A stretch of DNA of 61,065 nt, counting the filler, from Dugesia japonica (lineage: Eukaryota), in assembly GCA_001938525.1 (NCBI GenBank). It is 6 parts of 6 records of this genome, joined end to end, with 100 filler letters (N's around TTAATTAATTAA, not from the genome) between each part and the next. Parts side by side here need not be neighbours in the genome. Positions count along the whole stretch, not along the records: positions 1 to 13,217 come from MQRL01480679.1; 5 more parts are not named here. The stretch is one strand, 5' to 3'. Made by a program: the position numbers and the translations under genes. The notes under the pieces were generated by a model that saw only the letters and a program-made list of their open reading frames with translations, was not told the DNA's origin and did no database searches. Positions 1 to 61,065 of this stretch are shown here, in pieces; positions within the stretch are counted from its first letter, which is position 1; the number at the start of each line of letters is the position of its first letter.

Positions 1-277
1 GAACCCCAGTAATTATATTTATTAATTAATAAATAAAAAGAAATAATAAAATTACAACAATAAATAATAAAAAACAACCATTGTTATAGTGACTGGTGGA
101 CTTGTTTCCTATTGTTACATAATTCTTTTATGTCTGGTTTTATAGAATTTTTAGGCTCTAAAATTTAGGGGATTTAAATTTATAATTTTTTGAAAATTTT
201 ATTATGATATACACGGATCCCTTTGATGTAGCTCTCGGAACCCCAGGACTCCGCGGAGCACACTTGGAGAAACGATT
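1..277 (+). mobile_element. 3' end of a hAT (Charlie/Buster-like) DNA transposon
   Basis: Ends in GGAACCCCAGGACTCCGCGGAGCACACTTGGAGAAACGATTG, resembling the Charlie-type right terminus (..ccgcggaacac..gaaacactg). No coding sequence. Confidence 0.45.
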
Positions 278-743
278 GCTTACGTAATCCATTTTCATTT
301 ATTTTCTACTGTTTACGATCGTATTGTGCACAATTTTAGTCCTATAAACACAAATTTAGATACGCAATGATATGCATTTAAAATTTTAAAATATATAATA
401 AAACGTTTAACTAACTAACATAAACAAAATCAAAAAAACAATTTTTGTTACAAAATTTATTCAAATAAATTGATCAGTTTCTTCAGCAGAGCATATCGAC
501 ACTTGTTTCATTCTCATGCAAAATGTATAAATAACTGGTTTTCATATTTCTGTAAAACGTTTACGATATATTCCTTCCTCATTCAAATTTTTCTTTTGAA
601 CAGGATCATTGCTATAGGTGATTCAAAGTTTTCCTGTTGAAAGAAACCGAAGAAATAGATAATAGTATTCTAGTTGAAAGAAACTAAAGGATTAATCATT
701 GAAAAGAAATAATATAAAATTTAAGAAATAGATACATCTGTAA

Positions 744-1680
744 AATGAACGAAAATTCAGCACTACCAAGAAATTTACCACAAAACAATCAATCAAATAT
801 TGGAGTTGGATTTTATAACACATTAAATATGTTACCCATAGAGATTTATCGAGGAAAGCCAGGAGAGTATGATGAATATTTTGAATAAATGTATTTCTAT
901 GCTACAGCATGTAGATGGACAGGGCAGATTTAATTAAACGGCTACTACTTTACTTAAAATTGTATGCATTAAAAAGTTATAAAAGAATTAATACAAAACC
1001 TGATAAGTGGGAAGATCTAATAAAAGAGTTAAGAAAAAAGGTAATAGTCTCAAGGGAGCTAGAAAGAATTTGCATACAAAAATTCAGGGACAGAACACAA
1101 TCATCAAAAGAAACTGCGGTTATATATATATATAAAATGAGAGAATATCGGTGACATAGAATTTCAATTTTTAAACGGGGCGCATAATTATATTCGAGAA
1201 GCATTAATTGCAGCAGAATATGACGATTTAAAAGAATAAACGTCAAAAGAAAGGAGAATCAAGGCAAAATAACATAAGAAAACCAAGCAAATATATGCAA
1301 ATGAGCCAAACAATGAAGAGCCATCATGGAATGAAATGAGAAAAGCATACCAAAACCGCCAAGATAGTAGAAAAGATCAAGATCTAAAATTTGAGTCAGA
1401 TTATTACTTATCACATTATAATAGAAATGTGAGTCCTGCGAGACACTATAACATTTATAAAATAAATTAAAGTCCTGGAAGGAATTTTGACAAAAATGCA
1501 AGTCCATCAAGGCAATAAAATCAAAACAATCGAAATTTTAGCCTAAAAAGATATGTTAACAGAAAGAGTCTAAGCCCATATTTGTCAAATAAAGAAAGAT
1601 TTAAATTAAAAACAAAGGGCAAATAAAATGTTATAATTGTATTATATTTCGGACATATGGCAAGAACATGTATAAACAAG
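744..1680 (+). pseudogene. gag: Decayed LTR-retrotransposon gag (capsid-like region plus CCHC zinc knuckle)
   Basis: Gag-like IYRGKPGEYDEYFE..YATACRW and LLLYLKLYA, an MHR-like FRDRTQSSKETAVIY (ORF 915-1154), and a frameshifted KCYNC..GHMARTC knuckle at ~1626-1672. Many stops and frameshifts. Confidence 0.7.
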
Positions 1681-2577
1681 CCAAGTGAATCAAGAAGAAT
1701 TTAAAATAAGATGTATCATTCAGTCCAAAAACAAAGGAAACTAATGTAATTTAAATAGTAAGTAATGAAGCTTATGAGAACATGAGAATTGAACTAGAAT
1801 ATATGAAAATACATTATCAACGAATGATAGACAACAAGGGGTGAATATGAGATAAATGTGTGTGAACCAGTAGAGATGGATTTAGATGCGATCTACGAAA
1901 GGACACAAGACATATTGATAGAAAATGTCAGATAAGAAATAACAAAAGAAAGACCTAACGAATTTAGATTGTTGCAATATTTAAAAGATATCAGTGAATA
2001 TTTTAACAATGTTCAAAAATTTAAACCAATAATAATTACTCTTCAAAACATTAAAGTAAGATAGAAATATCAGAGAATCTTGATGCAATAGATGAAATAT
2101 TTTGAAAGTATAGTGATTAAGTGAAGAAAAATGAAATCTGGCAAGAGCCTCTAAATATCAAAGTAACAGCAGAAGAAGACCATAATTCTCTGATAGCACT
2201 GGTACTAACAACGCATGCACATACGAAAACAAATAAACTTTAAAAAACAGTGAAAAGAGATTGGCCAATATTATTACAAGAAGAAGATGTGATACAATTC
2301 TCATTTTATAATACATAACTTATCGATAATAAAGCTCTAATGGAATATGGAATCATTTCAGGTAATATTAACATCATAAAAGCAACAATGATGAAGCATG
2401 TACCAAAAACATTAACAATCAGCCAATAGCAATCAATGGAAGAAATTCTAGATCTAATAGCAAAAGCGGATAAAGCTGAGGTAGAAAAAATGAACAAACA
2501 AAACAATGAAGGGCGAGAGACAATAAATTCAGCAATAGAAAATCAAGAAAATAAAACAAGAAAAGAAAAAACAACAA

Positions 2578-3201
2578 CAGTGATTGTAAAATTGGTTAAG
2601 CGATTAATTGATTAATCGGTTTCTGTAAAACTAAAAACCAAAATAATCGGTTTGAGTTCAACTATACTTTTTGCAATCACTATCTTTTACTTCTTCAATA
2701 GTCGAAAAAAATTTAAAACGTGAGCTTGCTCAGTTTGAAGATGATGGAAATCGTGGTAAAAGGTTGGATCTCTGTTATGATTCTTTGAAATCAATTCTTC
2801 CTACATATGTGGAATCAGAGAGGACATTTTTAATATCTGGAAACTTCTGTACCAACTGAGTTCACGATTACGTTAGAAATCCTTAATGACTTATGCTTTC
2901 TACGTGTTCACTTCAATAAAATTAAAAAACATTTTTTTTACAAGTTTTAAAATGAATTTCTTATTTTTGTTTTATTAATGAATTATAATTTTATTTCTTT
3001 ATTTTTAAATAAATATTATATTTTCTAAAATTAAAAATATGGTAAAATAGAAATATTTTCTCCAAGGAAATATTTCGACAAGAAATAATTCCAAAAAAGA
3101 ATTTCTTTTAAAAACCGATCAAATACCGATTAATCGGTTTTTGTAAAGCTAAAATCCGAAATAATCGGATTGGAGTTCAACTATACTTTTTGCAATCACT
3201 A
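2578..3201 (+). mobile_element. Non-autonomous hAT remnant: ~105-bp TIR-to-TIR unit plus transposase C-terminal dimerization fragment and a second right TIR
   Basis: CAGTGATTGTAAAA at 2578. TTTTGCAATCACTA ends at 2682 and again at 3201 with a shared subterminal sequence. Translation LKSILPTYVESERTFLISG...LCFLR matches the hATC motif (PTSVESERxFS). Confidence 0.75.
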
Positions 3202-5364
3202 ATACGAATGATTGTGAAAATGCATTAAAAACCAAAACTCTTAAAGTATATGGGCATGAATTAAAAGCACAAATTGGAGCAAAAGTAAAACAAAAAAAGA
3301 ATGGTCCACAGTAAGCGAATATTGAGGTGGAGAAAAGAACAAAGTATGGGACATATGAAATACAATATTTTAGTCAGAAGACAGTATCATGTTGAATTAA
3401 ATAATATAAAAGCGAAATGTATTGCTGCTACAGGGAAAATGATGACACATTGATTTTGTAATTCAAAAGACATAAACTGCGATACTGAAGATGATTAGAT
3501 ATAAAATAAATCCAGTTGAATGTACAGTCAAGAAACTAAGAACAGTGGCAATGAGAGAAATAAGTAGACCTGAACCAACAGAAAAGCTAACTAATTTCCA
3601 AGATAAAAAGCAACATCAACAGTATATATATATTTAAAATTGAACACAAAAAGCGTTTAGACAAGAAGCGTTGAAATGAGTTGAAACTAAGTGTGGTGTG
3701 GCAGTAAGGGTAACTAATTATAATAGTCTATATTTATCATCAACTGAGATTAAAGAAATTAGACCAGAAGTAGATAAATTGGACGTCAAAAAAGCTACTT
3801 ATTTCAATAGTAAAATTATATATAGATATTTATTATTAACTATATCATGAAATATTGGGACAGTTAGATATGATATATTAAGAAACTATCATGAATGACT
3901 GTAACGTTAATCAAGATTTATTGAAAACATAAATGGCGATGGTTATTGCAAACCCTGATTTGGTTGCACCACTCTTATTTGAGGAAAGAGGTACATTTGG
4001 TTAGAATAGTAGAGAAACATTAGTAAGTTTTAAATGTAAACCAATACCAGTTACTCCCACAGATCATGGGATATTTCAGAATGGACCTTGGTTATCAAAA
4101 CTGAGAATTATATAAACAGAACAAAGCACTACATGAAAACACAGATGAATCCAATACCCATTTAATTATATGTAGAAAGATATCGCTCTTATTACATTTC
4201 TTATAAACAAAAAACCAGAATATTCCTTGTGTTTTTAACTTCGCATGTTACCTATTACCTGTTACCATTACCTAGAGTCGGCAATATTTTGTAACTAGAA
4301 TTAAACCTGCCTACAACTAATTAAAGAACTAGTACCTAAAAACACTGGCTTTACAGTGAAAAATGAGCATTCTCATAGTAGGTTAAAGGGTAGTGGTCAT
4401 AGCCAACACACATTCAGTACTCCCCCCGTTTTGCAATTTTAGGTTAATATACTTATAATCAACAAAATATTCTCTATCAAATAAAACCCTTTGTTGGCCT
4501 ATTTTGAGAAGGAAATATTTTTCGAAAAATTCTGTGTAAAATACAAGAAGTCAATTAATTTGGGAGGAGTCATTTGGAAAATAAAAATTATTGAAAAGAA
4601 GAATTAATATGAACTTTATGTATTAAATGTTTTTTATTAATAAATATTTATTATTGTTAATTTGTTTATTTGCATCAATATTTTAAAGTTTTTATAATTT
4701 ATTTTTAAATTTTCGAAATAAAAAAAATTATTATTGAATATGAAATATAATAAAATAATTTAAAAGTAATAATAAACAAAAACTTATATAAAAACACTTT
4801 TAAATATAAAAAAAATTAAACTAAAATTATTCTAAAAAAATAAAAAAAAATTAAAACAAGGAAGCATCTTCAACCAAAATTGGTGGCTGGTTTATCGTTC
4901 TCATTTTTTGCATCACATCGTTTATAAGAAGAATTTTGTGCATGTATCTTTCAGAAGAATTTTCCCATATGCTTCTGAAAGAAAGCAACGTATACTGGCT
5001 ATTTTTGTGTTTATTCCATAATTAGCTTATCGATGTCCATATTCAGAAGGCTTGACATGTTTATCCAATATATATGTTTTCATGGATCTACTAGGCCCTA
5101 GCAGCTAGGGCTTTGAGAAACAGGAGCATCTTTTCTGGAAAAACTAAAACAGTAATAAATAATAATAAAAAAAATAAAACTTACTTTTGTCGTCATAAAA
5201 AACCTTTTCTTCCTTCTTTATTTCATCTTCTATTAAAATGGTTATTTCTACAAATTTTCATCCATAGTTTTTAAAAATAATTCAAAAAAGAATTAATAAT
5301 GATTGCAATATATTAAATTTGAATAATAAAATACCACAACGTAATATTTTATTTTTTGAAAATT

Positions 5365-5903
5365 AAATATCTAAATTTAAATTGATATTTTTGTACTTAT
5401 ATCGTATTTGTTTTGCATCCTCGTTGCAAATTTTTAAAATATTTTCCAGCAAATTAAATAAATCTGAAGTAATGTTATTCATGAAACTTCACATTTTTAA
5501 GTCCAAGTATTACTAGTTTTTCTGCTTAGAATACATTTACGCATAAAGGGTCATAATTAACAAGTCTTAGAGCATGGAATAACTCTGGTTCGAACCAACA
5601 GTTTACTATTCTTGCTAATTCATACAAATTTATTGAAACACCCATATTTACGACAATTGTTAGTGACTGTAATCGTAAATTCTTTATATTGTAGGGGTTC
5701 AAATCATGTAGTTCCAATGATTTCTTACAATCCATTGTTCTGAATTTTCTTGATCTGAAGAATATAGTTGTATATTTGTCACTTTTGACTATAAATTGAC
5801 ATGGTTTGCTAATATTAAAGCTCATTTTCTTTGTTACTTCTTGCGACATTTTACACCTGTAAATAATATTAGTTATCATAATTAATGAATTAATGAGGAA
5901 CAT
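5365..5903 (-). pseudogene. TATA-binding-protein (TBP)-like gene inside the Polinton
   Basis: Repeat 1 ITNIIY..TTIFFRSRKFRTMDCK resembles TBP IQNIVS..TALIFSSGKMVCTGAK. Repeat 2 NLRLQSLT..INLYELA..FEPELFHALRL..PLCVNVF*AEKLVILGLK resembles DFKIQNMV..IRLEGL..YEPELFPGLIY..PRIVLLIFVSGKVVLTGAK. One stop at 5526; C-terminal helix frameshifted. Confidence 0.8.
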
Positions 5904-5965
5904 TGGGATTTAAATTAATTAATTCGATTGATTCGTTAAAAGAAATATTAACAATGTACTAAATT

Positions 5966-6537
5966 ATGAATAAATTAAATAAAAACTAGATGGATAAATT
6001 AATAAATGATGCAATCTATCAAATTATTGGACATAGCCGTAAATTTATAAACATATACTGGCATAGGGACGCAGACAAGGAGCATGAACTGACTAAATCT
6101 AAATTTTGTTAAATTAAAGTGAAAATTATAAACGGTTTAGATAAAAAATAGATCAAAATATTAAGACCGGGTGATGTTATTGTTGCTTAGACGAATAAAG
6201 AAAACAAATTCAATAATTTATTCACAAAAATATCGAGACATCGGAATGCAACTGCAATATTTATTACTCGAATCTATTTCATCAAGGAGGTAGTCATAGA
6301 ACTCGCAATTTAAACCTAAAATATTTGATTCTATTCAAAATTTCTAGAGATCAGACTGTTGTTTATTTTCTAGCTAGACACTCTAGACAATTTCTTATTG
6401 AATCATTTCAAGATGCAACAGAAAAGCTACATGGATATCTATTTCGTGACTTTACTCAGCAATTTTTAGATGATTTTAGGGTGAGAACAGGTATATTAAG
6501 TCCAAATGGTATCACAGTATATAAACAAAATAGGTAA
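5966..6537 (+). pseudogene. Polinton A32/FtsK-like packaging ATPase
   Basis: LFTKISRHRNATAIFIT, RTRNLNLKYLILFK..RD and FQDATEKLHGYLFRDFTQ are Polinton ATPase motifs. The Walker A region is eroded. Confidence 0.85.
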
Positions 6538-6757
6538 TTTTATTATTATTATTATTATAAAAAGTTAGAAAATTGTAGTTGGTTCAGTTACTAATAGTCT
6601 TGTTAAACAACGAAAAAAGCCACCTGTGAAGATAAAGANGAAAGAGTCGNATAAGCAAAATCAAATAAGAAGCAATCACATAAGAATCTATTTATAAATA
6701 AGAAAAAGCAATTGAATGTTTAAAATATTTGCAAAAAGAACAAGAAAGAAACTAAAA

Positions 6758-7145
6758 ATGTCGAATGGAAAATGGATATCATTATAAACTTATTACTGGT
6801 ATGTCTTTGTTATTAAAATAAAAACTGAAATTAGAAAAAAGTATTCAGTTTTTTACCGCTTTGATTAAATCGTCAAAATTTTCTTGAATGAAAATTTTAC
6901 AATCATTTCCACCATATTTTATCTATGATTTAATTGAGATTATTTTAAATATTGTTCGTGGTAATGTAAATTTGAGCGAAGCTAAAAAGGAAGCGTTGAA
7001 AAAACATTGAAAAAACGTTGTTAACAATTGTAAATACACTAAATAGGAAATTTATGAGACGAGTAGTAATGAATAATAAAGGTGGTGGATTTATAGCAGC
7101 GTTACTTCCAATTGTATTAGCAGCATTAGGCTTAACTCATTTCAA
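6758..7145 (+). pseudogene. Small Polinton virion-associated protein with GGGFIAALLPIVLAALG C-terminus
   Basis: Basic region (EIILNIVRGNVNLSEAKKEALKKH) ending in KGGGFIAALLPIVLAALG, typical of the small protein next to the Polinton ATPase. Frameshifted. Confidence 0.6.
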
Positions 7146-7329
7146 ATAGAAAATTGTCGTTTTTGAACAATATTTAAATAAGCAATGGACGGATTACAAT
7201 CATAACCTAATTTTGACCTATATTTCGTATCGAATTGTTGTAATGGGGAAATTAAAAACAACATGCATGGATTCAAAAATACCAGCAGGTTTTTGAGGCG
7301 TATGAAAATTGACAACATCAACTCAAAAA

Positions 7330-7660
7330 ACGAAAAGAAAGACGAAAAAGTAGTTATTGGGTCAGCTAGCGTACAGTCTGAACAAGCCAATGTAGAAAAG
7401 ATTTCCAACAAGAGCATATAAAACTTATGGTATTGATGATTTATGGCAAACGGATTTAATGAAGATGATTCAATATTCAAAATTTAATATTGAAAATATC
7501 AGCTTCACCATTTAACAAGAATTTCAATAGCAATTGGAGTGATGAAGGTTTTCAAATAACAAAAATAAATACTAAACAAAATCCGGTCATGTATGTTATT
7601 AAAGATTATGAAGGTTTCCTAAAACATTATTTTATATCAAAAAAATAATTGAATTTATTG
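7330..7660 (+). pseudogene. Polinton retroviral-like integrase with the catalytic core deleted
   Basis: YSLNKPM*KRFPTRAYKTYGIDDLWQTDLMKMIQYSKFN (start of the rve core) runs almost directly into the C-terminal FNKNFNSNWSDEGFQITKI..PVMYVIKDYEG. Confidence 0.85.
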
Positions 7661-7837
7661 TTGTATTTTAAAACCTTTTATACATTTATTTATGAATTTA
7701 TTTTTACCTTACTATTTTTTATTTTGTTGTATAAAAATGTGAATTTCAGTTCATATTATAATGCATTAGATTTTCATTTTAATAAGTGTTTTTCTCGAGA
7801 AAGCAAATATGTGTTTTGTTTTCTCGAGAAACTAAAA

Positions 7838-8765
7838 ATGGTGAAAAATGAGGAACGCTATTCCAGATTAGAAGTCTAGTAAATTCATTGTCAATCTTCA
7901 AAATCCCATTTAAATGGATGGTAGTTGGGAAGAAGCTATGATGGACTTCACCTTTCTATATTCTCCCTTTTCAGTATATAGTAAATCAAAGATTGAACAC
8001 ATGACCGCAAAAGATATATTGAATGAAACAACTGTAAAAATTAATATCAAGGAAAAAACTATTATTGTTGATCAAAATAAAAATATTGAAATATTTGAAA
8101 AGAATTTCATAAGGTTTTATTGTGATTTTCCATATGCTGTCATATATAAAGATGCAAATATCGCACATTCATTTGGATTATGATTTAAATCTAACAAATT
8201 AACAAAAACGTTCTGTCATATCTATACAAACTTTGCAAATGATGACACAGTATAAAAAGTAAAAATTAAAGTAGCTAATACAGTAGTAACTTATCATACT
8301 TTTCAGTTTAAAGAATTGGAACAATTAAGTACATATTTGACAGAAAATTGTATTCAAATATTTAAAAAATGTCTTATAAATGCGGATAAATATGTTGAAT
8401 TTGAGCTAAAGGATGACGTCAAAAAAGTTGTATTTTTTGTTTTGACAAGAACATTGGGATTAGACAAACAACAATATTCTCCTACAGATATAAAAGGAGG
8501 CGAGTTCAAAGCTATTACCAAATCGAAAATAATGAAGTTACATCAGAAAATGTTCATCTTGTTGAGCCTATAATTGTAGGTGATGTTAGTGTAACTTTGA
8601 TGAAATATATATTGATAGAAAAGCATACAACTGATGGAATTGTGCAAATAGTAGTAGAGAATCTAATTTATTTACCTATGGCGACATCATGTAAAACATG
8701 ATACAAGATCAAGTTTCCAAAACCTTCAATAACTCATTAAATTTTACATTTTAAAAAACTAAGTA
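7838..8765 (+). pseudogene. Polinton minor capsid protein (penton/PX)
   Basis: N-terminal FIVNLQNPI*MDGSWEEAMMDFTF and C-terminal VEPIIVGDVSVTLMK..LIYLP..LILHFKK motifs. ORFs 7914-8183 and 8316-8573 are fragments of it. Confidence 0.8.
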
Positions 8766-9178
8766 ATGAATTCTGATATTCCTTCAATGTATAGTACTAG
8801 TCAAGCAGGTGGAGAATCACCTTACTTTTTTGGAAACAGTATGAATCTGGTTGGTTGCCAAAAATAGGTAGATTTGCTTTTCCTTTTCTTAAACGTATCG
8901 GTTCATTTGGTATGAAAACCGTTCAGGATGTACTATCTAATAATGGAAAAATACTGTCAACATTAAAATCTAATGCATTACTTAGTGGAGTAACTACTAT
9001 GATTCCAAAAGTATCAAACATATTACCGCAAAGTATAATTAATAAAACACCCTTAGAAATAACTAATATGCTATCAAATCAAGTTAAAACACAACAAACT
9101 CGTAGAAAACGAAATACATCACTCGCATCACGTATAAACAAACGAATGAGAGGACATGTAACAATATTTGCAAATTGA
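8766..9178 (+). pseudogene. Small basic Polinton protein upstream of the major capsid (PW/cupiennin-like)
   Basis: QAGGESPYFFG..SGWLPKIGRFAFPFLKRIG amphipathic motif with an Arg/Lys-rich tail (TRRKR, NKRMRG). Collinear with copy 2. Confidence 0.7.
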
Positions 9179-9805
9179 TTTGCGGTAAAACTGAATTATG
9201 TATTTTTGATAGACCATCGCCACAAGCTGTAATTGAAAGTGACAGTTTGAAGATGTCTTTCCCATAAATTCGATTTTTAAATAACAAAGCGATTTAAATT
9301 TTTTATAAATAGATCTAAAATAGAATACTTGGATTTGAATGATACTTTATTGTATATTAAAGTGAAGGTGGTTGATAAAACTGGTAAAGATATGGCTGAC
9401 ACTCGTGTTGCAGTTCCAAGTAACTATATTCTAAATACGATTTTTAAGGATGTAATTCTTTCGTTTAATAATTTCAAAATTCAAGGTGGAAATGAATCTT
9501 ATCTTCACAAAACATGAATTTAAACTATAATAAATTATAAAGCTGATATTAAAGATGTCTGCCTTGCAGTAATTTTATATGGAACAGAAGCAGATAGAAA
9601 AAGGTCTATTAAAATATCAAAACAATTGTTTCTTTGCATTTCATTGCAACTCGATTTCATGGATCAACCAAAATATATTATTTCCGGTGTTAATTGCTTT
9701 ACAGTTGCAATTAATGTTGGACATAACCATTGATCATTTTACATAATTCATTTAAAATAAAAGTTTCAATCAAACGTTTTTGTATTTATACTGATATTTG
9801 ATAAC

Positions 9806-9840
9806 AATTCGATATTTCGACCTTGTCTTCGTCAGGAATT
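9806..9840 (-). ncRNA. Minimal type-I hammerhead ribozyme (PLE type)
   Basis: Minus strand reads AAUUC-CUGACGA-A-GAC-AAG-GUC-GAAA-UA-UC-GAAUU: intact core, stem I AAUUC/GAAUU, 3-bp stem II, palindromic AUAU stem III, AUC cleavage triplet. Confidence 0.75.
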
Positions 9841-9867
9841 GACTTTTTTCTCAATTCAAAAAAAGTC

Positions 9868-9902
9868 AATTCCTGACAAAGACAAGGTTGAAATATCGAA
9901 TT
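9868..9902 (+). ncRNA. Degenerate inverted copy of the hammerhead motif
   Basis: AATTCCTGACAAAGACAAGGTTGAAATATCGAATT has two substitutions (G8>A and a stem II C>T) relative to the minus-strand copy. Confidence 0.55.
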
Positions 9903-10483
9903 AATATCAAATATCAATAAAAAAACAAATAATTTTGATCGATGCTTTTATTTTAAATGAATTCCGGTGTTAATGTTCATATTTGGTTGAAGAGATCAAT
10001 TACTTAATTTTATTCTAGTTACATTTCAATGTGTAGAACAAAATAATGGTTCTTATAAAATCTCGAGTTCAATATTTCAAAATCTAGACATTGTTAACAT
10101 TTCCTTGACGAAAAACACTTATTTTCGAGAAATATTTACTCAAGACATTATAAAAGGTAATTACACCACAACATATGTCCAATTTATAGTAAGAAATATG
10201 GGATATTTGGATAAGAATATGAATTGTAAAATAACACTTAGTGATTTTAAGGACAATTATCCCTTCTTGTTCTTGCTCCAGAGTATGATATAAATAGAGT
10301 CAATTGCCTCAATAAGGAAGTTTTAGAATGGATATAAATTAACCAAAGCTTTAACAATATCAGCATGTTATAACTTATGGAGTATTTGAAAATGAAATTC
10401 AGATGAAGCTAACGGAACCGTATTAGTGTAAACACTATGCTGTATAATCGGTATATGTTATGAAGTAGGTGTTATTATATTAA

Positions 10484-10843
10484 TGATTTTTATTTTAATA
10501 GTACTATTCAGATTGATCGGATTTCGTCAAAGTGACTTGGATTGTCATGATTAGGTGTTTATGCTTTAGATAAACTTCTAAATTATATTCCAGTAAATAA
10601 AGCCTTAATTATTAATACCCATACATCAAATCTAGATGGAGCACATTGGATAGCTGTTTACAATAAACCCGCTCAAATACTGATATTTGATTCATTAGCA
10701 TTACATTTTCCGTTAATGTTAGTGTCACGCTTATTAAAATTATCAAAACCGATAGTTCACAATTAAATTCATTATCAAATTCCATTTACAACTACATGTT
10801 GTCAGTACTGTTCATTCTGGTTTAAAAAACAACATTTTACTTG
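10484..10843 (+). pseudogene. Polinton adenain-like cysteine protease
   Basis: GVYALDKL..LIINTHTSNLDGAHWIAV..IFDS..YQ..TTTCCQYC contains the His/Asp/Gln/Cys catalytic motifs. Confidence 0.85.
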
Positions 10844-12268
10844 ACAGATTTATTTTTACTTGTATAAAATAAATGCCTTTTATTGAAAATGAAATCTTTA
10901 TTATTTATTAAAATTAAACTAAGAATGAAAAAGAAAATTATACAAAATAACAACTTTTAATTTATAAAAATGTAGATTTTTTGGGTTTTGTTGATTTTAA
11001 CAATTCGTAGTCTTAGCTATCTTCTGATGCGATTGCAGCGAGTCAGACAGTTTAATAAACATAATCAAAACTATAAATTAATATCTAAAATAAACAAAGT
11101 TTAAATTTACAATGCTTTGTTGTTCTGTTTGTATATAATTTTCAATTGTTGAATTCATACTTTTGTAAAGATGATTTTAAACTAAAAGCATAGGTATTTA
11201 ATGTAATATTAAATACTGCAATGTAATGGTCATTTTATTTATAAAATATTTATAATTATTTTGTGGTTATTTTATTTATTGTTATGTTATTAATGCGTGT
11301 TTTATTATTATTTTGACACGTTTTATTATCAAAAAGACTTTAAAATACTGCAACGTAATATGTCTAAAATATATGATAAAGGTAATTATTTGAATCACGA
11401 TTTCAAATTTATTATACAAATGTAGTGACCATTTCAGGAGAAATTAAAGTAAGTTATTATTATTATTAACTTTTTATTTAGAAATTTGAATACCTATAAA
11501 CAAAATGAAAGACGGTTTATTTCACCAATGAATAACGTAGGTTTGTTATTATTCATTAATTAATTATATAATTTAACATTTAAATAATGGATGGAGGAGT
11601 ACAAGGAGGGGAATGTGGTAGGATGATCTTGAATGCAGATTCACGTTAGTTTTTTTTATTTGTATTTTTTTTAATAGATATATATATTTTTTATAATAAG
11701 TGAAATTTTTTATGTTAAATTTCAATATATTTTCTTTAATAATTAAAAATGTTCTTTACAATTTTCTGTACCATGTTCTATGCTATGTTATTATGAAGAA
11801 ATGCTTTATGCTTTTTATGAAAAATGATCTATGCTTTTATCATTTGGCCGAGAAAAGTTCTTAGCTAATTTATTTCTTATGATAAAAGTTCTATGCTTTT
11901 CATGTTTTATAAAAAAAATGTTATTAATATTATTATTAAAATCATCATGTTATTATTAAAATTATTATTATTTTATTATTAAATTTTAATTAAAATTATT
12001 AGGTCATTATAAAATTATTAAAACTACATCATTATTTACGGACATTGTAAATTATATATAATCCATTCCGCTAATATTAGTCACAATGGTGACTGCCATA
12101 GTATCATGGAAAGGTATTATGGCCTACGTTATTTCTGGAAAAAACTATTTTATATATCATACTTGTAAGGTATCAGGTTTAAGGGACTATTTAAATTTTA
12201 TAGGACTCATAAAAATCACTTGTAAAATTTAAGTATCAGTAAAAAATATATACTAAAATCAATATTAG

Positions 12269-13217
12269 ATGGACAGATGGACAGTGTGTTTTATGAATCT
12301 CCATTAAATAAGAGAATTAAGTTGGAAGAAATAATGTTAAATAATGTTAAAGATTAACCTATTGAAATAATTTTTATGGAAGATTATATTAAAGAAATCA
12401 TCGCGTTTGGACCGGAAGAAGGTGATACATCCAATATTGTACAAGAAGAAGTAGAAAACAATCAATATTGAACCAGATAAAATAGCGAATTTTGAACAAG
12501 AAGATTGTAACAATTTTGAAATAATTGATGAACTGGATGGAAAAGATATCGTGTTATGAGGGTTCATCGATGCAGAAAAGGCGGAAATTAATCAAGTTGG
12601 TGGATCAACAAATACTACTAGGGATGATGGTGTAATTATAGAATCGGATTTGTATCGCTGCCATAGGATACTTAAAATAAATGTTTCAAGATGAAATTCT
12701 TGTGAAATAATGTTACCAAAACCAATAGTCACCAAATTATTTCAAACAATAGAAGAAATGAAGCAGGTTAAAATTCAATTTGGGATACATGTAAAGTTAA
12801 AAAGGATATCAACAATCGATGATGGAGAAGAAGTAGAGTTTAAAACCTGTAGAATATCATATAGAGCCGTTTTATAAAATAATAACTTTTTTGAAGGTGG
12901 GATCAACCAATTAGATGAGAAAATAACAATAAGTAGCTCCAGTTGAATGTTAATTCGAATACTAGAAATGAATTTTAAGATCACAAAGGTTGCAGATATT
13001 TGTCGACTTTTGGGAAAAGTTATATTCCAATACCAACAATTTAAGAAGGTAATTAAAAACAGTTATGATTTAATAAAAGATTTTATGTTGAATTTAAAAT
13101 TATATGTTCTTTTCACGCGGCATTGCCTATGCTTTCTAAAATTAATGAATATAGCTTGAATTTTGATATTGGTTCTAGTTATACTGATTATCTACGGACT
13201 CTGATATTGCATGTCCA
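12269..13217 (+). pseudogene. N-terminal region of Polinton protein-primed DNA polymerase B
   Basis: Acidic N-terminus, QVGG, then SSS*MLIRILEMNFKITK..GKSYIPIP resembling the conserved GSGW..I..L...Y.PL.GSSYIPLP block before pPolB domains. Cut by the scaffold gap. Confidence 0.6.
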
Positions 13218-13261
13218 NNNNNNNNNNNNNNNNNNNNNNNNNNNNNNNNNNNNNNNNNNNN

Positions 13262-13273
13262 TTAATTAATTAA
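13262..13273. other. Artificial scaffold linker TTAATTAATTAA flanked by N runs (also 22285-22296, 33371-33382, 42547-42558, 52771-52782)
   Basis: The identical six-frame-stop 12-mer sits between N runs five times, at 9-11 kb intervals. Confidence 0.95.
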
Positions 13274-13317
13274 NNNNNNNNNNNNNNNNNNNNNNNNNNN
13301 NNNNNNNNNNNNNNNNN

Positions 13318-13383
<66 letters not shown>
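13318..13383. repeat. (AAT)n microsatellite
   Basis: Perfect trinucleotide run next to a gap. Confidence 0.95.
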
Positions 13384-13384
<1 letters not shown>

Positions 13385-13600
13385 GAATTTCCAAACATCA
13401 GCGAAGGAAAGCTAAAGAAAAGCATTTTGGTGGGACCTCAAATTAGACAATTTTTACTGAGATAAACATTTTGACAGTTTAACTGGATTCTTGGCTTTCA
13501 AATGTTCTTGATAACTGCAAATGCGCCAATTAAAAACATGTAGTAATCCGCTCGTACCAATATGTCTCTCAAAATTCATTTACTAGACTCACAACTTCCT
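13384..13600 (+). pseudogene. Chapaev3-like (CMC) transposase fragment with internal deletion
   Basis: FPNISEGKLKKSILVGPQIRQ and NMSLKIHLLDS match the Chapaev3-type blocks FPKLSEAKIKEGIFVGPQIR and NMSLKIHFLDSH. Confidence 0.6.
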
Positions 13601-13959
13601 ACAAACGACACTCTAAATCACATAAATTTCAATAAAACTAATAATTTATCTCTGCTCCTAAATATATTTCTGTTAAATTATATTAAAAATCAACAAGAAA
13701 AGATTTATCATTCTTGCACATTGTTAATTACTAATTATTATTATAAGAATATTGTTTGTAAGGGATCAATAAATGAGGAGACTAAGCGGGCTGTGTCAAT
13801 CATAAATAGCTCCAGTGAAAAAATTATTAATTTTATAAATTGAATTAAATAAAAATTTATCAAAAACAATTAAAAGAAAATAAATAAACCCAGCATAACT
13901 GATGATGCACAGATTCAGTTTCAATATATTCTTTGATATTTACTGAAAGTTTATTTCAA

Positions 13960-16900
13960 AATGCATAAATAAAAAAAATTATATACAATTCATTAACATG
14001 TTTTTTAAAAATGTTTCTTGATTCACAGGATAATCAAAATAAAAATTTCTTGCTTACCTAAAAATTTTAATATATTATTAGCCGAATTTAATGTAAGCAT
14101 AAATTAAACTAAAAAAGCAATATTAAATAAGTGATTAAATTTATTAATTTTACATTATGAAATTAAAAACATTTTAAATTAAAGACATACTTTTTAATTC
14201 TTCTAGGTCGATGAAAAAAATTTGAATAAAATATTGAAACGATTTTCATTTTAGGATTTAGGCTGATTTCATTGCTTTATGAAATTTTAAAACAGCCAGA
14301 AAATTGGAGAATTCAACTTAAGTCACTAAAATTGTTGAAAATGATGGAAAACAAATCATAATGTTAATAACCATTTTGTCCTCAATTTAGATAACAAAAT
14401 ATCGTGCTTTGGTCTCAAATATCAATTATCTTTTCTCTGGACATTGAATTAATTTGACAGGCTTTGTTTTAATATCGTTATATGAATAATGATTATACAT
14501 TACCGATTAATTTGATGTTATGTTTTTTGCATCGTTTTTGGTATATAATTGAAATCGTACCAAAATATTGATTTTATAGATATTTTAATTATGGAAAATA
14601 AATTTAATTAACATTTTAATTGATTTTACACATTTTAATATATTATTAACCGAATTTAATGTAAGCAAAACTTTAACTAAAAAAGCAATATTCAATAAGT
14701 GATTAAATTTATTAATTTTACATTCTGAAATTCAAAACATTTTAAATGAAAGAGATACTTTTAAATTCTTCTAGGTCGGTGTAAAAAATTTGAATAAAAT
14801 ATTCAAACGTTTTTTATTTTAGAATTTAATTCTCTTATCAACAAAGCTTATTTCATTGCTTCATGAAATTTTAAAACAGCCAGAAAATTGAAGAGAAAAT
14901 AATCTGGCAAAATATGAAAATTGTTTCAGATAAAGAAGTTTTATAATGTAAAATTTTGAGAATATCGGCTAAAAAAATTTGAAGGTCAATTATAAAATTA
15001 TATCTATTCTAACAAAATTATTGAGAATAATGGAAGACTGATAAAAAGTGATAAAGCAATACAATCCGATCCATTCTTAAATTATATCTAGAAAAAAATC
15101 ATTTTNCAATGAGTTACATTAGAGTAGTTTTAACATACCAAAAATTTAAGAATTTATAATGATTTAAAAAATGAAATAATCGAAGATTACGAAAAAAAAT
15201 CATGCAATTATCGGCTCATACTAATTGATTTCGTATGCTTTCATTAAAACAAAGTTAAATGTTTTCTTTATTATTTGACTGATAAAATTCTTAAAGCATT
15301 AAATGTGCAAAGTCCTGTCGATTTATTCTTCAGAGTAAATATTCAACTGAGAACGAATAAATCAATCGGTATTAGTGACGACAGTATCAATCCTCACAAT
15401 CCTTCAGATTCTTATTTTGATTGATTTTATAATATTCATATTAAAATAATTATCAAATTTTATTAGGAATATTTCTTAACAAATAAATGAGAATTTCAAG
15501 ATTTGTTAAATAATAATTATTATATACATGTTAGTTTTATTTGTTTTCTTCTTCATTTNAATCAACTNAAACAAGACTTTTAATTCAATACTTTATTTCC
15601 ATTACAATTAATTCTTCTTTGAAATTATTCTTTCTTTTTGAAAGCTTCTTTCAAAACTTGCCTTTCCCAATTTATGTTTTTAAATAAAAATAAATTTAAA
15701 AATATATTTTACAAATATTTTGAATTTACATTTTAAAAATTTCCACTAAAAATATTGATTTTCAAATTTCATTAAAAAATTTTAACTAATAAATATTGAT
15801 TTTCAAATTTCATTAAAAAATTTTAACTAATAAATATTGATTTCATAAAAACATTATTGAATTAAATTTTGAAAATATTTACAATTTTTAAAATTACCTA
15901 ACAATTATATAACTATATTTGAGAAAAAATTTAATTTTCAATTGAAAGCGAAAAATCATTTCATTATTACTTTGATTGTCTATAATCAAAATTAAGTTTC
16001 AAATTTAAAATAATAAAAAATCATAGAAAAAGATTTATCACAAATGATAAATTTCATAATATCAAAGTAATAATCTAAGGCACTTAAAAAAAATAATTAA
16101 TTAATACAAAATAAAAGCTTTAAAAACTATTTCAACGAACTGCGACAGAAGCGACAGCGTTTTAATACGTCCAAGAATTAGGGCTCATATCGCATGTTAT
16201 ACACACGGTTGATTAGATTCATAGTTAACTGATTTGATTTGGCCAATCGATAAGGCTATCTAAATCTGTATTACAAAACTATTATACATCTTAGCTGAAA
16301 TTTAGTATCAATCTAAGCTATTTAAATAAGTTAGTTAAAAATAAATATTTATATATAATTCTTTCCATGTATTTTAAAAATGTATCTTGATTCACATAAT
16401 TATCAGGAACACCAAAATAAAACTTTATTGCATTACCTACACATTTCAATATACTTCAATATATAATTAAACTAAAAAAGCAATATTAAATAGACAATAA
16501 ATGTAAATNATATAAATATTAAATTTATGTTAAATACAAAAATAAAATAACCTTAATATAATTAATAACAAAACATTTTTTCTAGGTCATTGAGTAAAAC
16601 TGATTCAAATAAACAAAACGTTTTTATTTTAATTAAATTTATAACATAATAATATTAATTAAATTTTACTTAAAATATTAAATTACCAAATAAACGAGAA
16701 TTTCAAGATTATTATAAACTAATTAATTAACAATATACATTTATTTTTGTCAAATTTTTAGAATTAGTATTGATACAAATGTTTTAAATTTTGATAAAAT
16801 GATAATTCTAATCTACCATCACATTTCGTTCGACAAAACTTTTGAAAATAATAATTTTCAAATGAATGCGAAAAATTAGTTCATTATTCCTTTACTTTTC

Positions 16901-17100
16901 TGCAATTAAAATTAAGTTCAAACCCCAAAATAAAAAGAATTTATAGAAAAGATTTGTTTCGAATTTTAAATCATTATCACAAAGGATAAATTTTATTATA
17001 TCAATGTAATAATGTAATAAGTTATTTAGAAAAGAATTAAATTGAAATGTGCAAAGAGGAAATAAAAAGAAAAGAAATAAGATTGTAGTGAAAACTAAAT
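13960..17100. repeat. Locally duplicated AT-rich blocks, including a 41-bp tandem repeat
   Basis: Block ATATTATTAGCCGAATTTAATGTAAGC...CAGCCAGAAAATTG at ~14070-14310 and ~14640-14890, with a third relative at ~16360-16640. Parts of 15480-16100 recur at 16690-17040. A 41-bp unit starts at 15751, 15792 and 15833. Confidence 0.7.
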
Positions 17101-17279
17101 TAAAAGGTGTTATTAAAAGTAATACCTAAAATCAGTTATTAAATACTCATTTGTTATTAAATCAATTAGTTTATTTGAATAATCGATTTGTATTGCTAAT
17201 CAATTTGATACTCATTTATGAACTTAATATCATATTATGAATGAATAGGTTAACAATTACAAAATTGGGAAAACTAATA

Positions 17280-17560
17280 AATGTTCTACCTGAACCCTCA
17301 TAAGCAGACCGCAGTCCCAACTGGGTTTAAAATTATTGTAATGACGCTGGGGTTTCAATAGTCAGAGAGATGGGTGCTTGAATGGGCGATGGTTTGTCAG
17401 AACTGACACTGAATCAATTTCTGACTCAAAAATTATTCAAGGCAAAGATGAAATATTAATAGACATCAAAATTGAATCAATTCCAATAATTCAATAATGA
17501 TGGCACGGAATTTCAAATATTTTCCATGATATATTATCGGTAATAGAAAACATAGAGAGA
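17280..17560 (+). pseudogene. Decayed non-LTR/PLE-type reverse transcriptase fragment
   Basis: GVSIVREMGA*MGDGLSELTLNQFL resembles RT motif 4 (G.PMG.PLS..LAN). Locally GC-richer than the flanks. Confidence 0.4.
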
Positions 17561-18078
17561 AATTGATTTTTATTCGAAGAGATTTATTTCAATAGATTTC
17601 AAAAAATATTAAATTTTTAATGCAAGATAATTGTAAAAAATAAAATGTTCAAATTGTAAATTTTTCATGTCATTCATAAAATTTAAATTTGTTTCAATGT
17701 ATCATAAAGATATTGTATATCAAACAATGCTTGTTAAAATGAACGATAAACAAAACAAAACTGATAAGTATAAAAACGATTATTATTAGATCAATTTTAT
17801 AGATTGAAAAGTATCTGATCCGTAGATGTTGAAATGAATGCCAAATTGTTGTTAAGTAGTAAAGTTAAATTCAAATTTGAGAAATTAAGAAACAAAGCAA
17901 ATATTTTTTGCTATAAGTAATTACTAGGTTCACACACACAGTATCAGCACTAAATGACTGTAATTATTAAATACATCAAATCTATATTTATCGTCGAGAC
18001 TCTCCATCACTAAAATATTCTCAATGAAAAATAAATGCAAAGAAATAGAAAATAGAAATATTAAATAATCTATATATA

Positions 18079-19410
18079 CTGCCTCCAAACCGTAAAAATG
18101 GATTTTTTATTTTTCAGTAAATAAGAAAGAAAAGCTATATTTTAATATTTATACAGCATGATACAACAATAATTAAAGGCATTTATAATTAATATTGAAA
18201 GCAGCACCTCTTGAAGCAATGATCTAGTTAATTGTCCGAGACTTCTTGCTAAAGAGAGAAGTAAGTATTTTTTCTTCAGTAGACCAAAATGTTGTTTGCA
18301 GTACGGTCAATAATGCATCCAGATCATTGCACATAGATTTTTAGCTACGTTTTTTCAAAGAATGAAACAAGCCGATATCATTAATGTTTAATTCTGGATA
18401 TTGAGCTGGCTGGTTCGTAACAGTAACGGTTAAAATTAAACTGTCTCCAAAATCAATAAACTTTTGTATGTTGATTTTACTAACATGTGAACGAGTATAA
18501 ACCATTTGAATAAAAACTTTTTTGCACCAGTGCATCTTGTTTAAGATTGCAGGAATGATTTTATTATACACCAGCTTGTAAAAGATGTCAGAAGTAATTG
18601 TGCAATTGACTTTGTAAACATTACGTTTTGTGTGGTTTTTTGAAGATCGCTAACTTACCTGGTCTTCTTAAAACCTTTAAATAACGATTAGACTGTTGAA
18701 ATTATTTTCAGAAATCAGTTTGGCAACAGCAGTTATTATCATAATTTTAGGGATATTAGCCTTGCTTATTAAGGGTACTTTCTTCCTTGGACTATTCTCA
18801 TGATATCTTTCATGACTAAAGGAATACAATTCGAACCATTTTTCATCAATGTCTCATGTATTATATCTGTAATTTCGGCCCCACTTCAAGCTTTAAACCT
18901 TTTGATAATCTATTAAAAGTGAAGATGTTATTCTAGGAACGAATCTAAATTCATCATCTTTAATTATTCTTTGGACACTAGTTGTTGGAATGGCTGTATA
19001 CTTTGAAATGTCACAGATGCTACTAGAGCGCCGCTTACCAATGGCATTTATTACTGCTGCCACTCGTTCTTCGTAGTTTGCAATATAAGGTCTGCCAGAG
19101 CATTGTTTTCTTGCGATTGTATCACGTTCAAAAAAATTTTCCCTCAAATTTCTAACATAGTTTCTATTGACATTGAATGCCTGGCATAATTCTTTGACCG
19201 TTCAGTATTCTGGTTCCACCTTTCTCATCTTAAAAAGTAATATTTCATAATTTAATAAAATCATTTTTTCTTCTTCGTATTGAGTTGACATTTTAAAAGC
19301 CTTCCTAAAATTAAACAAGAATAGCTAATAATAACAAAATTTAAATGACTTGATGAAATTTGATACATTGGTAAAATTAACAAATCCACTTTTTCATGGT
19401 TTGAAAGTAG
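18079..19410 (-). mobile_element. Full-length decayed Tc1/mariner element, DD39D (GT/plant-mariner)-like
   Basis: TA-flanked imperfect TIRs CTGCCTCCAAACCGTAAAAATGGATTT / AAATCCACTTTTTCATGGTTTGAAAGTAG. Transposase motifs SGRP, IDEKWF, FIQMVYTRSH and QPAQYPELNINDIGLF. Confidence 0.85.
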
Positions 19411-19699
19411 TATATATATAAATATAACAATTAATAAAATTAGTAGTTGTTTAAATTGAATAATTTAAATGTTTTTCAAGGCTATCAAATTGGTAAATTT
19501 TAATTACCAATTTCAGAAATAAAATAATGTCATTTTTCTGGTGAGATCTCCGAATTTATACACAGTAAAACCTCCATATAAATAATTTTATTAATATTAA
19601 AACAACTTAATTGTTTTAAAATTAATTATTTCAACTTTTAATAATATATTGATATTATTTCACGAATAAACCTATAAATAGAATTTTAACGATTATAAT

Positions 19700-20330
19700 T
19701 TAGGCCCACCATTAGTTCTGTCATCTATCAATAAAATATATTAAATAGAATTATACTTGGGAGTCACCCAGAAATTTATCCAACAAAATTTTACGTTGGA
19801 AAATATAATCTTTTAATTCAAGAGGATCATGTTTTAAATTTATTCTGTTGATTTCCTCGTTGGCCGTTGAAATATCGGCCTTGTTCTAGATTTTGTAATG
19901 TATTTATTAATACTTCATAACACTCTTTAACGACCAGCAAATTCTTCTTTAGACTGGGTTCTGCCAATGCTGATTTTGCCTTGTTAACAAGCACACCATA
20001 AACTCCTATATTTGATACAATGTTCTTAATCGCAGGAAGGTTGTTACAGTAGTAAATTACTGCTCGTAACCAGCTTGTCCATCTTGTCAAAACCACTGAC
20101 GGTGGACTTCCAATTTCATAAAATAGATTTTGTTTTTCTTTATTTTTTATTGTTAGCGCTTTTAAACTCCCAATAACTTTATCAATATTTGCATAGGCTG
20201 CACGAATGCGCATAGAACAGTTATGAATTAAATGGGCAAGACATTTTACACATAGAAAATTATGATTTCTTGATTTGTATACTTCAGCAGCCTTTTTCAT
20301 ATAAAATAAGCATCATAAAACTGGAAGTTT
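19700..20330 (-). pseudogene. hAT-like transposase fragment
   Basis: CLAHLIHN (CxxH motif) and PPSVVLTRWTSWL (TRW motif) in ORF 19827-20300. Confidence 0.7.
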
Positions 20331-20444
20331 TTAAAATTTAAAAGATGGATTCTTATTAAGATAAAATTTATCAGTAACCACTCATTGTTTTCATTATCTG
20401 TTCATTTAACTGAATAATAAAAAAATTTTAAATAATTGATTTAT

Positions 20445-21436
20445 TGTAATAAACATTGTTTCACAACTTTTTAATATATAATAACAAAAAGATATATTAC
20501 TTTTCAATATAAATTTGAGTCTGTCTGCAACGGTTCTCGTTTACGTCCGGGTTATCACTAATCGTTGTATTTTGAGAGGGACAGCGGTTTCCTTCGATGG
20601 ACCCTTTTCTTTTTCTTTAAATTAATGTTAAACAAGACTAATTTTATGACAATTTACTATGATGCTTTGATGCTATTGAATCCTCCGGGTTGCGTGATAA
20701 CTGATTTCTAATATTAACTTTCTTCACCTTTCAATAGTAATTACACTGAAGAAGTTTTCAACAAGTGTTTTCTCAAATTTTATACGCTGAGATATCAGTA
20801 GTCAATTGATTTTTAGTGAGTTTTTTCACCAAAGTTTGTTGCGGCTTATATATGATTTTGGTTGCATCCCGACTGTGTTCTTGTTGGTTGGTTATTTTTA
20901 ATTTGAATTATTCAAATTTCATTGGATCTAGTGCCAATCCTCTAAGAATTCTAGACTTCTGATCGGTAGTTATTTTTAGAATGGCACATGATAATTGAGT
21001 CTTTGTTTTATGTTTACTTTTAGGCATCTCATTGGTCCAGTTTTTGGAACCTTATAGCAACCTTCTAGAAGATGGTAAGGTTTTTTGATAGGAAACCGTC
21101 GATGACCAACCTGGATTTCTGCGGAAATTTTCTTGCGCCGAGCTCTTCTGATTTTCTGGAGCCAATTTATTTGAAATAAACGAATTCTCGGTTTTATTTT
21201 ATTTATTTTCTTTTTTAATTAATTAATATTTTTTCATAATTAAATATTTTATCTAATAATTTTCTTTCTCCTTGCTATATTAATTTATAATTTCTTTTAA
21301 TTACTTATATGGAAAAAATGTTGTATTTGATCATATAAGTTCCTTCCCGCCAGCATTTCTTCTTTTTATGATAATTAACGGTTCCTGACCCTCCTTGGGC
21401 CCTGTTTCTTTCTCCACGGAGTGTATCAACCCAACA
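20445..21436 (-). mobile_element. Probable LTR (solo or terminal), related to 32874-33327
   Basis: Minus strand begins TGTTGGGTTGATACAC and is similar to TGTTGAGGTGAAACAC at 32874 and its downstream sequence. 3' boundary uncertain; no TSD found. Confidence 0.45.
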
Positions 21437-21522
21437 AATGTGTTAATAAATTTGAAATACCGTATATTTTTCGAAAAATCTATGTAAAATATTGAAAAAA
21501 CCCAAAATGACCACTGTGAAAT

Positions 21523-22240
21523 AGTAGGGTGATAGTATCGCACGCGCACAATTTTTTAAGCAGTTATTGCGGGACCCCCTCCTCCGGGGGAGGGGGGCTC
21601 GGAAACACATTACGCTTGAGCTGCGTTTTTTAATCGATAATTATTGATTATCGATTTTTGATCTGATTGATTATTAATTACCGATTTTTGATCAGATTAG
21701 TTTTTTTTGATCGGATCATTTTTTTTTGATCGGATCAATTTTTTTTAATCTTTATTTTAATCTTTATTTTTTTTATCTTTTTTACTTTTTTTTAGGAGAG
21801 AATTTTTTTTATTTTGTTTTTTTGTTTTAATTAATGGACTTTTTTGTTTTAATAGTTAAACTTTTTTTTGTTTCAATTAATGAATTTTTATTATTTTAAA
21901 ATATGAAAATGGTTTGTTTCAATTAATACTAGAATTTTGTTGGTTATTAAACTTTTATTTTTTTTTGTGAGAAGACTTCATATTTATGTATGAGTTGGAG
22001 CAGTCTTGATATTTTGGAGGGAAATCTTTTTAAAATAATTAAATTAAATTTAATTTAATTAATTTATTATACAAGGAACGAGAGAAGTCTCTATATTTTG
22101 CATGAGATGGGGAGGAAGTCTCTATATTTATGCTCAAAGGTATATAAAGAATAAGGCATTAATTTATTTTTATTATGTACATTACTTTTAATTATTATTA
22201 ATTATTTTCATGCATTGTTTCAGTAACAGTCTTGTTTTCC
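21523..22240 (+). repeat. Putative Polinton-type terminal region (AGTAGG start), related to 58470-58888 in reverse orientation
   Basis: Starts AGTAGGGTGATAGTATCGCACGCGC and has GATC-rich subrepeats. Ends ATTATTTTCATGCATTGTTTCAGTAACAGTCTTGTTTT, whose reverse complement is at ~58475-58515. Confidence 0.4.
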
Positions 22241-22340
22241 NNNNNNNNNNNNNNNNNNNNNNNNNNNNNNNNNNNNNNNNNNNNTTAATTAATTAANNNN
22301 NNNNNNNNNNNNNNNNNNNNNNNNNNNNNNNNNNNNNNNN

Positions 22341-22700
22341 ATCTTTCATTATCTTGTTGTTTAATTCCAGCTAATTCGACAAACATATCTGAAATCGATT
22401 TCTTTATCGTGAAACAATCGATAAACCAAGATTTTGCTTCATCTTTTGTAGTGGGTTCTGTTTTAAAATCTTTCTATAAGACCACAGCTTCATCAGATAG
22501 TAATAGATCGAATGAACTCATCAAACATAAATTGTTTACTCGCAGCCATTCATCAATATATGTTATCGATTTTACAGCTTCTTCAAAATTTCGTCCATCA
22601 TATTTTCGAACATTGAAATTGAACATATCTTGCACTTTCTTCGGAAGTGAATCAATAATTAATTTTTTCTCTTGATGCCTTGTAACTGCACTGATATTTT
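22341..22700 (-). pseudogene. gag: Decayed retrotransposon gag fragment
   Basis: Minus-strand translation VRKYDGRNFEEAVKSITYIDEWLR..LLLSDEAVVL*..FVELAGIKQQDNE resembles Retrotrans_gag. Confidence 0.55.
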
Positions 22701-23769
22701 TGGCGTGTCAACAGTTATGCATTCTTCAACATCGGATTTCATAATACAGTAATATGAATTCAAATGTAACACGCTTAGTAAAGATTTATTATCATATTAG
22801 AACAAGTGACTTATTAATTTAATTAGTAATACACCGTAACTTTAAATATAGGAATTTAATGAAGTCAGGTAGTGAAAGTAACGTAACTTTACTAATACTT
22901 TGTAAACAACTACAAATGTTCTAATACTCAATTGATTGGCAAATAATTTCTGATTTTCATCCATGATTTCTTCTTTAAAAACATTTCCATCTTGTATTTT
23001 GTCTGTTTCATGTTATTCTGTTCTGTTTTCACAAACCCAAAAATCAATTCTGCTGGCCTCTTTTGTAGTTTTTTGTGTTAAAGCATTCATAGAAAATTCA
23101 ATTTCCGAAATCAAATATTTCAAATTTTGTTCTTTTTATTTATTAATGAAGTATTTTTACGATCTCAATTTGTTCTAAATTGTTGTTCTGTTAATCTATT
23201 AGCACTGTAATGATATGACCTAGAATTAACCACTTGTTTGCTATATTTATCAGCAAATTCTTTCATCCTATTCGATTCAAAACGATTTCTGCAATCTCAA
23301 AGTATTTTATGAGGTGCAACTAAATTTTAGAATTAATTTCTCAACCAAAGTATCAACTATAGTATTTTAATCTTTTTAACTGATCGCTGTTAATGATCAT
23401 AAATATACGGAAATGATTTGTAATTACCAATATATACTTTTCGTAATGTAAAGCTGTTTGTAATGATCCAAATGGTAATATAGATATTCTCAAATGGCCT
23501 TGAAAATGTTTCTGGAATTTTATTTTTTGTTCTAGTCATTTTGTTTTTGACATTCCTCACATCCATCAATACTTTCGTTAACAAAACTTGCCAAAATTTT
23601 TTATATCTAAAGTATTTCTATTATATAATTTTACTTTTTCACATCCAAGATGATTTATAATAAACTCAGCTCTTTTATCTTTGGTATCCATATTTTATTA
23701 TCTTTTGTTCTTACAATATCTTCTACTAACTTCATTATATCATTCATTTTTAATATTATTTTTCATTAA

Positions 23770-24719
23770 TATAAAGATATGAGTTTTCAAAAATAGCAGC
23801 CCTTAACATTTGAATTTGGAAAAGTTGCTCTAAAGCATTTATTACAGCACTCTCAAAATCGAGCAATATTCTATCTGGTGAAGCCAGTGAAATAATCTGT
23901 TTAACTGCCACTAAAATGCGATCATAAACAGCACGTGTTTTTGTTTGAACCAGACAGTAAATTGCAGTAGGATGTATATCAGGAACAAGTTGGAAATGTA
24001 TAGTATATAGCTGGAAAAATAGAAGTCACTACTTTGAATGTTCCATCTGCAAACCATAGTTTAGCTCTTTCCAATCCATCCAATAATTCGTCGTTTCCCA
24101 TTATCAAAAACCGATCATGTCCAGATACTGAATTATATAAAATCATATTTTGAAATTCTTCTGGTATATTGAATGTCATATCTTTTGGAGGTGGAAGAAG
24201 ATATGTCAATCCTGACTCCGACTGTATTTTTGGCGTTTTCGTTGCGAAGTTTGCTTAAGAGAATCCTTTTTTTGCTAAAGCCAAAAGAATATTCGATTAA
24301 AGTTCCATACTTACAGAACCTATAACTGCAGTCGTTGTTGTCGATATTTCATCCATTTTGTCTTTCATTTTAGCAACAGCTTGTTTTATTACCATCATGA
24401 TTATGCTGATGATCACAATCACCCACGATTTTATCTTTTTATGTTGTTAAATGGGCTTGACATTTGGAGATCTGATAACGTTTACAACGCCATTGAATAT
24501 TACCATTTGCATATTTCCGATGCTTAATAAATTCATATTGCTGATGCAAAACAGACACTTTTCCTTTTGTAGAAGTGCCAAAACTAATTTTATTATCAGT
24601 CATTTTAGCCGTTTAAATCACAATGATTAATTAATAAATTAATAATGTACATTGATGCTTATTTTGTTCTATTTTGTTTATCAGTGATTAAGTGTCGAGT
24701 GATTAAGTGTCCTCAAACC
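23770..24719 (-). mobile_element. 5' part of a Mutator-like element (FLYWCH + MULE transposase)
   Basis: Terminus GGTTTGAGGACACTTAATCACTCGACACTTAATCAC. ATG at 24603 followed by FLYWCH-like YEFIKHRK..WRCKRY..CQAH..HNH, then WFADGTFKVV and LLDFESAVINA. Confidence 0.85.
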
Positions 24720-25519
24720 ATCTGATCAACCCCCCCCATTAGCGGAAAAAGGTAACTGATCTGAAAAACTATGCCCTAGGTTATCGTGGATTTATTGATT
24801 AATGAATTTTGATCAGATCAAATTTTTTGATCGTAAAAAATTCTAAAAATTTTTTTGTTGCTTAAATTCATGTATAATTTTCGTGGGAATTTTAAATTTT
24901 GTTTTAATTTTTTTTGAATTTTTTGGCTGGGAAATCATTTTTTGTAAGTATTGTGGGTATTGTGGTTGGGCGGTATTGTGTGTGGAAGGTGATAAAGTAT
25001 ATTTGGATGAAAGTTGTGTGTTAATGGTATGTGTGTGAGTGCGTGTGATAAAAAACGAAATTTTTGTTTAAAATGTGTAGGTGTGTGTGATTTTGGGTGT
25101 TTGATGAAGGATTTGTTTTGGCTCGCGAAAATGGTATATACATTGCAAAAGGTAACTATTAATGAAAATGGGTCAGGAAGTTCCTGATTTGTTAGCGTAT
25201 CAGATCAGCATGATGTGTTATTGCGCGTTTGGGGTAAAAAAGGGCGTGGTGTTGGGAATTTTCGTTGGATTTGGATGGAAGTTGGTTTGTTGAAAAGAGA
25301 AAGTGTTGATGAGAAAGGTGATTGGGGTGGAGTGGTATTAATTTTTTGGATTATTGATGTATTTTTTAGGGTTTGTAAGTAGTGTGGATGGACGAAAAAT
25401 AATTTTTATATGGTTAGAGTGAAGAATATTACTGGTTTTTATTTTTTTCAAATTTTTTAAAGTAAAAGATAACATTTTATTTCTCATATATTAAACAACA
25501 CCCTTTAACTATTATATTT

Positions 25520-27723
25520 TTACGTATTATAGTATTTAAAAAAAGGCGCGATCTTATTTTGGTGCAAAATTTACTGCATACTCTAAACACGCGTTCTGTA
25601 GACGTAGGTTTAATACAAAGAATTGCGTTTTATAGTTTTTGTAGGTTTTCAGTTCTCTTACTTGTAATTTTGAATAATGTAAATTTCGATTTGAGCCACT
25701 TAAACTCTGATCCTAATCCTGAGAAATGTTCTGATAATTTATCTTTTTGGAGAAACATATTTAATTCATCTTATAATGATAAATTTTCATTTTTGATCAA
25801 TATTCAACGGTTGTTGAGCCGCTTCAGCTATATCAGTAACATCAAAAGGACAAGAGGCAAGATTTTCTGCAAATGTCAGTATGGGTTTTGATTGGGTAAC
25901 AGTTGGATCCTTAAGGCTTCGCAATAACTTCATTACATCTTCATTTATTCTTTCATCTACACGAATTTTTAAATGGTCCATAAGTTTGTTACTAAAGTTA
26001 CTGTTTATGTCAGAAAGTTTCATAAACATAAATTGCAAAATATTTTCGGCGCTTACTAATGTTGTATCTTCGTGACTGAAATTATCGACAACTAATTTTA
26101 CAGATTCCATTGCTCTGTGTAATAGTTTAGGAGCAAAAAAACCAAAATCTTCAATTATGTTTAATGCTTGAAATTTAATTAATGTCTCCCGAATCGCTAT
26201 TTCCGTTTTTATCAGTAGCTCAATCATATTTGGAATAGAATTCCATTGAATTTTAATATCGAAATGCAGTTCTATCTTGTGGCCTATTTCTTCTTTTACT
26301 TTGCCTAGAAACACATTGCGAACCGCAGATTTTTTGATAAAGCTAACAAGTTTCCTTGACTTCTCTATTAGATCGTGATAATAAAGTTCTTGCTCTATTG
26401 CATCATTACTTAAAATTTCTATATTCATTCCATAATCAAATGTGTCAATCTCATTAATATCATCAATTTCATTACTATCCATAATTTGATCATCATCATC
26501 CTCATCCTCTTGAATATTTATTTTATATAATGTATCATATACTCTTAAATGCAAAGCATGATTTAAGAAAAATTATCTGATTATATCCATATGTCATATA
26601 AATATTTTTTATTGACAGCAGCACTGTAAATCCAACAATGTTTTTAGCTAAATTAACTTAAATTTGTATTTTATCATAACAAAAATTCATTTCTAATCAT
26701 CATAACATAAATTTATTTAAATGATAAATTATTTGTATTGAGAAACTTTTTATTTTTGACTTCCAAAAACAGTAAAAATAGTTGGAAATAAAACAGCAGT
26801 TTTACTGTTACTATTTAACAGTTTTGAAAAACCCTAAATAACACACGTTGTATTGATAAATCATATTGCTTTTTATCCTATTCCTGACATGGAATGGATT
26901 TTTTGGTGATACCATGCCTTTGTCAGACAAAGATTTTCGAAAAAATTCAATTTTGGATAAAGCATTTATGGTAAAACTATCCACCATGGCTAGCTTTCAT
27001 ACAATCTCCTCGATAGTTTGCTGTTTAATAAACGTATTGATTTTTCTTGGCACGTTGTCTGTTTCCACTCCAACGTTTTTATGTTCCCGTTTAATTCCAA
27101 ATTCTTTGTGGGCGTTATTTAAATGACGAAGAAGCCCACTTGTGGAAAACCCTTTGCACATTATCTTTTTATTGCACTTTTTGCAAGTGACAGTTTCACT
27201 ATTTTTTCCTTGGTAAAATATTGCCATGTCTTTGATCCTCCACTTACTATCGACATGATTATAATAACGGTTTTTTCATGAAACTAATTTAATCGATTTT
27301 TGATAGCAGTAGTCTAAAGATAATTAAAAAATCGATAAATGAAACACAAATATAATTATAAAACAAATAGACTATTACAAAATGTTCTTACTTACATTTC
27401 GATTTTGATACGTTAAAATGTATACATTTAAACTACAATTATTTCAAATAAATTCAATAAGCTATTAATAACTAACTCGTTTTTCAAAGTTTTAAACTGT
27501 ATTGCACTCTTCACTCTTCTTTATGTTTATGAATAAACTATCTTGCATAATTAAAAAAATTATTTGTCAAATGTAAAAAATTGAATATCAAAATAAAAAA
27601 GGAAAACCCAAAAATTTAAGAAATTAAATTAAACAAAAAAATTGGTTTCCCGGGATATATTCATTATATTCCGGGATATCCCGCTATCAATTTTATCCCC
27701 GGGATCCCGTTTAAGAAACACTA
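25520..27723 (-). mobile_element. Decayed hAT transposon with BED zinc finger, containing a nested small insertion (~26570-26840)
   Basis: TIR TAGTGTTTCTTAAACGGGATCCC. BED finger CKKC..STSGLLRHL..H, then HALHL, DIKIQWNS and C-terminal IKPTSTERVF. Confidence 0.85.
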
Positions 27724-27959
27724 ATGTGGAGTTTAACAGGTTTATTAGATTACATAAACCCATAAATACCCTACATAACTTAAAATTACTATATAAATAC
27801 CTAATAATGAATTAATCAGAAATATTTGAATTTTGATTGAATTAACTTAATTTATCTGTTAAAACAAATTATGTAGTTAAAGAGTTTTAAGGGTTTATTA
27901 GAGACCAATGTGTTTAATATGCGTTTTTATCATGTTTTATATGGTTTTTTAAAGTTTAT

Positions 27960-28135
27960 TAGTATTTAGGGATTATGAGCGTATAGGGTTTATGAGTCTA
28001 TTGGCTTTAAGAGTGTATGGGTTTTAGTAGTGTATATAATTTAGGATATTGGGTTTATGAATGTATAATGTTTATGAGTTTATTGGTTTAGGTGTGTATA
28101 GGGTTTATGAATGTATGGGATTTATAAGGTTTTTA
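27960..28135. repeat. ~18-bp degenerate tandem repeat (AGGGTTTATGAGTGTAT-like)
   Basis: The same unit occurs at ~53135-53210 and as reverse complement at ~55230-55550, each near Polinton-derived sequence. Confidence 0.7.
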
Positions 28136-28479
28136 TATCATTGGGGTTCAAATCTTGCGGTTCTTTAAGATTCTATTAGAATAGTTATTTAAAGTTTTAT
28201 CAAACATCCAACATTTTGGCAATCAAAATTAAATAGTAATTAAATAAATTATATAGTTAATCAATAACATACAAATTCAAATTATATTGATTTATATATT
28301 TATATAAATTTCCAGACACTAATTTCCGGACAATAATTTCCAGACATTAGTTTATTATAACATCTGATTAAACAAAATATTGTTATTTATTTAAATTGTT
28401 TTTTCTTAGTATTAAAAAAATAAATGAACAATTTTTTATTCTCAATAAAACGCATTTTGTATACAACAAATACATGCAA

Positions 28480-28830
28480 CTAAATTTTCAACTGCAATTA
28501 TGATTTTTTTTAACATAAGACACAGTGTTGTCCACAAGTTGTTTTTAATAGATCTCGATTTCAAATTATGGTTTTGATAAATGTTATACCAATTTTGATG
28601 TATAATATTAAAAAGCAAATGAATCAAATACCACTATTTGAGCAGATCTATTGTAAACAGCTATCCAATGTTCTCCACCTAGATTTGATGTATGAGTATT
28701 GACGATTTAGTATTGATTTACCAGAATATAATTTGGAAGCTTGAGTAATGCATAGACACCTAGCCATGGTGATCTCAGCAATATTGATTCAATTTGATCT
28801 ACCTGAACGGAACTAATAAAATAAAAATTT
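28480..28830 (-). pseudogene. Adenain-like protease, copy 2
   Basis: VNTHTSNLGGEHWIAV..VFDS..TTCGQHC. Confidence 0.8.
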
Positions 28831-28882
28831 CTAATAAAATAACTCTTACTTTATGGCATGTAACGATTATACAACATATTGT

Positions 28883-30100
28883 TTCCACTAATACTGTTCC
28901 GTTGGCTTTAATCTGAATTTCGTTTTCTAATACTCTAGAAATTATAACATTTCGATGATGTTAAAGCTTTGGCAAATTTGATATCCATTCTCAAGTTTCC
29001 TTGCTGAGTTAATTGACTCTGATTTATATTAAAATCAGGAGCGAGAACACATGTAAAGAAGGGATAATTGTCGTTAAAATCACCAAGTGTTATTACATAA
29101 TTCATATTCTTTTTCAAATATCCCATATTTTTAACTATAGATTTTATTTATGTTGTAGGTATTATTATCGTTTGTAAACTCTTGAGGACATACTTCTCAA
29201 TAATCAGTGTTTTTCGTTAAGAAAACAGAACCATCATCTGAATTTTGAAATGCTGAACTATAGCTTTTATAACTACCATTATATTGTTCTCCTTTTTGAA
29301 ATGTAACTAGAATAAAGTTGAGTAATCGACGATCGCCAAATATTTGTTTCTTAAAGAACGATGAACTATCTTTACTAATTGCAAATACAACGAATTTTTT
29401 GGTTCTTATTGGATAAATAGCATTTTGCTTTTTTAGTCCCAACTGATGAGCAGCTAGTACTGAATGTTCAACTCGTATACGTTTAACCATTAATTTGTAT
29501 CTAGTAATACATATCTAGGTACATTAGCTGCAGATTCCAAACAAATCTTAGAAGATGCTCTTTTCAATCGAATATGAACATTGACACATGGAATAAGGTA
29601 TTTCGGTTGATCCATGAAATTGAGTTGCAATGAACTGCATATAAACAATTGTTTTGATATTTTAAAAGACTTTTATCTATCTGCTTCTGTTCCATATTCC
29701 ATTGCTGCAAGACAGATATTTTACTATCAACATTATAATTTATTATAGTTTCAATTATTGCTTTGTGAAGATAAGATCCATCCCCACCTTCAATTTGAAA
29801 TTGTTAAACCAAAAAATTACATCCATAAAAAGTGTATGCAAGATATAGTTTGTAGGTACCGTATCATAAGTTTCAGCCATATCTTTACCTGTATTATCAA
29901 CTACATTCACTTTAATATACAATAAAGTATCATTCACATCTAAATATTTTGTTTGAGATCCAATTATAAAAAACCCTACGTCGCTTGGTTATTCAGAAAT
30001 TGAGTTCATAGGAAAGACTTCTTCAAATGTACCACTTTCAATTACAGCTTGCGGAGATTGTCGATCAAAAGTGCATAACTCAGTTTTACCGCAAATTATT
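28883..30100 (-). pseudogene. Major capsid protein, copy 2
   Basis: ICGKTELCTFDRQSPQAVIES, YLDVNDTLLYIK, VKRIRVEHSVLAAH..AIYPI and QGNLRMDIKFAKAL. Confidence 0.85.
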
Positions 30101-30937
30101 TTTCAAATATTGCTCCATGACTTCTCATTTGTTTGTTTATACACGATGCGACTTATTTTTTACATTTTCTATGAGTTTGTTGTGTTTTGACTTGGTTTAG
30201 TAGCATATTAGTTATTTCAGACTGTATTTTATTTCTTATACTTTGCGGTAGTATGTTTGCTACTTTTGGAATCATACTGGTTACTTCACTAGATAACGAT
30301 GACATAACCTTTCCAAGTTCAGCTAATGCATTAGATTTTAATGTTTGTAGTATTTTTCGATCATAAGCTAGTACATTCTGAGCTGCTTTTAAACCCAATG
30401 AACCAATACGTTTAAGAATAGGTTGTTAGATGAGTTTGAAATACTTATCGGGTCATTAATATCAAACCTCGATTCCATAGCAAAATGTATTCACAAACAA
30501 AACTATAAATATAAATTGGCAAATTTAAAAATTCATATTCAAAAACGGAAAATATCAAATATCAGTATTTTGTAAAATATTTTAAAATTTTTATTAATAT
30601 CAAATTTAAAATTTTATATACATTTCACATAAATATTTTAATACACATTAAAATTTTATATTCTAAATTTCTCATTCACTAGTTGTACAAAATTAAATTT
30701 TAAAAATTTATTTTATAATTTATTTTACTAATACAAATCAAAATACAAATCTGATATTAATCAATTCAGCTTTAAAATACAAACAATTTAAATCTGTTTT
30801 AAAAAACTATCTTATATAGGTAAAACAAATCTACCTATTGTTCGTAACCAACCTGATCAATATTGTTTACCAAGAAAGTAAGGTAATTCTCCACCTGCTT
30901 GACTAGTACTATACAATGATACGATATCAGGATTCAT
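30098..30937 (-). pseudogene. PW-like small basic protein, copy 2, split by a solo-LTR-like insertion
   Basis: Homologous to 8766-9178. ORF 30153-30398 is its C-terminal part. Confidence 0.7.
30424..30816 (+). mobile_element. Solo-LTR-like insertion with 5-bp TSD (TAGGT)
   Basis: Begins TGTTAGATGAG. TAGGT at 30419-30423 and 30817-30821. The homologous site in copy 1 has no insert. Confidence 0.6.
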
Positions 30938-30939
30938 TA

Positions 30940-32400
30940 TTATGTTTTCTAAAATTTAACGCTAAATGCGTTTTTGAGTCTTCAGCAAAATTGCTTAGTT
31001 TTCCCCTATCATCTCGTATATTGATTTCTATATTGTTTATATATGACCAAGAAATAAGTTGGATGCTCAACAATTATTTGAACTACTTCATCATTTTCAT
31101 TTTCTTCTATCAATACTGATTTCAATAAAGGAATATTAACATCACGAACAACAATCGGTTCAACAATACTACAATAGATGAAAATCTTTTATAATTTCTT
31201 AAAAAAGGGATGTTTTTAAAAACAGATTTTATTTTTTGTATTTTGAAACGGAATTTGATGAAATCAGTTTGTTAACTATTTAAATAAGAAAATAAGATTA
31301 AATATATATAATGTATTTTTAAAATGTATATTTTAAAATATAAATAATGTATTTTTAAAAATATGTATAATGTATCAGTTTGTTTAAATATTTAAATAAG
31401 AAAATAAGATAAAATATATATAATGTATTTTTGAATTTGAAATTTAATAAATTATGGATAAATTAAAATAAGATAAAATATATAAAATTTAATAAATTTG
31501 ATATTAGATAAATTTTAAAATGTTTTGCAAATACTGATATTTGATTTTTTCCGTTTTGATATGAAATTTTTAAAATTTGTTTGAAAAAACAAATTTGTAT
31601 GTATAGTTTTTTTAATAGATCTTGTAATGAAATCGAGTTCTGATGTTATAATCTGATGAGTTCTCAAAACTCATCTAACAATCTCGTATATTGATTTCTA
31701 TATTGTTTATATATGGCGAAGAAATAAGTTGGATGCTCAACAATTATTTGAAGTACTTCATCATTTTTATTTTCTTCTATCCATACTGATTTCTATAAAA
31801 GAATATTAAAATCACCAACAACAATCTGTTCAACCATATTACAATAGATGAAAATTTCATTATAACACTTTAATATAGTAAGTTTCTTATTAATTTTATA
31901 TTGTAGTTGTATATATTCGAGTATAATCTGATTCTTTTAATCCTAAGGATTTTGTTCAGATTTTATCGAATTTAAAACTTTAGTTCAACTTGACAATGTA
32001 AATTAAAATAATTCATCTTGATTTAATTTAAAAGTTTTAAATAGTTACATGATTTAAATCCATTATATACAATTCGGGTTCAAATTGAAATTAATGTTTA
32101 GTTACAATCGCATAATAATATTTAATTTTTATTTGTTCAATGGAATCATCATTTTTAAAAATATGAAAGCGAATTGAAAATATTTTATCGTCAAAATTTA
32201 TAATATTATCCGCTCTCACAACTTCCCCTTTAGAATGTGTAAATCTTACCAAGTTTTCCATAATATCAAATGATAAACTGTGGAATTTAATATCACTACT
32301 AAATATTATCATATTTTTCTTTAATGTTATATCTGTTTCCGTATTATTTTTATATTTACCTTGAGAATTAACAGTTAAAGCACTGTTTTTTTGTTATTAA
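30940..32400 (-). pseudogene. Minor capsid protein, copy 2, with insertion and partial duplication
   Basis: IFIYC..VEPIVVxDVNIPLLK..VVEHPTY motif is present twice. Confidence 0.7.
31200..31680 (-). mobile_element. Second copy of the same solo-LTR-like repeat, opposite orientation
   Basis: Ends AAACTCATCTAACA, the reverse complement of the 30424 start. The other end resembles 30780-30815. Confidence 0.55.
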
Positions 32401-32444
32401 CATCAATTATTAGTTCCTTCTCAATTGGTTTTATAAATATGTTT

Positions 32445-32712
32445 TTTATTAGCCAGAAAGCGTCCAACACGAGTTGAAAATAAATTAAAACTACAAAAAG
32501 AAATTTTGTTATTTGAAAGTGGTAGCACAAGAGAGCACTATATGCAAATAGTTAATGATGTTTTATTGACAATTAAGCCTACAAGTGTAGAGTCTGAACG
32601 GGAGTAGTCAGCTGCTGGTTTGATATGCTGAAAATTTCAAATCCAACTAAATGACAAAACGATTGATAGATTATCCTTTCTAAGATAGTGTTTTCGAAAA
32701 ATAACTAATTGA
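32445..32712 (+). pseudogene. hAT transposase C-terminal dimerization fragment
   Basis: LLTIKPTSVESERE*SAAG..LNDKTIDRLSFLR. Confidence 0.8.
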
Positions 32713-32873
32713 TCCTTTAATATATGCATTAATACTTTTAAAATAATTAGTAATTTAATTATAAATTTTTGTGATTTTAATATAAATTTTGAGCACAATG
32801 TGAAAATGCAAATGTTCCTTTTTAAATGATAATCTTTTTATTATGTATTTGTTTATGCTATATAATGCAAAAT

Positions 32874-33327
32874 TGTTGAGGTGAAACACCCAGTGGAATG
32901 AGAAATAAAGTTAAAGGGGATCCAAAATCATTCGCAGTCAAAAGAAAAATAATATTACGGGAAGGAAAATCAAACAAGAATCAGGACCATGGTAATAAAC
33001 AAAGATGGAAAGACTCAGACGATTAAATTAAGTTGGATTAATTAAAATAATCAAAAGAATTATTAAAATTAATAAAGAAAACGATTAACAGAAAAAGAAA
33101 TAATTACAAGAAATTGTCATTTAATTTAAAACAAAAAAGTAATTAAATTTGGGCAGAAATTCGAATTATGACAATAACTTCGCTCCAGATAATCACAGGA
33201 GGATGGCTCAAAAAAATCTCAGGAGAATTTCAGTAAAGGCATCGGAATGTTATCATCAAAAATCTCAACCATGATCTGGAAACCTTCAGCAGGGATTTGA
33301 AGATTGAGCCAATGGCAAACTTGAAAN
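32874..33327 (+). mobile_element. 5' part of a probable LTR, related to 20445-21436
   Basis: TGTTG start and colinear similarity to the reverse complement of ~21020-21436. Confidence 0.45.
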
Positions 33328-33591
33328 NNNNNNNNNNNNNNNNNNNNNNNNNNNNNNNNNNNNNNNNNNNTTAATTAATTAANNNNNNNNNNNNNNNNNN
33401 NNNNNNNNNNNNNNNNNNNNNNNNNNTTACAAATGAATTTAGTATCTTGGTGGATTATTTGTTAAGATTCATAACAAAAGTAAATAATAATTGCAGTAAA
33501 CAGAATTATATTTATATAATATGCATATTCTATCATCTATCCTCTTTTTCCTTTTGAAAATGTGCATGGTGGAATACTAATGCATCTCTGA

Positions 33592-34137
33592 CAGTGTTTC
33601 GCAACCTTTCTGAAATCGAGGAAAACTTTTGATTACAGGAAAATTTTGCGAAACACCTATACACATTATGACACATTATCTTTTAAACATATTATTCCGT
33701 CAAAATTACATCGCAAAAAATTTTAAAATTTAAAAACAATATTTTTTAATATTTATTAATGACATTTTCAAGACANAAGAAATAATTTTAATCAATAGCT
33801 CATTTAATGGGAAACTTGTGCTTGATTTTTTTACATATCTCGTCTAGGTTGGGACGTATACAAGATAAGGTCACCCTCATCTCTTCTTCTAAATTTGTTG
33901 TTTTTTCTCTTTTTTTAGTTTTTATGTTAGTTAACATGAAAAACCTTAGTTCACACAGGTATGGAGTTGAAAATCATAATAAAATATTTATGGCTTTTTT
34001 GATATTGGTGAGTATTCTTGTTAAACAGATATCCAAAATTCATCAAAACTCATTTCGGCTTGTTTCATTTTAAATGTGCGGTCAGACGACAAGATTATAA
34101 GTTCCACTTTCACAGCAGTACATTGTATAATTCATCA
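33592..34137 (-). mobile_element. 3' end of a Buster/Charlie-type hAT transposon
   Basis: TIR CAGTGTTTCGCAACC. Minus strand reads FWISV*QEYSPISKKAINILL.FSTPYLCELRF..IKTKKRE..EEEMRVTLS. Confidence 0.8.
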
Positions 34138-34169
34138 NNNNNNNNNNNNNNNNNNNNNNNNNNNNNNNN

Positions 34170-34660
34170 ATTAAGTTATTAATGTTATTGTACGTACGAT
34201 CAACTTTATACGTGTAAGAGGTTTCAGTCACATACAGTTCAATTACTTTCTGTCTACCTTAGACATTGAGTATGGTGAATTACTGTTTTACACTGAAGTT
34301 AGATGGTTAAGTAGATGAAATGCTGTGAAGAGGTTTTTGGCTTTGTGACAAGAACTAGCGCTCTTCATAGCAAAGAAGGGCAAAGATGTTTCTCAGTTTG
34401 TTGACTCAGCATTTATACCTCATTTTGCGTTTCTAATCGATATTACAATTCAACTGAACGAATTGAACTTAAAGCTTCAAGGTGCAAATAGGGTGATTGT
34501 TTAAATGTTTGATAGTGTGAAATCCTTCAAACTCTTGTTATTGGACAACCAACTTGACTTTGATAAGCTGGCTCATTTTCCAGCTCTGCAGTCATTAACA
34601 AGAGTGGAATATGAGCACCTGAAGGAATTCGTAGGTATAATTTTAAGTTTTCAGAAAGAA
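34170..34660 (+). pseudogene. SPIN/GTF2IRD2-type hAT transposase fragment
   Basis: INFIRVRG..YGELLFYTEVRWLSR..FAFLIDITIQLNELNLKLQG..AHFPAL. Confidence 0.85.
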
Positions 34661-35269
34661 TGTTTTTTCTTTGAGTGATTTTAATTGATTAGTTCATTTT
34701 TGTTCAGTATCCTCGGTAGTATATATTGAAAGTTTTTCTAATTTGTTTATAGCTTTTAAATCCTCAAGATTGTCATACTTACAGTATGGCATTTTTATTT
34801 TTATGAATTTTTTTCCTGGTAAGTATTCATTTTTTAAGAAAATTTAAATTTTCAATATTATTATAAATTTGTTGATTTAATTTTTCATTTGGACTAATAT
34901 TTTCAAAATTATTTGAATTTTCAGAATTCAAATTTTTAAAATTTTTTTCCTCTTTATCCATTTTATTTTTAATAATAAAATTAGTTCGGTTTTTAATTTT
35001 AATTTTTGAATTATTTTCGGATTTTCTGTCATTTATTAAATTTTTTGAATCTTCAGAATAAATTCCATTATGTACATAAAATAAATTTTGAAATGTTTCA
35101 ACAAATTTTGAATCAATTTGTGGAATTTTGTATATAATTTTTAATTCTATATAATTTTCGAAATTCGGATTTTATGAAATCAATTTTACTTTTTCAAATA
35201 AAAATAATTTAAAATTTGAAAGGTTCTGAGAAATATCGAAACCATTATTTTGTTTTACAATTGCAATTA

Positions 35270-36532
35270 CTAGGTTGAGTCAAAAGTTCCCGGACACTTT
35301 AAACTAAAAATATATAGAAAAAAAAGTCATAAAAACATCAAAGTTTTATTCATCAAAATAAAGTCCTTCGCTATATAAGGTCTTCAACCATCTATCAGCT
35401 AAATTTTGGACTCCTTTCTGATACCATTCTTGTGGCTGGGACTGCAAAAACTCAAGGACTCCACTTTCAACATCTGCTACTGAATTGAATTTCTTACCAA
35501 TCAGGACATGACTCATTGACCGGAATAAGTGATAATCTGATGAAGCTAAGTCTGGGTTATAAGCTTGGTTAGGTAGTAGTTCGATTCCATCGAGCTCTTC
35601 TAACTTAGACTTTACCACTTTAGAGTAATGGGTTGGAGCATTATTTACTGCAGAAATACCCGTTTTCTATTGATTAAAGCTGGATAACGAGTGGTCAGAA
35701 ATTCATAAAGTCGTTCNAATTGTTCAACATACCGGTTTTTTATCCACAGCCCGGCCTTCTAGAATAGCTGCCATAATACAGGACACTCAAGATTCCACCA
35801 CATGAATAACATCACCTTGTGTTCGAACCTTCCATTTTTAGCTACCAATGATGCCTTCTGACCTGGCTGAAGCTACAGCCCTTTAATAATAGGGTTTCTG
35901 AAATATATCCACTTTTCATTGCCAGTTATGATTGTCTCCAGAACCTATCATCTTTAGGATTATCCAACAATTTCTTGCAAATTTCTTCCCTCCTTTGTGC
36001 TTGTTGATCAGAAAGTTCATGGCAAAAAAATCTGGGTTTCTAATTTGCAAAACCAAGTTTGTGAAGGTGCCGAACATGGGTTGATTGAGACGTCCCAAGT
36101 TGAGTAGCCAGTATGCGAGTGCCGGTATCTGGCCTTTGTTGAATACCTTGCAACAAAGCTTCAGTTATCAGGACCGATGGCCTTCCAAAACGTGATTTGT
36201 CTTCCAGACTGGTATCGCCTTCATTAAATCCACGAAATTATTCTCCTACGGTGGCTTTTGAAACTATTCCAGGACCTTCAATTTCACTTATTTTCATGGC
36301 TGTTGCTCTTACGCTTAGACCGTTTTTCCAATAATACGCAGGATACCGTAAATTATGATTTTTTATTCGCCATTTTGTGAGCTTCTATGATAAATATTTT
36401 TTAGAAATTAAATCTATAATAATTGACTTACTATATAAAAATAGATAATCCAAATTTTTTTAAAATAACCTGTATTTTTTGAATTAAAATAGACAAAATA
36501 AAAAGTGTCCGGGAACTTTTGACTCAACGTAG
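35270..36532 (-). mobile_element. Full-length decayed mariner (DD34D) element
   Basis: TA-flanked TIRs CTAGGTTGAGTCAAAAGTTCCCGGACAC / GTGTCCGGGAACTTTTGACTCAACGTAG. Transposase from ATG 36373 to 35346 with YNPDLASSDYHLF. Confidence 0.92.
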
Positions 36533-36544
36533 TATTGCTAGAAT

Positions 36545-36970
36545 AATTGTTGGACGTTACCAGTGATCGATTTTCAGAATTCATTAAAATTAAAGCTTCG
36601 ATCAAAATTTGTTTTTTTGGTTCTTGATAATAATTCTATATTTCGACTTTGTCTTCTTCATAAATTGACTTTTTGATTCATTCAATATTTATTTTTATAA
36701 TAGAAATTTTCTTTGAATTAATTTATTTTTACTAAAATCTAATTGATTAATTTTAATTTTTTTTAAATTTAATTATTTAATTATTATAAATTACATTGAT
36801 TTTAGGATTAACATCTGAAACAAAGAAAAGTGAACACTTCAAATACTTTCAACAACGTCACCTAACATGGAAAACACTAGGAACAGGCTACATTTCCACA
36901 CTTCACAGAAAATAACATGTGAATTACTAATTAAAGAAGACAATCCTAAAATCAATGTAATTTATAATAA
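36545..36970. mobile_element. Penelope-like remnant: inverted pLTR with degenerate hammerhead (36632-36666, minus) and GIY-YIG C-terminal-like fragment (plus)
   Basis: pLTR matches the 9700-9850 and 54340-54410 sequences. KKSEHF..HRKITCELLIKEDNPKIN resembles the PLE endonuclease end (RKI.E.LLIK...P.LN). Confidence 0.55.
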
Positions 36971-37079
36971 TTCAATAATTAAATTAAAAAATTCGCCAGT
37001 ATCAAAATTCGAATTGAATTCCTGAATGAATTTATTAATAATAGAAAATTTAATTGATAAACTTTCATTAGTTTTTACT

Positions 37080-37481
37080 AGTTCACTTATTTCGATCTTC
37101 ATACGTTGAATGGCAATGTGGATAGATTCAAATAATTTTGGAGATTTTTAAAGATTTTTCGAAAATTTTTGGCATTTGAAATACAGTTCTAATACAGATT
37201 CTAAATTATTACGAGCTGTATTATCTTTTAAACTGTGCTTAGTTAATAAAATGTATATGGAGATCTTTTGAAGACCACTCAATGTTTTTAGGATTAATCC
37301 ACTTTTCTTTCATTTTGCTGTTTGATTATCGAATGGTTTGAAGTAATGCGATCACACGGAATTTGTATCTTCATCTATTTTGATTGCATCGACATATTTT
37401 CTCTTTAAAATTTATTATAAACCCGGAAATCCCGGGATCAGAAATCGAACGAGATCCCGAATCCCGGGATTGCAATTCCTA
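37080..37481 (-). mobile_element. 5' end of a hAT transposon with eroded BED finger
   Basis: TIR TAGGAATTGCAATCCCGGGATTCGGGAT, then NSV*SHYF..TAK*KK..LKT..TKH. Confidence 0.6.
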
Positions 37482-38715
37482 ATCGCAACCGAAATATTAT
37501 CACTAAATTTAACAGGTCTTTAGCGATACTATTGAAATAAGATCATTGATGGTAATGTTCGTTTTTTAATTGATGTTGCTCACAAAACTTTGGTTTGAAA
37601 AAGTAGTACTAAAATTTATATTAACACAACATATTGATTGCTTATTTATTATGATAATTGAAAGTAGATTCGTGTGAATTATGAAATCTAGAAAAAATGT
37701 TTGCATTTTCACTTAATTTTCCAAATTAAAATAATAAAATTAATTTTATCTTTTCTAATTAACTAAAATTTCGAAATAAAATTAATATCGAAAACATTTT
37801 AATAGATTTTCCTACTAAAAAAATATTTGTTTTAATTGTAAAGTAGGCCATATTTTGAATTAATTTTAATTACATACAGTTTGCATTTGTTTTTAATCTC
37901 TTTATTGATTTTCTCTTTTAAATTAATTATTTATTTTGTTTGGTTAGTTATGAGAAAGAAATTATTTAGAATTGATAGATAGAGAAGCATATTTATCATA
38001 AAATTTTGCAACTAAACAAACTGACCCATCAACATTAGATTGGTTAAACAACTCTGCCCAAAATCAATTCAATTATAATTGCAATTACCGACCAAATTAT
38101 TCTTGAACAAATATATTTTCTCTGACAATCCCACCAAAATGATCTCGGTTTACAAATACATATTTGATATAATCACAAACAAATTGTCAATTCTCCTCGT
38201 ATCCCTGTCCCGGTCTCTGCCGCTATTACTCGGGACATCTTAGGCTGTCACTGTCCGCAAACAAATCTAGATTTAAATACAATTTTGATCCTGGGGGATT
38301 GATAAAAATCTAGAAGTGTTGCAGAATCCGATAAGTTGAGCTGTGTGTGGACTAATGTAGAATTATCTCAGACAATTTTCCAATTATTGTTTCTTACTCT
38401 CGAGTTTCACTTACAAAACATTAAAATTTCTTTGGACGAAAATATAAGGTTTTCGTTATGGTGTTTGAAGTTATTCATTAATCATTTGCCGATTAATATT
38501 TTGATCATCTAACCATGCAAGAAAGCTTTGGTAATTATTCAATAATAATCAACCATTTAATGAACAAATAAAATGAATTATGCAAAATAATGAAATTGTT
38601 ATTTTAATTCTAGAAATGTAAATAAAGATTAAATTTTTTAAAAAAACTTCATTTTTCATAATTAAATTAAAGGGATGAAATAAAACTTATTAATATTGAT
38701 AGTAGTAGTAACAGA

Positions 38716-38716
<1 letters not shown>

Positions 38717-38784
<68 letters not shown>

Positions 38785-38939
38785 NNNNNNNNNNNNNNNN
38801 NNNNNNNNNNNNNNNNNNNNNNNNNNNNNNNNNNNNNNNNNNNNNNNNNNNNNNNNNNNNNNNNNNNNNNNNNNNNNNNNNNNNNNNNNNNNNNNNNNNN
38901 NNNNNNNNNNNNNNNNNNNNNNNNNNNNNNNNNNNNNNN

Positions 38940-38993
<54 letters not shown>

Positions 38994-39031
38994 CATTATT
39001 ATTATTATCATCACCATCATCATCATCACCA
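38717..39031. repeat. (TTA)n microsatellite with gap, grading into (TCA)n
   Basis: Directly visible. Confidence 0.95.
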
Positions 39032-41389
39032 TCAAAAAATACTTAAGTCAAGTAAAAAAAAATAATATCTCACGTCAAATAAAAAATTCAAAGTAAAATT
39101 TATTGAAATGCCTCTCTTTCTACCGACTTCGTCATAAATGTATGAGCATATTCGTAATAATTAATATATTTTTAATTAATTAATACATACAATATTGTAT
39201 TATGCAACTATCCTAATGTTCGACGGTTAAAAGATATTTTATTTTTTCTCATTGAGAAAGATTTTTTTTTAATTGAGTTTAATTGTGAATTGTAAGGTGG
39301 CAAAACAAGTTGGCAGCTTCAACCAAAGTTTTAAATGAAACTGATTTCTTAAGTGCGTATTTATCTATAATAAAAACACGATTTTTAAAATTTAATTCAT
39401 TCTACTTCTGATTGATGCTGGAGTTTAAATAGGAATTCTTCGTATCAGGTTTCTTCATAAGATGTTCGACTTGAACAAGAAATTCCCATTTTTTTAATAG
39501 AATTAATTTTGTTTTCATCATTAGCATCATTTGTTGGACATATTCAAATTTCAAATCAGTGGTCCATGTTGCATTTCTGCACAAATTTAACTCTTTTAAA
39601 ACTATAAATGAATTCATCCAAATTTCTTTTGATGGCATTTTTTGAAACACTCATATTACAGACTTTTTCTATTTATGATTTCATGAATTATAATTTAACT
39701 GAAATATCTTTTTCAATCATCTGATTATAAAATACTTTTATTTGTCCAGTTATTTTTATTCTTTTGGTGTTCGAGTTTTTTAAAGAGTTTATTTTTCTTG
39801 TCTTGCTGAATAATTTTACTAGAATTTCCTACTGTGTTTTAAGATAAATTACCAGATTGCACATTTCCATTTGAATGGCATCATTAAGTTGTCGTTCAGG
39901 CAATTTCGTATTTATTTACGCTTTGATTTTNNNNNTTTTATTTGACATGATGATTTTGTAATGTGCATAACCCTGTATAATTCATTTCGCTTTATAGTTG
40001 GAAATAAAATAAATGTAATAGGCAAACGGGAATAAGATTCACAGAAGAAGACAGTTTTTTTAACAAAATAGTAGCAAGTATTATTTTAAAATGGATGTCA
40101 TTTAAGATAGCTCTGGATTCAGGTGTTCCATAAAATGATGCTGGCAGGGTAATAGTATATTTGGATTATATTTTATTACTTATTAAACATTATAACGTGA
40201 TTGATGAAATATTATTGAGAACTTTGAACGTAGGCAGTAAACATTGGTAGTAAACCAGAATAGTTCCTGTCTTTTACAGTGAGAGACTACTTTTTTTGAC
40301 AAAATANNNNNNNNNNNNNNNNNNNNNNNNNNNNNNNNNNNNNNNNNNNNNNNNNNNNNNNNNNNNNNNNNNNNNNNNNNNNNNNNNNNNNNNNNNNNNN
40401 NNNNNNNNNNNNNTGCCACCAAAACCCGCTGTTTGAAATAGCTGCACAGAGGCTCAAGTAATAAGAAATTGAATGGACAAATGAATTAATTAGAATTTTT
40501 GAAGAGTTAAAGGCCATTCCGATGAAAACACTGATTATTATTATTTTCAGACATCAATATGAATTTTATTCTAAACTTGGATGCGATTTTTGATACGATA
40601 TGGATAGTATTTTGTTTCAGAAGAACAAGGAAAGGAAGAAAAGATTTATTGCTTAAAGTTGGTGACAAGAAAGGTTACAGTTTTACAATGCAGAAATTAT
40701 TGGCAATATATTACTTTGTTTACATTTTAAGCATTATTTGTATATGANNNNNNNNNNNNNNNNNNNNNNNACAAAACTATTATCATTATGATGGCTACTA
40801 AATAGTTGAATACAGACGTGGATCAATTTTTTAAGTAGTCTTGGATATAGAAAGATGGTAAGTAGATTGAAATGTGAACCTTATATTCAGAGTCTGGCAG
40901 TATATGAAGAAGAGAGGAAATCGGAAAATATGAATTAAGTTGTTGAATGAATATTCTCATTTTCTGATTGAAAATTAAAAATAGATTCAAAAATTATATG
41001 AAGCACGGGCGCCCTCAGAATAAACTTGTTTTATAATTGAATAAATAAATAAATTCATGCGTTCATATTTTTAGGATAGTTACATAAATTATACTTGAAA
41101 ACNNNNNNNNNNNNNNNNNNNNNNNNNNNNNNNNNNNNNNNNNNNNNNNNNNNNNNNNNNNNNNNNNNNNNNNNNNNNNNNNNNNNNATTTTAGAAGTAT
41201 TAAATAAAAAATAATATTGGTTTTATGGAAATAGTAAATTTGTAACCTAAAAGAGATTTTTTCAATTTGTTTTTGAATTTTGAATTATATTTTATTCTTA
41301 TATATTTATATTTTTATAATTAAAGGCTTTTAAAAAAGTAAAAAGATGAAAATACTCAAGCGACTTTAGTCGACATGCGAATTCAATGG

Positions 41390-41785
41390 ATCAAGTGTTA
41401 TATAATAAAAATCCATAAATTGTTTGTGCAGAAATTTGTTCTCCTTTGACAAATGGCTTCGAGAAAAAAACTCATAACTTTTATGTAATACTCTTTATTG
41501 ACTGTTTTACATTGTTTCAGAAATTCATGATTTACCAAACTTTGATAATTTATAACAGTAANCCAAACCTTGGTTTTAGATCAAGTTAGACGAACATTTT
41601 TCGATATTGGTACATTTGAAGGACTCAATTCACTTCCCTGTTGTTTTGTTAACATATCAAACTAGTAATTGCAGGTTTTGTCTCCAATAATAATACTTTG
41701 GATGCATTTAAAATCATTATTCAATTAATCAGGCATATCTTTAAAAACATCAACATGATGTTGTTGTTGCAAAATAAATTAGTTN
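41390..41785 (-). pseudogene. Mariner transposase fragment
   Basis: IIGDKTCNY*FDMLTKQQGSEL..SKTKVW..HEFLKQCKTVNKEYY resembles ITGDETW.Y.YDPETKQQS..HEFLP.GQTVNKEYY. Confidence 0.75.
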
Positions 41786-42602
41786 NNNNNNNNNNNNNNN
41801 NNNNNNNNNNNNNNNNNNNNNNNNNNNNNNNNNNNNNNNNNNNNNNNNNNNNNNNNNNNNNNNNNNNNNNNNNNNNNNNNNNNNNNNNNNNNNNNNNNNN
41901 NNNNNNNNNNNNNNNNNNAAATTTTCTTTAACTATTGAAGTTGATAGATGACCAAAATGACTATATATTCCATTTTAAAATCGAATATGATAAAAAATTG
42001 ATACGAATAACCAAAGAAACTATATATTAAAGATAGGTACATTAAATTGAAATTAATAGTAACTAAAGGTTGGACCAGCATACGTGAAAAGAGTTTTTTC
42101 AATTATGAATTTCGCGCGAGTTTAAAAATAAAGTCTTTTTATCAAAAAAACTTTTTGAACACATTAGTATAACCAAGTATTCACTTTTAAAACCGAGTGG
42201 CATTGCATAACTAATTTAAAGTANNNNNNNNNNNNNNNNNNNNNNNNNNNNNNNNNNNNNNNNNNNNNNNNNNNNNNNNNNNNNNNNNNNNNNNNNNNNN
42301 NNNNNNNNNNNNNNNNNNNNNNNNNNTGGCTAACTGTTGGTCTTTACATATTTTGAGACAATTTCCCAAAGCACAAATTTAACAAGAATCGTATTTTATT
42401 AAATTACGGATAATCTTAATTGATATTATAATTGTTTTGAAATAAAAGTATTCTAAATTCAAAAACACTTAAATGAATAAAACCAATCAGAAATTAAAAT
42501 TCNNNNNNNNNNNNNNNNNNNNNNNNNNNNNNNNNNNNNNNNNNNNTTAATTAATTAANNNNNNNNNNNNNNNNNNNNNNNNNNNNNNNNNNNNNNNNNN
42601 NN

Positions 42603-43050
42603 GCTGCTTCTATTGGTTGATCAATCACATGTCCTTTCTTGGCAATAACTTGAGTCCCATGTTTGATGGTAATTTTCCCGGTGGCAAATCCTTCATCGCA
42701 TTGTTGTCCGGTTAGATGTACAGAATGTCTCACTGTTTCTGGGTCAATGATTGAAGTATAACTGTGATATCCACAATGAAATATGATGTTTTTACCGTTA
42801 CTGTACATTCGCGTACTTGGGCCTTATAGTAATCAGACTCTTGATATAAATGGTAGACGGAATTATTACGGAATGAGATTTTCTCCGGGTTTGCGTCTGG
42901 ACATTCTTCTGTATCCACTAACGAGAATACTTCCTTCCCAACTTGCATTCCATCGCATTCGTATGCTAGTATGGCTTCACTTCTGCCCATCATTAAGAAT
43001 AACAAGAGTATTGTAGTGGTTAACGCTTGCCAGGAGTTTCGACGAGGTCC
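42603..43050 (-). pseudogene. env: Envelope glycoprotein N-terminus, chuvirus (Jingchuvirales)-glycoprotein-like, with internal signal peptide
   Basis: RRNSWQALTTTILLLFLMMGRSEA / ILAYECDG..FSLVDTEECP..HLYQESDY..RECTVTV(K)NIIFHCGYHSYTSII..QQCDEGFATGKI after repairing one frameshift in an A-run at ~42790. Confidence 0.75.
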
Positions 43051-43129
43051 ACGTGTCCATCCATTCTCGATCTCATTTAACTGATCCCGAACAATCCTGA
43101 TTACTCTAGTAGCATTTTCATGAGAGGGC

Positions 43130-43530
43130 TGAGGTTTAGGGCATATTGCCTCAATAAACTTTTCCCATCCCCCATGCTGTTTTATNNNNNNNNNNNNNNN
43201 NNNNNNNNNNNNNNNNNNNNNNNNNNNNNNNNNNNTTTGACGGCTTGCTTCTAGCGATTGTTAGGTGTGTTTGATTAATCAGATGCGCTATGGATACTAC
43301 TATCCTTCCCTTCGTTGGCTGCTCTTGTAATAATTCATCCATTACCCCTTTTAAATTATTTCTTGTACCATGACTGGTGCCTTTAGTGGCGGGAAATTTC
43401 CTAATGGCTGCCTCTATTTCCTTTGCCAATGGCCTAAGACTATCAGATAGCTGAAACTTTCCAATCCATATTTTTAACTCTGGGTATAACATTAATAATA
43501 ATTGCCGTATTACTACTTCGGTTGGCATGT
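43130..43530 (-). CDS. Bcl-2-like domain within ORF2 polyprotein
   Basis: BH3-like LRPLAKEIE, BH1-like VMDELLQEQPTKGRIVVSIAHL, and BH2-like IKQHGGWEKFIE (43150-43185, read in the glycoprotein frame just after the N gap). Confidence 0.7.
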
Positions 43531-44344
43531 CATCATCTGTTGAATTTTCGTGGTATCTTTCTTGTGATACCGTTGCTAGTCGCTTAGTTTGATGGTTTAT
43601 TGATGTGGTTAATCGTTTTTGTTTTAAGGCCTCTGGGTTTTCCGGGGGCTTGGTTCTTGACCGACCTCTATTACGAGGTTCCGTAATTGTTTCCGCATCT
43701 ACTCGGGTGCGTACTGGCTTTGGCAGTATTTCCTCGTCTTCTATTTCTATCGGATTTTCCATCTCTAGTGAGTGGTTTGTATCCATCAAATCATCTATTA
43801 CCGAAGATGGCAATTCTTTTGCTATTCTGCTTAATATTGGTGACAATGGTTGGTCTTCCAATATGTCTTCCTCGTCCAAGTCGACCTTGCTAGGGTCGTA
43901 TTTTTTACTGCGTGCTGGTTCTTTCACCTTGATTTCTTCACTTTTTCTAGTTGGAGGAGAATATTTTGTAATTTGTAAGTCGTCTTTGTCTTCTGCTGAC
44001 TCGTCTGCTGATGGTGATCCAAATATTTCACGTTCCCAATCTTGGCTTGTTTTAGGAGTTTCTTTGGTTTCCCGGGACGCTTCAGTGCTTCCAGATTGAT
44101 CTGTTGTAGGTCTTAATATTTGACTAGCCGCTAGTTGTGTACGGTGTTTATATGCTTTTAACATACCGGATGTCTCTCCCATTATTGGTCTGGTTTTATC
44201 TGCTGCTTTATAGGGATCTNNNNNNNNNNNNNNNNNNNNNNNNNNNNNNNNNNNNNNNNNNNNNNNNNNNNNNNNNNNNNNNNNNNNNNNNNNNNNNNNN
44301 NNNNNNNNNNNNNNNNNNNNNNNNNNNNNNNNNNNNNNNNNNAG

Positions 44345-47300
44345 TTTGTATGGTGGTTTAAATGGCAACTTGTCTCGTAGTTGTTTTACCGTATTATACA
44401 CCGGCATTTTAACCGTGATTTTGTCCCCTTCTGGATCGATTATTCTGAATTTAACTTCCAATGGCGTGGGTTGTCCCATCTCCGCTTTTCTCCATTTAAC
44501 TAGAATTTTACTAAACTGAACTGGATCCCATACATGTGCTACTTTGATAGCTAGTATTAATCGTCGCAATTTTCTAAGATCTTCTACTGCCAAATCTTGT
44601 TGTAAGGCTATATTGTATCGTCGCATGATTTCCGGCTTTATTAACTTATCGCCTACTAGTAATTCGAACAATTTCGGTAAATTGTCTTCTGGTTTTTCAT
44701 CTTTGACCGGGGTGTTGGTCAGAGCTGCTCCCATCTATACTCTTTGATTATTTTGCTCTCGTTTAGAGAGTTTAGCTCTAGCGAATATTAATGGATGTAT
44801 TTCTTCCAGGTAATATTCCACTAACTCCCTAGCTTCCTGCTTCCATTTTTCCTCCGAGACCCGTGGTCGTCGTCTCTTCTCATCCCTTGATGTTAAATAA
44901 ATTTTTAATTTAGTACCTGGCCAAACCCCCATATATTTTACTGGCAATCTCATTTGGTCTGATTCTATTACGTGGCTGTAATAGAGTACTATGTCGTCTT
45001 CCTGAACTGATGTTTGCAATCCAGTTTCCTCCTCGTTAAGGCTACGTTNTTGATTCATAAATTTTACAATCCTCTTCCGCAACTTAGCCCATGGTTCGTT
45101 CATTTGGACCTGCCAACGAATTTCAGTTTCGTCGGGAAATCTGATTGTTACCGTGACGGCTTCGTTGGTTATCATTCAAACTGTGTTATTTAATATTGCA
45201 TCCATTATGTCTTCCGGCATTTAACTTATGGCTCGTAATTGATTTAGCTCTAGAACTAATTCAATGACTTTGTCATGTCTTAATAGTTCCAAGTTTTCTT
45301 CCAAGGTTAAAAGTATTTTCATTATTACTCGCGCCAGACTTCCCCATGTTTTACTGTCTTCCCATAACTCAATATTTATCTGCATTGTTCTGTCATTGAC
45401 TACTTCGAATAACTGTCCACTGTTAATTTCTTGTTCGTATAGTTCCTCTAGTTGTTGTATTACTTCCTCCATAGATTTTACCGGGCCTGGAATGTAATCC
45501 TCTGGTTTCTGTATTTGGAGAAATGTATTTTCTCCGGGTCTTAATCCTACATCCATTAAATGTTGTTTTCCTTCAAACTTTATGGGGAATCTCAGATGAT
45601 CGCTTGTGATTATATAGCTTTTCTGCTGGTCGGCTATATCCAGTGTTTCTATAATTTCTTGTAATTCCCCCGCTGATGTACTGTTAAAATGTGGTATGTG
45701 CATGACAGTCAATTCCGGTTCCTTTCTGGTTTTTTTTGTTTGGTGTCAGATATTTTATCGTGACTTGAAAATCTTCTCCCCTGGCACTTGTTTTCACTGC
45801 ACCAATATACGACTTGATTACTGATTCCTACTTGGCACAATCTTCTCTTGCTATTTCAGTATACTTTGTTAGATACATTAGTAAATTTAATGCTTTCCAA
45901 AATGCTACTCGAGGTATCCTTTCCTTGAAATAACAAAAATCCGAAATTATCTTCGATATCCGCTCTGCCTGCGGCGAACTGAAAGGGCCAGCGAATTCAT
46001 GTTTAAATGGTTACAATCGGGGTTGACCAATATCCTCCGAGATTTCTTCCTCCTGCTCTTCTTCATCTGAGGTTAGGTCTGGTGTGTCATGGTCTTTACT
46101 CCGAACCATGTTTATTTGGGCTTTATTTTCGCCATAAGTGTTTATGAGTCGTTCATTCTCTACCGGTAGTATTTCTTGTAGATATAAGCTCATCATGTTA
46201 AATATGAGTTGATCGGTATCCGGCATTTTCGATATTGGGATGTCTACGGTCATTTTACGCGATGTTAGTTTGATTTCTGTGATCTCCCTTGGCTTGATAT
46301 CATGCAAAAAGATATGGTCCTCTTTCTCGGCTAATATAATCATTGTTGCTCCTGCTTGCATTTTATAGGACTTGAGCGATTTTGGTCATAGCCATTTCTT
46401 GATTGGTTTTATGATATGGTTGATCGTTAGTCCTTCCAGCGTTATCATATCTACCTTTTTTATGCTTCCCTCCTTACTAAGTAGGCTGACTCTGATAGAA
46501 TAGTCGGATATAGTGGATGTATTCTGTACTTCCTCTTCGTANNNNNNNNNNNNNNNNNNNNNNNNNNNNNNNNNNNNNNNNNNNNNNNNNNNNNNATTGC
46601 CAAATCCCGTAAGTTATTCATCATTTTCCAATATACTTTGATATTCACGACTGGTCGCGTTTCTCGTGTTACTCTTAGTAGATCATTGATAGCGTGAAAC
46701 GTGGCGGATTCCTCCGTTATCGGTTTGGTATAATTCATCCGAATATCGCGTATTGTTGGCGTGCCTTCTGGGAATATGACGGATTTTGTAGTAATTATTG
46801 GCAAGTTATCGATATTCTGTATTTTCTGATTCTCTTTTACTTGTTCCTTTATGCCAGTTAATACCTCGGATACGTATAATTCTGTTATCTCTTCCATTCG
46901 CTCCTCGAGATCCGGTGATTGATTCGTCCGTGGCTCCTCGTCTACATCTAACTCACATATTTCTCCGGGCTTTGCGTGGCATTGAAATATGTGTTTGTCC
47001 TCGTCGTTGATCTCAACCAATTTGCCATTTATGAACAGAGGTACCATGTTTAGCCCTAGTTCTCGCCACTTATCGGTAATGGCATCAATTAAATCCATCA
47101 TGGTTATTCCTTGTGGTTTTAACCGACTATATTTAGTCAGTTCCTGTTCATTTTTACCTATATTTAAATATAATTTATAATCCTGAATTTTGGTAGTTGC
47201 CAATATCTCTTCGGCATATTTCTGCCTAATCATGAGCCATTGGTTCTCGATTTCCTCCGGTATTTCTAGTCCATCATATATGTCGTAGATTCTATTCATT

Positions 47301-48047
47301 ATCATCCAATAGGTTTCTCGGGGTAAGTTCTCCTTCTCCATCTGTACTCGGTTAACCATTTCCTCCACTTTACGCATTGCTACTACCTCTCTTGATGGCA
47401 TCTGTTGCATTCTTATCATGTTGCATTTGCCCTCTCTTCTCTCCAATCGCTGCCTGAGGAAGTCGTTAGGCGTCATTAACAACTGTTTCCTCTCTTTCTT
47501 TGTCAGTTTATCTTTCTTCGCGAGTACCGTGGAAAGTATCTTGATTTTAATTGGTAATACTCCTGGTTTATATAGATATTCCATTTCTCCCATGATTTCT
47601 AAAGCTGATCTTCCGGTTTTTGTTATCCAGATGTCATAGTCAATACCGGGGTGTTTGTCCAATACTACGATTTCAATGTCCTCTCCTAGTTTTACTCCAA
47701 AATCGTATAGATGTTTCTTTCGGGCGTTAAAATCTATCATAGCACTTGGAGTGCACACATATGTATCAGTTATGCATGGATAACCTGCTTGATTAAGCGC
47801 CGCCTCTAGATCTTCTACCATTAATCCCGTGAGGGTCAATTTCATGTTACCTTCTGGGCTATATAACCATACTTAGTAATCTGATGATTCCATGTTAGAT
47901 ATTACCCATTCATAATGCACTGGTAACCATTCTGTCCAATCGGGCGTATTCTGGTATTTCCCTTCAGTTTCTATTTCTTCTTGATTCATTTCTAAATGTG
48001 AAACATTGATTAACTTCCCCGTGGTTTTTATCTATATACATATTCAT
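44345..48047 (-). pseudogene. ORF2 polyprotein N-terminal part: six ~230-aa repeats each beginning with a ubiquitin-like (beta-grasp) domain
   Basis: Recurring end motifs KHLYDFGVKLGEDIEIV, KHIFQCHAKPGEICELD, DHIFLHDIKPREITEIK, QHLMDVGLRPGENTFLQ and LPVKYMGVWPGTKLKIY, each followed by an E..ELY..E helix. ORFs 45221-45712, 44735-45175 and 43151-44734 share one frame. Confidence 0.7.
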
Positions 48048-48094
48048 TAAGTAAGTTTACCATTTACACTACTTACAGGTAATTTCTCTTTATT

Positions 48095-49700
48095 TTAAAA
48101 TACCAATATACCCGGTGCCTGGTAGTGTCTAGGCACATACATTGGTAATTCGTGAGGTGCGTTTCCTAGCGGAATTCCCGAATAGTTTGGTGGAGCTAAT
48201 CGTAATTGTCGCTCCCGTTTGCTGCGGTGGTGTTTCTCTTTCTTTGGTTTTGAAACAAGTAGACAAATAATGCTTATTATAAGCACCGTAATAATAATTC
48301 CTCCGATACCTAACGCATAACCTAATTCATAACTTCTTGTTGGTTGAATTGTGGTGGTTCTCATAGATTCTGTAATGGATTTTTCTATTATTTCTATGTG
48401 ATTCCTTCTTGGTTCAAATTTGCTTAAATTTGACATCCAATTGTTCAGAAAATTTGCTCTTTTTTCTTCCTTCTCGCGATTCTGTGTTGTGGTGGTTATC
48501 TGAATTTTGGTAGTATTTGCTAACTTGGGTATGTTTGTGTGTATGGGTATTTTGGTAGTCCCTTTTTGTTTTCCCGTTGCCTTGGTTTTTATTATTATAT
48601 CTTGGTTAATTACCGTGATAAATTCAAATCCCCATAAATCTTTGTCAAATTCTCNAATATTCATCTCTTGATACATTTCCCTTCTCCAATAATCTTTAGT
48701 ATTGAATCTCCATCCCCACTCATCAAGATCCTTGATCGTATGTATTAACAATTGTTCCACCTTCTTCACGAACCGTACATAGTACATACCCTTAATTTTT
48801 TTCACTTGTAAAGAATATGGGCCCGTTGCCAATATGGTTTCCACCCCTTAAATTCTTGATTTANNNNNNNNNNNNNNNNNNNNNNNNNNNNNNNNNNNNN
48901 NNNNNNNNNNNNNTATGGAATGTACTTCTCGGCCCTGAGTGACTGTTATGCTCTTTTGTCCTATTTCTACCCCCTTTTTATTCCATAATTCTGTTTCGTA
49001 TTGCATGCGCTGCCATATAATCGTATGGTACAGGTATTCACTTTTTGGACATATTGTCGTTATTTGTCCTCCGGTATCATTTCGTATCCATTCTTTGTGC
49101 CTGAAGTTATTTTCTACATAATATAATACAGAGTTACTTCCTCGTGATACTTTGAATTCTTTACTTGCTTCGTAAATTAATGGGTTGTTCGGATTTCTCC
49201 ACGTTATGTCCCATACTTTTTCTATCTGCCACTTGTCTATATTGAACCCCAATAATCTTCCTTCCACTGGTTCTTGGCTGAGGAGTTGTATCATAATCCT
49301 TCCTTTTGCTCGGTGTAGTTTAATCATGGTGCTTTTTTGACTTTTTATCACTGGTGTTAAAATTAATTGTCCGTAACCATACATTGCTTGTGTTTTCTGT
49401 TCCCTCTGAAATCCTAAACGACTTATTGTTATGACGTGCATCTTTCCTTCCTTGATGAGTATTCTATGTTCCGTTAAGACTGGTTCATTTACCCAGCATT
49501 CTTGACCTCCGATCCATCTTAGGATCATTATTATAGTGGTTATTATGATTTGTCCACTGGAAATTCCATTCTGAGAAGTTACTTGTACCTGTTGCATTGC
49601 TAAGGTTGGTAACGAAAGTCCTACTAGAATTAACAAAATTAATTAAGTAAACAAAATTAATATGCCATAATACCAACTTGTGTTGATTACCGCCCATAAC
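48095..49700 (-). pseudogene. Type-I membrane glycoprotein at the C-terminus of ORF1 (signal-like segments, ectodomain, Thr-rich stalk, TM helix, PPxY tail)
   Basis: Hydrophobic LILLILVGLSLPTLA and IIITTIIMILRWIGG, sequons NDT/NTT/NLS, stalk TTKIQITTTTQ, TM LGYALGIGGIIITVLIISIICLLV followed by KPKKEK, and PPNY at 48182-48193. Confidence 0.7.
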
Positions 49701-50069
49701 ATCAGGGATGCTTTGACTATTATTTCTTCTGTAATCTCATTCTTGCTTCCTTGTGGTAACTCGTTTTTTGATTTTCTTAGTTTTGATCGATCCACCACAT
49801 CTTGTATCAATGTCATTTTCATTTTTTTCGCCCTTCCAGGCGTTATTCTGACTGATTGTCTCTCTTCTTTTTCCATTCCATCCCCTTGACCGTGAAATGA
49901 TTGTCTCATCAATTTCACTTGTTTTTCCAACCCTTCATTAGGATTCGCGATACTGATTGGTTTCAATTTCCTACAAGCCAATTTGTCTGATCGTATGTCT
50001 AGTAAGGTCATATTTTTTGTTTGTGTTTACTTTGAATAGGTGGTTCGACGATTGGATATCTAACTGTTC

Positions 50070-51390
50070 ATACACTCTAATCCAGTTCCATTGTACTAGC
50101 GTACGGTGAAACACATGTATAGATGTTAGTAATTCTTGACTATAAATATCTGTGCATGGCATGCATAATTATTTTTATAATAAATTGACGAATTGGGGCT
50201 TGAACCGGCATTTTGATTCGAGATCCATCACAGTCTTTCCTTAACCGATTTTCTGGTCTGGATAACCACGCTTTTTGATTGTAAATGGCCTTTAGTGCAT
50301 TTTTAAATATTATCTGTGTTTGTCGGATACATTGTAAACAACTCTCTTCCAATTGCAGTGCTGACAGTGGACAAGTTATTTGGTTAATGTGATTGCAACT
50401 TTCTTTGTATCTTGGTGTCTGGCTCCCCTGGCAAGTGATCGTATAGCATGTAGTGGCATTCATAGCTTCAATTGCCAGAGGTCGACGCATTTGATTATCT
50501 AAACCAAAAGATACGGTTTTAACTTCTTGTGCTATAATGGCTGATTTATCATTAATCATAGATGATGTTATTGGAGTTTGAGAAGTACGAATAATACTTG
50601 GTGTCTTAATTATTTTAGGCATAACCAATTTATTCGAATTATTCAATTTGGTTGTGATTAATGCCATCTTTCCAGTATCCGTGTTTTCGTTGTTGATTTT
50701 ATTATGAAAATCCTGACCTGATGCCCCGCCATCTTTCAGTTTCCTTTCTTTCCTCTGTCTGTCTGCGTATTTTAATACGCCCTCCTTCAATAATCGCGAT
50801 ATTTTTTTCAACTCTGTTTCTATCTTTTCATCTTCTTTTGATTGTAGGTCCGCTTTCTCTTCCGAATTCACATCTTTCTCCGTTAGTTCCCCTTCCCCAT
50901 CTTCTTCAGACTCAGCGTCCTCGCTGAGACGTCTCTTCCTTAATAATGATTCTAGCCCGCTCCATGGTGGAGGGTCAACTGGTTTAGACCATAATACCAA
51001 CCAGTCTCATACTATTAATATCGTGTGGAAGTTCTCAATAGCTCGAGTGAGGGTTTCATTATAAATACTGACACAACGTTCGCATAAGGTGTGTATTTCG
51101 TCTTGTTCCAATGGTACTTGAATTGTTAGCTTGTCATGCATTTTCGCACATCGTTTTCTACTGAGTTTATTTTGTTGTAACAACTCAAGTCTGCGACTAG
51201 CGATTTCCCGCAATGTTGATTTCAAAAATGATTGCAATTTCCATATGCATGCAAGGCAATTTGCCTCGATTAGAGTTGGTGAGATTGGGCATGTCACCTG
51301 AGAGAAGTGCGCACAACAGTTCTCGGGCACTAGTGCCTGCGTTCCTCGTGGAATTATAGGATATATTGCCGTGGTACCCAATGCTTTAAC
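50070..51390 (-). pseudogene. Two copies of an unrecognised ~125-aa Cys-rich domain separated by a charged/low-complexity linker (ORF1 extension)
   Basis: CAHFSQVTCPIS..CLACI..RKRC..LCERCVSIY..FHTILIV*DW aligns with CNHINQITCPLS..CLQCI..RKDC..LCMPCTDIY..FHRTLVQWNW. Confidence 0.75.
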
Positions 51391-51479
51391 TCGCTGGCTT
51401 AATTGACCTAATATGAATACTGGGGTGGATATTTTCCCGAGTATCATTATAGCTTGTTGTGATCGTAATTGGTAACTAT

Positions 51480-52726
51480 TTAACTCCAGATTTTCCGACT
51501 TACGTGGCCTACCTGGCCCTCTATGTTCCGTCGCAGTGGGTGCGGTACTTGTGGATGGCGCAGTTTCATCGCCGCCTTTTTGCATAGGTTGGCGTCGTAT
51601 ATCTTTGGTTTTTCTAATAGGTTCCCTTTCCTTCGAACTTTGAGATTAGTTTCCGTTACTTCACTTACTTCATATGGTCCTTGCCATGGCCTTTTTAGTT
51701 TTGATGTAGTGCCGACACAAATGGCTGGTAAATTGACCAATACCATGTCGCCTTTTTTAAAGGAATGCTGCACTGCTGATTTATCTTGTAAATCTTTATA
51801 ACTCTCCTGGTAAAACCCTACATTCTCCTTGACTTGTTTCCATATTTTCTGCATAGTTTCTTTGAAATTTGCAGCGAAATCTGTTTCGTCTTAGTATTGT
51901 GTTATCAGTGGTTGGAATTCCAAGTCAATGGGCATGTTACACTCTCTGCCGTACATAAGACCAAACGGAGTGTATTTTGTTGCTGGATGTACACTCATAC
52001 GGTAGGCAAATAAACACAGTTGAATATGTTTATCCCAGTTATTTCGTTCCTTTTGAGCGTAACTGGATAACATATTGATCAAGGTTTTATTAAATCGTTC
52101 CATTAATCCATCTGTTTGTGGACGATAAGGTGAGGTTCGTAACTGGTGAATTTTGAGGAAGTTCGATATTTCTACTAATATGTTGCTCATAAAGTTCTTC
52201 CCTTGATAGGTCAATATTTTCTTTGGTGTGCCATATCTGCTGAAAAATTTTCGTACCAGAATATCTGCTATGTAGTCGCTTTTTGATTTTTCATAGGGAA
52301 TGCCTCTGGGAATTTCGACAAGTAATCCATGATTGTTAGTATGTAGATGTTTCCACTCAGCGTTGGTGGTAACGGTCCAACTACGTCTATGGCTATTATT
52401 TCCATAGGTGCGGCGGGGACGGCTATTGGTTTTAATAATGCTTTCACGCGTTTACCAGTTCCTCTTCTGGCAAAACATATTTGACATTCGGCGATCCATT
52501 CCTTCACTGTCTCTGTCATGTGGGGCCAGTAATACTTCTGTCTTAATTTTGACTCGATTTTCTTATGGGACATGTGTCCTCCTAGTGCTCCGTTGTGATA
52601 TTGCTCGAGTAATTTATCTCGTCTTGCTTTAGGAATGACTAATACAGTATTTTCAGCCATCCTTTAGTGACTGCATAACGCCCTCCGTTTTTCTTTAAGT
52701 GTTCTTTCATCTTGGGTTCGCATTCT
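51480..52726 (-). pseudogene. pol: Ty3/gypsy integrase (HHCC, D,D35E, GPY/F) followed by an AT-hook
   Basis: HNGALGGH..YYWP..CQIC, IAIDVVGP, LTYQGKNF (second Asp mutated), YRPQTDGLMERFN, KLKRPWQGPYEV, and RGPGRPRK at 51499-51522. Confidence 0.95.
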
Positions 52727-52826
52727 NNNNNNNNNNNNNNNNNNNNNNNNNNNNNNNNNNNNNNNNNNNNTTAATTAATTAANNNNNNNNNNNNNNNNNN
52801 NNNNNNNNNNNNNNNNNNNNNNNNNN

Positions 52827-52892
<66 letters not shown>
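52827..52892. repeat. (ATT)n microsatellite
   Basis: Directly visible. Confidence 0.95.
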
Positions 52893-52895
<3 letters not shown>

Positions 52896-52929
52896 CTTTC
52901 CTCACATGTAGTATTTGTATTTTAAAATA

Positions 52930-53115
52930 ATCAGAAAAGTGCGTAACTTTTTTTAAAAATTATACATGTGTGGAACTTTTTTAAAAAATAATTAATTAAG
53001 CATTGAATTTTTTATAAAAATATTCATTACCGTTGAACTTTTTTAAAAATAAGTCATTAAGCGTTGAGCTTTTCTTTTAAAAAAATTATAAGCTAGGAAC
53101 TTTTATTTTTAAAAT
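52930..53115. repeat. ~35-bp degenerate tandem repeat, reverse-complement relative at ~57200-57480 and a looser one at ~11770-11920
   Basis: Units of the type GTGGAACTTTTTTAAAAAATAATTAATTAAGC versus AAAAAGTTCCACACTTTTATGATTTTT. Confidence 0.6.
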
Positions 53116-54013
53116 CATACAGTGTGCATATATATAGGATTTATAAGTATATTTAGGAGTTTCGAGTATATGGAGTTTGTGAGTATATATATATTGGGTT
53201 TTTGACTGTATACCTGCGATAATAATTAAAATGACTAATAACCATTCATTTCTTTTAAAACAGGTAACATCTAATAGAAACTAACAAATAACAAGTATGT
53301 ATTTGTTGTAGCGAGTCTATTAGAAGTAGGATTCATAAATTAAATCACTTTTACATTCCAACAATGCAATAAAATATTCTAAATATAGACAATGTTGCAA
53401 CAATTACTTTGGAACTAGAAAATATTCCGGATTTTCACCATAGCAAAATGGATTTTTCAAAGACCCAAATTATTTTTTACTTTAAAGTAATTTTTCATTT
53501 CTTTTTAATAAATTAATATTTTCTTTTAGATACTAGTTATGATAACTCGATGCAAACATAGCTTGTTGATATTAGGAATTAATGAAAAAGATAGGAGCAT
53601 ATTGGAAGCTCTATTTTTAAGACTGAGCAAAGATATCAATTTCGCCGAATCAGTTTACAACAATTCCAAAGAACGAGATGAAAATCATTTTGGTGATATA
53701 ACAAAATGGATGATACAGGTGGAGATAAAAGGTTATAAAAAATCCATTTATACAACAGGTATCATCTGGAAAACCAAAAGCATAGAGAAGAAGATTTAAT
53801 TTGATTGTTGATAAACTTTATGTTTTTTTGATTTTCATTATATATATTTTCGTGTGCATTATTTTTTCTTATTTGTAATACAAATACAAATTTTTTAAAA
53901 TAATTTAAAAACAAATACAATTAAAACTCAATTTATAATTAAATTCTAATAAAAGTAAAAAAACATAATACAAATAATACATTAATGAAAAACAAAAATA
54001 TTTTAAATGTTAG

Positions 54014-54075
54014 TTTGAACCAGAGTTATTTCCTGCTTTAAAGTAAAATATGATCCTTTATATAAATATTTTAAA
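54014..54075 (+). pseudogene. TBP-like gene fragment (copy 2)
   Basis: TTTGAACCAGAGTTATTTCCTGCTTTA encodes FEPELFPAL, then KYDPL. Confidence 0.6.
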
Positions 54076-54319
54076 GGAAACGAATTCAACAGAAATATGA
54101 AGAGAATATTTAACCTGCAATTAATTATTATAAAAAATTGTAATATTATTTAACGATTGCGCACCTGTAGCATTAAATATAAGTTTTTTTAATAGGTTGA
54201 AATATATGTATTTGAATACTGTCTTGTTTTTTTATTTATTTTAATAAAATGAAGACAAAACAATACAAAATAATAAAATTACTCTTTCAGTAAAAAAATG
54301 AACATATATATTCATTTTA

Positions 54320-54496
54320 CAATTGCAATTATTGCGAGTACAATTGTTGAACGTAACCATTGGTCGTTTTTCAGAATTCATTTAAAATAAAAGCTTCGAT
54401 CAAAATTAAAAACTTTATTCCTGACGAAGACAAAGTCGAAATATAGAATTAATCTCAAAAAACAAATTTCGATCGAAGCTTTTATTGTAAATGAAT
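54320..54496. mobile_element. Penelope-like pLTR remnant with inverted arms
   Basis: ATTCATTTAAAATAAAAGCTTCGATC at ~54376 and its near reverse complement at ~54470-54496 flank a hammerhead. Same family as 9695-9961. Confidence 0.65.
54417..54449 (+). ncRNA. Minimal type-I hammerhead ribozyme (PLE type)
   Basis: AUUC-CUGACGA-A-GAC-AAA-GUC-GAAA-UA-UA-GAAU: intact core with an AUA cleavage triplet. Confidence 0.7.
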
Positions 54497-55229
54497 ATAT
54501 ATACATATTATTAATAAAAACTTGTTATTATTTATAATTATTTATTAAGTTTTTTATGAACATATCATAAACATGTCATGAACATGACGCGAGCATGCGT
54601 TTACATCATTATCCATATTACACAGCCACGATGTTAATAAAACATGGTAGCTATGTAAATAATAAACTTTTAAAACTTTATAAAATGTATACTAAAATAA
54701 TGAAATATGATGAAGAATATATTTATTAAAAAATAAAAAATAATAATTACATCAATTTCGTTTAAACAAATAAAACAACACAATGGATATGAATAGAGTT
54801 ACAGCAAAAAATTTAATTCTATTTTGCCATTTCAATTTTTATTTAATTTTGTTCATGAATATTGATTGGACAATAAGTTCAACATAGCTATGGAGACTAA
54901 TTAAGCCATTTTTGAGCTTGCATAAGAATTGAATTTCGTCAATAGATCCATTGTTAATTGTATCTGTTAATTTTTTAATTTCTATTTCTACTTGATTCAT
55001 ATAAATAATGCTTTTGAATTAAAAGTGATTTATTTTACAAAAACTAGTGCTTATATATTCTCTGCAATATATAGATACTTGTTATTTGCTAATTTTTATT
55101 AGATATTACCAATTTTAAAGGAAATGAATAGTTATTATTCATTTTAATTTATATGATTGGATGTATTTCGTTTTAAATGATATGATTTGTTATGTAGATT
55201 ACATAAATAGAACAATTTTTAAAATAAAT

Positions 55230-55550
55230 TCCTATACACTCATAAACCCTAAATATATACTCAAAATCAGTATACACTCACAAACCATACACTAATAAAC
55301 CCTATATTCTCAAATATGCTATATATATATATATATATACAAAACTCTATACACTCACAATTCTATACACTCATAGTCCTTATATACTCAAAAATTCCTA
55401 TATTTATATACTCAAAAATTCTATATATACACTCACAATCACTATATATACTTATAAATCCTATATACATACATATACAAGACGCCATACACTCATAAAC
55501 TCTATCTACTCAAAAGTCTTAAATATATATACTCAAAATTCTATATATAC
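55230..55550. repeat. ~18-20-bp degenerate tandem repeat (TATACACTCATAAACCC-like)
   Basis: Directly visible; reverse complement of the 27960-28135 unit. Confidence 0.75.
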
Positions 55551-55750
55551 AATTTTGAATGTCCGAAATCTAGGTTAACTGATATATTTTAAGTATTTAT
55601 TCAGAAAAAGGGTAAGTATGTAATGACTATCTAATTTCTAAATGTCTGAAATCTATAGTGACTGATATATTATAAAATAAATATACAGAAAAGCGATAAG
55701 TATACGATTAATGTAAAATTTTGAAATTCCAAAATCTAGGATGGTTGATA

Positions 55751-55818
<68 letters not shown>

Positions 55819-55868
55819 NNNNNNNNNNNNNNNNNNNNNNNNNNNNNNNNNNNNNNNNNNNNNNNNNN

Positions 55869-55936
<68 letters not shown>
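55751..55936. repeat. (TTA)n microsatellite with gap
   Basis: Directly visible. Confidence 0.95.
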
Positions 55937-55974
55937 CCATATGCGAGACATAAATAAAAATATACAACTTTTAG

Positions 55975-56300
55975 TTTGAACCAGAGTTATCTCCTGTCTT
56001 ACGACATGATAAATATGGTCTTTTATACATAAATATGTTCACATCATTAAAACTTAGACTATATACTTAGACTTTATCATTTTAATTTGAAAGGATATGT
56101 GGATAACATTACTTCGAATTTATTCAATTTAATTGAAAAAAATTTAGAAAATTTGCTAAACAGATGCAATACAAATACATCTCAAGTACAAATAATATCA
56201 ATTTAAATTTTGATATTTAATTTTCAAATAATTAAATATATTACGTTGTGGTTTGTTAATATGCACATATGATATATTGCATTTCATTATTCATATTTTT
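55975..56300 (+). pseudogene. TBP-like gene 3' half and downstream region (copy 3)
   Basis: FEPELSPVLRHDKYGLLYINMFTS plus ~300 bp colinear with the reverse complement of 5290-5595 (shared ATAACATTACTTC, AATATCAATTTAAATTT and TATTACGTTGTGGT). Confidence 0.75.
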
Positions 56301-56478
56301 TAAAGAAATTTAATAAGCGTTTTTGGCTTTTATCCAAATGTTTACAAATACAGATTATGTTAATGCAGAAATAATCAGTTAATATATAGTCAATATTTAT
56401 GTATGTACATATATCATTTGGGATATTTAGAAATGTAAATTAAATTATATTTTTTTAATTAATTAATATAAAATTATA

Positions 56479-57021
56479 TTGGACGAAAAATATGATCTCA
56501 TATTGCGAAGTCCTACCAAAAAAGTGAGTGAACCAATTTATCGCTTAAATGAAACAGGGAATAATGCATTTAGATTATTAATTAAACTCATTGAAAATAA
56601 ACCCTGTGTCAGATTATTATTGAAGAATTTTCAAGTCCAATTAATGTTTAGCCTATTAAAAGATATAAAATCGGAAATGACGGCTACCTATTTCAGATGT
56701 CCTATATATTTGGATATGAGACAAAAGTAAATTTCTACTTATAAAAATAAAGCGGAAATGGGATATATTGAAAATATGTTGTTAAAATTAGAAAATGAAA
56801 GAAATCTTATTGAAGAAAATCTAACGGGTACTTATATAGGATACAACATAATGGACACGGAGGAAGTTAGAAAACAACTAATTTATAATAGGCAATTCGT
56901 TGTATATATATATATTAAAGTCAAAGAAACATTGTTATTAAAAAACCTTGTTCTAGCCCATAGTTCAATAACATTGAGTGCCGATACAATGGATAAAGAA
57001 ATTAATAAAACATGCATTTGA
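56479..57021 (+). pseudogene. Unknown ~180-aa protein (two same-frame ORFs split by one stop), probably Polinton accessory
   Basis: 56479-56730 and 56758-57021 share a frame and lie just downstream of the TBP-like copy. No recognisable motif. Confidence 0.35.
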
Positions 57022-58469
57022 TTTTCACATGTGCTGTACATGTGTTACCTTTGTGTTATTATTTTATTTTAAATATAAATTTATTTCCTGATTTATTTCT
57101 TTATTTATAAATTTGATATTGAGTAACGTATAAAGTAAGTTTGAGAAGCTCCTTTATAGAGATGTTGTTATACTTGTTATATAACAATATATATGAATTA
57201 TTTTTAACAACTTTCCACACTTTATGATTTTAAAAATAAAAGATCTTCGCTTATGATTTTTTTCTAAAAGAAAAGTTCAATGCTTAATGAATTATTTTTA
57301 AAAGAAATCCACGGTAATAAAATTTTTTTATAAATAGTTCAACTCTAATAAATATTTTTATAAAACATTCCATGCTTAATTAATTATTTTTTAAAAAAGT
57401 TCCACACTTTTATGATTTTTTTCAAACACAAGTACTACACTTTATATATTTTAAATAAACAAAGACTTTCCTCTTTGAATACTTTANNNNNNNNNNNNNN
57501 NNNNNNNNNNNNNNNNNNNNNNNNNNNNNNNNNNNNNNNNNNNNNNNGTTATTTTTGATTTTATTTTATAATAAAATTTTACATAAACTCCCCTCTTTGG
57601 TTATTTTGATAAGTATTAAATAAATATACTTACAATTAAATACAGTTGTAACACACATTCACATAAAAATTACGTGCCTAGAAATATGTTAAACTACTCT
57701 AACCACTAAAATATAACAAAAATCTTAAATAAATCCCTCCCATATAGCATAGCTATGCAAATAATACAAACAATACATCGTAACTATGTAAATATTACAC
57801 TGTTACTACGTAAATAGTAAATAAACTTTTTAAATTTATATTATATTAATTTCATATTACCATAATTGTAATTATGGTAATTATAGTAATATGAAATTAA
57901 AATTTGTATTTTTAATTTCAAATACATTTATAGTAATATATAATTAAGGAATCAATATATTTATCGATTGTTTAATTTCATATTTACATAATTGTATATG
58001 AAATTAAAAATGGCGAGTTTAATTATTTTTTTAATATAATTATTTTTATATGTTAATTTAAATTTGACTTTTAAATGTTAATTTAATTTAAATTAAGGAT
58101 AATCTAATAAAAGATTTCATTATTATATGGTCTATGACGATTAAATTTTCAATAATTATATGGTCTATGATGTTTGAAGATTCCATTATTATAGTAGAAA
58201 ATGTGATACAGATGTCTTAAAAATGCTAAAATAAATAAATTATGTCATGTTTTGAATAAGTAACAATGCGTTGGAATTTCTGACCATTTGCGGATCTGGA
58301 ATCACTGATACCAGAGAGGCACATACCGTAATCGAGCTTAGCCTAGTTAAAACTACGCAAGCTGATAGATAAGTTCAATTATCAATGGACTCGAATTGGA
58401 TGATTACAGACCTTGATGAATTTGCTCCGTCGGACTGTATATGTTGGAGGAGGTAATGTTATGGTATGG

Positions 58470-58888
58470 AAATAAAACAAGACTGTTACTGAAACAATGC
58501 ATGAAAATAATTAATAATTTATTTATTTTAACTAATTAACTTATAAAAAAATATTTCAAATACATCATCGAAACCAAAATAAATCAAAAAAAAATAAAAT
58601 AAAGAGGGAAAAAATGAATAAGAACAAAAATATTTTAAATTTTCCGCCAAAAAAAATGGAAATTAAAACAAAATTTTACGATTATTTTAAAAGAAATGTT
58701 CGGATTTTTGAATCGAAAAAAATAGTTGATTTGATCTAAATCAGATCCAAAATCAATCACTTCGAAAATATCAATTAGATCAGAAATCAATGTGATCAAA
58801 ATACTTCAATAACTAGTAGATCCCTCGTAGATGTGAGAGCATCAAATAACTTGGTGTTATCGAGCTCGTGCGCTGACATCTACCTACT
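58470..58888 (-). repeat. Putative Polinton-type terminal region (AGTAGG start on minus strand)
   Basis: Reverse complement begins AGTAGGTAGATGTCAGCGCACGAGC and shares blocks with 21523-22240. Confidence 0.4.
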
Positions 58889-59970
58889 AAGGTCTTTTTA
58901 TTTTATTGAACTTCAAAATTGTTTGCATCCAATCATTGGTATTTTTAATGACACAATCCACGAAAATTTGTTTTTAATTAATATTTCTAACATTTTCTAA
59001 GCTAAATTAAATATTATATTTTGCCTTTCTTTACGTTTCTCTCTTATTATTATTATCTCTCTTATTATTATTTCGTTGTGATTCTCAGTAAAACACCTTG
59101 TCAATAATATTCTTGATTTCATTTAAATACAGGAGAGTCATGACTAAACTGCTTCATGGTCTATTAAATTGGAAACACACTAGGAAATTGAATGCTTTGT
59201 TAAAAACTGGTGCGCTTTCCACTGCGATTGATGCAGCCACACCTTTAACTAAACTTTTGTATGATGGCTCTATAAAACGAGAGTATAGGTTGTTCATCTA
59301 TAGGACAAGAACAGCTACCATTCTTGTAGGTAGCAATTACGGTATGCCTTTTCAATCCTGTAGGCAGTTTTCTTATGATTTAGAAACTCAAGGGCACGTT
59401 TGTTGTTACTGTGCAGCCTAATCAGCTTTTTGCACATGGCGCCACAATGATTTACTTGAGTGACATGCTCGGTTTAATGGAGTTAATACAATCTTCAAAG
59501 TCAAAGTCGATTGGATCTGTGACCTTGTTAATATGAATGATCGCATTGACTTGCAGCTTATAAATATTAGGAAGAAGCATATCCACTATTAACATTTTTC
59601 ATTTTGGAACTCTTCATAAAATTCTAATGTCAGTCGAGCTAACATGTATAAATTCTAAGCATAGTAAACCATTCAAGTATCACATCATAATACTCGGGTA
59701 CTCAGGAAATCATCAATTGAAATTTATTAAATTGTGAATTTACAAATTAATTCATTCTCCAACCTGATAAATAGAATGTCTATATCGACTTCACCACAAT
59801 TTTTCTTGTATTTAAATATCACTATGAAATTTTAAGTGATAAATTTTAATCATGAAAATAATAACAGTTAAAGTTTTTGCTGGTCGTTAATCATTTGTTG
59901 ATTATCCTTTCAATCAATTGTCCCTTTTATTACATTTCTCACTCAAAATCATATATATATATATTGAATA

Positions 59971-60050
59971 CAGTCGGAACGGATTTACACGTGGTAGTCA
60001 GGGTCCAAAATTTAATTACCACGTGTTAAGTAAACCGCGAGTTACGATGG
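59971..60050 (+). mobile_element. Possible pogo/Tc2-like transposon terminus
   Basis: TA followed by CAGTCGGAACGGATTTACACGTGG with an internal inverted ACACGTGGTA/TACCACGTGT. The other end and the transposase were not identified. Confidence 0.35.
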
Positions 60051-61065
60051 ATATGTGTAATTGAGCAATAATGAAAGATAATAGTGGCATTTGTAAATCG
60101 ATCTTTAAAAAAAACTTAAGAGTACTTATTTTACTATATTCAACACAAAACATCCTTTATTTATAACAAGTTGTAATTGAAAAGTATTTTATCTATATTT
60201 ACGATAAAAAAATGTTTATTGTTTTTCAACGGTTGGATTTATCAAACTATAAGTAGTGACGTCACAGTTGAAAATTGCATAGTAACATTGGAAACAATGG
60301 TACGACTGTGTTTTTGAACCCCATCCTAGCGGGGTCTGATTGTATATGACATTAGACTCTATCCAATCAAAAATTACAAATAAATAAGATTTCACATATC
60401 CCGTTAAGATGGTCGAGTTTAATGTAAATGAAAAGAGAAATTTAGTGTGAGTTTGGATTTTGTTTTTCAAAAGATTATAAATTAACCCAATAGTATAGAT
60501 AAAATGTATCGTAAAGATCAAATTGCGACAGACAAAGGGCTTACATAATATTTAATAATTTATTAACAAAATAAGACATTTTAAAAGTTTAAAATAATCA
60601 GTTTTATTTTAAAAGAAATTTATTAACACTCAATTCCAAATCTGTCCATATTTCTTGTAATTACATTAATTGCCAAATGAACGGTCCCCATACTTGAAGT
60701 TTGCAAATAAAGACGATCCTCACCACTGTAAACTAAATCGGTACGTTTAAGTTGAGGACCGCCTCCAACGAATGTATGAGCCATATCTTCAAAAAATGAA
60801 GATGACGACGGTCTCCATGTCAAAACATCAATTTTATGATATCCTGGTGAAGATGGAACCGAACAAAACCCATATCCATATAATTCTTGTCTTCCACACC
60901 AATCATGATGCCAAACTTGAAAAAAAAGTTTAGGCCATCCTGAAGAAATGTAAAAATAAAAAAAATTTGATGAAGAATAACTATATTATTTAATGTAACC
61001 ATTTGTAGTAATACTGTTGAATGTTTAGGATTACAAATTATAACAGATGTTTAAAAGGAATATAA

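Follow-up and report, generated by a model that had tools for sequence, protein, structure and literature searches.

A small TBP-family gene co-inherited with one Polinton lineage, and a candidate altered TATA box ahead of its packaging and capsid genes

A small protein from the TATA-binding protein (TBP) family, here called the mini-TBP, behaves as a maintained and regularly co-inherited gene of one Polinton lineage. The copy in the window (the whole 61,065-nucleotide stretch of Dugesia japonica DNA that was analysed, made up of six eukaryotic scaffolds, all AT-rich, with N-linkers between them) is a real gene but a dead one, a pseudogene in a decayed Polinton. The importance of the finding lies in the family, and the window copy is a fossil only. 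Motif counts and conserved residues in intact relatives suggest that an intact mini-TBP probably binds an octamer, YATAAACR, that precedes the packaging and capsid genes, and there recruits host TFIIB and RNA polymerase II.

The mini-TBP pseudogene and the Polinton remnants of the window

The first-pass annotation described an intronless, compact, two-repeat TBP-like ORF at 5365..5903. The TBP homology stands, but the intact ORF does not, as the reading frame is interrupted by a stop and a frameshift (Table 1). In a tblastn comparison with the intact relative P0003, the pseudogene matches at 68% over residues 1-133 and, in another frame, at 59% over residues 134-150, and 2 of 13 near-invariant family residues are altered in it. 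The search with the Pfam TBP profile that the annotation had recommended (PF00352; stop read as X) matched the window copy with E=3.9e-5 and 23.9 bits, above the gathering cut-off of 22.9, and an HMM of the family matched it with E=1.7e-43. The gene is therefore regarded as real but broken. This copy cannot perform any step of the promoter mechanism proposed below.

As the annotation had noted, the pseudogene lies head-to-head with the Polinton ATPase, the two being about 110 bp apart. All four Polinton hallmarks (protein-primed PolB, rve integrase, A32 ATPase and adenain protease) are present as remnants between 5990 and 13018, together with conserved ORFs that have no Pfam match and whose size and place fit the double jelly-roll major and single jelly-roll minor capsids of Polintons; the putative major capsid ORF presumably resembles Maverick capsids. 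Seven of the eight neighbours of the mini-TBP carry stops and the eighth is broken across two frames, and the element, which occupies 5-13 kb, is truncated by the scaffold end at 13217.

Table 1. Features located in the window, in order of position.
Feature	Position	Strand	Remarks
Mini-TBP pseudogene, two TBP repeats	5438..5879	-	homology covers residues 1-150 in intact relatives
Frame change ahead of last helix, mini-TBP pseudogene	about 5481..5488	-	from tblastn with P0003
In-frame stop in repeat 2, mini-TBP pseudogene	5526..5528	-	
One-mismatch YATAAACR-like site	5946..5953	+	44 nt upstream of ATPase start; weak alone in AT-rich DNA
A32-like packaging ATPase remnant	5990..6528	+	3 stops, frameshift; cluster matches Pfam Pox_A32
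Exact YATAAACR	6520..6527	+	end of ATPase gene, upstream of next conserved gene
Small basic conserved gene (cluster C3), remnant	6768..7131	+	
rve integrase remnant	7231..7615	+	internal deletion; cluster matches Pfam rve
Putative minor capsid (penton) remnant	7863..8761	+	from position and size; no Pfam match
Putative pX/PW-like gene remnant	8766..9025	+	name from position
Exact YATAAACR	9133..9140	+	about 42 nt upstream of capsid gene
Putative major capsid protein remnant	9181..10405	+	split by palindromic insertion 9709-9964; from position and size, no Pfam match
Adenain-like protease remnant	10551..10832	+	cluster matches Pfam Peptidase_C5
Protein-primed PolB, N-terminal remnant	12725..13018	+	E 3e-6; cluster matches Pfam DNA_pol_B_2; cut by scaffold end
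Second Polinton remnant (scaffold 3): penton end, pX, capsid, protease	28572..31876	-	
Exact YATAAACR, two sites	30134-30141 and 31034-31041		in scaffold-3 Polinton remnant
SSB-like gene remnant (cluster C2)	53542..53772	+	frequent mini-TBP flank
Mini-TBP fragment with FEPELFPAL	53996..54072	+	
Tandem repeats	55224..55394	.	common to region downstream of scaffold-3 Polinton (27955-28125)
C-terminal mini-TBP fragment and downstream flank	55957..56301	+	stop and frameshift

Two more mini-TBP fragments, both C-terminal, are found on scaffold 6, and the annotation's account of them is largely borne out: one is colinear with the pseudogene region over the roughly 300 bp that it had claimed (55966-56301 against 5285-5603, 75% over 337 bp), and the other retains FEPELFPAL, read at 54014. 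The fragments were also said to lie amid Polinton-associated repeats, which holds for the repeats of the scaffold-3 element (70% over 180 nt) but not for the element at 5-13 kb, with which none match. No Polinton core gene was found on scaffold 6, where the SSB-like gene is the only neighbour seen. That gene belongs to cluster C2, the commonest mini-TBP neighbour in the window's subclade, and a C2 relative has the predicted fold of a T7 gp2.5/Enc34-like ssDNA-binding protein (Z 8.0-8.4; e.g., L004:1788-2135 and relatives).

Several other features of these scaffolds deserve mention. Inverted arms at 52907-53126 and 57216-57439 (80% over 226 bp; they contain 31-bp repeats) bracket both scaffold-6 TBP fragments and the SSB-like remnant, and the segment between them is possibly a small deleted non-autonomous derivative. 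C2 appears to be spliced to an upstream ORF, C12, in several loci. The insertion in the capsid remnant (9709-9964) is a palindromic, MITE-like sequence of ~250 bp with partial copies at 36533-36685 and 54330-54496 on two other scaffolds. The scaffold at 42603-52726 is GC-richer and carries a Ty3/gypsy-like integrase with roughly ten additional same-strand ORFs, several of which were scanned and gave no Pfam match; one ORF there matches the viral fusion glycoprotein family PF24664 (E 1.6e-8), and the scaffold is possibly a large env-bearing retroelement.

The mini-TBP family and its linkage to Polintons

Intact relatives are about 150 aa long and fall into 153 clusters at 50% identity in a full HMMER scan; a word-based search retrieved 5 close relatives (84-151 aa) and a profile search 131 proteins. 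PF00352 is present in all the relatives listed. The predicted model of P0003, made from an alignment of 87 sequences (pLDDT 97.4), has the two-repeat saddle fold and matches TBP both in Foldseek (E 4e-9, TMq 0.77) and in VIA-align (Z 13.7, rmsd 2.6, 148 residues; next unrelated fold 7.2). The TBP match on which the annotation's reading hinged is returned at the family level by Pfam, Foldseek and VIA-align alike. Every cluster retrieved from the atlas was a TBP cluster, at a recognition score under the benchmark of that search.

A phylogeny and dN/dS estimates, both of which the annotation had called for, support a distinct and maintained family. In a rapidly built 71-row tree, the 60 family rows lie on one side of a branch with an SH-aLRT of 98, forming one clade apart from 11 other TBP-like rows, a thin outgroup that includes only one canonical eukaryotic TBP. 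The window copy is grouped with P0003 and P0004 (support 99). Archaeal TBPs score slightly better against the mini-TBP family, which we do not count as a sign of origin. The family is under purifying selection, with a median pairwise dN/dS of 0.16 (range 0.05-0.42) over 39 pairs selected for 70-99.5% identity and a dS of 0.05-1.5, and the ATPase has a dN/dS of 0.10 over 7 pairs. A second divergent TBP-like family (P0154 and P0259-P0267; 159-180 aa) is placed outside the mini-TBP clade and has no glutamate at the first stirrup position.

Linkage was assessed in the best 80 of 163 confirmed metagenome matches. A Polinton core gene lies beside the mini-TBP at 43 of these 80 loci and at 21 of the 23 that span at least 4 kb, the misses being mostly short contigs. 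Each of those 21 loci has at least one Pfam-named class (ATPase, integrase, PolB or protease), and the capsid, penton and pX names in relatives' loci come from position, size and recall. The single locus retrieved by ATPase alignment alone also held a mini-TBP. Across the 26 loci that hold the two genes, distances between TBPs correlate with those between ATPases (Spearman 0.68; 0 of 2000 permutations), and 7 of 8 supported splits in the TBP tree are found in the ATPase tree, but only 6 of 12 ATPase splits in the TBP tree. IMG/VR yielded no relatives when queried with TBP, capsid, ATPase and PolB, and only the integrase alignment led to loci there, four in number; no relatives were found in the phage collection, and no close Polinton relative that lacks the TBP was found in IMG/VR. 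The annotation had regarded the gene as a repeated cargo gene and not the host TBP, and had proposed testing its linkage. Linkage holds in relatives, and the gene is indeed not the host TBP, but it behaves as a regular, co-inherited gene of its lineage and not as occasional cargo.

One run of contigs contained 5527 matching records; this figure is no copy number but does suggest a family of many copies. Genes for ubiquitin-conjugating, RING, LRR and KilA-N proteins were seen in or beside TBP-bearing elements (L022:225-719, L053:1710-2168, L059:13315-13893, L040:1918-3327 and L079:606-1739). A tRNA-like sequence, recognised by eye, lies between the TBP and ATPase genes of L060 (about 3450-3530), just upstream of a YATAAACR. 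The L085 contig, a Polinton bearing genes for TBP, ATPase and integrase, sits inside a bacterial MAG, for which mis-binning is the most likely explanation.

YATAAACR and its possible reader

The octamer YATAAACR was picked by eye from the same sequences in which it was later counted, and the loci are related, so that the counts given here are not independent. Counts cover the 120 nt upstream of each gene, with proteins at least 90% identical removed and classes with fewer than 3 members omitted. Across seven gene classes the octamer stands ahead of 74 of 89 genes (ATPase 19/21, capsid 9/9, pX 6/6, penton 10/14, C3 16/18, integrase 11/15, protease 3/6), and its antisense count in those classes is 0, with at most 0.6 expected per class. 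C4 (8/11), PLA2X (6/9) and an LRR gene (5/5) have it as well. It is uncommon ahead of the SSB-like C2 (3/19), C10 (2/8), C13 (2/4), PolB (1/3), C19 (1/6), and KilA-N, C22 and C16 (1/5 each), and absent ahead of the TBP gene itself (0/57), a zinc-finger gene (0/10), C12 (0/4) and C18 (0/3). A canonical TATA precedes 22 of 58 TBP genes, and the other 36 of 58 lack a strict one. As a control, four IMG/VR Polinton contigs with no TBP match, which are partial, come from a distant Polinton group and include two that are nearly identical, lacked YATAAACR at all 18 gene starts, and each of the four ATPases there follows a canonical TATA.

Intergenic copies of the octamer lie mostly 32-50 nt before the start codon. 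Where genes abut, it is embedded in the upstream coding sequence in different frames, and Ile-Asn is written ATA AAC in 36 of 60 cases within the last 45 codons versus 22 of 208 elsewhere (codon use predicts about 10%). The octamer appears to be selected at the DNA level within coding sequence. In the window, the exact sites at 6520, 9133, 30134 and 31034 occupy places predicted from the relatives and account for 4 of 12 estimated gene starts; there is no enrichment of YATAAACR across the window as a whole (26 versus 21.7 expected).

Raw RNA reads of at least 80% likeness cover TBP and ATPase (16, 535 and 67 in three runs) as well as pX and capsid (484, 370, 476 and 35). Most are less than 95% alike, and they fall on both strands. 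They derive from other copies, could reflect read-through or DNA, and do not discriminate between the readings considered here; no read starts near YATAAACR were evident in those runs.

For the residues of the mini-TBP, we take the yeast numbering, the contact roles and the base-contact assignments as working assumptions, with the register anchored by structural alignment. Three intercalating phenylalanines (F41, F101 and F117) are kept in 87/87 family sequences, and the fourth, at the first position of the canonical set, is replaced (P26 in 79/87). On the DNA face, R47 is conserved in 86/87 and M49 and N115 in 87/87. In yeast numbering, the replacements among the 87 sequences are V71 to N (58), V122 to R (86), T124 to M (87), N159 to S/T (86) and L205 to N (87), and the N-lobe holds 4 of the 6 DNA-face changes. 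The accessible part of PMC12209930 describes the role of the four phenylalanines and shows DNA binding by a divergent TBP in unexpected ways. The TFIIB-contact glutamates are retained (E97 in 79/87, E99 in 86/87); glutamates of the C-lobe contact TFIIB according to the portion of PMC7221094 available to us.

Repeat 1 is short of helix, as the annotation had suspected: the N4-F41 stretch has 37 residues in P0003 versus 47 in the canonical TBP P0135, the G50-Q71 stretch has 21 versus 33, and the predicted P0003 model has only short helices in the repeat-1 segments. The H2 linker, with 21 residues in P0003 versus 33 in canonical TBP, ranges from 14 to 51 across the family. P0003 lacks the full basic helix H2, the surface of which serves as a dock for TFIIA, TAF1, Mot1/BTAF1 and Brf (PMC7221094, available portion), and the window's subclade has lost most of this helix. 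Because other subclades retain near-full helices, the rewired N-lobe DNA face is, judged from the aligned sequences, a family-wide trait and the helix trimming a subclade trait.

It is possible to assemble these features into a two-step cascade. The mini-TBP gene, which lacks the altered box and has a canonical TATA in 22/58 cases, would be an early gene transcribed via host TBP, and its SSB-like neighbour would be among the early genes read in the same way. The rewired N-terminal lobe would then read the altered 3' end of the box, with its C at position 7; in TBP-DNA structures it is the N-terminal lobe that covers the 3' half of the box. The C-lobe stirrup would dock host TFIIB, and loss of the basic H2 surface would free the mini-TBP from Mot1/BTAF1, TAF1 and TFIIA, after which the mini-TBP would drive the packaging and capsid genes. 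With somewhat less conviction than for the binding of the octamer, we lean towards a broader proposal, that a widespread Polinton lineage carries a one-protein orthogonal promoter system in which a 150-residue TBP would provide a small DNA virus with an early-to-late switch of separate evolutionary origin from that of the herpesviruses. Its re-specified DNA face would read YATAAAC boxes, even within coding sequence, and plug into host TFIIB. Running counter to the altered-box reading, the integrase, which is non-structural, carries YATAAACR, and the protease does so in only 3/6 cases.

An alternative, which we consider rather unlikely, is that YATAAACR serves host TBP itself as a weak variant of TATA and that the mini-TBP acts as a decoy, repressor or competitor, either titrating TFIIB or blocking promoters of the host or of early genes. 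Host TBP may read YATAAACR too, because wild-type TBP was crystallised on a C(-25) variant of the box (PDB title 1qn3). Both TFIIB-contact glutamates are retained, as a TFIIB sink would require, and the missing intercalating phenylalanine could weaken DNA bending. A decoy, however, would have no need of the new and conserved DNA face (R47, M49 and N115), and it leaves unexplained both the C kept at position 7 within coding sequence and the absence of the motif where the mini-TBP gene is absent. The annotation had offered either a virus-encoded basal transcription factor or a dominant-negative TBP mimic; the class-specific box and the TFIIB glutamates argue for the factor, and the dominant-negative role is less favoured.

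We consider it improbable that YATAAACR is instead a polyadenylation, termination or genome-binding signal, and that in replication or packaging the mini-TBP binds this octamer or some other DNA. The octamer does resemble AATAAA, and many copies are close to the upstream gene's 3' end, but just 4% of 122 sites begin with A, and many sites fall 40-100 nt within the upstream coding sequence. Moreover, the intergenic copies cluster 32-50 nt ahead of the next start codon, and the octamer precedes C2 in L015 and L027 even though the upstream gene there is on the opposite strand.

Very improbable, in our view, is a system in which the mini-TBP and its motif serve another RNA polymerase, either host Pol III via Brf or that of a large DNA virus acting as helper. 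TAAA-type late promoters do occur in large DNA viruses, but there is no sign of a helper virus in these data, and long, AT-rich protein-coding genes would be poorly suited to Pol III. The C-lobe surface binds Brf1/Brf2 as well, but the H2 surface that Brf1 also uses is cut in the window's subclade (both from the available portion of PMC7221094). Finally, a stray host TBP paralogue or processed pseudogene that came to lie in a Polinton by chance would account for a broken window copy and for two fragments on a scaffold with no core gene, but it is scarcely credible given that the window copy nests among intact family proteins with a support of 99, that identity to cellular TBPs is only about 20% in the structural alignment, that all the neighbouring viral genes are equally broken, and that Polinton linkage, the agreement of the ATPase and TBP trees and the family tree all contradict it.

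If the mini-TBP does read the altered box, an intact family protein would prefer YATAAACR over TATAAAAG, and the family would offer a natural TBP with changed specificity that has shed host regulatory surfaces and kept its TFIIB site. How Polintons time their capsid genes with no RNA polymerase of their own found no explanation in the literature searched. With a matched factor and box, a single small protein and a site of 8 bp would be enough to put this timing to the test.

Comparison with known systems

The elements that carry the mini-TBP share with the Maverick/Polinton (Polintoviricetes) core set an ATPase, an integrase, pPolB, a protease and putative capsids, and differ in gene order from the vertebrate Polintons surveyed in the accessible part of PMC8097293. 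Term searches for TBP and TATA gave no occurrence in the main text of PMC8097293, PMC11131425, 10.64898/2026.06.19.733378 and 10.64898/2026.10.13.758929, and TATAAAC together with Polinton gave none among the matches listed. The one mention of a Polinton TBP in the literature searched, which had subscription papers, Repbase reports and figures outside its scope, is a gene labelled 'TBP' in MELD viruses with an adintovirus-like PolB (Fig. 5 legend, Starrett et al. 2021, PMC8502044). In the accessible text of that paper the gene appears as a label only, with no family, structure, promoter or function, and one supplement and passages of bioRxiv 10.1101/697771 add no more; the mini-TBP can be compared with it by label alone.

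The mini-TBP is a TBP-family protein and not a canonical TBP. With cellular TBP/TRF (PF00352; PDB 1cdw, 1ytb and 2z8u) it shares the two-lobe saddle (Z about 13, 148 residues), three intercalating phenylalanines and an EPE stirrup for TFIIB. It differs in being virus-borne, intronless and about 150 aa long with no N-terminal tail, in having a proline at the first phenylalanine position and polar residues on the DNA face, and, in the window's subclade, in having helices H1 and H2 cut short.

Structural matches to TBP-like proteins of large dsDNA viruses were found in BFVD, and the mini-TBP resembles the TBPs of Nucleocytoviricota and other large dsDNA viruses in having lost the N-lobe signature for host regulators. 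In those viruses, however, the TFIIB-contact positions have diverged and co-evolve with a viral TFIIB (PMC7221094, available portion), whereas in the mini-TBP they are conserved. No TFIIB or RNA polymerase gene was found among the 55 ORFs scanned of 432.

A parallel in operation may lie with the beta- and gammaherpesviruses, in which the TBP mimics KSHV ORF24, EBV BcRF1 and HCMV UL87 pair with a TATT late box (PMC6541308, accessible part). Both arrangements would combine a viral TBP-like protein, an altered TATA box on late genes and host Pol II, the last of which we infer for the Polintons. The herpesvirus mimics are large, bind Pol II directly and act within a six-protein complex, as described in the same portion of that source, and no comparable partner complex was seen for the mini-TBP, a bare core of 150 aa that keeps the TFIIB site. 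The boxes differ as well, the Polinton YATAAACR being changed at position 7 (and 1) and the herpesvirus TATT at position 4. By analogy, the mini-TBP system would work like the herpesvirus TBP-mimic/TATT system, of which it is not a member.

Follow-up and report, generated by a model that had tools for sequence, protein, structure and literature searches.

Does a planarian locus that reads into a viral-type glycoprotein also encode a Bcl-2-like protein, split by an assembly gap, and does the hydrophobic stretch between the two serve both? The stretch of DNA analysed (the window; 61,065 nucleotides, filler included, from the Dugesia japonica assembly GCA_001938525.1) is joined from six parts, one of which (MQRL01578042.1, positions 42603-52726) carries the locus. 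An initial annotation had proposed that the end of a 527-codon ORF and a second frame beyond the gap together form a Bcl-2-like domain, the tail anchor of which may double as the signal peptide of the glycoprotein. All of the peptides that it quoted were located at their positions on the minus strand. Helix 1 (from 43528), the BH3-like segment (from 43441) and the BH1-like segment (43354-43280) are in the frame of the 527-codon ORF, and the BH2-like segment (43185-43150), the hydrophobic stretch (43032-42985) and the SEA tripeptide ending at 42973 are in another nominal frame, which is open into the glycoprotein.

The element that carries the locus

The block at 42603-52726 has a G+C content of 32-39% and its minus strand is nearly all coding; the rest of the window (20-31% G+C) is A+T-rich and eukaryote-like, with many gaps. 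In the reading direction, the block comprises an integrase, approximately 3.6 kb of accessory ORFs, repeat units, an acidic linker, the Bcl-2-like segment and the start of the envelope gene (Env), as presented in Table 1. Both of its ends are contig ends, at 42603 inside Env and at 52726 just upstream of the integrase, which is truncated on that side. Paired runs of 44 N flanking a 12-base stretch were observed at 13218-13317, 22241-22340, 33327-33426, 42503-42602 and 52727-52826. The 12-base stretch at 42547-42558 and at 52771-52782 is an all-frame stop spacer, which indicates artificial joins, so that the flanking parts are not necessarily adjacent. Among several dispersed repeats, ORF remnants resembling DNA-transposon transposases were read by eye on the minus strand at 25787-26572 and 19827-20312.

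Table 1. Features of the block in reading direction, with the evidence for each
Feature	Position	Strand	Evidence
Ty3/gypsy-type integrase, in pieces (H2C2 zinc domain, rve core, GPY-like motif)	51480..52663	-	Pfam Integrase_H2C2 E 7e-19, rve_3 E 6.5e-4, rve E 2.6e-3; GPY motif read by eye
Two accessory ORFs (212 and 288 codons)	50140..51645	-	Duplicated domain of ~125 residues, containing Cys/His, common to both; phmmer E 1e-16
Accessory region resembling a type I membrane protein	48095..50026	-	Hydrophobic stretches; interrupted by stops and a 50-N gap
Region of 4-6 weakly self-similar units of ~75 residues	44348..47990	-	Self-comparison E 4e-4 to 0.05; interrupted by stops and gaps
Acidic Pro/Ser/Thr-rich linker of the 527-codon ORF	43529..44219	-	By eye
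N-terminal half of the Bcl-2-like domain	43238..43528	-	Predicted helices; BH1-like segment
Assembly gap, 50 N	43186..43235	.	Contigs join both sides in order, no length given
BH2-like segment	43150..43185	-	BH2 matrix rank 1/50,578
Hydrophobic stretch, preceded by basic residues and followed by a small-residue site (SEA)	42973..43032	-	Hydropathy; start of PF24664 alignment; cleavage site inferred
N-terminal part of a class III (gB/chuvirus-type) fusion glycoprotein	42603..42972	-	Pfam Monjiviricetes_fusion (PF24664) E 2.4e-8 and 1.4e-5, model positions 5-80 and 80-131

Contigs matching positions 42610-44210 numbered 5224, 3259, 2310 and 3277 in four DNA runs of one organism and were mostly 90-95% alike, and in a fifth DNA run 17,212 contigs matched the whole block; these counts point to a large dispersed family. 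The copy itself is damaged, with stops at, for example, 44735, 45221 and 47873, and with an Env that is frameshifted near 42780-42790 and cut short at 42603. No second copy was found within the window, and an Rfam search gave no match. No RNA data set was listed as containing the sequence. RNA reads matching the block, each of them a partial fit, numbered 42 of 13.6 million in one run, 2 of 11.6 million in another and 0 of 10.5 million in a third; these runs may lack the organism, so the counts are no sign of silence.

The initial annotation had drawn a parallel with the Bcl-2 mimics of large DNA viruses. An origin from such a virus was rejected because the integrase, the high copy number and the type of Env point to an LTR retrotransposon. 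The block represents one broken copy of a Ty3/gypsy LTR retrotransposon that is present in high copy number and likely belongs to the planarian Burro/errantivirus group.

Pfam returned no family above the cut-off for the 212- and 288-codon accessory ORFs. The region at 48095-50026 is a possible second membrane protein: behind a hydrophobic leader come a middle part rich in beta structure, a single transmembrane stretch and a cytosolic tail, in which a PPxY motif is found; Pfam and PDB sequence searches with it gave no significant match. Pfam matches to BIR, MATH and ankyrin were absent from the sequenced part of the element (42603-52726). The repeat region likely begins a separate ORF, a Met being present approximately 100 bases past the preceding stop. 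Each unit (44348-47872) has a similar Gly-containing strand at its end, then an acidic helix, and by eye the units are possibly ubiquitin/SUMO-like. The sole Pfam candidate for them was UCH_UBL1, at a weak E of 0.12, and an ubiquitin HMM gave nothing under E 2. The single-sequence model made for this region was of low confidence (pLDDT 51.8), with a best Z of 4.5 to unrelated chains, and ubiquitin chains were absent from the matches listed, which at this confidence speaks neither for nor against the identity. A thioredoxin reductase match (PDB sequence search, E 0.03) was taken as chance. No Pfam match was obtained for the linker.

Resemblance to Bcl-2 at the BH1 and BH2 motifs

A Pfam check, which the initial annotation had expected to bear on the Bcl-2 family (PF00452), returned no family for the 527-codon ORF at E up to 1, and none for either half or for a reading bridged with X across the gap at E up to 10. 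PDB sequence searches gave no Bcl-2 chain and nothing significant. The Bcl-2-like half had no match among 1.84 billion representatives, and was found neither within longer proteins (0 of 28 candidates) nor in metagenome contigs (0 of 518 stretches); homologues of the post-gap ORF were likewise absent from 85 longer proteins and from four viral contigs. The single-sequence model of the N-terminal half showed helices that are interrupted at the TKGR motif. Its confidence was low (pLDDT 51.5), and Foldseek gave no match to it at E 0.001; no Bcl-2 chain was among those listed, which with such a model speaks neither for nor against the fold. P450-like Atlas clusters proposed for the segment (0.92-0.93) were rejected, with just 108-115 of 256 features in common.

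As these library searches were blind to Bcl-2 at the locus, motif matrices were built from a fetched family. Six viral Bcl-2 loci were fetched, and four of them served as the query for the best 120 of 608 family proteins. Position-specific matrices were derived from those 120 proteins, which are mostly vertebrate Bcl-2 and thus give a narrow profile, and were scored at all six-frame positions of the window, with BH2 taken over the 12 positions outside the gap. The BH1-like segment ranked first of 23,115 positions, with 10.8 bits against 6.7 for the next best, and the BH2-like segment also ranked first (Table 1), with 18.7 bits against 12.2. In residue shuffles of the ORFs of the element (n=2000), the BH1 score was reached in 12 and the BH2 score in one; the pair score of 29.5 bits was reached in none, the best shuffle giving 23.0. 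When the whole window was shuffled (n=100), the BH1 score was reached in four shuffles and the BH2 score in none. The BH2-like piece was also the best of 1223 six-frame pieces with the Bcl-2 HMM, at a weak E of 2.3, and hhalign aligned the N-terminal half to the BH1 register of four viral Bcl-2 proteins, again weakly (E 0.014, probability 3%).

The claimed resemblance of the BH1-like and BH2-like segments to Bcl-2 is therefore above chance, as both rank first and no shuffle matches their pair score. Judged from sequence, the resemblance is real at the level of two ordered motifs. The proposed BH3-like and BH4-like helices did not stand out from background, in matrices dominated by vertebrate Bcl-2. 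The best BH3 and BH4 matches at the locus ranked 179 of 36,708 and 270 of 39,065, on segments other than those proposed, and the Gly-Asp signature of BH3 was absent from the Bcl-2-like segment. The replacement of NWGR by TKGR in the BH1-like segment was confirmed; the Arg of the BH1 motif and the GGW core of BH2 are retained. Since several formal tests of Bcl-2 membership were negative, the domain is named Bcl-2-like here.

Chance similarity between a helical accessory domain and Bcl-2 is a highly improbable explanation. It would account for the missing library hits and for a low-confidence fold that matches nothing, and the motifs were chosen by eye ahead of the test and score far below true members (10.8 bits versus 59-77 for BH1). 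Both motifs are nevertheless top-ranked in the window, their order is correct and their spacing is close to that expected, the pair score lies beyond all 2000 shuffles, and a BCL2-like motif has been published at the same place in Burro (PMC6431247).

Reading across the gap and into Env

The gap had been described as about the size needed for helix 6. This is not a measurement: the 50 N represent no measured length, because another gap of this size (48864-48913) was bridged by two contigs with approximately one letter between, and ORF calls across 50-N gaps are therefore unreliable. Three gaps of exactly 50 N were present in the window, at 48864-48913, 43186-43235 and 55819-55868. Over the gap in the Bcl-2-like domain, contigs joined 42914 to 43383 in three of four runs, 43101 to 43236 in two and 43122 to 43236 in one. 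No short joint was seen among the contigs listed for this gap despite the higher depth, which suggests that the true gap is not near zero. With the gap at its nominal length, the BH1 Gly and the BH2 Trp would be approximately 47-48 residues apart, versus 48-51 in the 119 of 120 Bcl-2 members that allowed a count.

The nominal frames differ between the two sides of the gap. Codon-position variation was assessed at the 40 best-supported of 303 variable places considered, with four beyond the Env frameshift region left out. In the pre-gap frame, 19 of the 28 listed places fell on third, eight on first and one on second codon positions (p 2e-4), and within the Bcl-2 half 9 of 12 fell on third positions (p 0.004). 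The eight listed places of the post-gap ORF were divided between third (four) and first (four) positions, with none on the second. Both proposed frames thus look to be under constraint. No Met was found in the known post-gap bases ahead of the hydrophobic core. The lack of a post-gap Met, the codon-position variation in both frames and the published in-frame order of Burro argue that the Bcl-2-like domain and Env are probably translated as one precursor, which would be read in a single frame across the gap.

The two might instead be separate products, with Env translated from a Met in the gap or from a spliced RNA and the hydrophobic stretch acting as an ordinary signal peptide with no anchoring role. 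The differing nominal frames and the modest hydrophobicity of the stretch (approximately 12 hydrophobic residues; best 19-residue hydropathy 1.52, versus 1.95-2.17 in four Bcl-2 tails) would fit this, as would the finding that gypsy Env proteins are mostly separate ORFs (PMC6431247). The BH2-like segment, however, is in the frame of Env, with the stretch starting 45 residues past its Trp (approximately 25 in Bcl-2), so that a separate start of Env would split the Bcl-2-like domain in two, and in Burro the region is in one frame (PMC6431247). Separate products are accordingly considered improbable.

The motif statistics and the PF24664 match, which is above the cut-off, support the proposal that a diverged Bcl-2-like domain directly precedes a viral-type glycoprotein. 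The further proposal that the stretch is a Bcl-2 C-terminal tail anchor, which has approximately 20 hydrophobic residues, did not hold, as the stretch is shorter and is not C-terminal. The PF24664 alignment begins at the stretch (model position 5). Given this alignment with the start of the glycoprotein model, and a length and hydrophobicity below those of Bcl-2 tail anchors, the stretch is best read as primarily a predicted internal signal sequence of Env, which fits better than a tail anchor.

The domain resembles the Bcl-2 family (PF00452) in having a BH1-like segment followed by a BH2-like one, spaced approximately as in the family (a distance that depends on the gap length), in its predicted helices and in having a hydrophobic stretch downstream. 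It differs in having TKGR for NWGR, in lacking a BH3 or BH4 signature and in falling below all library thresholds. Its hydrophobic stretch lies approximately 20 residues further from BH2 and is followed by a large ectodomain, unlike a true C-terminal tail anchor.

The signal sequence of Env may plausibly tether the Bcl-2-like domain as well. In the flavivirus capsid anchor and in the hepacivirus core, an internal signal sequence doubles as the anchor of the upstream protein. The topology predicted here is alike (cytosolic protein, hydrophobic stretch, signal-peptidase cut, luminal glycoprotein), but the upstream partner is a capsid in those viruses and a Bcl-2-like domain in this element. Literature searches found no published description of an anchor/signal shared between a Bcl-2-like domain and Env.

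Gene order and relation to Burro elements

The Burro elements of planarians are gypsy-like, are present in thousands of copies and carry a SUMO-like motif, a BCL2-like motif and an Env (PMC6431247); the BCL2-like motif was first noted by Grohme et al. 2018, as cited in the same paper. The Burro Env, which has matches to mononegavirus fusion proteins, is placed between BCL2 and the protease in a single ORF of 4,873 residues (PMC6431247). The layout of SUMO-like, BCL2 and Env is therefore already in print for Burro. Like Burro/GYPSM1 as described there, the element has a gypsy-type integrase, many copies, accessory ORFs and a BCL2-like motif immediately before Env, and it shares the order of repeat region (possibly ubiquitin/SUMO-like, an identity read by eye here), BCL2-like segment and Env. 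This likeness was drawn from the published description of the elements, and the comparison of layouts covers Burro1 and a Dugesia tigrina element.

In the published account, Burro1 and a Dugesia tigrina element have the cassette in frame between Gag and Pol, whereas here it comes after the integrase and approximately 3.6 kb of accessory ORFs. The cassette also seems to have its own start, whereas that of Burro is run within one polyprotein. Env was thus not found in the Burro1 position, the integrase being upstream of the cassette in this assembly. This gene order may be an effect of the assembly or may reflect a different Burro family, and a cassette after the integrase, rather than between gag and pol, may be a new difference.

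Six gB-type errantiviruses of Schmidtea (Smed_errantivirus_1-6) have been described in a survey in which every flatworm element has the order GAG-ENV-POL (PMC13524379). According to the same paper, the ectodomain of a gB-type Env has a signal peptide or a transmembrane stretch at its flanks. The text of that paper and seven of its supplement files make no mention of Bcl. When the second piece of Env was compared by eye with the six Schmidtea rows, 22 of 58 residues (approximately 38%) were identical to Smed_errantivirus_5 and the same number to Smed_errantivirus_6, within the 27-64% range among the six, and the N-terminal Cys/His pattern of this gB-type Env was the same. The element is identical to none of the six, which differ from it in gene order, and from the Env identity it is likely another family of that group. 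The likeness of Env and the A+T content both point to a planarian host, a planarian genome with over 70% A+T being on record (PMC11410931).

The integrase-first order could be an artefact, with the 3' end of one element joined to the middle of another through nested or collapsed repeats, the true order being GAG-ENV-POL as in all of the flatworm elements of the survey (PMC13524379). The assembly of this high-copy repeat is fragmented and gap-rich, and DNA depth over 48011-51390 is several times below that of the integrase or of the Bcl-2/Env part. The depth declines gradually, however, with no step, coding is near-continuous on a single strand, and no gag or LTR-like stretch was seen between the parts. 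Contigs also link 50929 with 51440 and, as a weak hint given a short side of 28 letters, 43118 with 49849. The survey itself limited the distance between POL and ENV to 1000-2000 bases at most and looked for no other orders, so that an integrase-first order would have been missed (PMC13524379). An artefact thus retains an appreciable chance, and the integrase-first order is somewhat favoured as real.

Our overall reading, held with reasonable confidence, is of a broken Ty3/gypsy copy, likely of the Burro/errantivirus group, in which a diverged Bcl-2-like domain precedes a gB-type Env, is likely made with it in one precursor and, as a captured domain, most likely modulates cell death. An intact copy would use the hydrophobic stretch as an internal signal sequence that threads Env into the ER during translation, with signal-peptidase cleavage near SEA. 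This would leave the upstream part, including the Bcl-2-like domain, on the cytosolic side, where the short remnant of the signal would hold it at least transiently. The cleaved upstream protein would then be arranged like a tail-anchored protein, although its insertion would be co-translational and its anchor short and possibly transient. An animal host is the likely source of the Bcl-2-like domain, which most likely would benefit the element by restraining the death of expressing cells, despite the loss of the canonical NWGR and BH3 signatures. We are less sure of this anti-apoptotic role than of the overall reading.

Several poxviral proteins with a Bcl-2 fold work as a scaffold or a signalling decoy. 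The domain here might similarly have kept the fold and lost the regulation of apoptosis, serving as a scaffold on the membrane side or as a decoy, for example by lining the membrane at which Env buds. The replacement of NWGR and the absent Gly-Asp signature are consistent with such a role; co-translational insertion into the ER would keep the domain from mitochondria, and its position ahead of Env is fixed in this copy and in Burro (PMC6431247). The retained BH1 Arg and BH2 GGW core speak against it, and Burro1 also has an IAP, through which it is reported, second-hand, to protect stem cells in an anti-apoptotic role (PMC13465017). A scaffold or decoy function therefore appears doubtful, and modulation of cell death is preferred.

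The locus adds no new kind of system, and the copy is broken. Retrotransposons with captured apoptosis regulators are rare, and the BCL2-like module of Burro-type elements has so far, as far as literature searches show, only been annotated. What the present locus contributes is independent support, from statistics and in another family, for the resemblance to Bcl-2, together with a proposed shared signal/anchor topology that can be tested. In a bolder and rather unlikely version, a distinct Burro-like lineage moved the cassette of repeat units, Bcl-2-like domain and Env from the Gag-Pol polyprotein to an ORF of its own after the integrase, with the signal sequence of Env as the membrane anchor of the Bcl-2-like domain. 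If so, each envelope protein made would deliver one ER-tethered modulator of cell death.

Follow-up and report, generated by a model that had tools for sequence, protein, structure and literature searches.

The window, by which we mean the whole 61,065-nt stretch of DNA analysed here, is built from six unrelated scaffolds joined by N44-TTAATTAATTAA-N44 linkers (13218-13317, 22241-22340, 33327-33426, 42503-42602 and 52727-52826), so that proximity across a linker carries no meaning. One of these scaffolds, 42603-52726 (10,124 bp), is wholly retroelement sequence and differs in composition from the rest of the window (38-41% GC versus 24-27%), with a minus strand rich in A. Four internal N gaps interrupt it (43186-43235, 44220-44342, 46542-46595 and 48864-48913). 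Its features, in the order in which the minus strand encodes them, are:

42603..52726, (-): whole scaffold, an inside piece of a decayed giant Ty3/gypsy element
51570..52663, (-): Ty3/gypsy-type integrase comprising H2C2 finger, core and GPY/F region; one frameshift and one stop interrupt it
50185..51462, (-): two copies (51462-51103 and 50553-50185) of a Cys/His-rich domain without known family
48095..50026, (-): post-integrase membrane protein, recognised by hydropathy, ending at stop 48,095
47990..48094, (-): spacer, about 105 nt long, in which every frame has stops; contains a T-rich TTTAG
44343..47989, (-): N-terminal stretch of the frame that carries env, opening at ATG 47,989, with about five probable ubiquitin/SUMO-like units
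43150..43530, (-): BCL-2-like domain, split by gap 43186-43235, assigned from profiles and a relative's model
42973..43030, (-): short hydrophobic stretch, likely the internal signal sequence of env, aligned with relatives' hydrophobic segments
42603..42972, (-): N-terminal ~122 residues of a chuvirus/gB-type env ectodomain, assigned from PF24664, 29 relatives and cysteine columns

Outside the spacer the coding strand carries 12 stops in 3,196 codons together with several frameshifts, indicating that this copy is dead. A motif scan, a repeat search and a map of gaps and linkers revealed no LTR, gag, protease, RT or host flank on the scaffold; no long repeat was found there, the motif scan returned no CCHC knuckle, and the only YxDD-like match lies on the opposite strand.

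The other scaffolds carry features of their own. One holds a B9-domain ciliary gene exon (60623-60985, (-), PF07162, E 4.6e-34), which marks the assembly as that of an AT-rich eukaryote possessing ciliary genes. Two pairs of ORFs appear related across scaffolds when compared by eye (8801-9178 (+) with 30153-30425 (-), and 9991-10293 (+) with 29197-29514 (-)), and a weak TBP-like ORF occurs at 5526-5909 (-) (E 0.003); we take the paired ORFs and the TBP-like ORF to recall Polinton/adintovirus remnants, without Pfam support. DNA-transposon remnants lie at 26997-27275, 25787-26572, 35346-35666 and 18893-19201 (-), with Pfam matches to zf-BED (E 2.9e-5) and HTH (E 8e-4) and a hAT- and mariner-like appearance by eye. 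Long (AAT)n microsatellites stand next to gaps at about 38,700-39,000, 52,827-52,890 and 55,750-55,930.

The envelope fragment and its relatives

The env fragment is cut by the scaffold end at 42,603, where a linker begins, leaving about 122 codons after the AYEC motif. An earlier, sequence-only reading of this DNA had counted about 125 visible residues and placed a frame break near 42790. The peptides that it quoted can be read on the minus strand, split between two frames, and a single frame change between ~42,799 and ~42,787, where the tblastn segments of relatives also switch frame, confirms the break. We left the break unrepaired and analysed its two sides separately against PF24664 (Monjiviricetes_fusion; 653 positions, cut-off 27 bits). 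Piece 42733-43008 matched profile positions 10-81 above the cut-off (E 1.6e-7, 30.2 bits) and piece 42605-42820 matched positions 80-131 below it (E 9.3e-6, 24.3 bits). The two pieces cover adjoining profile positions, and all five conserved cysteine columns within the visible part are kept in the window. The profile match that the sequence-only reading had called for is therefore present on both sides of the break, and its identification of a chuvirus-like glycoprotein stands: judged from its sequence, env is a chuvirus/gB-type fusion glycoprotein. A class III fold is described for the gB-type env family (PMC13524379, in the part available). The env profile had no match in PDB, and a word-indexed homolog search with the env piece gave 0 hits from 50 candidates. 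Being frameshifted and truncated, the copy on the scaffold cannot make the protein. Depth dips at the frame break (182 at position 42,785 versus a bin mean of 31,467), but it falls at many private differences of this copy, so the dip is no proof of the break, and depth in the spacer bin was discounted as an argument on the same ground.

Env is not a free-standing gene; it closes an in-frame reading frame of ~1,800 codons. The hydrophobic stretch at 42973-43030 is in frame with the BCL-2-like domain upstream and stayed below 1.6 in a 19-residue hydropathy window, so its role as a signal sequence is one that we infer. Env itself is in frame with the GGW at 43,175 and, over the gap, with the helical domain at 43530-43240. 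The sequence-only reading had given this peptide as the mature N-terminus of the glycoprotein and overlooked the BCL-2-like domain in frame ahead of it.

A full HMMER search yielded 29 env relatives. We scanned 18 of these for domains, leaving out 11 (two of which were scanned afterwards), and found PF24664 in 17 of the 18. Three of the scanned relatives run on into RT, RNase H and IN and three more into protease, such that protease or Pol follows env in six of six relatives continuing past the full env; the order PR-RT-RH-IN is present in P0008 and P0031. In P0009 the order is Arc-like gag, CCHC, ubiquitin-like (E 0.03), Bcl-2-like (E 0.055) and env. All eight full-length relatives carry a hydrophobic segment 519-568 residues past the start motif and 15-17 cysteines, with 14 conserved cysteine columns across the eight; in the window, the place of the hydrophobic segment falls past the scaffold end. 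The C-terminal TM and cysteines that the sequence-only reading had expected of full-length copies thus appear in eight of eight, and the lack of them that would have told against a glycoprotein was not what we found. The window env is 39% identical to P0015 over 67 aa. Compared by eye, P0015 and the printed Smed_errantivirus_1 env disagree at 7 of ~112 positions (about 94% identical), and the window's second env piece agrees with Smed_errantivirus_6 at 22 of 53.

Several relatives are peculiar in their own right. P0019, P0021, P0030 and P0031 carry two to four aspartic-protease-like domains downstream of env. P0008 (HBK71150.1) is a complete env-PR-RT-RH-IN polyprotein filed as a hypothetical protein of a Flavobacteriaceae MAG, likely through eukaryotic contamination of the bin, and P0011 and P0015 join env pieces to host domains (FAD-oxidase C, MRP-L47) and are likely gene-model chimeras. 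Searches for env loci gave one weak 18-residue match among 17 candidates in viral contigs and none among 370 candidates in metagenome contigs; in a second metagenome search, one of 94 candidates gave a distant env, alone on a contig of 2,096 bp. L002 (6-2069, (+)), an open 687-codon env-family frame with no neighbours on its metagenome contig, is 28-30% identical to the window pieces.

Domains upstream of env and the integrase half

The BCL-2-like domain has a BH1-like landmark near 43,309 and a BH2-like GGW near 43,175. A profile built from six relatives only found 43522-43253 as its sole significant match in six frames of the 61-kb window (iE 3.5e-4), a match reached by none of 500 shuffles, and a profile that included the window pieces matched Bcl-xL over BH1-BH2 (E 4.4e-5). 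The model of the relative P0006 (mean pLDDT 52.6; 57-74 across residues 21-150) matched Bcl-xL in Foldseek (E 5.8e-4) and the BCL-2 family in VIA-align (Z 13.0, rmsd 3.0-3.2 over 126-134 residues), with the first unrelated fold only at Z 5.4. Pfam Bcl-2 gave weak matches in 6 of 12 proteins scanned, every one under the cut-off, and neither window piece scored against it on its own. As modelled, then, P0006 has a BCL-2 fold, and on the profile evidence a BCL-2-like domain lies directly before env in the window.

Further upstream, between 44343 and 47989, about five ubiquitin-like candidates, chosen by eye, sit among helical segments in a frame broken by stops and frameshifts. Some of them weakly resemble one another, and one has PF11976 (Rad60-SLD) and PF00240 as its top Atlas clusters at 0.87, which we take as a lead only. 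A profile of the five window units found no ubiquitin match in PDB, and scaffold 42603-52726 gave no match to a ubiquitin-like profile made from three sequences of relatives. The whole 425-aa piece was uninformative in Atlas (best 0.78) and folded from a single sequence at pLDDT 34; for 46597-47872, a word-indexed homolog search returned none of 3,760 candidates. These units are probably ubiquitin/SUMO-like.

At the other end of the scaffold, the integrase has an H2C2 finger (PF17921, E 7e-19) and an rve core (Pfam), and its best PDB matches are the PFV (foamy virus) and Ty3 integrases. Identity to the window integrase is 55% for P0033, 44-45% for P0008 and P0031, which bear env, and 35-36% for P0027 and P0034; gypsy-type RNase H domains occur in four of the five relatives compared in this way. 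A six-row integrase tree supported no branch, and a word-indexed homolog search with the core gave 2 hits from 55 candidates. Domains regarded as specific to BEL/Pao were found neither among the window pieces (Pfam, E up to 1) nor in the 18 relatives. By its integrase sequence, the element is classed as Ty3/gypsy.

The integrase is followed by two copies of the Cys/His-rich domain, which are 28% identical over 123 aa (E 2e-15), have no Pfam match under E 0.15 and may bind metal. The membrane protein after them is laid out as a hydrophobic segment, an ectodomain, a Thr-rich stalk, a TM (about 48310-48254) and a short tail. It has no Pfam family under E 0.007. The tails that follow IN in P0008, P0027 and P0031 share this layout with no detectable sequence match to it, so that in the window and in these three relatives a second, fast-evolving membrane protein closes the Pol polyprotein after IN. 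We would guess that it serves as a receptor-binding partner of env.

The spacer between this protein and the env-bearing frame holds 4 stops in 36 codons (counting the stop of ORF1 itself) versus the 12 in 3,196 elsewhere. Its stop-rich zone extends over only ~60 nt, the frame being open from ~48,034. TTTAG, which occurs five times on that strand, ends two bases ahead of ATG 47,989 and could mark a splice acceptor or the junction of two elements. We considered an LTR inside the spacer and rejected it, as the spacer is too short and neither a repeat nor a primer site was seen.

Copy number and expression of the element family

The element family is very high-copy in two organisms: 18,926, 14,419 and 3,714 contigs match the scaffold in DNA runs X1, X2 and X8, and each of the three runs covers 30 of 30 bins. 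Most matching contigs are less than 95% alike, and the scaffold copy has many private differences. Summed depth over the scaffold is not the same as copy number; as ratios, the depth of the env-bearing frame is 0.83, 0.82 and 0.71 of that of IN in the three DNA runs, and the post-IN part reaches 0.04-0.09 of IN depth, with a step near 48,000. In RNA run X11, 103 reads of 13.6 million match the scaffold, 84 of the 103 being under 90% alike, and no splice joint appeared among the joints listed for that run.

Gene order and the place of the element among known systems

Elements of this kind have been described. In the available part of Arkhipova and Yushenova 2019 (PMC6431247), planarian Burro polyproteins comprise Gag, Ubi2/SUMO-like (PF11976), BCL2, env and protease, and the Burro env matches mononegavirus fusion glycoproteins. 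Burro/GYPSM1 elements are giant gypsy-like LTR retrotransposons of dugesiid planarians, over 30 kb in size with long LTRs, against the 10.1 kb of the scaffold, and they are de-repressed on knockdown of the piRNA pathway (PMC8532177, in the part available). They share with the window the BCL2-like and env parts in one frame, preceded by a Ubi2/SUMO-like part that is probable in the window, as well as the mononegavirus-like env matches and a very high copy number; in one Burro-bearing species, copies decayed by stops and frameshifts have been reported, much like the window copy. The Burro module lies between Gag and protease, whereas the window has no gag upstream of it and an integrase and membrane protein instead, and its scaffold ends within env; the window also differs in its roughly five ubiquitin-like candidates, and MATH, BIR and ankyrin domains were not detected in it (Pfam). 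Since gag, protease, RT and LTRs are absent from the scaffold, membership in Burro rests on cargo.

Chary and Hayashi 2026 (PMC13524379) report, in the part available, an Anakin/Chuviridae-like glycoprotein adjoining gypsy POL in 114 arthropod elements and a widespread HSV/gB-type env, with six Schmidtea elements of 14.5-18 kb in the supplement; the flatworm arrangement given there is GAG-ENV-POL, and that part reports no other. Their Platyhelminthes C1a 'ancient errantiviruses' have the env family and Ty3/gypsy Pol of the window, with ~40% identity to the window env among Schmidtea members; unlike the window element, they are intact and carry env ahead of Pol. Anakin, the mosquito BEL/Pao elements with a chuvirus-like glycoprotein (Dezordi 2020, PMC7642597), has the glycoprotein family of the window env within an LTR retroelement, but differs in its BEL/Pao Pol and mosquito hosts, and the available part of that source mentions no BCL-2-like or ubiquitin-like cargo.

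The association of gypsy elements with env, planarians included, is thus already known. The sequence-only reading had proposed an independent, new association, a claim that fails because gypsy elements with chuvirus-type env are already reported (PMC6431247 and PMC13524379, in the parts available). It had also expected the locus to bear on whether the gene moved from virus to retroelement or the reverse; we found nothing that bears on this, and ~120 residues of env cannot give a direction of transfer. Its assignment to gypsy and not BEL/Pao is borne out by the gypsy-type integrase on the same scaffold and strand and by the lack of listed BEL/Pao domains, but this integrase lies 8.6 kb upstream across four N gaps, and env may not belong to it.

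With neither gag nor LTR between integrase and env, the odd order reflects either a new POL-then-ENV arrangement or two joined Burro-type copies, at about even odds. The scaffold would be a single element, GAG-POL-membrane protein followed by a second frame (ubiquitin-like, BCL-2-like, env) probably expressed from spliced RNA, with a likelihood that we place somewhat short of even. All parts lie on the same strand, the step from the ORF1 stop at 48,095 to ATG 47,989 falls inside a single gap-free contig, and contigs in both X1 and X2 cross 48864-48913, the sole gap separating IN from the spacer. Neither an LTR nor gag would fit inside the spacer, and the rare TTTAG, a signal chosen post hoc, stands beside the ATG. 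The env/IN depth ratios also agree with one element, although a GAG-ENV-POL family would likewise yield a ratio near 1, and a joint of 43118 to 49849 in X1 and X2 points the same way but weakly, its short side being 28 bases. Against a single element, protease or Pol comes after env in every relative that continues past it, the flatworm elements in the available part of PMC13524379 are all GAG-ENV-POL, and the post-IN part has 4-9% of IN depth, as if it belonged to a smaller subfamily than the env side. The spacer, moreover, is spanned by none of the contigs listed, and the joints listed in X11 include no splice. Two Burro-type copies joined together, to which we give close to an even chance, would agree with all known relatives: the end of one polyprotein would be followed by the middle of a second copy's GAG-ENV-POL polyprotein, its LTR and gag lost by deletion or recombination and its Pol lying past the scaffold end. 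The depth step near 48,000 and the short extent of the stop-rich zone, with the frame open from ~48,034, fit such a join, and rearranged copies would be expected in so large a family. A join does, however, need a breakpoint that falls no more than ~100 nt from a single stop and also next to a plausible ATG and an acceptor-like signal, and no CCHC knuckle or LTR remnant was found on the scaffold. The low post-IN depth speaks for a join, and the place where the junction falls speaks for a single element.

Two further explanations seem to us less probable. Short-read assembly across a high-copy repeat could have produced the order artificially, as the assembly is fragmented, with four gaps in 10 kb and thousands of related contigs, and no piece longer than ~400 nt falls on the stretch among the matches listed; we consider this improbable, since the step in question falls within one contig that has no gap, and the many private differences and the contigs mostly below 95% alike should help an assembler to separate this copy. 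Least probable by far is that an independent endogenous chuvirus element landed beside a gypsy element. Insertions of Jingchuvirales glycoproteins often have gypsy fragments at their sides, with no clear capture, in the available part of Dezordi 2023 (PMC10084718), but here env is in frame with the BCL-2-like domain, as in retroelement polyproteins, its relatives are retroelement polyproteins, and its copy depth equals integrase depth.

We therefore hold with good confidence that the locus preserves a frameshifted chuvirus/gB-type env start with a BCL-2-like domain ahead of it, and that the element around it is a dead member of a giant, high-copy Ty3/gypsy family, likely of the Burro kind, in a host that is likely a planarian. 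The anatomy, together with general knowledge of the fusogen and BCL-2 families, suggests how intact copies could work. The long precursor would enter the ER at the internal signal sequence, where signal peptidase would free the env N-terminus. Relatives have a C-terminal TM; anchored by such a segment, the ectodomain would serve as a class III fusogen and let particles pass from cell to cell. The cut signal sequence would stay near the BCL-2-like C-terminus, in the way that host BCL-2 proteins carry a tail anchor. Placed on the cytoplasmic side, the BCL-2-like domain would probably make the producing cell less prone to apoptosis.

The env/gypsy pairing is published across animals and this copy is broken and truncated, so the locus matters little in the sense first claimed for it. 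Its useful additions are evidence, at the level of structure, that in this lineage a BCL-2 fold immediately precedes env, and the position of the cassette after integrase; only the position of env downstream of integrase may be new. The literature searched, which was the text of open-access articles, describes no POL-then-ENV Burro. The published filters, in the available part of PMC13524379, allowed a POL-ENV gap of up to 1,000 nt and searched up to 5,000 nt downstream, so an env 8.6 kb after IN would escape them. If other copies show this order too, the cassette would have been rearranged as a whole between GAG-ENV-POL and GAG-POL-ENV in a single lineage, which bears on the evolution of env position. 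More tentatively still, and with the balance tipped against it, the ubiquitin-like/BCL-2/env cassette may have moved out of Gag-Pol to become a 3' gene of its own, spliced and located downstream of Pol and the second membrane protein, an order that can be likened to the 3' spliced genes of a complex retrovirus. Were such a separate cassette true, it would be the first POL-then-ENV order for flatworms in the literature searched, one missed by the published filters, and env would travel with an anti-death domain as one module.

What the first reader, a model, noticed from the sequence alone, without database searches (positions are those of the whole stretch)
42603..52726. Giant gypsy retroelement organised like a complex enveloped virus: two membrane proteins, a Bcl-2 mimic and a ubiquitin-like array
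Seen: a Ty3/gypsy integrase (GPY motif) is followed by ~9 kb of same-strand coding DNA. The many short ORFs join into two polyproteins, because neighbours share a frame across single stops (51007/50140; 49643/48848/48095; 45221/44735/43151) or differ by one frameshift. ORF1 runs pol, AT-hook, Cys domain x2, type-I membrane protein, and stops at 48095. ORF2 starts at ~48047 and runs UBL repeat x6, acidic low-complexity region, Bcl-2-like domain, hydrophobic segment, glycoprotein. Known: ordinary gypsy elements carry at most one env; errantivirus env is baculovirus F-like; very large gypsy elements (Burro) were described in the planarian Schmidtea mediterranea. Inference: this is an infectious or cell-to-cell mobile endogenous retrovirus-like lineage with its own entry apparatus and host-manipulation modules. 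I do not know whether this exact architecture is already annotated.
Basis: partly seen in the sequence, partly recalled or inferred. Interest (0 to 1): 0.95.

Follow-up and report, generated by a model that had tools for sequence, protein, structure and literature searches.

The report
Decayed Burro-like giant gypsy retroelement fragment
This 10-kb stretch is a broken, dead copy of a giant gypsy-type endogenous retrovirus carrying a ubiquitin-like / Bcl-2-like / viral fusion-glycoprotein cassette, a combination already published for the planarian "Burro" elements, so it is real but mostly not new.

Summary
The whole minus strand of 42603-52726 is former coding DNA, needing 21 interruptions against 92 on the plus strand and about 122 in shuffles. 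It starts with a Ty3/gypsy integrase (H2C2, GPY). One strand carries an AT-hook, a duplicated Cys domain and a type-I membrane protein. After a short spacer come at least 5 repeat units, an acidic stretch and a Bcl-2-like region. That region is fused in frame to a signal peptide and a PF24664 fusion glycoprotein, which the piece edge cuts.

- **Already published:** the ubiquitin/SUMO-like, BCL2-like and mononegavirus-like Env cassette is described for planarian Burro/GYPSM1 elements (PMC6431247).
- **This copy is dead:** the two reading units have at least 9 and 10 breaks, and four assembly gaps cannot be bridged.
- **Gene order differs:** all five closest relatives that carry env (metagenome contigs, 48-53% integrase identity) have it upstream of pol. 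The pol-then-env order rests on this one decayed copy.

Ubiquitin-like and Bcl-2 labels for the window are supported only through relatives, not by the window's own sequence.

Possibly new: a membrane-anchored extension of pol shared by all relatives, and a Bcl-2-like domain that shares its hydrophobic anchor with the env signal peptide.

The parts
48095..52726 (-). First reading unit (broken gene, cut at the piece edge): 3' part of pol (integrase), continuing into an AT-hook, two Cys domains and a type-I membrane protein. At least 9 interruptions (about 5 in-frame stops and 4 frame changes) plus one assembly gap.
   Evidence: colinear with the pol C-terminal extensions of relatives
52463..52636 (-). 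Integrase zinc-binding H2C2 domain
   Evidence: Pfam PF17921, E 7.2e-19, 68.1 bits; 48-55% identity to metagenomic gypsy integrases
51672..51680 (-). GPY motif of the integrase C-terminal domain
   Evidence: read in the translation; this piece matches the relatives' integrase C-termini at E 1e-16 to 1e-20
51499..51522 (-). AT-hook-like basic motif (GRPRK core)
   Evidence: read in the translation; L003 has a weak Pfam AT_hook hit (E 0.027), but in its pre-env ORF, while L005 has a basic RPRK motif just after IN; no Pfam call in the window itself
51103..51462 (-). Cys domain, copy 1 (invariant C, H, C, C, C, C pattern shared with copy 2); fold unknown
   Evidence: BLASTP copy 1 against copy 2, E 2e-15 and 4e-16; alignment A6; no Pfam or PDB match
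50185..50553 (-). Cys domain, copy 2, preceded by an acidic/basic stretch
48095..49700 (-). Type-I membrane protein part of the first unit: hydrophobic leader, ectodomain of about 400 aa with a Thr-rich stalk, TM helix at 48254-48310, basic cytoplasmic tail with PPNY at 48182-48193, then the stop codon. Spans the gap 48864-48913.
   Evidence: the pol ORFs of L001-L006 end in a hydrophobic TM-like segment (strong in five, KD 2.75-3.04; weaker in L002) and L008 has a separate 383-aa ORF with weak TM-protein Pfam hits; L005's tail has PPSY
47846..48094 (-). Short spacer between the two units. AATAAA follows the stop directly. It contains a short leader ORF in the frame of the second unit. There are no repeats, no tRNA-like sequence, and no room for an LTR of the size seen in relatives.
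42603..47845 (-). Second reading unit (broken gene, cut at the piece edge): repeat array, acidic region, Bcl-2-like region, signal peptide, N-terminus of the fusion glycoprotein. At least 8 interruptions from the first ATG (10 with the leader) plus three assembly gaps.
44345..47845 (-). Array of at least 5 units of about 100 aa, each a putative ubiquitin-like beta-grasp followed by a short helix with a conserved LY..E(I/V)L-type motif
   Evidence: shuffle tests z 3.2-8.2; alignments A1, A3, A4. The profile of window units plus three relatives' units hits ubiquitin folds (E 9.5e-6). The window-only profile does not. The AF2 model was poor.
43634..44101 (-). Acidic, Ser/Thr/Pro-rich low-complexity region
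   Evidence: the second-unit piece that carries this stretch is 17% Asp+Glu; the acidic run is seen in the translation; L003 has an equivalent acidic stretch
43057..43537 (-). Bcl-2-like region (BH1-like stretch, gap 43186-43235, BH2-like GGW stretch, linker)
   Evidence: No direct Pfam or PDB hit. It aligns with the Bcl-2-like N-terminus of L003's env protein (A2), which hits PF00452 (E 7e-5) and 92 Bcl-xL/Bcl-2 chains. The joint profile improves to E 1.7e-4. The BH2 side scores z 4.45 against L003; the BH1 side is not significant. AF2 gives 5 helices at pLDDT 52.8.
42964..43026 (-). Hydrophobic segment: the signal peptide of env, in frame with the Bcl-2-like region. It ends in the (I/L/T)xA | (Y/F)(D/E)C junction shared by all relatives.
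42603..42963 (-). N-terminal ~120 aa of the fusion glycoprotein (PF24664), with one frame change; cut by the piece edge
   Evidence: Pfam 33.4 bits against a gathering score of 27; 45% identity to L003 env, E 2e-17; tblastn to the env of L001-L005

Best explanation
The piece is the 3' two-thirds of one decayed, non-functional copy of a giant Ty3/gypsy endogenous retrovirus. It is of the same kind as the planarian Burro elements and a group of metagenomic relatives.

Reading the contig at face value, the intact ancestor made two long products.

1. Pol. Its integrase continues into a DNA-binding-like AT-hook, two Cys domains and, after an internal signal sequence, a type-I membrane protein. That protein's cytoplasmic tail carries a PPxY motif, a candidate Nedd4/ESCRT-recruiting budding signal (inference).

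2. A second product starting about 50-250 nt further on. It has an array of ubiquitin-like units, an acidic linker and a Bcl-2-like domain. It then runs in the same frame through a hydrophobic segment into a chuvirus/mononegavirus-type fusion glycoprotein.

Inferred mechanism:
- The hydrophobic segment inserts into the ER membrane as the env signal peptide.
- Signal peptidase cuts after the conserved xA | YEC junction.
- The cut leaves the cytosolic ubiquitin-like/Bcl-2-like part tail-anchored, as cellular Bcl-2 proteins are, and the glycoprotein in the lumen.
- The Bcl-2-like part would keep the producing cell alive.
- The glycoprotein would mediate entry into neighbouring cells.
- The ubiquitin-like units lack a C-terminal GG. 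They are more likely interaction modules than cleavable ubiquitin.

Shown: the domain order, the repeats, the in-frame fusion, the decay, and the kinship of integrase and env. Inferred: the topology, the cleavage, the anti-apoptotic role, and that pol-then-env is the family's real gene order.
For: - Strand-wide former coding capacity.
- Integrase and env both find the same relatives, L001-L005 (IN 48-53% identity, env N-terminus 32-44%).
- L003 has the same cassette order: two ubiquitin-like units (weak PF00240, E 0.0034), an acidic stretch, an AT-hook, a Bcl-2 homology region (PF00452 E 7e-5; 92 Bcl-xL/Bcl-2 PDB chains at about 1e-3), a linker, a signal peptide and env.
- Adding the window's rows strengthens the Bcl-2 profile (E 1.7e-4, 94 hits, all Bcl-xL/Bcl-2). 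It also strengthens the top ubiquitin hit (9.5e-6 against 8.7e-3).
- The estimated gap size (50 nt, about 17 codons) fits the 20 residues L003 has between the two aligned stretches.
- A membrane-anchored extension after IN is present in L001-L006, and in L008 as a separate ORF.
- The end of the membrane protein, the spacer and the first repeat unit lie on one gap-free stretch (48863-46596). That adjacency does not depend on scaffolding.
- No repeat, tandem repeat or tRNA-like sequence marks an element boundary there.
- L006 also has a ubiquitin-like ORF downstream of pol.
- Literature: Burro carries Ubi2/SUMO-like, then BCL2, then Env in frame (PMC6431247).
Against: - All five relatives that carry env, and Burro, have it upstream of PR-RT-IN, preceded by gag.
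- No gag is seen in the piece.
- The RNase_T ORF that follows pol in L002, L004, L005 and L006 is missing here.
- The accessory pieces have no significant sequence similarity to any relative.
- The window's own Bcl-2-like and ubiquitin-like stretches hit nothing on their own.
- The BH1 side is not significantly similar to L003 (z 1.1).
- Both AlphaFold models were of low confidence and Foldseek gave nothing.
- No second copy of this family could be found.
Confidence: 0.6

Rival explanations
1. The domain inventory is right, but the gene order is not that of a functional element. The family's true order would be gag, ubiquitin-like units, Bcl-2-like, env, PR-RT-RH-IN, membrane protein, as in Burro and L001-L005. 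This locus would join the 3' end of one copy to the middle of another. The cause could be a deletion or recombination between adjacent copies, a very short LTR hidden in the spacer, or a contig-level assembly chimera in a repeat-rich draft genome.
For: - Env lies 4.3-7.6 kb upstream of IN in all five env-carrying relatives.
- Gag precedes the cassette in L003, L004 and L005.
- The literature gives the same order for Burro and for flatworm GAG-ENV-POL elements.
- The piece comes from a gapped scaffold with four N runs.
- AATAAA sits right after the membrane protein's stop, as in an LTR R region.
- The RNase_T ORF and gag are missing exactly at the junction.
Against: - The junction lies inside a gap-free stretch.
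- The spacer is at most 225 nt and has none of the tandem repeats seen in the relatives' 5' regions.
- Both sides show the same decay rate, about 2 interruptions per kb.
- L006 shows a ubiquitin-like ORF downstream of pol.
- Module order varies among relatives: the PR-like/ankyrin block lies before pol in L003 and after IN in L006.
- Flips of ENV and POL order are reported to have happened several times (PMC13524379).
Confidence: 0.3
2. The 'Bcl-2-like' and 'ubiquitin-like' labels for the window are chance motif resemblances. The second unit would be an unrelated lineage-specific N-terminal extension of env.
For: - No Pfam, PDB-sequence or Foldseek hit for any window piece alone.
- BLASTP of the window region against L003's Bcl-2-like region finds nothing.
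- The BH1 side scores z 1.1.
- AF2 pLDDT was 44.6 and 52.8.
Against: - The position is the same as the proven Bcl-2 homology region of L003 and the published BCL2 motif of Burro, directly before the env signal peptide.
- The BH2 side scores z 4.45, reached by 4 of 2000 shuffles.
- MAFFT places both window rows on the BH1 and BH2 columns without guidance.
- The joint profile scores better, not worse, against Bcl-xL/Bcl-2.
- The same holds for the top ubiquitin hit.
Confidence: 0.15
3. The accessory ORFs are exons of host genes (a host Bcl-2 gene, ubiquitin-like genes, a membrane protein) that happen to lie between an integrase fragment and an env fragment. They would not be part of a retroelement.
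For: Bcl-2 and ubiquitin-like domains are ordinarily cellular. No copy number could be established.
Against: - About 8.5 kb is read continuously on the same strand with no intron-like non-coding stretches.
- The Bcl-2-like region is open in frame into the env signal peptide.
- IN runs on into the next domains, colinear with relatives.
- The same cassette sits inside intact retroelement ORFs in L003 and Burro.
- The decay is pseudogene-like throughout.
Confidence: 0.03

Closest known systems
Burro / GYPSM1 giant gypsy-like LTR retrotransposons of planarians (Jurka 2007; Grohme et al. 2018; Arkhipova & Yushenova 2019, PMC6431247)
   Same: - Gypsy-type PR-RT-RH-IN with many extra domains.
- Ubiquitin/SUMO-like domain, then a BCL2-like motif, then an Env similar to mononegavirus fusion glycoproteins, with env translated in frame with upstream cytosolic domains.
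- Ankyrin repeats, seen here in relatives L003 and L006.
- Decaying copies with stops and frameshifts are reported in Dugesia japonica.
   Different: - In Burro the cassette lies between gag and PR inside one ORF1 of 4,873-5,140 aa. Here it follows IN and a membrane protein as a separate unit.
- No MATH, BIR, Smc, AIR1 or dUTPase signal was found in the piece.
- Here the ubiquitin-like module is an array of at least 5 units.
- A membrane-anchored extension of IN is not mentioned in the review.
- No Burro sequence was available, so direct similarity is untested.
GAG-ENV-POL 'ancient errantiviruses' with gB-type (class III) Env in Nematoda, Bryozoa and Platyhelminthes (Chary & Hayashi 2026, PMC13524379)
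   Same: Ty3/gypsy pol combined with a non-F-type glycoprotein. That paper likens the chuvirus-type glycoprotein to herpesvirus gB. Relatives L001-L005 have the same env-before-pol order.
   Different: - In the window env comes after IN.
- The paper does not mention accessory or Bcl-2 domains.
- The fold class of the window's env was not tested here.
- The 2019 review reports HHpred similarity of Burro Env to gypsy (F-type) Env instead.
Metagenomic relatives found here: L001 (NCBI DNYW01000170.1), L002-L005 (ENA ERZ25039515), L006 and L008 (ENA ERZ27235085)
   Same: - Closest integrases (48-53% identity to the H2C2 piece over L001-L006; L008's protein 48%) and closest env N-termini (32-44%, L001-L005).
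- Pol ends in a membrane anchor.
- L003 has ubiquitin-like units, an acidic stretch, an AT-hook and a Bcl-2 region fused to env.
- L006 has a ubiquitin-like ORF after pol.
   Different: - The relatives have intact long ORFs.
- Env is upstream of pol wherever it is present.
- Gag is present.
- An RNase_T exonuclease ORF follows pol.
- The accessory regions share no detectable sequence similarity with the window.
Insect errantiviruses (gypsy, ZAM and others) and mosquito BEL/Pao 'Anakin'
   Same: Both are LTR retroelements that captured a viral fusion glycoprotein. Errantiviruses have the GAG-POL-ENV order that the window shows at face value. Anakin's glycoprotein is chuvirus-like, like PF24664.
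   Different: - Errantivirus Env is F-type.
- Anakin is BEL/Pao, not gypsy.
- Neither has ubiquitin-like or Bcl-2 domains, nor a second membrane protein.
Viral Bcl-2 homologues of large DNA viruses (herpes-, pox-, asfarviruses); named from general knowledge, not tested here
   Same: The likely working principle is the same: a captured or convergent Bcl-2-fold protein that blocks death of the infected cell.
   Different: Those are separate genes of DNA viruses. Here the domain is part of an env precursor of a retroelement, and its membrane anchor doubles as the env signal peptide.

Membership tests
Ty3/gypsy (Metaviridae-type) integrase | N-terminal H2C2 zinc-binding domain | tested here: met
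   PF17921, E 7.2e-19, 68.1 bits against a gathering score of 25.5
Ty3/gypsy (Metaviridae-type) integrase | DDE catalytic core (rve) | tested here: inconclusive
   rve 17.8 bits and rve_3 20.6 bits, both below gathering, because the core is split by breaks. The pieces match relatives' cores at 50-61% identity.
Ty3/gypsy (Metaviridae-type) integrase | GPY/F motif in the C-terminal domain | tested here: met
   GPY read at 51672-51680
Ty3/gypsy (Metaviridae-type) element | Gypsy-type RT/RNase H, gag, LTRs, PBS/PPT | not testable with these tools
   These lie outside the piece. No direct, inverted or tandem repeat and no tRNA-like sequence is inside it. Relatives have RVT_1, RT_RNaseH and gag.
Burro-like giant gypsy elements | Ubiquitin/SUMO-like domain upstream of the BCL2-like motif | tested here: inconclusive
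   The repeat array is real. A ubiquitin fold is supported only by the joint profile with relatives (E 9.5e-6). It is not supported by the window alone or by AF2.
Burro-like giant gypsy elements | BCL2-like motif directly upstream of Env | tested here: inconclusive
   The position and the BH2-like stretch match L003 (z 4.45). The joint profile gives E 1.7e-4 against Bcl-xL/Bcl-2. No direct hit.
Burro-like giant gypsy elements | Env related to mononegavirus fusion glycoproteins, translated in frame with upstream domains | tested here: met
   PF24664 at 33.4 bits against 27. The frame is open from the last gap through the Bcl-2-like stretch and the signal peptide into env.
Burro-like giant gypsy elements | Cassette located between gag and PR (env before pol) | tested here: not met
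   In the piece, IN and the membrane protein precede the cassette and no gag lies between them. Whether this reflects the family or only this locus is unknown.
Burro-like giant gypsy elements | Sequence similarity to Burro-1..4 / GYPSM1 | not testable with these tools
   No Burro sequence is in the searchable collections. The best integrase relatives are metagenomic, at 55% identity or less.
Bcl-2 family (PF00452) | BH1 and BH2 motifs in a helical bundle, with a C-terminal hydrophobic anchor | tested here: inconclusive
   The Pfam model does not hit the window. AF2 predicts 5 helices at pLDDT 52.8 and Foldseek finds nothing. The BH2-like GGW stretch and a hydrophobic segment about 45 aa later are present. 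Relative L003 hits PF00452 below gathering (23.7 against 31.4) and 92 PDB Bcl-xL/Bcl-2 chains.
Ubiquitin-like (beta-grasp) domains | Match to ubiquitin-family profiles or structures; C-terminal GG for cleavable ubiquitin | tested here: inconclusive
   No Pfam hit in the window. Relatives: PF00240 E 0.0034 (L003) and 0.039 (L006), PF11976 0.092. Profile A3 hits ubiquitin and the NUB1 ubiquitin-like domain. No unit ends in GG.
PF24664 Monjiviricetes_fusion glycoprotein | Score above the Pfam gathering threshold | tested here: met
   33.4 bits against 27 for the stretch after the last gap. Only the first ~130 of 653 profile positions are inside the piece.
Insect errantivirus | F-type (baculovirus F-like) Env | tested here: not met
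   The only env family hit is PF24664.

The most novel reading that the evidence does not exclude
A Burro-like lineage in which the ubiquitin-like / Bcl-2-like / env cassette has moved downstream of pol and become a separate, probably subgenomically expressed, gene. Two further features would go with it. First, every member of the wider lineage makes a second membrane protein as a C-terminal extension of integrase. Second, one hydrophobic segment serves both as the tail anchor of the Bcl-2-like domain and as the env signal peptide. The entry protein and the death-blocking protein would then be made in fixed 1:1 amounts at the same membrane.
Probability: 0.35. Interest if true: 0.6.

Novelty: new member of a known kind. 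Interest (0 to 1): 0.4.

Why it matters
This copy adds little on that point.

What the comparison adds:
- **Wider distribution.** The same cassette (ubiquitin-like units, acidic stretch, AT-hook, Bcl-2 homology, env) sits in an intact metagenomic element, L003. The kind is therefore not confined to one decayed genome copy.
- **Membrane-anchored pol.** All relatives extend pol beyond integrase into a membrane-anchored protein. This feature is not mentioned in the papers read here. It would make these elements two-membrane-protein retroviruses.
- **Exonuclease ORF.** Several relatives carry an RNase_T-type exonuclease ORF after pol.
- **Fused Bcl-2 and env.** The Bcl-2-like domain is fused to the env signal peptide. 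This suggests a simple way to make a tail-anchored survival factor and a fusogen from one precursor.

If the pol-then-env order is real, it is one more example of env and pol changing places in gypsy-like elements.

Tried and rejected
**Searches that found nothing**
- The search for homologous proteins with the longest repeat-array piece: nothing.
- The same tool with the integrase piece: nothing at E 1e-20 or better in the allowed length range.
- The same tool with the Bcl-2-like N-terminus of L003's env: only L003's own protein.
- Exact look-up of one window ORF: not on record.
- The search for related loci in viral contigs with two accessory pieces: nothing.
- The search for related loci in metagenome contigs: nothing with the repeat-array piece. 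The integrase piece gave a single relative at 42% identity, L007, not followed up.

The host species and other copies therefore stayed out of reach. The closest integrase relatives are all unnamed metagenome contigs.

**Structure and fold tests**
- AlphaFold2 of a repeat unit with a 5-row alignment: pLDDT 44.6.
- AlphaFold2 of the Bcl-2-like C-terminal stretch alone: pLDDT 52.8.
- Foldseek against the PDB with the second model: no hit at E 0.001 or better.
- PDB sequence or profile searches found nothing relevant. The queries were the acidic/Bcl-2-like piece, the repeat-array piece, two window-only repeat profiles, the 54 aa after the last gap, and the Cys-domain profile.
- The fold of the Cys domains and of the membrane protein's ectodomain remains unknown.

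**Comparison with relatives**
- phmmer, hmmsearch and tblastn of all accessory pieces against the 150 integrase relatives and against the ORFs of loci L001-L005: nothing significant except env.
- tblastn of the same pieces against L006: nothing significant beyond the integrase.

**Readings considered and rejected**
- Chance ORFs: excluded.
- Host exons: see rival explanations.
- F-type errantivirus env: excluded by Pfam.
- An LTR inside the piece: no repeats were found.

**Not done, by rule**
- No joining of pieces across frames or gaps.
- No consensus.
- No filling of the N runs.

Full report
**1. What is in the piece**

Only window 42603-52726 was used. It holds four N runs and two single N. 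All long ORFs lie on the minus strand.

A dynamic-programming count gives the fewest in-frame stops plus frame changes needed to read through the piece, with gaps counted as free. It is 21 on the minus strand, 92 on the plus strand and 108-136 in 20 shuffles. So the whole 10 kb is former coding DNA of one strand, and this copy is dead.
- The second unit needs at least 8 from its first ATG, or 10 with its leader.

The only sizeable stretch without a long open frame is 225 nt, between the two units. The piece has no direct, inverted or tandem repeat and no tRNA-like sequence.

**2. The gaps**

Continuity cannot be shown at any gap.
- At 46542-46595 and 43186-43235, the frame that runs nominally through the N run is probably not the true one. 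Another frame is open from the gap edge and carries the expected domain: half a repeat unit at the first, and the BH2-like stretch, signal peptide and env at the second.
- At 44220-44342 both sides are open in the same nominal frame.
- At 48864-48913 the two halves of the membrane protein are linked only by analogy with relatives, where leader, ectodomain and anchor form one ORF.

I filled no gap and joined no pieces.

**3. First unit**

Pfam finds Integrase_H2C2 (E 7e-19) and weak rve and rve_3 hits. GPY is read directly. The next pieces carry:
- an AT-hook-like GRPRK;
- two copies of a Cys domain, 28% identical, E 2e-15 to 4e-16;
- a basic stretch and a long hydrophobic leader;
- an ectodomain of about 400 aa with a Thr-rich stalk;
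- one strong TM helix and a basic tail with PPNY.

Nothing in Pfam or the PDB matches the Cys domain or the ectodomain.

**4. Second unit**

After a spacer that begins with AATAAA comes an array of units of about 100 aa. Four units are mutually similar (z 3.2-8.2) and a fifth matches one of them (z 6.7). The sixth, partial unit is not supported. Then comes an acidic low-complexity stretch, followed by a helical region.

After the last gap one frame is open for 151 codons. In order it holds a GGW-containing stretch, a linker, a hydrophobic segment and the start of a PF24664 fusion glycoprotein (33.4 bits against a gathering score of 27). The glycoprotein is cut by the piece edge.

**5. Relatives**

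A full HMMER scan with the integrase piece gave 31,613 hits. The best single-stretch hits were 50-55% identical, and all ten whose clusters were looked up come from metagenome assemblies. I fetched seven contigs (L001-L006 and L008).

- **Env position.** In all five contigs that contain env, it lies 4.3-7.6 kb upstream of IN. Gag (capsid and CCHC knuckles) precedes it in L003-L005.
- **Pol extension.** In L001-L006 the pol ORF runs on after IN for 325 aa or more and ends in a hydrophobic anchor (weaker in L002). L005's tail has PPSY. L008 has the membrane protein as a separate ORF.
- **Exonuclease.** Four relatives then carry an RNase_T exonuclease ORF. The window lacks it.
- **The cassette in L003.** L003 is the key contig. 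After gag, a 706-aa ORF has two ubiquitin-like units (weak PF00240), an acidic stretch and an AT-hook. The env ORF starts with a region that hits Pfam Bcl-2 (E 7e-5, below gathering) and 92 PDB chains, those listed all Bcl-xL or Bcl-2, over BH1 to BH2. A linker, a signal peptide and env follow.

**6. Are the window's own regions Bcl-2-like and ubiquitin-like?**

Not by direct evidence.
- Pfam, PDB-sequence and window-only profile searches find nothing.
- Both AlphaFold models are poor and Foldseek finds nothing.

Indirect evidence for the Bcl-2-like region:
- MAFFT puts the two window rows, kept apart, on L003's BH1 and BH2 columns.
- The joint profile hits 94 PDB chains, the 60 listed all Bcl-xL or Bcl-2, at E 1.7e-4. 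L003 alone gave 1e-3.
- The BH2 side is similar to L003 at z 4.45. The BH1 side is not, at z 1.1.

Indirect evidence for the repeat units:
- A profile of five window units plus three relatives' units hits a redesigned ubiquitin at E 9.5e-6 and the NUB1 ubiquitin-like domain at 8.8e-4.
- The relatives alone give 8.7e-3 and 9.6e-4, plus ISG15.

I rate both labels likely, at about 0.7 each, but not proven.

**7. What is known**

Arkhipova & Yushenova 2019 (PMC6431247) summarise Burro/GYPSM1. It is a giant gypsy-like LTR element of planarians whose ORF1 runs Gag..., MATH, Ubi2/SUMO-like, BCL2-like, Env, PR, dUTPase, RT, RH, IN. Its Env gives hits to mononegavirus fusion glycoproteins and lies in frame between gag and pol. 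The element also has ankyrin repeats and accessory ORFs. Decaying copies are reported in Dugesia japonica.

Chary & Hayashi 2026 (PMC13524379) describe GAG-ENV-POL gypsy elements with gB-type Env in flatworms, bryozoans and nematodes. They note that this order arose in several clades.

A full-text search ranked no relevant LTR-retrotransposon paper that mentions Bcl-2.

**8. What remains open**

The window shows IN and the membrane protein followed by the cassette, with no LTR, gag or exonuclease between them.

For taking this at face value:
- The junction lies inside a gap-free stretch.
- The spacer has none of the tandem repeats seen upstream of the relatives' ORFs.
- Decay is equal on both sides.
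- L006 has a ubiquitin-like ORF after pol.
- Accessory modules clearly move about among relatives.

Against it:
- All five relatives with env, and Burro, have the other order.
- This is a single decayed locus in a gapped draft assembly.

I put about 0.6 on the face-value reading and about 0.3 on a locus-specific rearrangement or chimera.

**9. Mechanism (inferred)**

- Both membrane proteins are made behind cytosolic polyprotein parts through internal signal sequences.
- For the second unit, cleavage at the conserved junction after the hydrophobic segment would leave the ubiquitin-like/Bcl-2-like part tail-anchored in the membrane and env in the lumen.
- PPxY in the other protein's tail suggests recruitment of budding machinery.

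None of this applies to the present copy, which is a fossil.

- While reading translations I reasoned about where individual stops lie at a few junctions.

No contig looked human.

Noticed in passing
L002 9547-11622; L004 13863-15191; L005 8967-10649; L006 8000-9331: Four of the metagenomic relatives carry an ORF after pol that looks like a DEDD-type exonuclease. RNase_T (PF00929) is on record or tested for L002 and L006 (E 1.5e-11 in L006). Pfam found nothing for the L004 and L005 ORFs, which resemble it only by eye. The papers read here do not mention it for Burro, and the window lacks it.
   Followed up: partly
L003 4022-4113: The 706-aa ORF with the ubiquitin-like units and the env ORF overlap by about 90 nt, in frames that differ by +1, inside what should be one Bcl-2-like domain. 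This could be a programmed +1 frameshift (as in Ty elements), an assembly indel or a real break.
   Followed up: no
L001 (NCBI DNYW01000170.1, protein HBK71150.1): A 9-kb contig filed under a Flavobacteriaceae metagenome-assembled genome is one 2,627-aa ORF reading env, PR, RT, RH, IN and a membrane anchor. It is almost certainly eukaryotic retroelement DNA binned into a bacterial genome.
   Followed up: partly
window 48182-48193; L005 pol C-terminal tail: A PPxY motif (PPNY in the window, PPSY in L005) sits in the cytoplasmic tail of the post-integrase membrane protein. It is a candidate late-domain or Nedd4-binding signal.
   Followed up: partly
window 43605-44099 (+): A 164-aa plus-strand ORF lies antisense to the acidic low-complexity region. 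It reads as a Ser-rich low-complexity product and is most likely a by-product of composition, not a gene.
   Followed up: no
L003 6342-10035; L006 262-6066: Extra PR-like (gag-asp_protease) and ankyrin-repeat modules lie before pol in L003 and after IN in L006. Accessory modules therefore change place within this lineage. Ankyrin repeats are also reported for Burro.
   Followed up: partly
L001 11-217; L002 1-700; L004 209-1222: Arrays of tandem repeats (periods of about 32-105 nt) lie upstream of the giant ORFs of relatives, as drawn for Burro. The window has none.
   Followed up: partly

Follow-up and report, generated by a model that had tools for sequence, protein, structure and literature searches.

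Tandem modules of a helix bundle and a predicted ubiquitin-like domain in a decayed, env-carrying gypsy retrotransposon of Dugesia japonica

Analyses of the minus strand of MQRL01578042.1 indicated that a gypsy element carries, in its second reading frame (ORF2), an expanded array of modules that are very probably each a helix bundle paired with a predicted ubiquitin-like (UBL) domain. This record occupies positions 42,603–52,726 of the window, by which we mean the whole 61,065-nt stretch of Dugesia japonica DNA analysed, and scaffold gaps bound it at both ends (42602 and 52727). The region is a decayed copy of a high-copy, env-carrying gypsy retrotransposon. We lean towards the view that the module was expanded in tandem and that, in the active element, the array would have engaged host proteins of the ubiquitin/SUMO pathway as a non-conjugatable, multivalent adaptor or decoy.

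Organization of the element fragment

All features of the element lie on the minus strand. The gypsy integrase was identified in two pieces, the zinc-binding domain and start of the core at 52271..52726 (one stop, then a frame break; Pfam Integrase_H2C2, E 9.5e-19), and the core and C-terminal domain at 51483..52268 (one stop; Pfam rve, E 0.016), with 44–52% identity to the Burro-type polyproteins P0001–P0010, hereafter the relatives. It is followed by a Cys-rich extension recognized from translation (50143..51645), which was assigned to no family and had no significant Pfam match, and by a membrane protein (48095..50026) that ends the pol-side reading frame. The signal/hydrophobic segment, ectodomain, TM helix and tail of the latter were delineated from hydropathy (peaks of 2.8 at 49666 and 2.9 at 48310) and from the relatives' polyproteins, which terminate likewise. 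The first ATG of ORF2 and a short leader (47885..47989) lie about 105 nt past the membrane protein stop, and those 105 nt contain neither an LTR nor a clear polypurine tract. Diverged copies span this junction, five contigs from three runs bridging it among those listed, each with 12–30 differences from the window.

Downstream of the array, a probably disordered acidic linker (43532..44218), with a low-complexity linker in the equivalent place in the relatives, leads to a helical segment split by a 50-N gap (43140..43531), which we infer to be a BCL2-like domain. The segment scored z 4.2 against the same-position segment of P0007 and has what we take, from motifs compared by eye, to be a BH1/BH2/BH3-like look; it had no Pfam, PDB or usable Atlas match. 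Last comes a fusion glycoprotein of gB type (Monjiviricetes), represented by its signal segment and N-terminus (42640..43030; Pfam PF24664, E 1.6e-8) and then cut by the scaffold gap; this start matched the env of nine relatives at E 1e-10 to 1e-20. The order within this gap-bounded fragment is integrase, membrane protein, stop, array, BCL2-like domain and env. The Ty3/gypsy integrase and mononegavirus-like (gB-type) env that mark Burro-type or gB-type errantiviruses are both present, and the env does not share their placement, in which a single reading frame has env after gag and before pol.

The decay of this copy is evident in ORF2, whose frame is broken by stops at 47875, 46388, 46013, 45830, 45223, 45178 and 44737 and by a frame break near 45731, within head 4. 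N gaps interrupt the array region at 46542–46595 and 44220–44342; single contigs run across the gap that follows head 6 and across the one preceding env. In total, 17,212 contigs of run X1 fall on the element. Summed contig depth was uneven along the element, and depth here is not a copy number. RNA reads, sampled at 5–22% of each run, gave 34 partial matches, mostly under 90%, in X10 and zero in X13 and X9, and are uninformative on expression. A second, older element inside the window has one bundle plus UBL module (iE 1e-7).

Repeat units of the array

The preliminary description had proposed six units of about 230 residues, each beginning with a UBL domain followed by helices. Its peptides were all found on the minus strand where it had placed them, and the repeats are real, although only five units are full and the sixth is a truncated head. 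The proposed register was not upheld: as in the relatives, the ancestral order is helix bundle and then UBL. It had noticed the conserved helices but missed that in the relatives they form a separate bundle preceding each UBL, and had also missed the BCL2-like and env domains downstream.

The first strands of the heads start at about 47881, 47182, 46505, 45776, 45160 and 44458, so that successive starts are 699, 677, 729, 616 and 702 nt apart, the second of these distances being nominal because it includes an N gap. Head 1 (47657..47884) has a stop inside strand 1 and is followed, after a conserved E..Y helix and a linker, by bundle 1 (47201..47398) and the intact head 2 (46940..47182). Bundle 2 (46598..46750), assigned by alignment, is cut by an N gap; head 3 (46256..46505) has one stop, as does bundle 3 (45790..45992), which lies behind an acidic linker and was aligned with bundle 1. 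Head 4 (45506..45776) is split by the frame break, bundle 4 (45176..45349), assigned by position, has two stops, and head 5 (44888..45163) is the most diverged and contains an insertion. Bundle 5 (44477..44692) is intact and collinear with the relatives, and head 6 (44345..44458) runs into an N gap, as originally described, leaving its first half (two strands and a helix).

Pairwise local scores (500 shuffles) were highest for units U2–U3 (z 9.4) and U1–U3 (7.8), followed by U4–U5 (4.6), U1–U4 (4.3) and U2–U4 (4.3); U3–U4 (3.2) and U1–U2 (2.6) scored lower, and a control pair, U4 against the membrane protein, likewise gave z 3.7 in this test. U5 against U1, U2 or U3, and every pair with U6, were not significant. 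When each unit was compared with a profile of the other window units, the real score was reached by none of 500 shuffles for U1, U2 and U3, by one for U4, by 17 for U5 and by 132 for U6, while five control proteins of the element scored at most 3.8 bits. U6 was recovered (0/500) only after the relatives' modules were added to the profile, and with this mixed profile U2 and U3 were no longer significant (114/500 and 454/500). Identity between units is 13–24% over head plus helix, and no similarity between units was found at the DNA level. By these scores units 1–4, whose internal repeat signal is significant as the preliminary description had anticipated, are clear paralogues; unit 5 is weak, and unit 6, insignificant from the window units alone, is only a gap-cut head.

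Selection was assessed among copies at the ORF2 start and head 1, in a count (34 in-frame rows of 40 listed from 66; head 1 only) made by codon position rather than synonymy and over non-independent sites, in which third codon positions accounted for 15 of the 17 variable sites (p 4e-6). Sites private to this copy fell at third positions in only 5 of 13 cases. On this count, unit 1 is under purifying selection among copies.

Predicted fold of the heads

The AF2 model of head 2 (pLDDT 50, pTM 0.29) has the order strand-strand-helix-strand-strand-short helix-strand, and this low-confidence model and the first half of head 6 both have beta-grasp topology. All 46 Foldseek rows listed for head 2 were ubiquitin-type and 46 of the 50 VIA rows listed were beta-grasp, with rows of both searches assigned by title or recall. 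The best Foldseek E was 6e-3, with none below 0.001, and the top row, Nip45 SLD2, was tied with others. VIA Z was 5.5–6.6, with an rmsd of about 3 A over 67–85 residues, and Z under 8 can reflect a common arrangement; the VIA rows, with midnolin, PUX5-UBX and Ddi2 among them, were also tied, so that no subfamily was chosen. The Atlas rows, Rad60-SLD (PF11976, 0.87) and ubiquitin (0.85–0.87 overall), are a lead only, and no viral Foldseek row fell below E 0.1. The modelling, which covered head 2 (at low confidence) and the first half of head 6, gave the beta-grasp topology anticipated by the preliminary description, and the ubiquitin-type matches are those of head 2.

Sequence comparisons were weaker. 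No window head had a significant match in Pfam or the PDB; the heads' own profile matches to any UBL family were at best E 0.07–0.24, and those of head 5 were UCH_UBL1 (E 0.12) and weak SUMO rows in the PDB (E 0.24 and 0.76). A profile of the window heads retrieved no UBL from the PDB, and we took its best row, an RNA polymerase subunit (E 0.067), as chance. Gly-Gly occurs in none of the five complete heads or just after them, as the preliminary description had stated, so the heads lack the mark of a conjugatable modifier; among eight head segments of the relatives, one holds a Gly-Gly, which is not at the segment end. The column equivalent to ubiquitin Ile44 is aliphatic in one of seven relatives and is Phe in head 2. 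The Phe-Pro-Arg loop, the p97-binding motif of UBX domains, is absent from all window heads, read by eye. Head charge ranges from acidic in U1 to basic in U3 and U6. The heads are predicted beta-grasp domains, and the fold, profile, repeat and di-Gly results together back the earlier proposal that an LTR element holds old, highly diverged, integral UBL domains.

The helix bundles

The model of bundle 5 (AF2 pLDDT 72, with the relatives as alignment) is a predicted four-helix bundle with a generic two-hairpin solenoid fold. In a second look with VIA, TFIIS N-terminal domains (TNDs) made up 15 of 50 rows (LEDGF, human and yeast TFIIS, PPP1R10; Z 5.2–6.0), one of them classed by residue numbers. 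The wide VIA search placed TPR/HEAT solenoids on top (Z 8.1, 7.3, 7.0) and had TNDs in 3 of 50 rows, with Elongin-A and MED26 TNDs at Z 6.5; all of these Z values are below the VIA noise level for helical bundles. The model has four helices versus five in a TND, and no TND sequence match was found. The bundle may conceivably be a TFIIS-N domain of the LEDGF-IBD-like kind.

Two other candidates were rejected. A BCL2-like identity for the helical half of every unit was not borne out, the helices of units 4 and 1 scoring z 1.4 and 1.8 against the P0007 BCL2-like segment; the four-helix model of bundle 5 retrieved no BCL2 row, although absence from such a list is not proof against this identity. 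Epac2 REM-RA (profile E 0.011, Foldseek E 0.25, rmsd 15) was rejected as an origin and read as helices followed by a beta-grasp.

Related elements

Ten of the 16 integrase matches were Burro-type polyproteins, P0001–P0010, from ENA/JGI/Logan/MGnify records. By reading and alignment, six have one bundle plus UBL module, P0007 has two and P0005 none, while P0004 and P0010 begin too late to be scored. Since P0005 is without it, the module is dispensable in some lineage. It lies between gag and env, where it adjoins the zinc knuckle of gag on the downstream side within one chain. A profile of the relatives' module has sequence matches to both ubiquitin and ISG15 (single-domain E 5.8e-5).

Against the window modules, this profile gave hhalign P 0.001 for the head 6 region and 0.002 for bundle 1 plus head 2, compared with P 0.006 for the reversed-sequence control; the A3 versus A2 comparison gave P 0.044. 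No match to it was obtained with heads 1 and 3 or with the tail of head 4. Bundle 1 plus head 2 scored z 5.9 to P0006 and 4.4 to P0008 pairwise, and the P0007 tandem scored z 2.1 to units 1–2. The sequence link of the window units to the relatives' module is modest. No homologues of units 1–2 were found by single-sequence word search among proteins of 745–2125 aa, by phmmer on 1.84 billion representatives, or in metagenome and viral contigs, and the relatives' profile had no match among proteins of 283–2000 aa.

Discussion

We propose that ORF2 would be made as one chain comprising the array, acidic linker, BCL2-like domain, signal segment and env. Because it is without a hydrophobic segment, the array would remain cytosolic with respect to the env signal, either tethered or released by the element's protease. 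Each UBL would offer a docking face to a ubiquitin/SUMO reader or enzyme and the bundle beside it would hold a second partner, with divergence to 13–24% identity giving different partners per unit. Together with the BCL2-like domain, the array may protect the element's products or the host cell. This adaptor mechanism is tentative. A long shot is a further extension, in which the accessory plus env cassette moved behind pol and a TND-like bundle plus SUMO-like module expanded to six specialised units, forming a self-encoded, multivalent device for counter-silencing and integration targeting; by docking on transcription-elongation factors and the SUMO machinery of the host, its own domains would do what lentiviruses borrow LEDGF for.

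Several other explanations were weighed. The modules could have a structural role, either as folded spacers or in particle assembly through binding to Gag, RNA or the env tail of the element itself, with the ubiquitin fold a mere stable scaffold, much as coronavirus nsp3 Ubl1 binds nucleocapsid. This is consistent with the relatives' module sharing a chain with the gag zinc knuckle it adjoins, with the Ile44 column not being kept and with the variable charge of the heads; we consider it unlikely given that copy number varies from zero to six across lineages, the array here is not behind gag and the clade's neighbouring cargo is host-directed (PMC6431247). Rather more doubtful is a degradation adaptor that works in the manner of UBL-UBA, midnolin, Ddi1 and UBX shuttles: a restriction factor of the host would be captured by the bundle and handed over by the UBL to the proteasome or p97. 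Weak Pfam UBX matches in two of seven relatives (best E 3e-4) and in P0007, which cover the first strands only, would fit, as would the midnolin, PUX5-UBX and Ddi2 rows and the Phe of head 2, but the Ile44 column is aliphatic in just one of seven relatives, the Phe-Pro-Arg loop is missing and the tied rows favour no subfamily. Proteasome or p97 recruitment appears the weaker half of the functional suggestions in the preliminary description.

The tandem arrangement of UBLs within a polyprotein also recalls the ubiquitin inserts of pestivirus polyproteins, and each UBL might mark a place where deubiquitinases or SUMO proteases of the host cut; with no terminal Gly-Gly in the five window heads and none at the end of a relative's head, this is barely credible. 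We give equally little weight to chance look-alikes or a mis-assembly of pieces from different elements. Five internal N gaps in the stretch and the weakness of units 5 and 6 alone would allow for such an artefact, which the pairwise and leave-one-out repeat tests, the codon-position signal and the contigs bridging the membrane protein/ORF2 junction and the two gaps further downstream (behind head 6 and ahead of env) all oppose. Quite improbable, finally, is a chromatin or transcription adaptor, in which the bundle is a TND (LEDGF-IBD-like) that reads the TND-interacting motifs of elongation factors or tethers integrase while the SUMO-like head engages silencing factors. The TND rows of the VIA searches and the described tethering of lentiviral integrase by the LEDGF TND (PMC9987994) are in its favour, but TPR/HEAT rows ranked higher, all Z values were within noise, four helices were modelled where a TND has five, no TND match was found by sequence, and the array sits in the env-side ORF.

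Large env-bearing flatworm gypsy elements carry host-directed cargo, in one case (the Burro1 IAP) with a reported effect on stem-cell survival. A module present in zero to six copies across lineages, kept by selection and diverged within the array looks like the trace of an arms race in which the ubiquitin/SUMO system of the host is the opponent. Its domains, small and soluble, are tools for identifying the host pathway targeted by such elements.

Comparison with known systems

The preliminary description had considered the array unprecedented in an LTR element. Its kind is not new, given the single Ubi/SUMO-like domain published for Burro1 (PMC6431247) and the two modules of P0007, although no array of six UBL modules in such an element was found in searches of the literature text. 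What is new is the six diverged units, the purifying selection on unit 1, and an array-BCL2-like-env cassette downstream of integrase rather than upstream of pol. The relatives share with the window the integrase, the env family, a bundle plus UBL before env and a membrane protein after integrase, and P0007 also has a putative BCL2-like segment; they differ in having one or two modules within a single gag-env-pol chain, and the window integrase falls apart from their groups on a long branch.

In the giant planarian gypsy-like element Burro1/GYPSM1, BCL-2 and env are described as being preceded by an Ubi2/SUMO-like domain (PF11976; Arkhipova and Yushenova 2019, PMC6431247); among our relatives, PF11976 was matched in one of seven (E 0.015). 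Burro1 resembles the window's element in its gypsy integrase, its order of Ubi/SUMO-like, BCL2-like (putative in the window) and mononegavirus-like env domains and its high copy number. As described there, Burro1 encodes ubiquitination and apoptosis domains. Protection of stem cells by the Burro1 IAP region has been reported as well. Unlike the window, with five and a half heads, it has one SUMO-like motif and no helix bundle in that description, its env lies between gag and pol, and its MATH, BIR and ankyrin domains were not seen in the window's 10 kb of element.

Cellular proteins with integral tandem UBLs (the Rad60/Nip45 SLDs, ISG15, OASL and FAT10) are among the fold and profile matches and likewise have tandem beta-grasp domains, but they have two such domains, joined directly, with no alternating helix bundle. 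ISG15 and FAT10 are also conjugated through di-Gly.

The HSV/gB-type errantiviruses of Platyhelminthes (Chary and Hayashi 2026, PMC13524379) share with the window a gB-type env on a Ty3/gypsy pol, and the window env start resembles, by eye, six S. mediterranea C1a env rows of that study. Its main text contains no occurrence of ubiquitin, SUMO or Bcl. The flatworm elements are described there as GAG-ENV-POL, and because its POL-ENV search tolerated gaps of up to 1 kb, the 8.5-kb integrase-to-env layout of the window would have been missed. The integrase-then-env order seen here indicates that GAG-ENV-POL is not the only arrangement among gB-type elements of flatworms, and that an element laid out in this way would escape current surveys.

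Repeat structure and predicted folds of the array

Inspection of the minus-strand array at 44345..47875 found the peptides and unit starts of the preliminary description where they had been placed, and comparisons among its units (U1-U6, the sixth being a cut-off head) indicated that the repeats are real. Pairwise tests gave z values of 9.4 (U2-U3), 7.8 (U1-U3), 4.6 (U4-U5) and 4.3 (U1-U4 and U2-U4), with weaker values of 3.2 (U3-U4) and 2.6 (U1-U2), and one control pair at 3.7. In leave-one-out profiles built from window units only, the scores of units 1-6 were reached by 0, 0, 0, 1, 17 and 132 of 500 shuffles, respectively. Of the six repeats that had been described, this internal-repeat test clearly upheld units 1-4, was weak for unit 5 and did not recover unit 6. 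When related elements were added to the profile, unit 6 passed (0/500 shuffles), and units 2 and 3 failed. The units were 13-24% identical with no DNA-level match between them, indicating that the duplications are old, as the description "old, highly diverged" had held. Seven stops lie within the array, which is also interrupted by a frame break and by two N gaps; the window copy is therefore dead.

Each unit had been described as headed by a ubiquitin-like (UBL) domain. The AlphaFold2 model of head 2, for which four other units served as the alignment, had its elements in ubiquitin order, but a pLDDT of 50. Foldseek matches to this model were ubiquitin-type in all 46 rows listed (by title or protein identity), although the best E value was 6e-3 and none was below 1e-3. 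A wide VIA search gave Z scores of 5.5-6.6, with beta-grasp folds in 46 of the 50 rows listed (by title or protein identity; ranks 21, 29, 36 and 42 were not classable by title). The Atlas returned Rad60-SLD and ubiquitin clusters at 0.85-0.87, as a lead only, and Pfam and PDB searches found no significant sequence match for the window heads. The assignment of a ubiquitin-like fold is probably correct. None of the five complete heads ended in Gly-Gly, confirming the reported absence of a C-terminal di-Gly, which rules out conjugation or cleavage of the heads in the manner of ubiquitin.

The helix bundle paired with the heads was modeled for bundle 5 with related elements as the alignment, giving four helices, then two strands and one further helix (pLDDT ~80 in the first three helices, 72 overall). 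Foldseek found no match below E 0.2 for this model, and E 0.14 among viral structures. Re-alignment of the top 1000 Foldseek matches by VIA placed TFIIS N-terminal domains (TNDs) in 15 of the 50 rows listed (Z 5.2-6.0), tied with exportin/HEAT. In the wide VIA search, TPR/HEAT solenoids were at the top (Z 8.1, 7.3 and 7.0) and TNDs, a domain described in sections of PMC9987994, occupied three of the 50 rows listed (best Z 6.5). As modeled, the bundle is a small alpha-solenoid interaction bundle, which may be a TND.

Modules in related elements

Direct searches of proteins and of metagenome and viral contigs identified no homologues of units 1-2. Comparison of the integrase core with long proteins gave 16 matches among 113 candidates, ten of which, the Burro-type polyproteins P0001-P0010, were 44-52% identical. 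The env family of the window element was upstream of pol in nine of these ten. By eye and alignment, six relatives had one module of a helix bundle and UBL between gag and env, P0007 had two modules plus a BCL2-like segment at this position, and no module was found there in P0005; P0004 and P0010 were left out of the count as their sequences start too late. P0004 also had ankyrin repeats (1154-1368) after the integrase, and in P0006 (1403-1497) and P0009 (1292-1315) the stretch separating env from the protease contained C2H2 zinc fingers.

By sequence, the profile of the relatives' modules matched ubiquitin, ISG15 and an IQUB domain, with a single-domain E of 5.8e-5 at best. This identifies the second half of the module as a UBL. 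Against the window, this profile matched bundle 5 plus head 6 (P 0.001) and bundle 1 plus head 2 (P 0.002; pairwise z 5.9 and 4.4), and one of eight reversed-sequence controls reached P 0.006. There was no match to heads 1, 3 and 4 alone. The sequence link between the window modules and those of the relatives is thus modest. A common origin is supported by their collinear alignment, by the position of both before env, and by a second element in the window with a single module. This second Burro-type element (700-4100, plus strand) is far more decayed and has the standard order, with what look by eye like remnants of gag and of a zinc knuckle, one bundle and UBL module at ~1897-2399 (iE 1e-7) between gag and env, and env pieces at 3671-4082 (PF24664 E 1.5e-6). 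The ancestral unit is therefore a bundle followed by a UBL, from which the array expanded.

Gene order, copies and selection

The window DNA is AT-rich, with ATT microsatellites and scaffold gaps. The array lies in a 10.1 kb region between two such gaps (42603-52726), with GC above its surroundings and coding on the minus strand. A gypsy integrase (Pfam H2C2 E 9.5e-19) is 5'-most, and 3' of it are a Cys-rich extension and a membrane protein (48095-50026) with no Pfam family. A spacer of ~105 nt separates the end of the latter at 48095 from ORF2, which begins at the ATG at 47989. In ORF2 the repeats are followed by an acidic linker and a BCL2-like segment, after which come a signal segment and the beginning of a fusion glycoprotein of gB type (PF24664 E 1.6e-8). 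By eye, this env start resembled S. mediterranea env rows in PMC13524379. Base composition, the type of element and this resemblance point to a planarian flatworm as the likely host. A second membrane protein also follows the integrase in P0001-P0009, and the place taken up by the Cys-rich extension in the window element is occupied by a second protease-like domain in the relatives. The window order of integrase, membrane protein, array, BCL2-like segment and env is the reverse of the GAG-ENV-POL order in all nine env-bearing relatives.

The spacer between the membrane protein and ORF2 was bridged by five of 32 contigs listed (runs X1, X2 and X4; 12-30 differences each), one of which extended far into both genes, indicating that other copies share the unusual order. 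With gaps at both ends of the region, this may be the full layout of the family or a tandem form that has lost LTR and gag. One contig of run X1 (depth 63) linked 43118 to 49849, omitting 6.7 kb, and represents a deleted derivative without the membrane protein, array and BCL2-like domain.

The family is abundant, as 17,212 contigs of DNA run X1 mapped to the element, mostly at 90-99% identity. Selection was assessed for 47600-47989 only, from 34 in-frame variable sites among 40 rows listed of 66. Sites varying among copies were at the third codon position in 15 of 17 cases (binomial p 4e-6), compared with five of 13 sites where the window copy differed from nearly all others and two of four in-between sites. 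This sequence pattern indicates that head 1 is kept under purifying selection in the family and that the window copy decayed neutrally in this interval.

Other features of the window

One repeat is present as two diverged copies (70-80%) in opposite orientation, at 8559-10964 (+) and 28369-31166 (-); an ORF at 8801-9178, which had no Pfam match, resembles a Polinton/adenovirus core-protein gene. An intronless ORF at 5526-5909 (-) had a weak TATA-binding-protein match (Pfam TBP E 0.003) and may be repeat-borne, since the sequence at 5285-5603 recurs in inverted orientation, at 75% identity, at 55966-56301. The ORFs at 19827-20312 (-) and 25787-26572 (-) had no Pfam match but resemble hAT-type transposase fragments.

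Proposed role and comparison with known elements

Hydropathy identified no hydrophobic segment in the array, which would place it on the cytosolic side of the env signal in the ORF2 product. Delivery to the proteasome or p97, also raised in the preliminary description, appears less likely, as the Ile44 column was aliphatic in one of seven relatives and the UBX loop motif was absent from the heads. The fold, the variable number of copies and the fact that Burro elements carry host-directed cargo lead us to favor a role for the array as a multivalent adaptor or decoy for proteins of the ubiquitin/SUMO pathway, in which each diverged unit would bind its own partner. Together with the BCL2-like domain, the array could sustain both expression of the element and survival of the cell that carries it.

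In PMC6431247, Burro1 was reported to have an in-frame env as well as BCL-2 and MATH domains, with a Ubi2/SUMO-like motif located between these two, and in PMC8532177 BURRO1 was shown to be under PIWI control. Flatworm elements are classed as GAG-ENV-POL in PMC13524379, in whose main text ubiquitin, SUMO and Bcl are not mentioned; PMC13465017 refers to Lee 2026 for the Burro1 IAP. The literature searched, whose scope did not extend to Grohme 2018 and Lee 2026, yielded no LTR element with a UBL array. The domain type is already known in the Burro clade, and new in the window element are its expansion six-fold, the bundle paired with the UBL and the order of its genes.

Follow-up and report, generated by a model that had tools for sequence, protein, structure and literature searches.

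The window analysed here is a stretch of 61,065 nucleotides of DNA, filler included, from Dugesia japonica (GCA_001938525.1), made up of six parts that are not necessarily neighbours in the genome; the artificial joins between them, at 13,218-13,317, 22,241-22,340, 33,327-33,426, 42,503-42,602 and 52,727-52,826, each consist of 44 N, a 12-base linker with stops in all frames and a further 44 N. One of these parts, contig MQRL01578042.1 at positions 42,603-52,726, is a piece of a multi-copy Ty3/gypsy element. It is coding on the minus strand throughout, has a uniformly higher GC content (31-41%) than the sequence outside the element (20-30%), and is strongly T-skewed on the plus strand over its whole length. 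Read on the minus strand from 52,720, the order of features is integrase, an AT-hook-like motif, two Cys-rich repeats, a membrane-protein ORF, a second long ORF and a fusogen. The contig begins inside pol and ends inside env, with gag, protease, RT and LTRs lying beyond it, and this copy is decayed, every ORF containing stops and frameshifts. Elsewhere in the window, decayed inverted stretches at 5,500-10,700 and 28,600-31,000 are 77-85% alike and hold ORF pieces that appear Polinton/Maverick-like by eye; DNA transposase fragments that by eye are mariner-, hAT- and MULE-like occur at 18,300-27,300 and 35,300-35,700; and the last exon of the host B9D2 gene lies at 60,623-60,985 (minus strand; Pfam B9-C2, E=5e-34), with a fluke as its best match (59%) and a shark scoring similarly (61%).

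The integrase (51,480-52,720, minus strand; frameshift near 52,270 and stop at 51,893) comprises an H2C2 zinc finger, a core and a GPY/F-type C-terminal domain, with Pfam matches to Integrase_H2C2 (E=7e-19), rve (E=0.003-0.004) and MLVIN_C (E=0.14) and the residues WQGPY at 51,686; this combination of H2C2 finger, DDE core and GPY/F module is that of Ty3/gypsy elements (Metaviridae). A short motif at 51,499-51,519 (minus strand), which we take to be AT-hook-like, is in the frame of the Cys-rich repeats and is probably the continuation of the integrase tail past a frame break near 51.57 kb. The region at 50,064-51,318 (minus strand) consists of two tandem repeats of about 110 residues with a C-x-H-x3-Q-x-T-C-P...C-L-x-C and later C-x2-C pattern. 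Repeat 1 (50,983-51,318) aligns in one frame with the first half of repeat 2 (50,064-50,400) with a score of 127, and the second half of repeat 2, which is split over two frames near 50.17 kb, matches repeat 1 in another frame with a score of 65; none of 2,000 shuffles reached either score. This homology runs through both the frame break near 50.17 kb and a stop at 51,009 inside repeat 1, which lies opposite a Trp in repeat 2. Repeat 1 also has a weak Pfam match to DUF1477 (E=0.004, under the cut-off), and the Cys-rich repeats behind the integrase are probably zinc-binding.

Downstream lies a membrane-protein ORF of about 620 codons (48,095-50,011, minus strand, as are all the features within it), which in the copy at hand is interrupted by in-frame TAA codons at 49,645 and 48,850, by a 50-N gap (48,864-48,913) and by one further N. 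Judging by contigs of other copies, the gap is only a placeholder for what is a much shorter stretch of DNA, so the single frame across it is accidental and a further frame break lies near 48.82 kb in this copy. The stop at 48,097 is absent from the listed differences between this copy and others (40 of 866) and has more stops behind it, and as such the ORF is taken to end there. The initial annotation had described clustered hydrophobic segments, one transmembrane (TM) helix followed by a basic stop-transfer, and a tail with a PPxY motif, all of which are borne out. Three hydrophobic segments forming an internal signal or anchor cluster occupy 49,505-49,723, one of them strong (19-residue hydropathy 2.79) and two weaker, the last being similar in length and hydropathy to the internal signal of the fusogen; the stop at 49,645 falls within this cluster and is not present in one contig of the X1 data described below. 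The TM helix (48,254-48,310, 19-residue hydropathy 2.93) is followed by a basic stop-transfer at 48,215-48,250, with 8 Lys or Arg in the 15 residues after the helix versus 1 in the 15 before it. Under the positive-inside rule this asymmetry predicts that the tail is cytosolic and that the approximately 370 preceding residues are luminal, and a luminal ectodomain in turn needs an odd number of crossings, one or three, in the hydrophobic cluster.

The ectodomain (48,590-49,504, which contains the placeholder gap) is basic, Trp-rich and Cys-poor, having together with its stalk a pI of 9.7, 12 Trp and 2 Cys. It had been proposed to be aromatic and beta-rich; the aromatic content is only modestly raised (9.7% vs 7.1% background), and beta-richness appears only in a structural model with a pLDDT of 39. 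A block of aromatic, beta-like character at 48,570-48,860 (minus strand) is better shared among copies than the parts flanking it, and by eye may resemble a lectin-type sandwich. Proposed N-glycosylation sequons proved to be at chance level, with 3 in ectodomain plus stalk where about 2.3 would be expected (0.0061 per residue). The stalk (48,311-48,589, Thr/Lys-rich in 48,485-48,589) had been called Thr-rich and mucin-like, of which the first holds and the second does not: 11 Thr in 40 residues is the highest Thr content in the element, but Ser, Thr and Pro together make up 13 of the 40, versus 15-16 in its other linkers, and the segment is Lys-rich. No relative of the ectodomain was detected among 1.84 billion representatives, so it may represent a new surface-protein family, and no homologue or fold of the membrane protein came out of the searches; a fusogen query was likewise without matches, so these collections probably lack such elements. 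The features together support a type I membrane protein separate from the fusogen. Its Pro-rich tail of 52 residues bears, besides the PPxY motif (PPNY, 48,182-48,193), an additional LPxY motif (LPMY, 48,137-48,148). This pair is the only occurrence of [LP]PxY among the 3,131 residues of the element pieces, and it stands in a predicted cytosolic tail behind a TM helix, as in NEDD4 PY adaptors. In 200,000 shuffles of the tail, PPxY alone arose in 6% and two [LP]PxY motifs in 0.3%, the latter a post hoc test chosen after the motif had been seen. No PSAP or YPxL motif was found in the membrane ORF.

Between the membrane ORF and the second long ORF lie about 100 bases in which the membrane-ORF frame has stops. 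The second long ORF is in pieces from an ATG at 47,989 (43,151-47,989, minus strand) and contains repeated domains, an acidic linker and BCL2-like motifs. The internal repeat has E=2e-6, and the ORF has a weak Pfam match to UCH_UBL1 (E=0.1). We take the repeated domains, by eye, to be ubiquitin-like, and the motifs at 43,309-43,165, in a piece split by a gap, to recall BCL2 BH1 and BH2; neither the ubiquitin-like nor the BCL2-like pieces were confirmed by Pfam or fold search. No gag match was found at the start of this env-bearing ORF. Part of it, at 47,300-47,661 (minus strand), is at a contig depth as high as that of the integrase, suggesting a widely shared core segment. Behind the BCL2-like motifs, an internal signal and the N-terminus of a class III (chuvirus/gB-type) fusogen lie at 42,603-43,023 (minus strand), cut by the contig end. 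Pfam Monjiviricetes_fusion (PF24664) matches here in two frames (E=2e-8 and 1e-5) over the N-terminal 130 of 653 positions, so that the env is of the class III, gB-like kind found in gB-type errantiviruses, and the integrase lies 8.5 kb upstream of it on the same strand.

Other copies of the element were sought in four sequencing runs, of 24 listed, by comparison with 47,300-52,720 at 85% likeness. X1 contained 6,726 matching contigs covering 30 of 30 bins, of which 461 were at least 99% alike, 1,312 were 95-99%, 3,047 were 90-95% and 1,906 were below 90%. X2, which bears a second species label, contained 1,246 contigs covering 29 of 30 bins, though over much of the ectodomain their depth is only 0-7; it comes from the same study as a run with the first label and is as such weak evidence of a second host. 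Summed contig depth, which is not copy number, was 11,000-72,000 over the integrase and tens of thousands at the start of the second ORF, versus 200-900 over the first half of the ectodomain and the stalk, with values in between over the aromatic block (48.57-48.93 kb) and the hydrophobic cluster. Low depth implies that this cassette is either fast-changing or restricted to a subfamily. The listed differences mark positions at which the copy at hand departs from a letter shared by nearly all other copies, the 40 listed being those ranked highest by support. All 11 that fall in the membrane ORF (in 10 codons) are at codon positions 1-2 (P=0.012 if evenly distributed), as are 3 of 3 in the integrase core and 6 of 6 in the next ORF; neither the Cys repeats nor the integrase N-terminus shows this skew, third positions accounting for 6 of 14 and 2 of 2 of their listed differences, respectively. 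To the extent that codon positions can tell, the skew shows that the reading frame mattered, and is compatible with purifying or diversifying selection. The PPxY motif in X1 differs at its x residue and the residue after the Tyr in all the depth available (8-9 contigs), and none of the 40 differences listed of 866 falls in the codons for its two Pro and its Tyr, a pattern that fits a conserved core. The Tyr of LPxY is lost in one X2 contig, and the TM helix has a single listed difference in other copies, a conservative one. In two poly(A) libraries, of which about a quarter each was read (13.6 and 11.6 million records), 33 and 2 reads fell on 47,300-52,720, all partial fits, and none on 47,300-49,833.

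The membrane protein had been described as fused to pol. This is not so in the copy at hand, in which the integrase frame shuts at 51,480 and three frame changes precede the ATG at 50,011, but it is plausible for the family. Length differences in contigs of other copies occur at 51.57 kb (by the AT-hook-like motif, in X2), 50.0-50.07, 49.64, 48.9 and 48.82 kb, and worked out by hand these are compatible with a single frame. Each comes from 1-2 contigs, and the pieces listed are at most about 340 bases long, each far short of the span from integrase to tail; the differences listed include neither an indel at the 50.17-kb break nor any change at the stop at 51,893. We consider it reasonably likely that in intact family members the integrase-to-tail region is one reading frame, with the membrane ORF fused to pol.

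The reading that we favour, with a probability of about 0.4, is that the element encodes a ligand-binding type I protein that is sorted by NEDD4-family ligases in the producer cell, by analogy with Commissureless and the herpesvirus PY proteins. In intact members the membrane protein would probably be the C-terminal part of the pol polyprotein. A cytosolic part, comprising integrase, Cys repeats and a basic linker, would be made first, and the internal signals would then direct the ectodomain through the ER membrane, where signal peptidase would free it; the TM helix would stop transfer and the tail would stay cytosolic. The second long ORF appears to end alike, with an internal signal and the fusogen. 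The ectodomain may then bind a host surface molecule, and the pair of PY motifs may attract a NEDD4-family ligase that would deliver the protein together with its bound partner to endosomes or lysosomes, possibly to clear a receptor, evade immunity or mark the assembly membrane. The initial annotation had read the PPxY motif as late-domain-like, which is the weakest part of that annotation; the better-known role of a PY motif in the tail of a membrane protein is as a NEDD4 sorting or adaptor signal. The abstracts of two papers describe such signals, single-pass PY proteins that send themselves and their partners to endosomes or lysosomes (Commissureless and herpesvirus UL56-like proteins), and UL56-like proteins that even lowered retroviral vector output (PMC12101832, PMC5849660). 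As far as these sources go, the presence of two PY motifs in a Pro-rich tail and nowhere else in the element, as in Commissureless and UL56, UL42 and U24, argues for sorting. Drosophila Commissureless and herpesvirus UL56, ORF0, UL42 and U24 share with our protein a single-pass topology with PY motifs in the cytosolic part; in contrast, it has a much larger ectodomain, is retroelement-encoded and has no detected sequence likeness to them, which makes this a functional analogy and not membership. The herpesvirus adaptors are tail-anchored with tiny ectodomains. This difference, the lack of a homologue beyond the family, the 6% of shuffles with PPxY, the loss of LPxY in one X2 contig and the absence of poly(A) reads on 47,300-49,833 in the two libraries all weaken the sorting reading.

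The same ligand-binding premise is shared by a close but less likely rival reading, in which the protein is a virion attachment protein whose stalked ectodomain binds a target-cell receptor and pairs with the class III fusogen, the PY motifs only directing traffic to the budding membrane; both could hold. A large ectodomain on a stalk and a fusogen in the same element are consistent with attachment, as is the low contig depth over the first half of the ectodomain and the stalk relative to the integrase, which indicates few relatives within 85%, as for a host-facing surface. However, the Cys repeats are equally divergent by depth (600-900), and fast change is therefore not specific to the ectodomain. 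Two Cys and chance-level sequons would be unusual in a virion glycoprotein, and the 1,512 errantiviruses of one survey, in the portion of it available, are described as having gag, pol and a single env, such that a gB-type env seems sufficient (PMC13524379).

An improbable reading is that the protein is a budding factor, with its PPxY acting as a late domain that recruits NEDD4 and ESCRT for release. Late domains are usually in Gag or matrix, and bluetongue virus NS3, a small protein with two TM helices, also has PSAP. Co-synthesis with Pol would bring the protein to assembly sites, and NS3 offers a precedent as the budding exception among PY membrane proteins, in the part of the source available, being a viral membrane protein with PPxY, albeit of an unrelated virus class (PMC4452911). 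Against this, the membrane ORF lacks PSAP and YPxL, an ectodomain of 370 residues would be unneeded, and gag, beyond the window, may carry its own motif. Equally improbable is that the ORF is a captured fragment of a host surface protein carried without function, an alternative that the initial annotation had raised. Animals have many type I proteins with PY-bearing tails, and the broken state of this copy and the lack of poly(A) reads in two libraries would be expected of such a fragment; but the ORF has the A-rich composition of the rest of the element (A 0.40-0.43) and no apparent introns, and its presence in many diverged copies, together with the codon-position skew, disfavours a recent neutral capture. 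Least probable of all is an assembly artefact or chimera that joins an integrase, a membrane ORF and an env belonging to separate or nested elements, which a multi-copy family, a short-read contig with three N gaps between membrane ORF and env, the lack of an LTR in view and the env-before-pol order of flatworm elements in the available descriptions might suggest, but against which stand the absence of N from 52,726 to 48,914, a single N from 48,863 to 46,596, a GC content and AT skew that stay uniform from 43 to 52 kb, a protein repeat of the second ORF that spans the 46.5-kb gap, and the finding that none of the 15 joints listed, of 41, skips the membrane-ORF cassette.

A broader and more speculative proposal, which we consider rather unlikely as a whole, is that a lineage of giant LTR retroelements makes two polyproteins, each ending in a membrane protein released by signal peptidase: pol ending in a new-fold receptor binder with a NEDD4-docking tail, and the ubiquitin-like/BCL2-like ORF ending in a class III fusogen. 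If true, a retrotransposon would divide attachment and fusion between two proteins, as herpesviruses or paramyxoviruses do, and Pol would be anchored at the budding membrane during its synthesis. Envelope-bearing retrotransposons have been described with one surface protein; a second, unrelated and apparently selected one would imply virus-grade accessory complexity in invertebrate retroelements, and would offer a handle on how giant elements pass between cells or disarm host surfaces.

The layout of this element was not found in the portions examined of the literature on Burro, errantivirus and rotifer LTR elements. The rotifer elements are described, in the part available, as having TM-bearing extra ORFs of 210-230 residues without homologues in place of env, with the caution that TM, sequon and cleavage motifs are no proof of an env role; in contrast, the membrane ORF here is much larger and stands beside a true fusogen (PMC5408684). 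With the gB-type errantiviruses, as far as the survey text goes, our element shares a Ty3/gypsy integrase and a class III fusogen, but the survey elements have three ORFs, and those of flatworms are reported only in the order gag-env-pol (PMC13524379). The survey's filters allowed a pol-env gap of up to 1 kb, or looked 3-5 kb downstream (PMC13524379), and so a layout with more than 8 kb between pol and env would be missed by such surveys. Closest are Burro/GYPSM1 of dugesiid planarians, which have a very long coding region, huge polyproteins and an AT-rich animal host, and which bear ubiquitin- and apoptosis-related accessory domains, according to the part of the description available (PMC6431247). 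In Burro, the polyprotein carries first ubiquitin-like, then BCL2-like and then mononegavirus-like env domains, and env precedes pol (PMC6431247). A similar order is suggested here, a mononegavirus-like env lying in frame directly behind a putative BCL2-like piece with putative ubiquitin-like domains before it, the latter two being recognised by eye alone. Burro1 differs, again on the available text, in having env in frame between gag and pol, whereas here the integrase is 8.5 kb upstream of env, the env-bearing ORF lacks a recognisable gag and the stretch after env lies beyond the contig; the Cys repeats and second membrane protein are present here and are not named in that text (PMC6431247). 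In its overall organisation the element thus resembles a giant, Burro-like Ty3/gypsy element, Burro being the nearest kind so far described.
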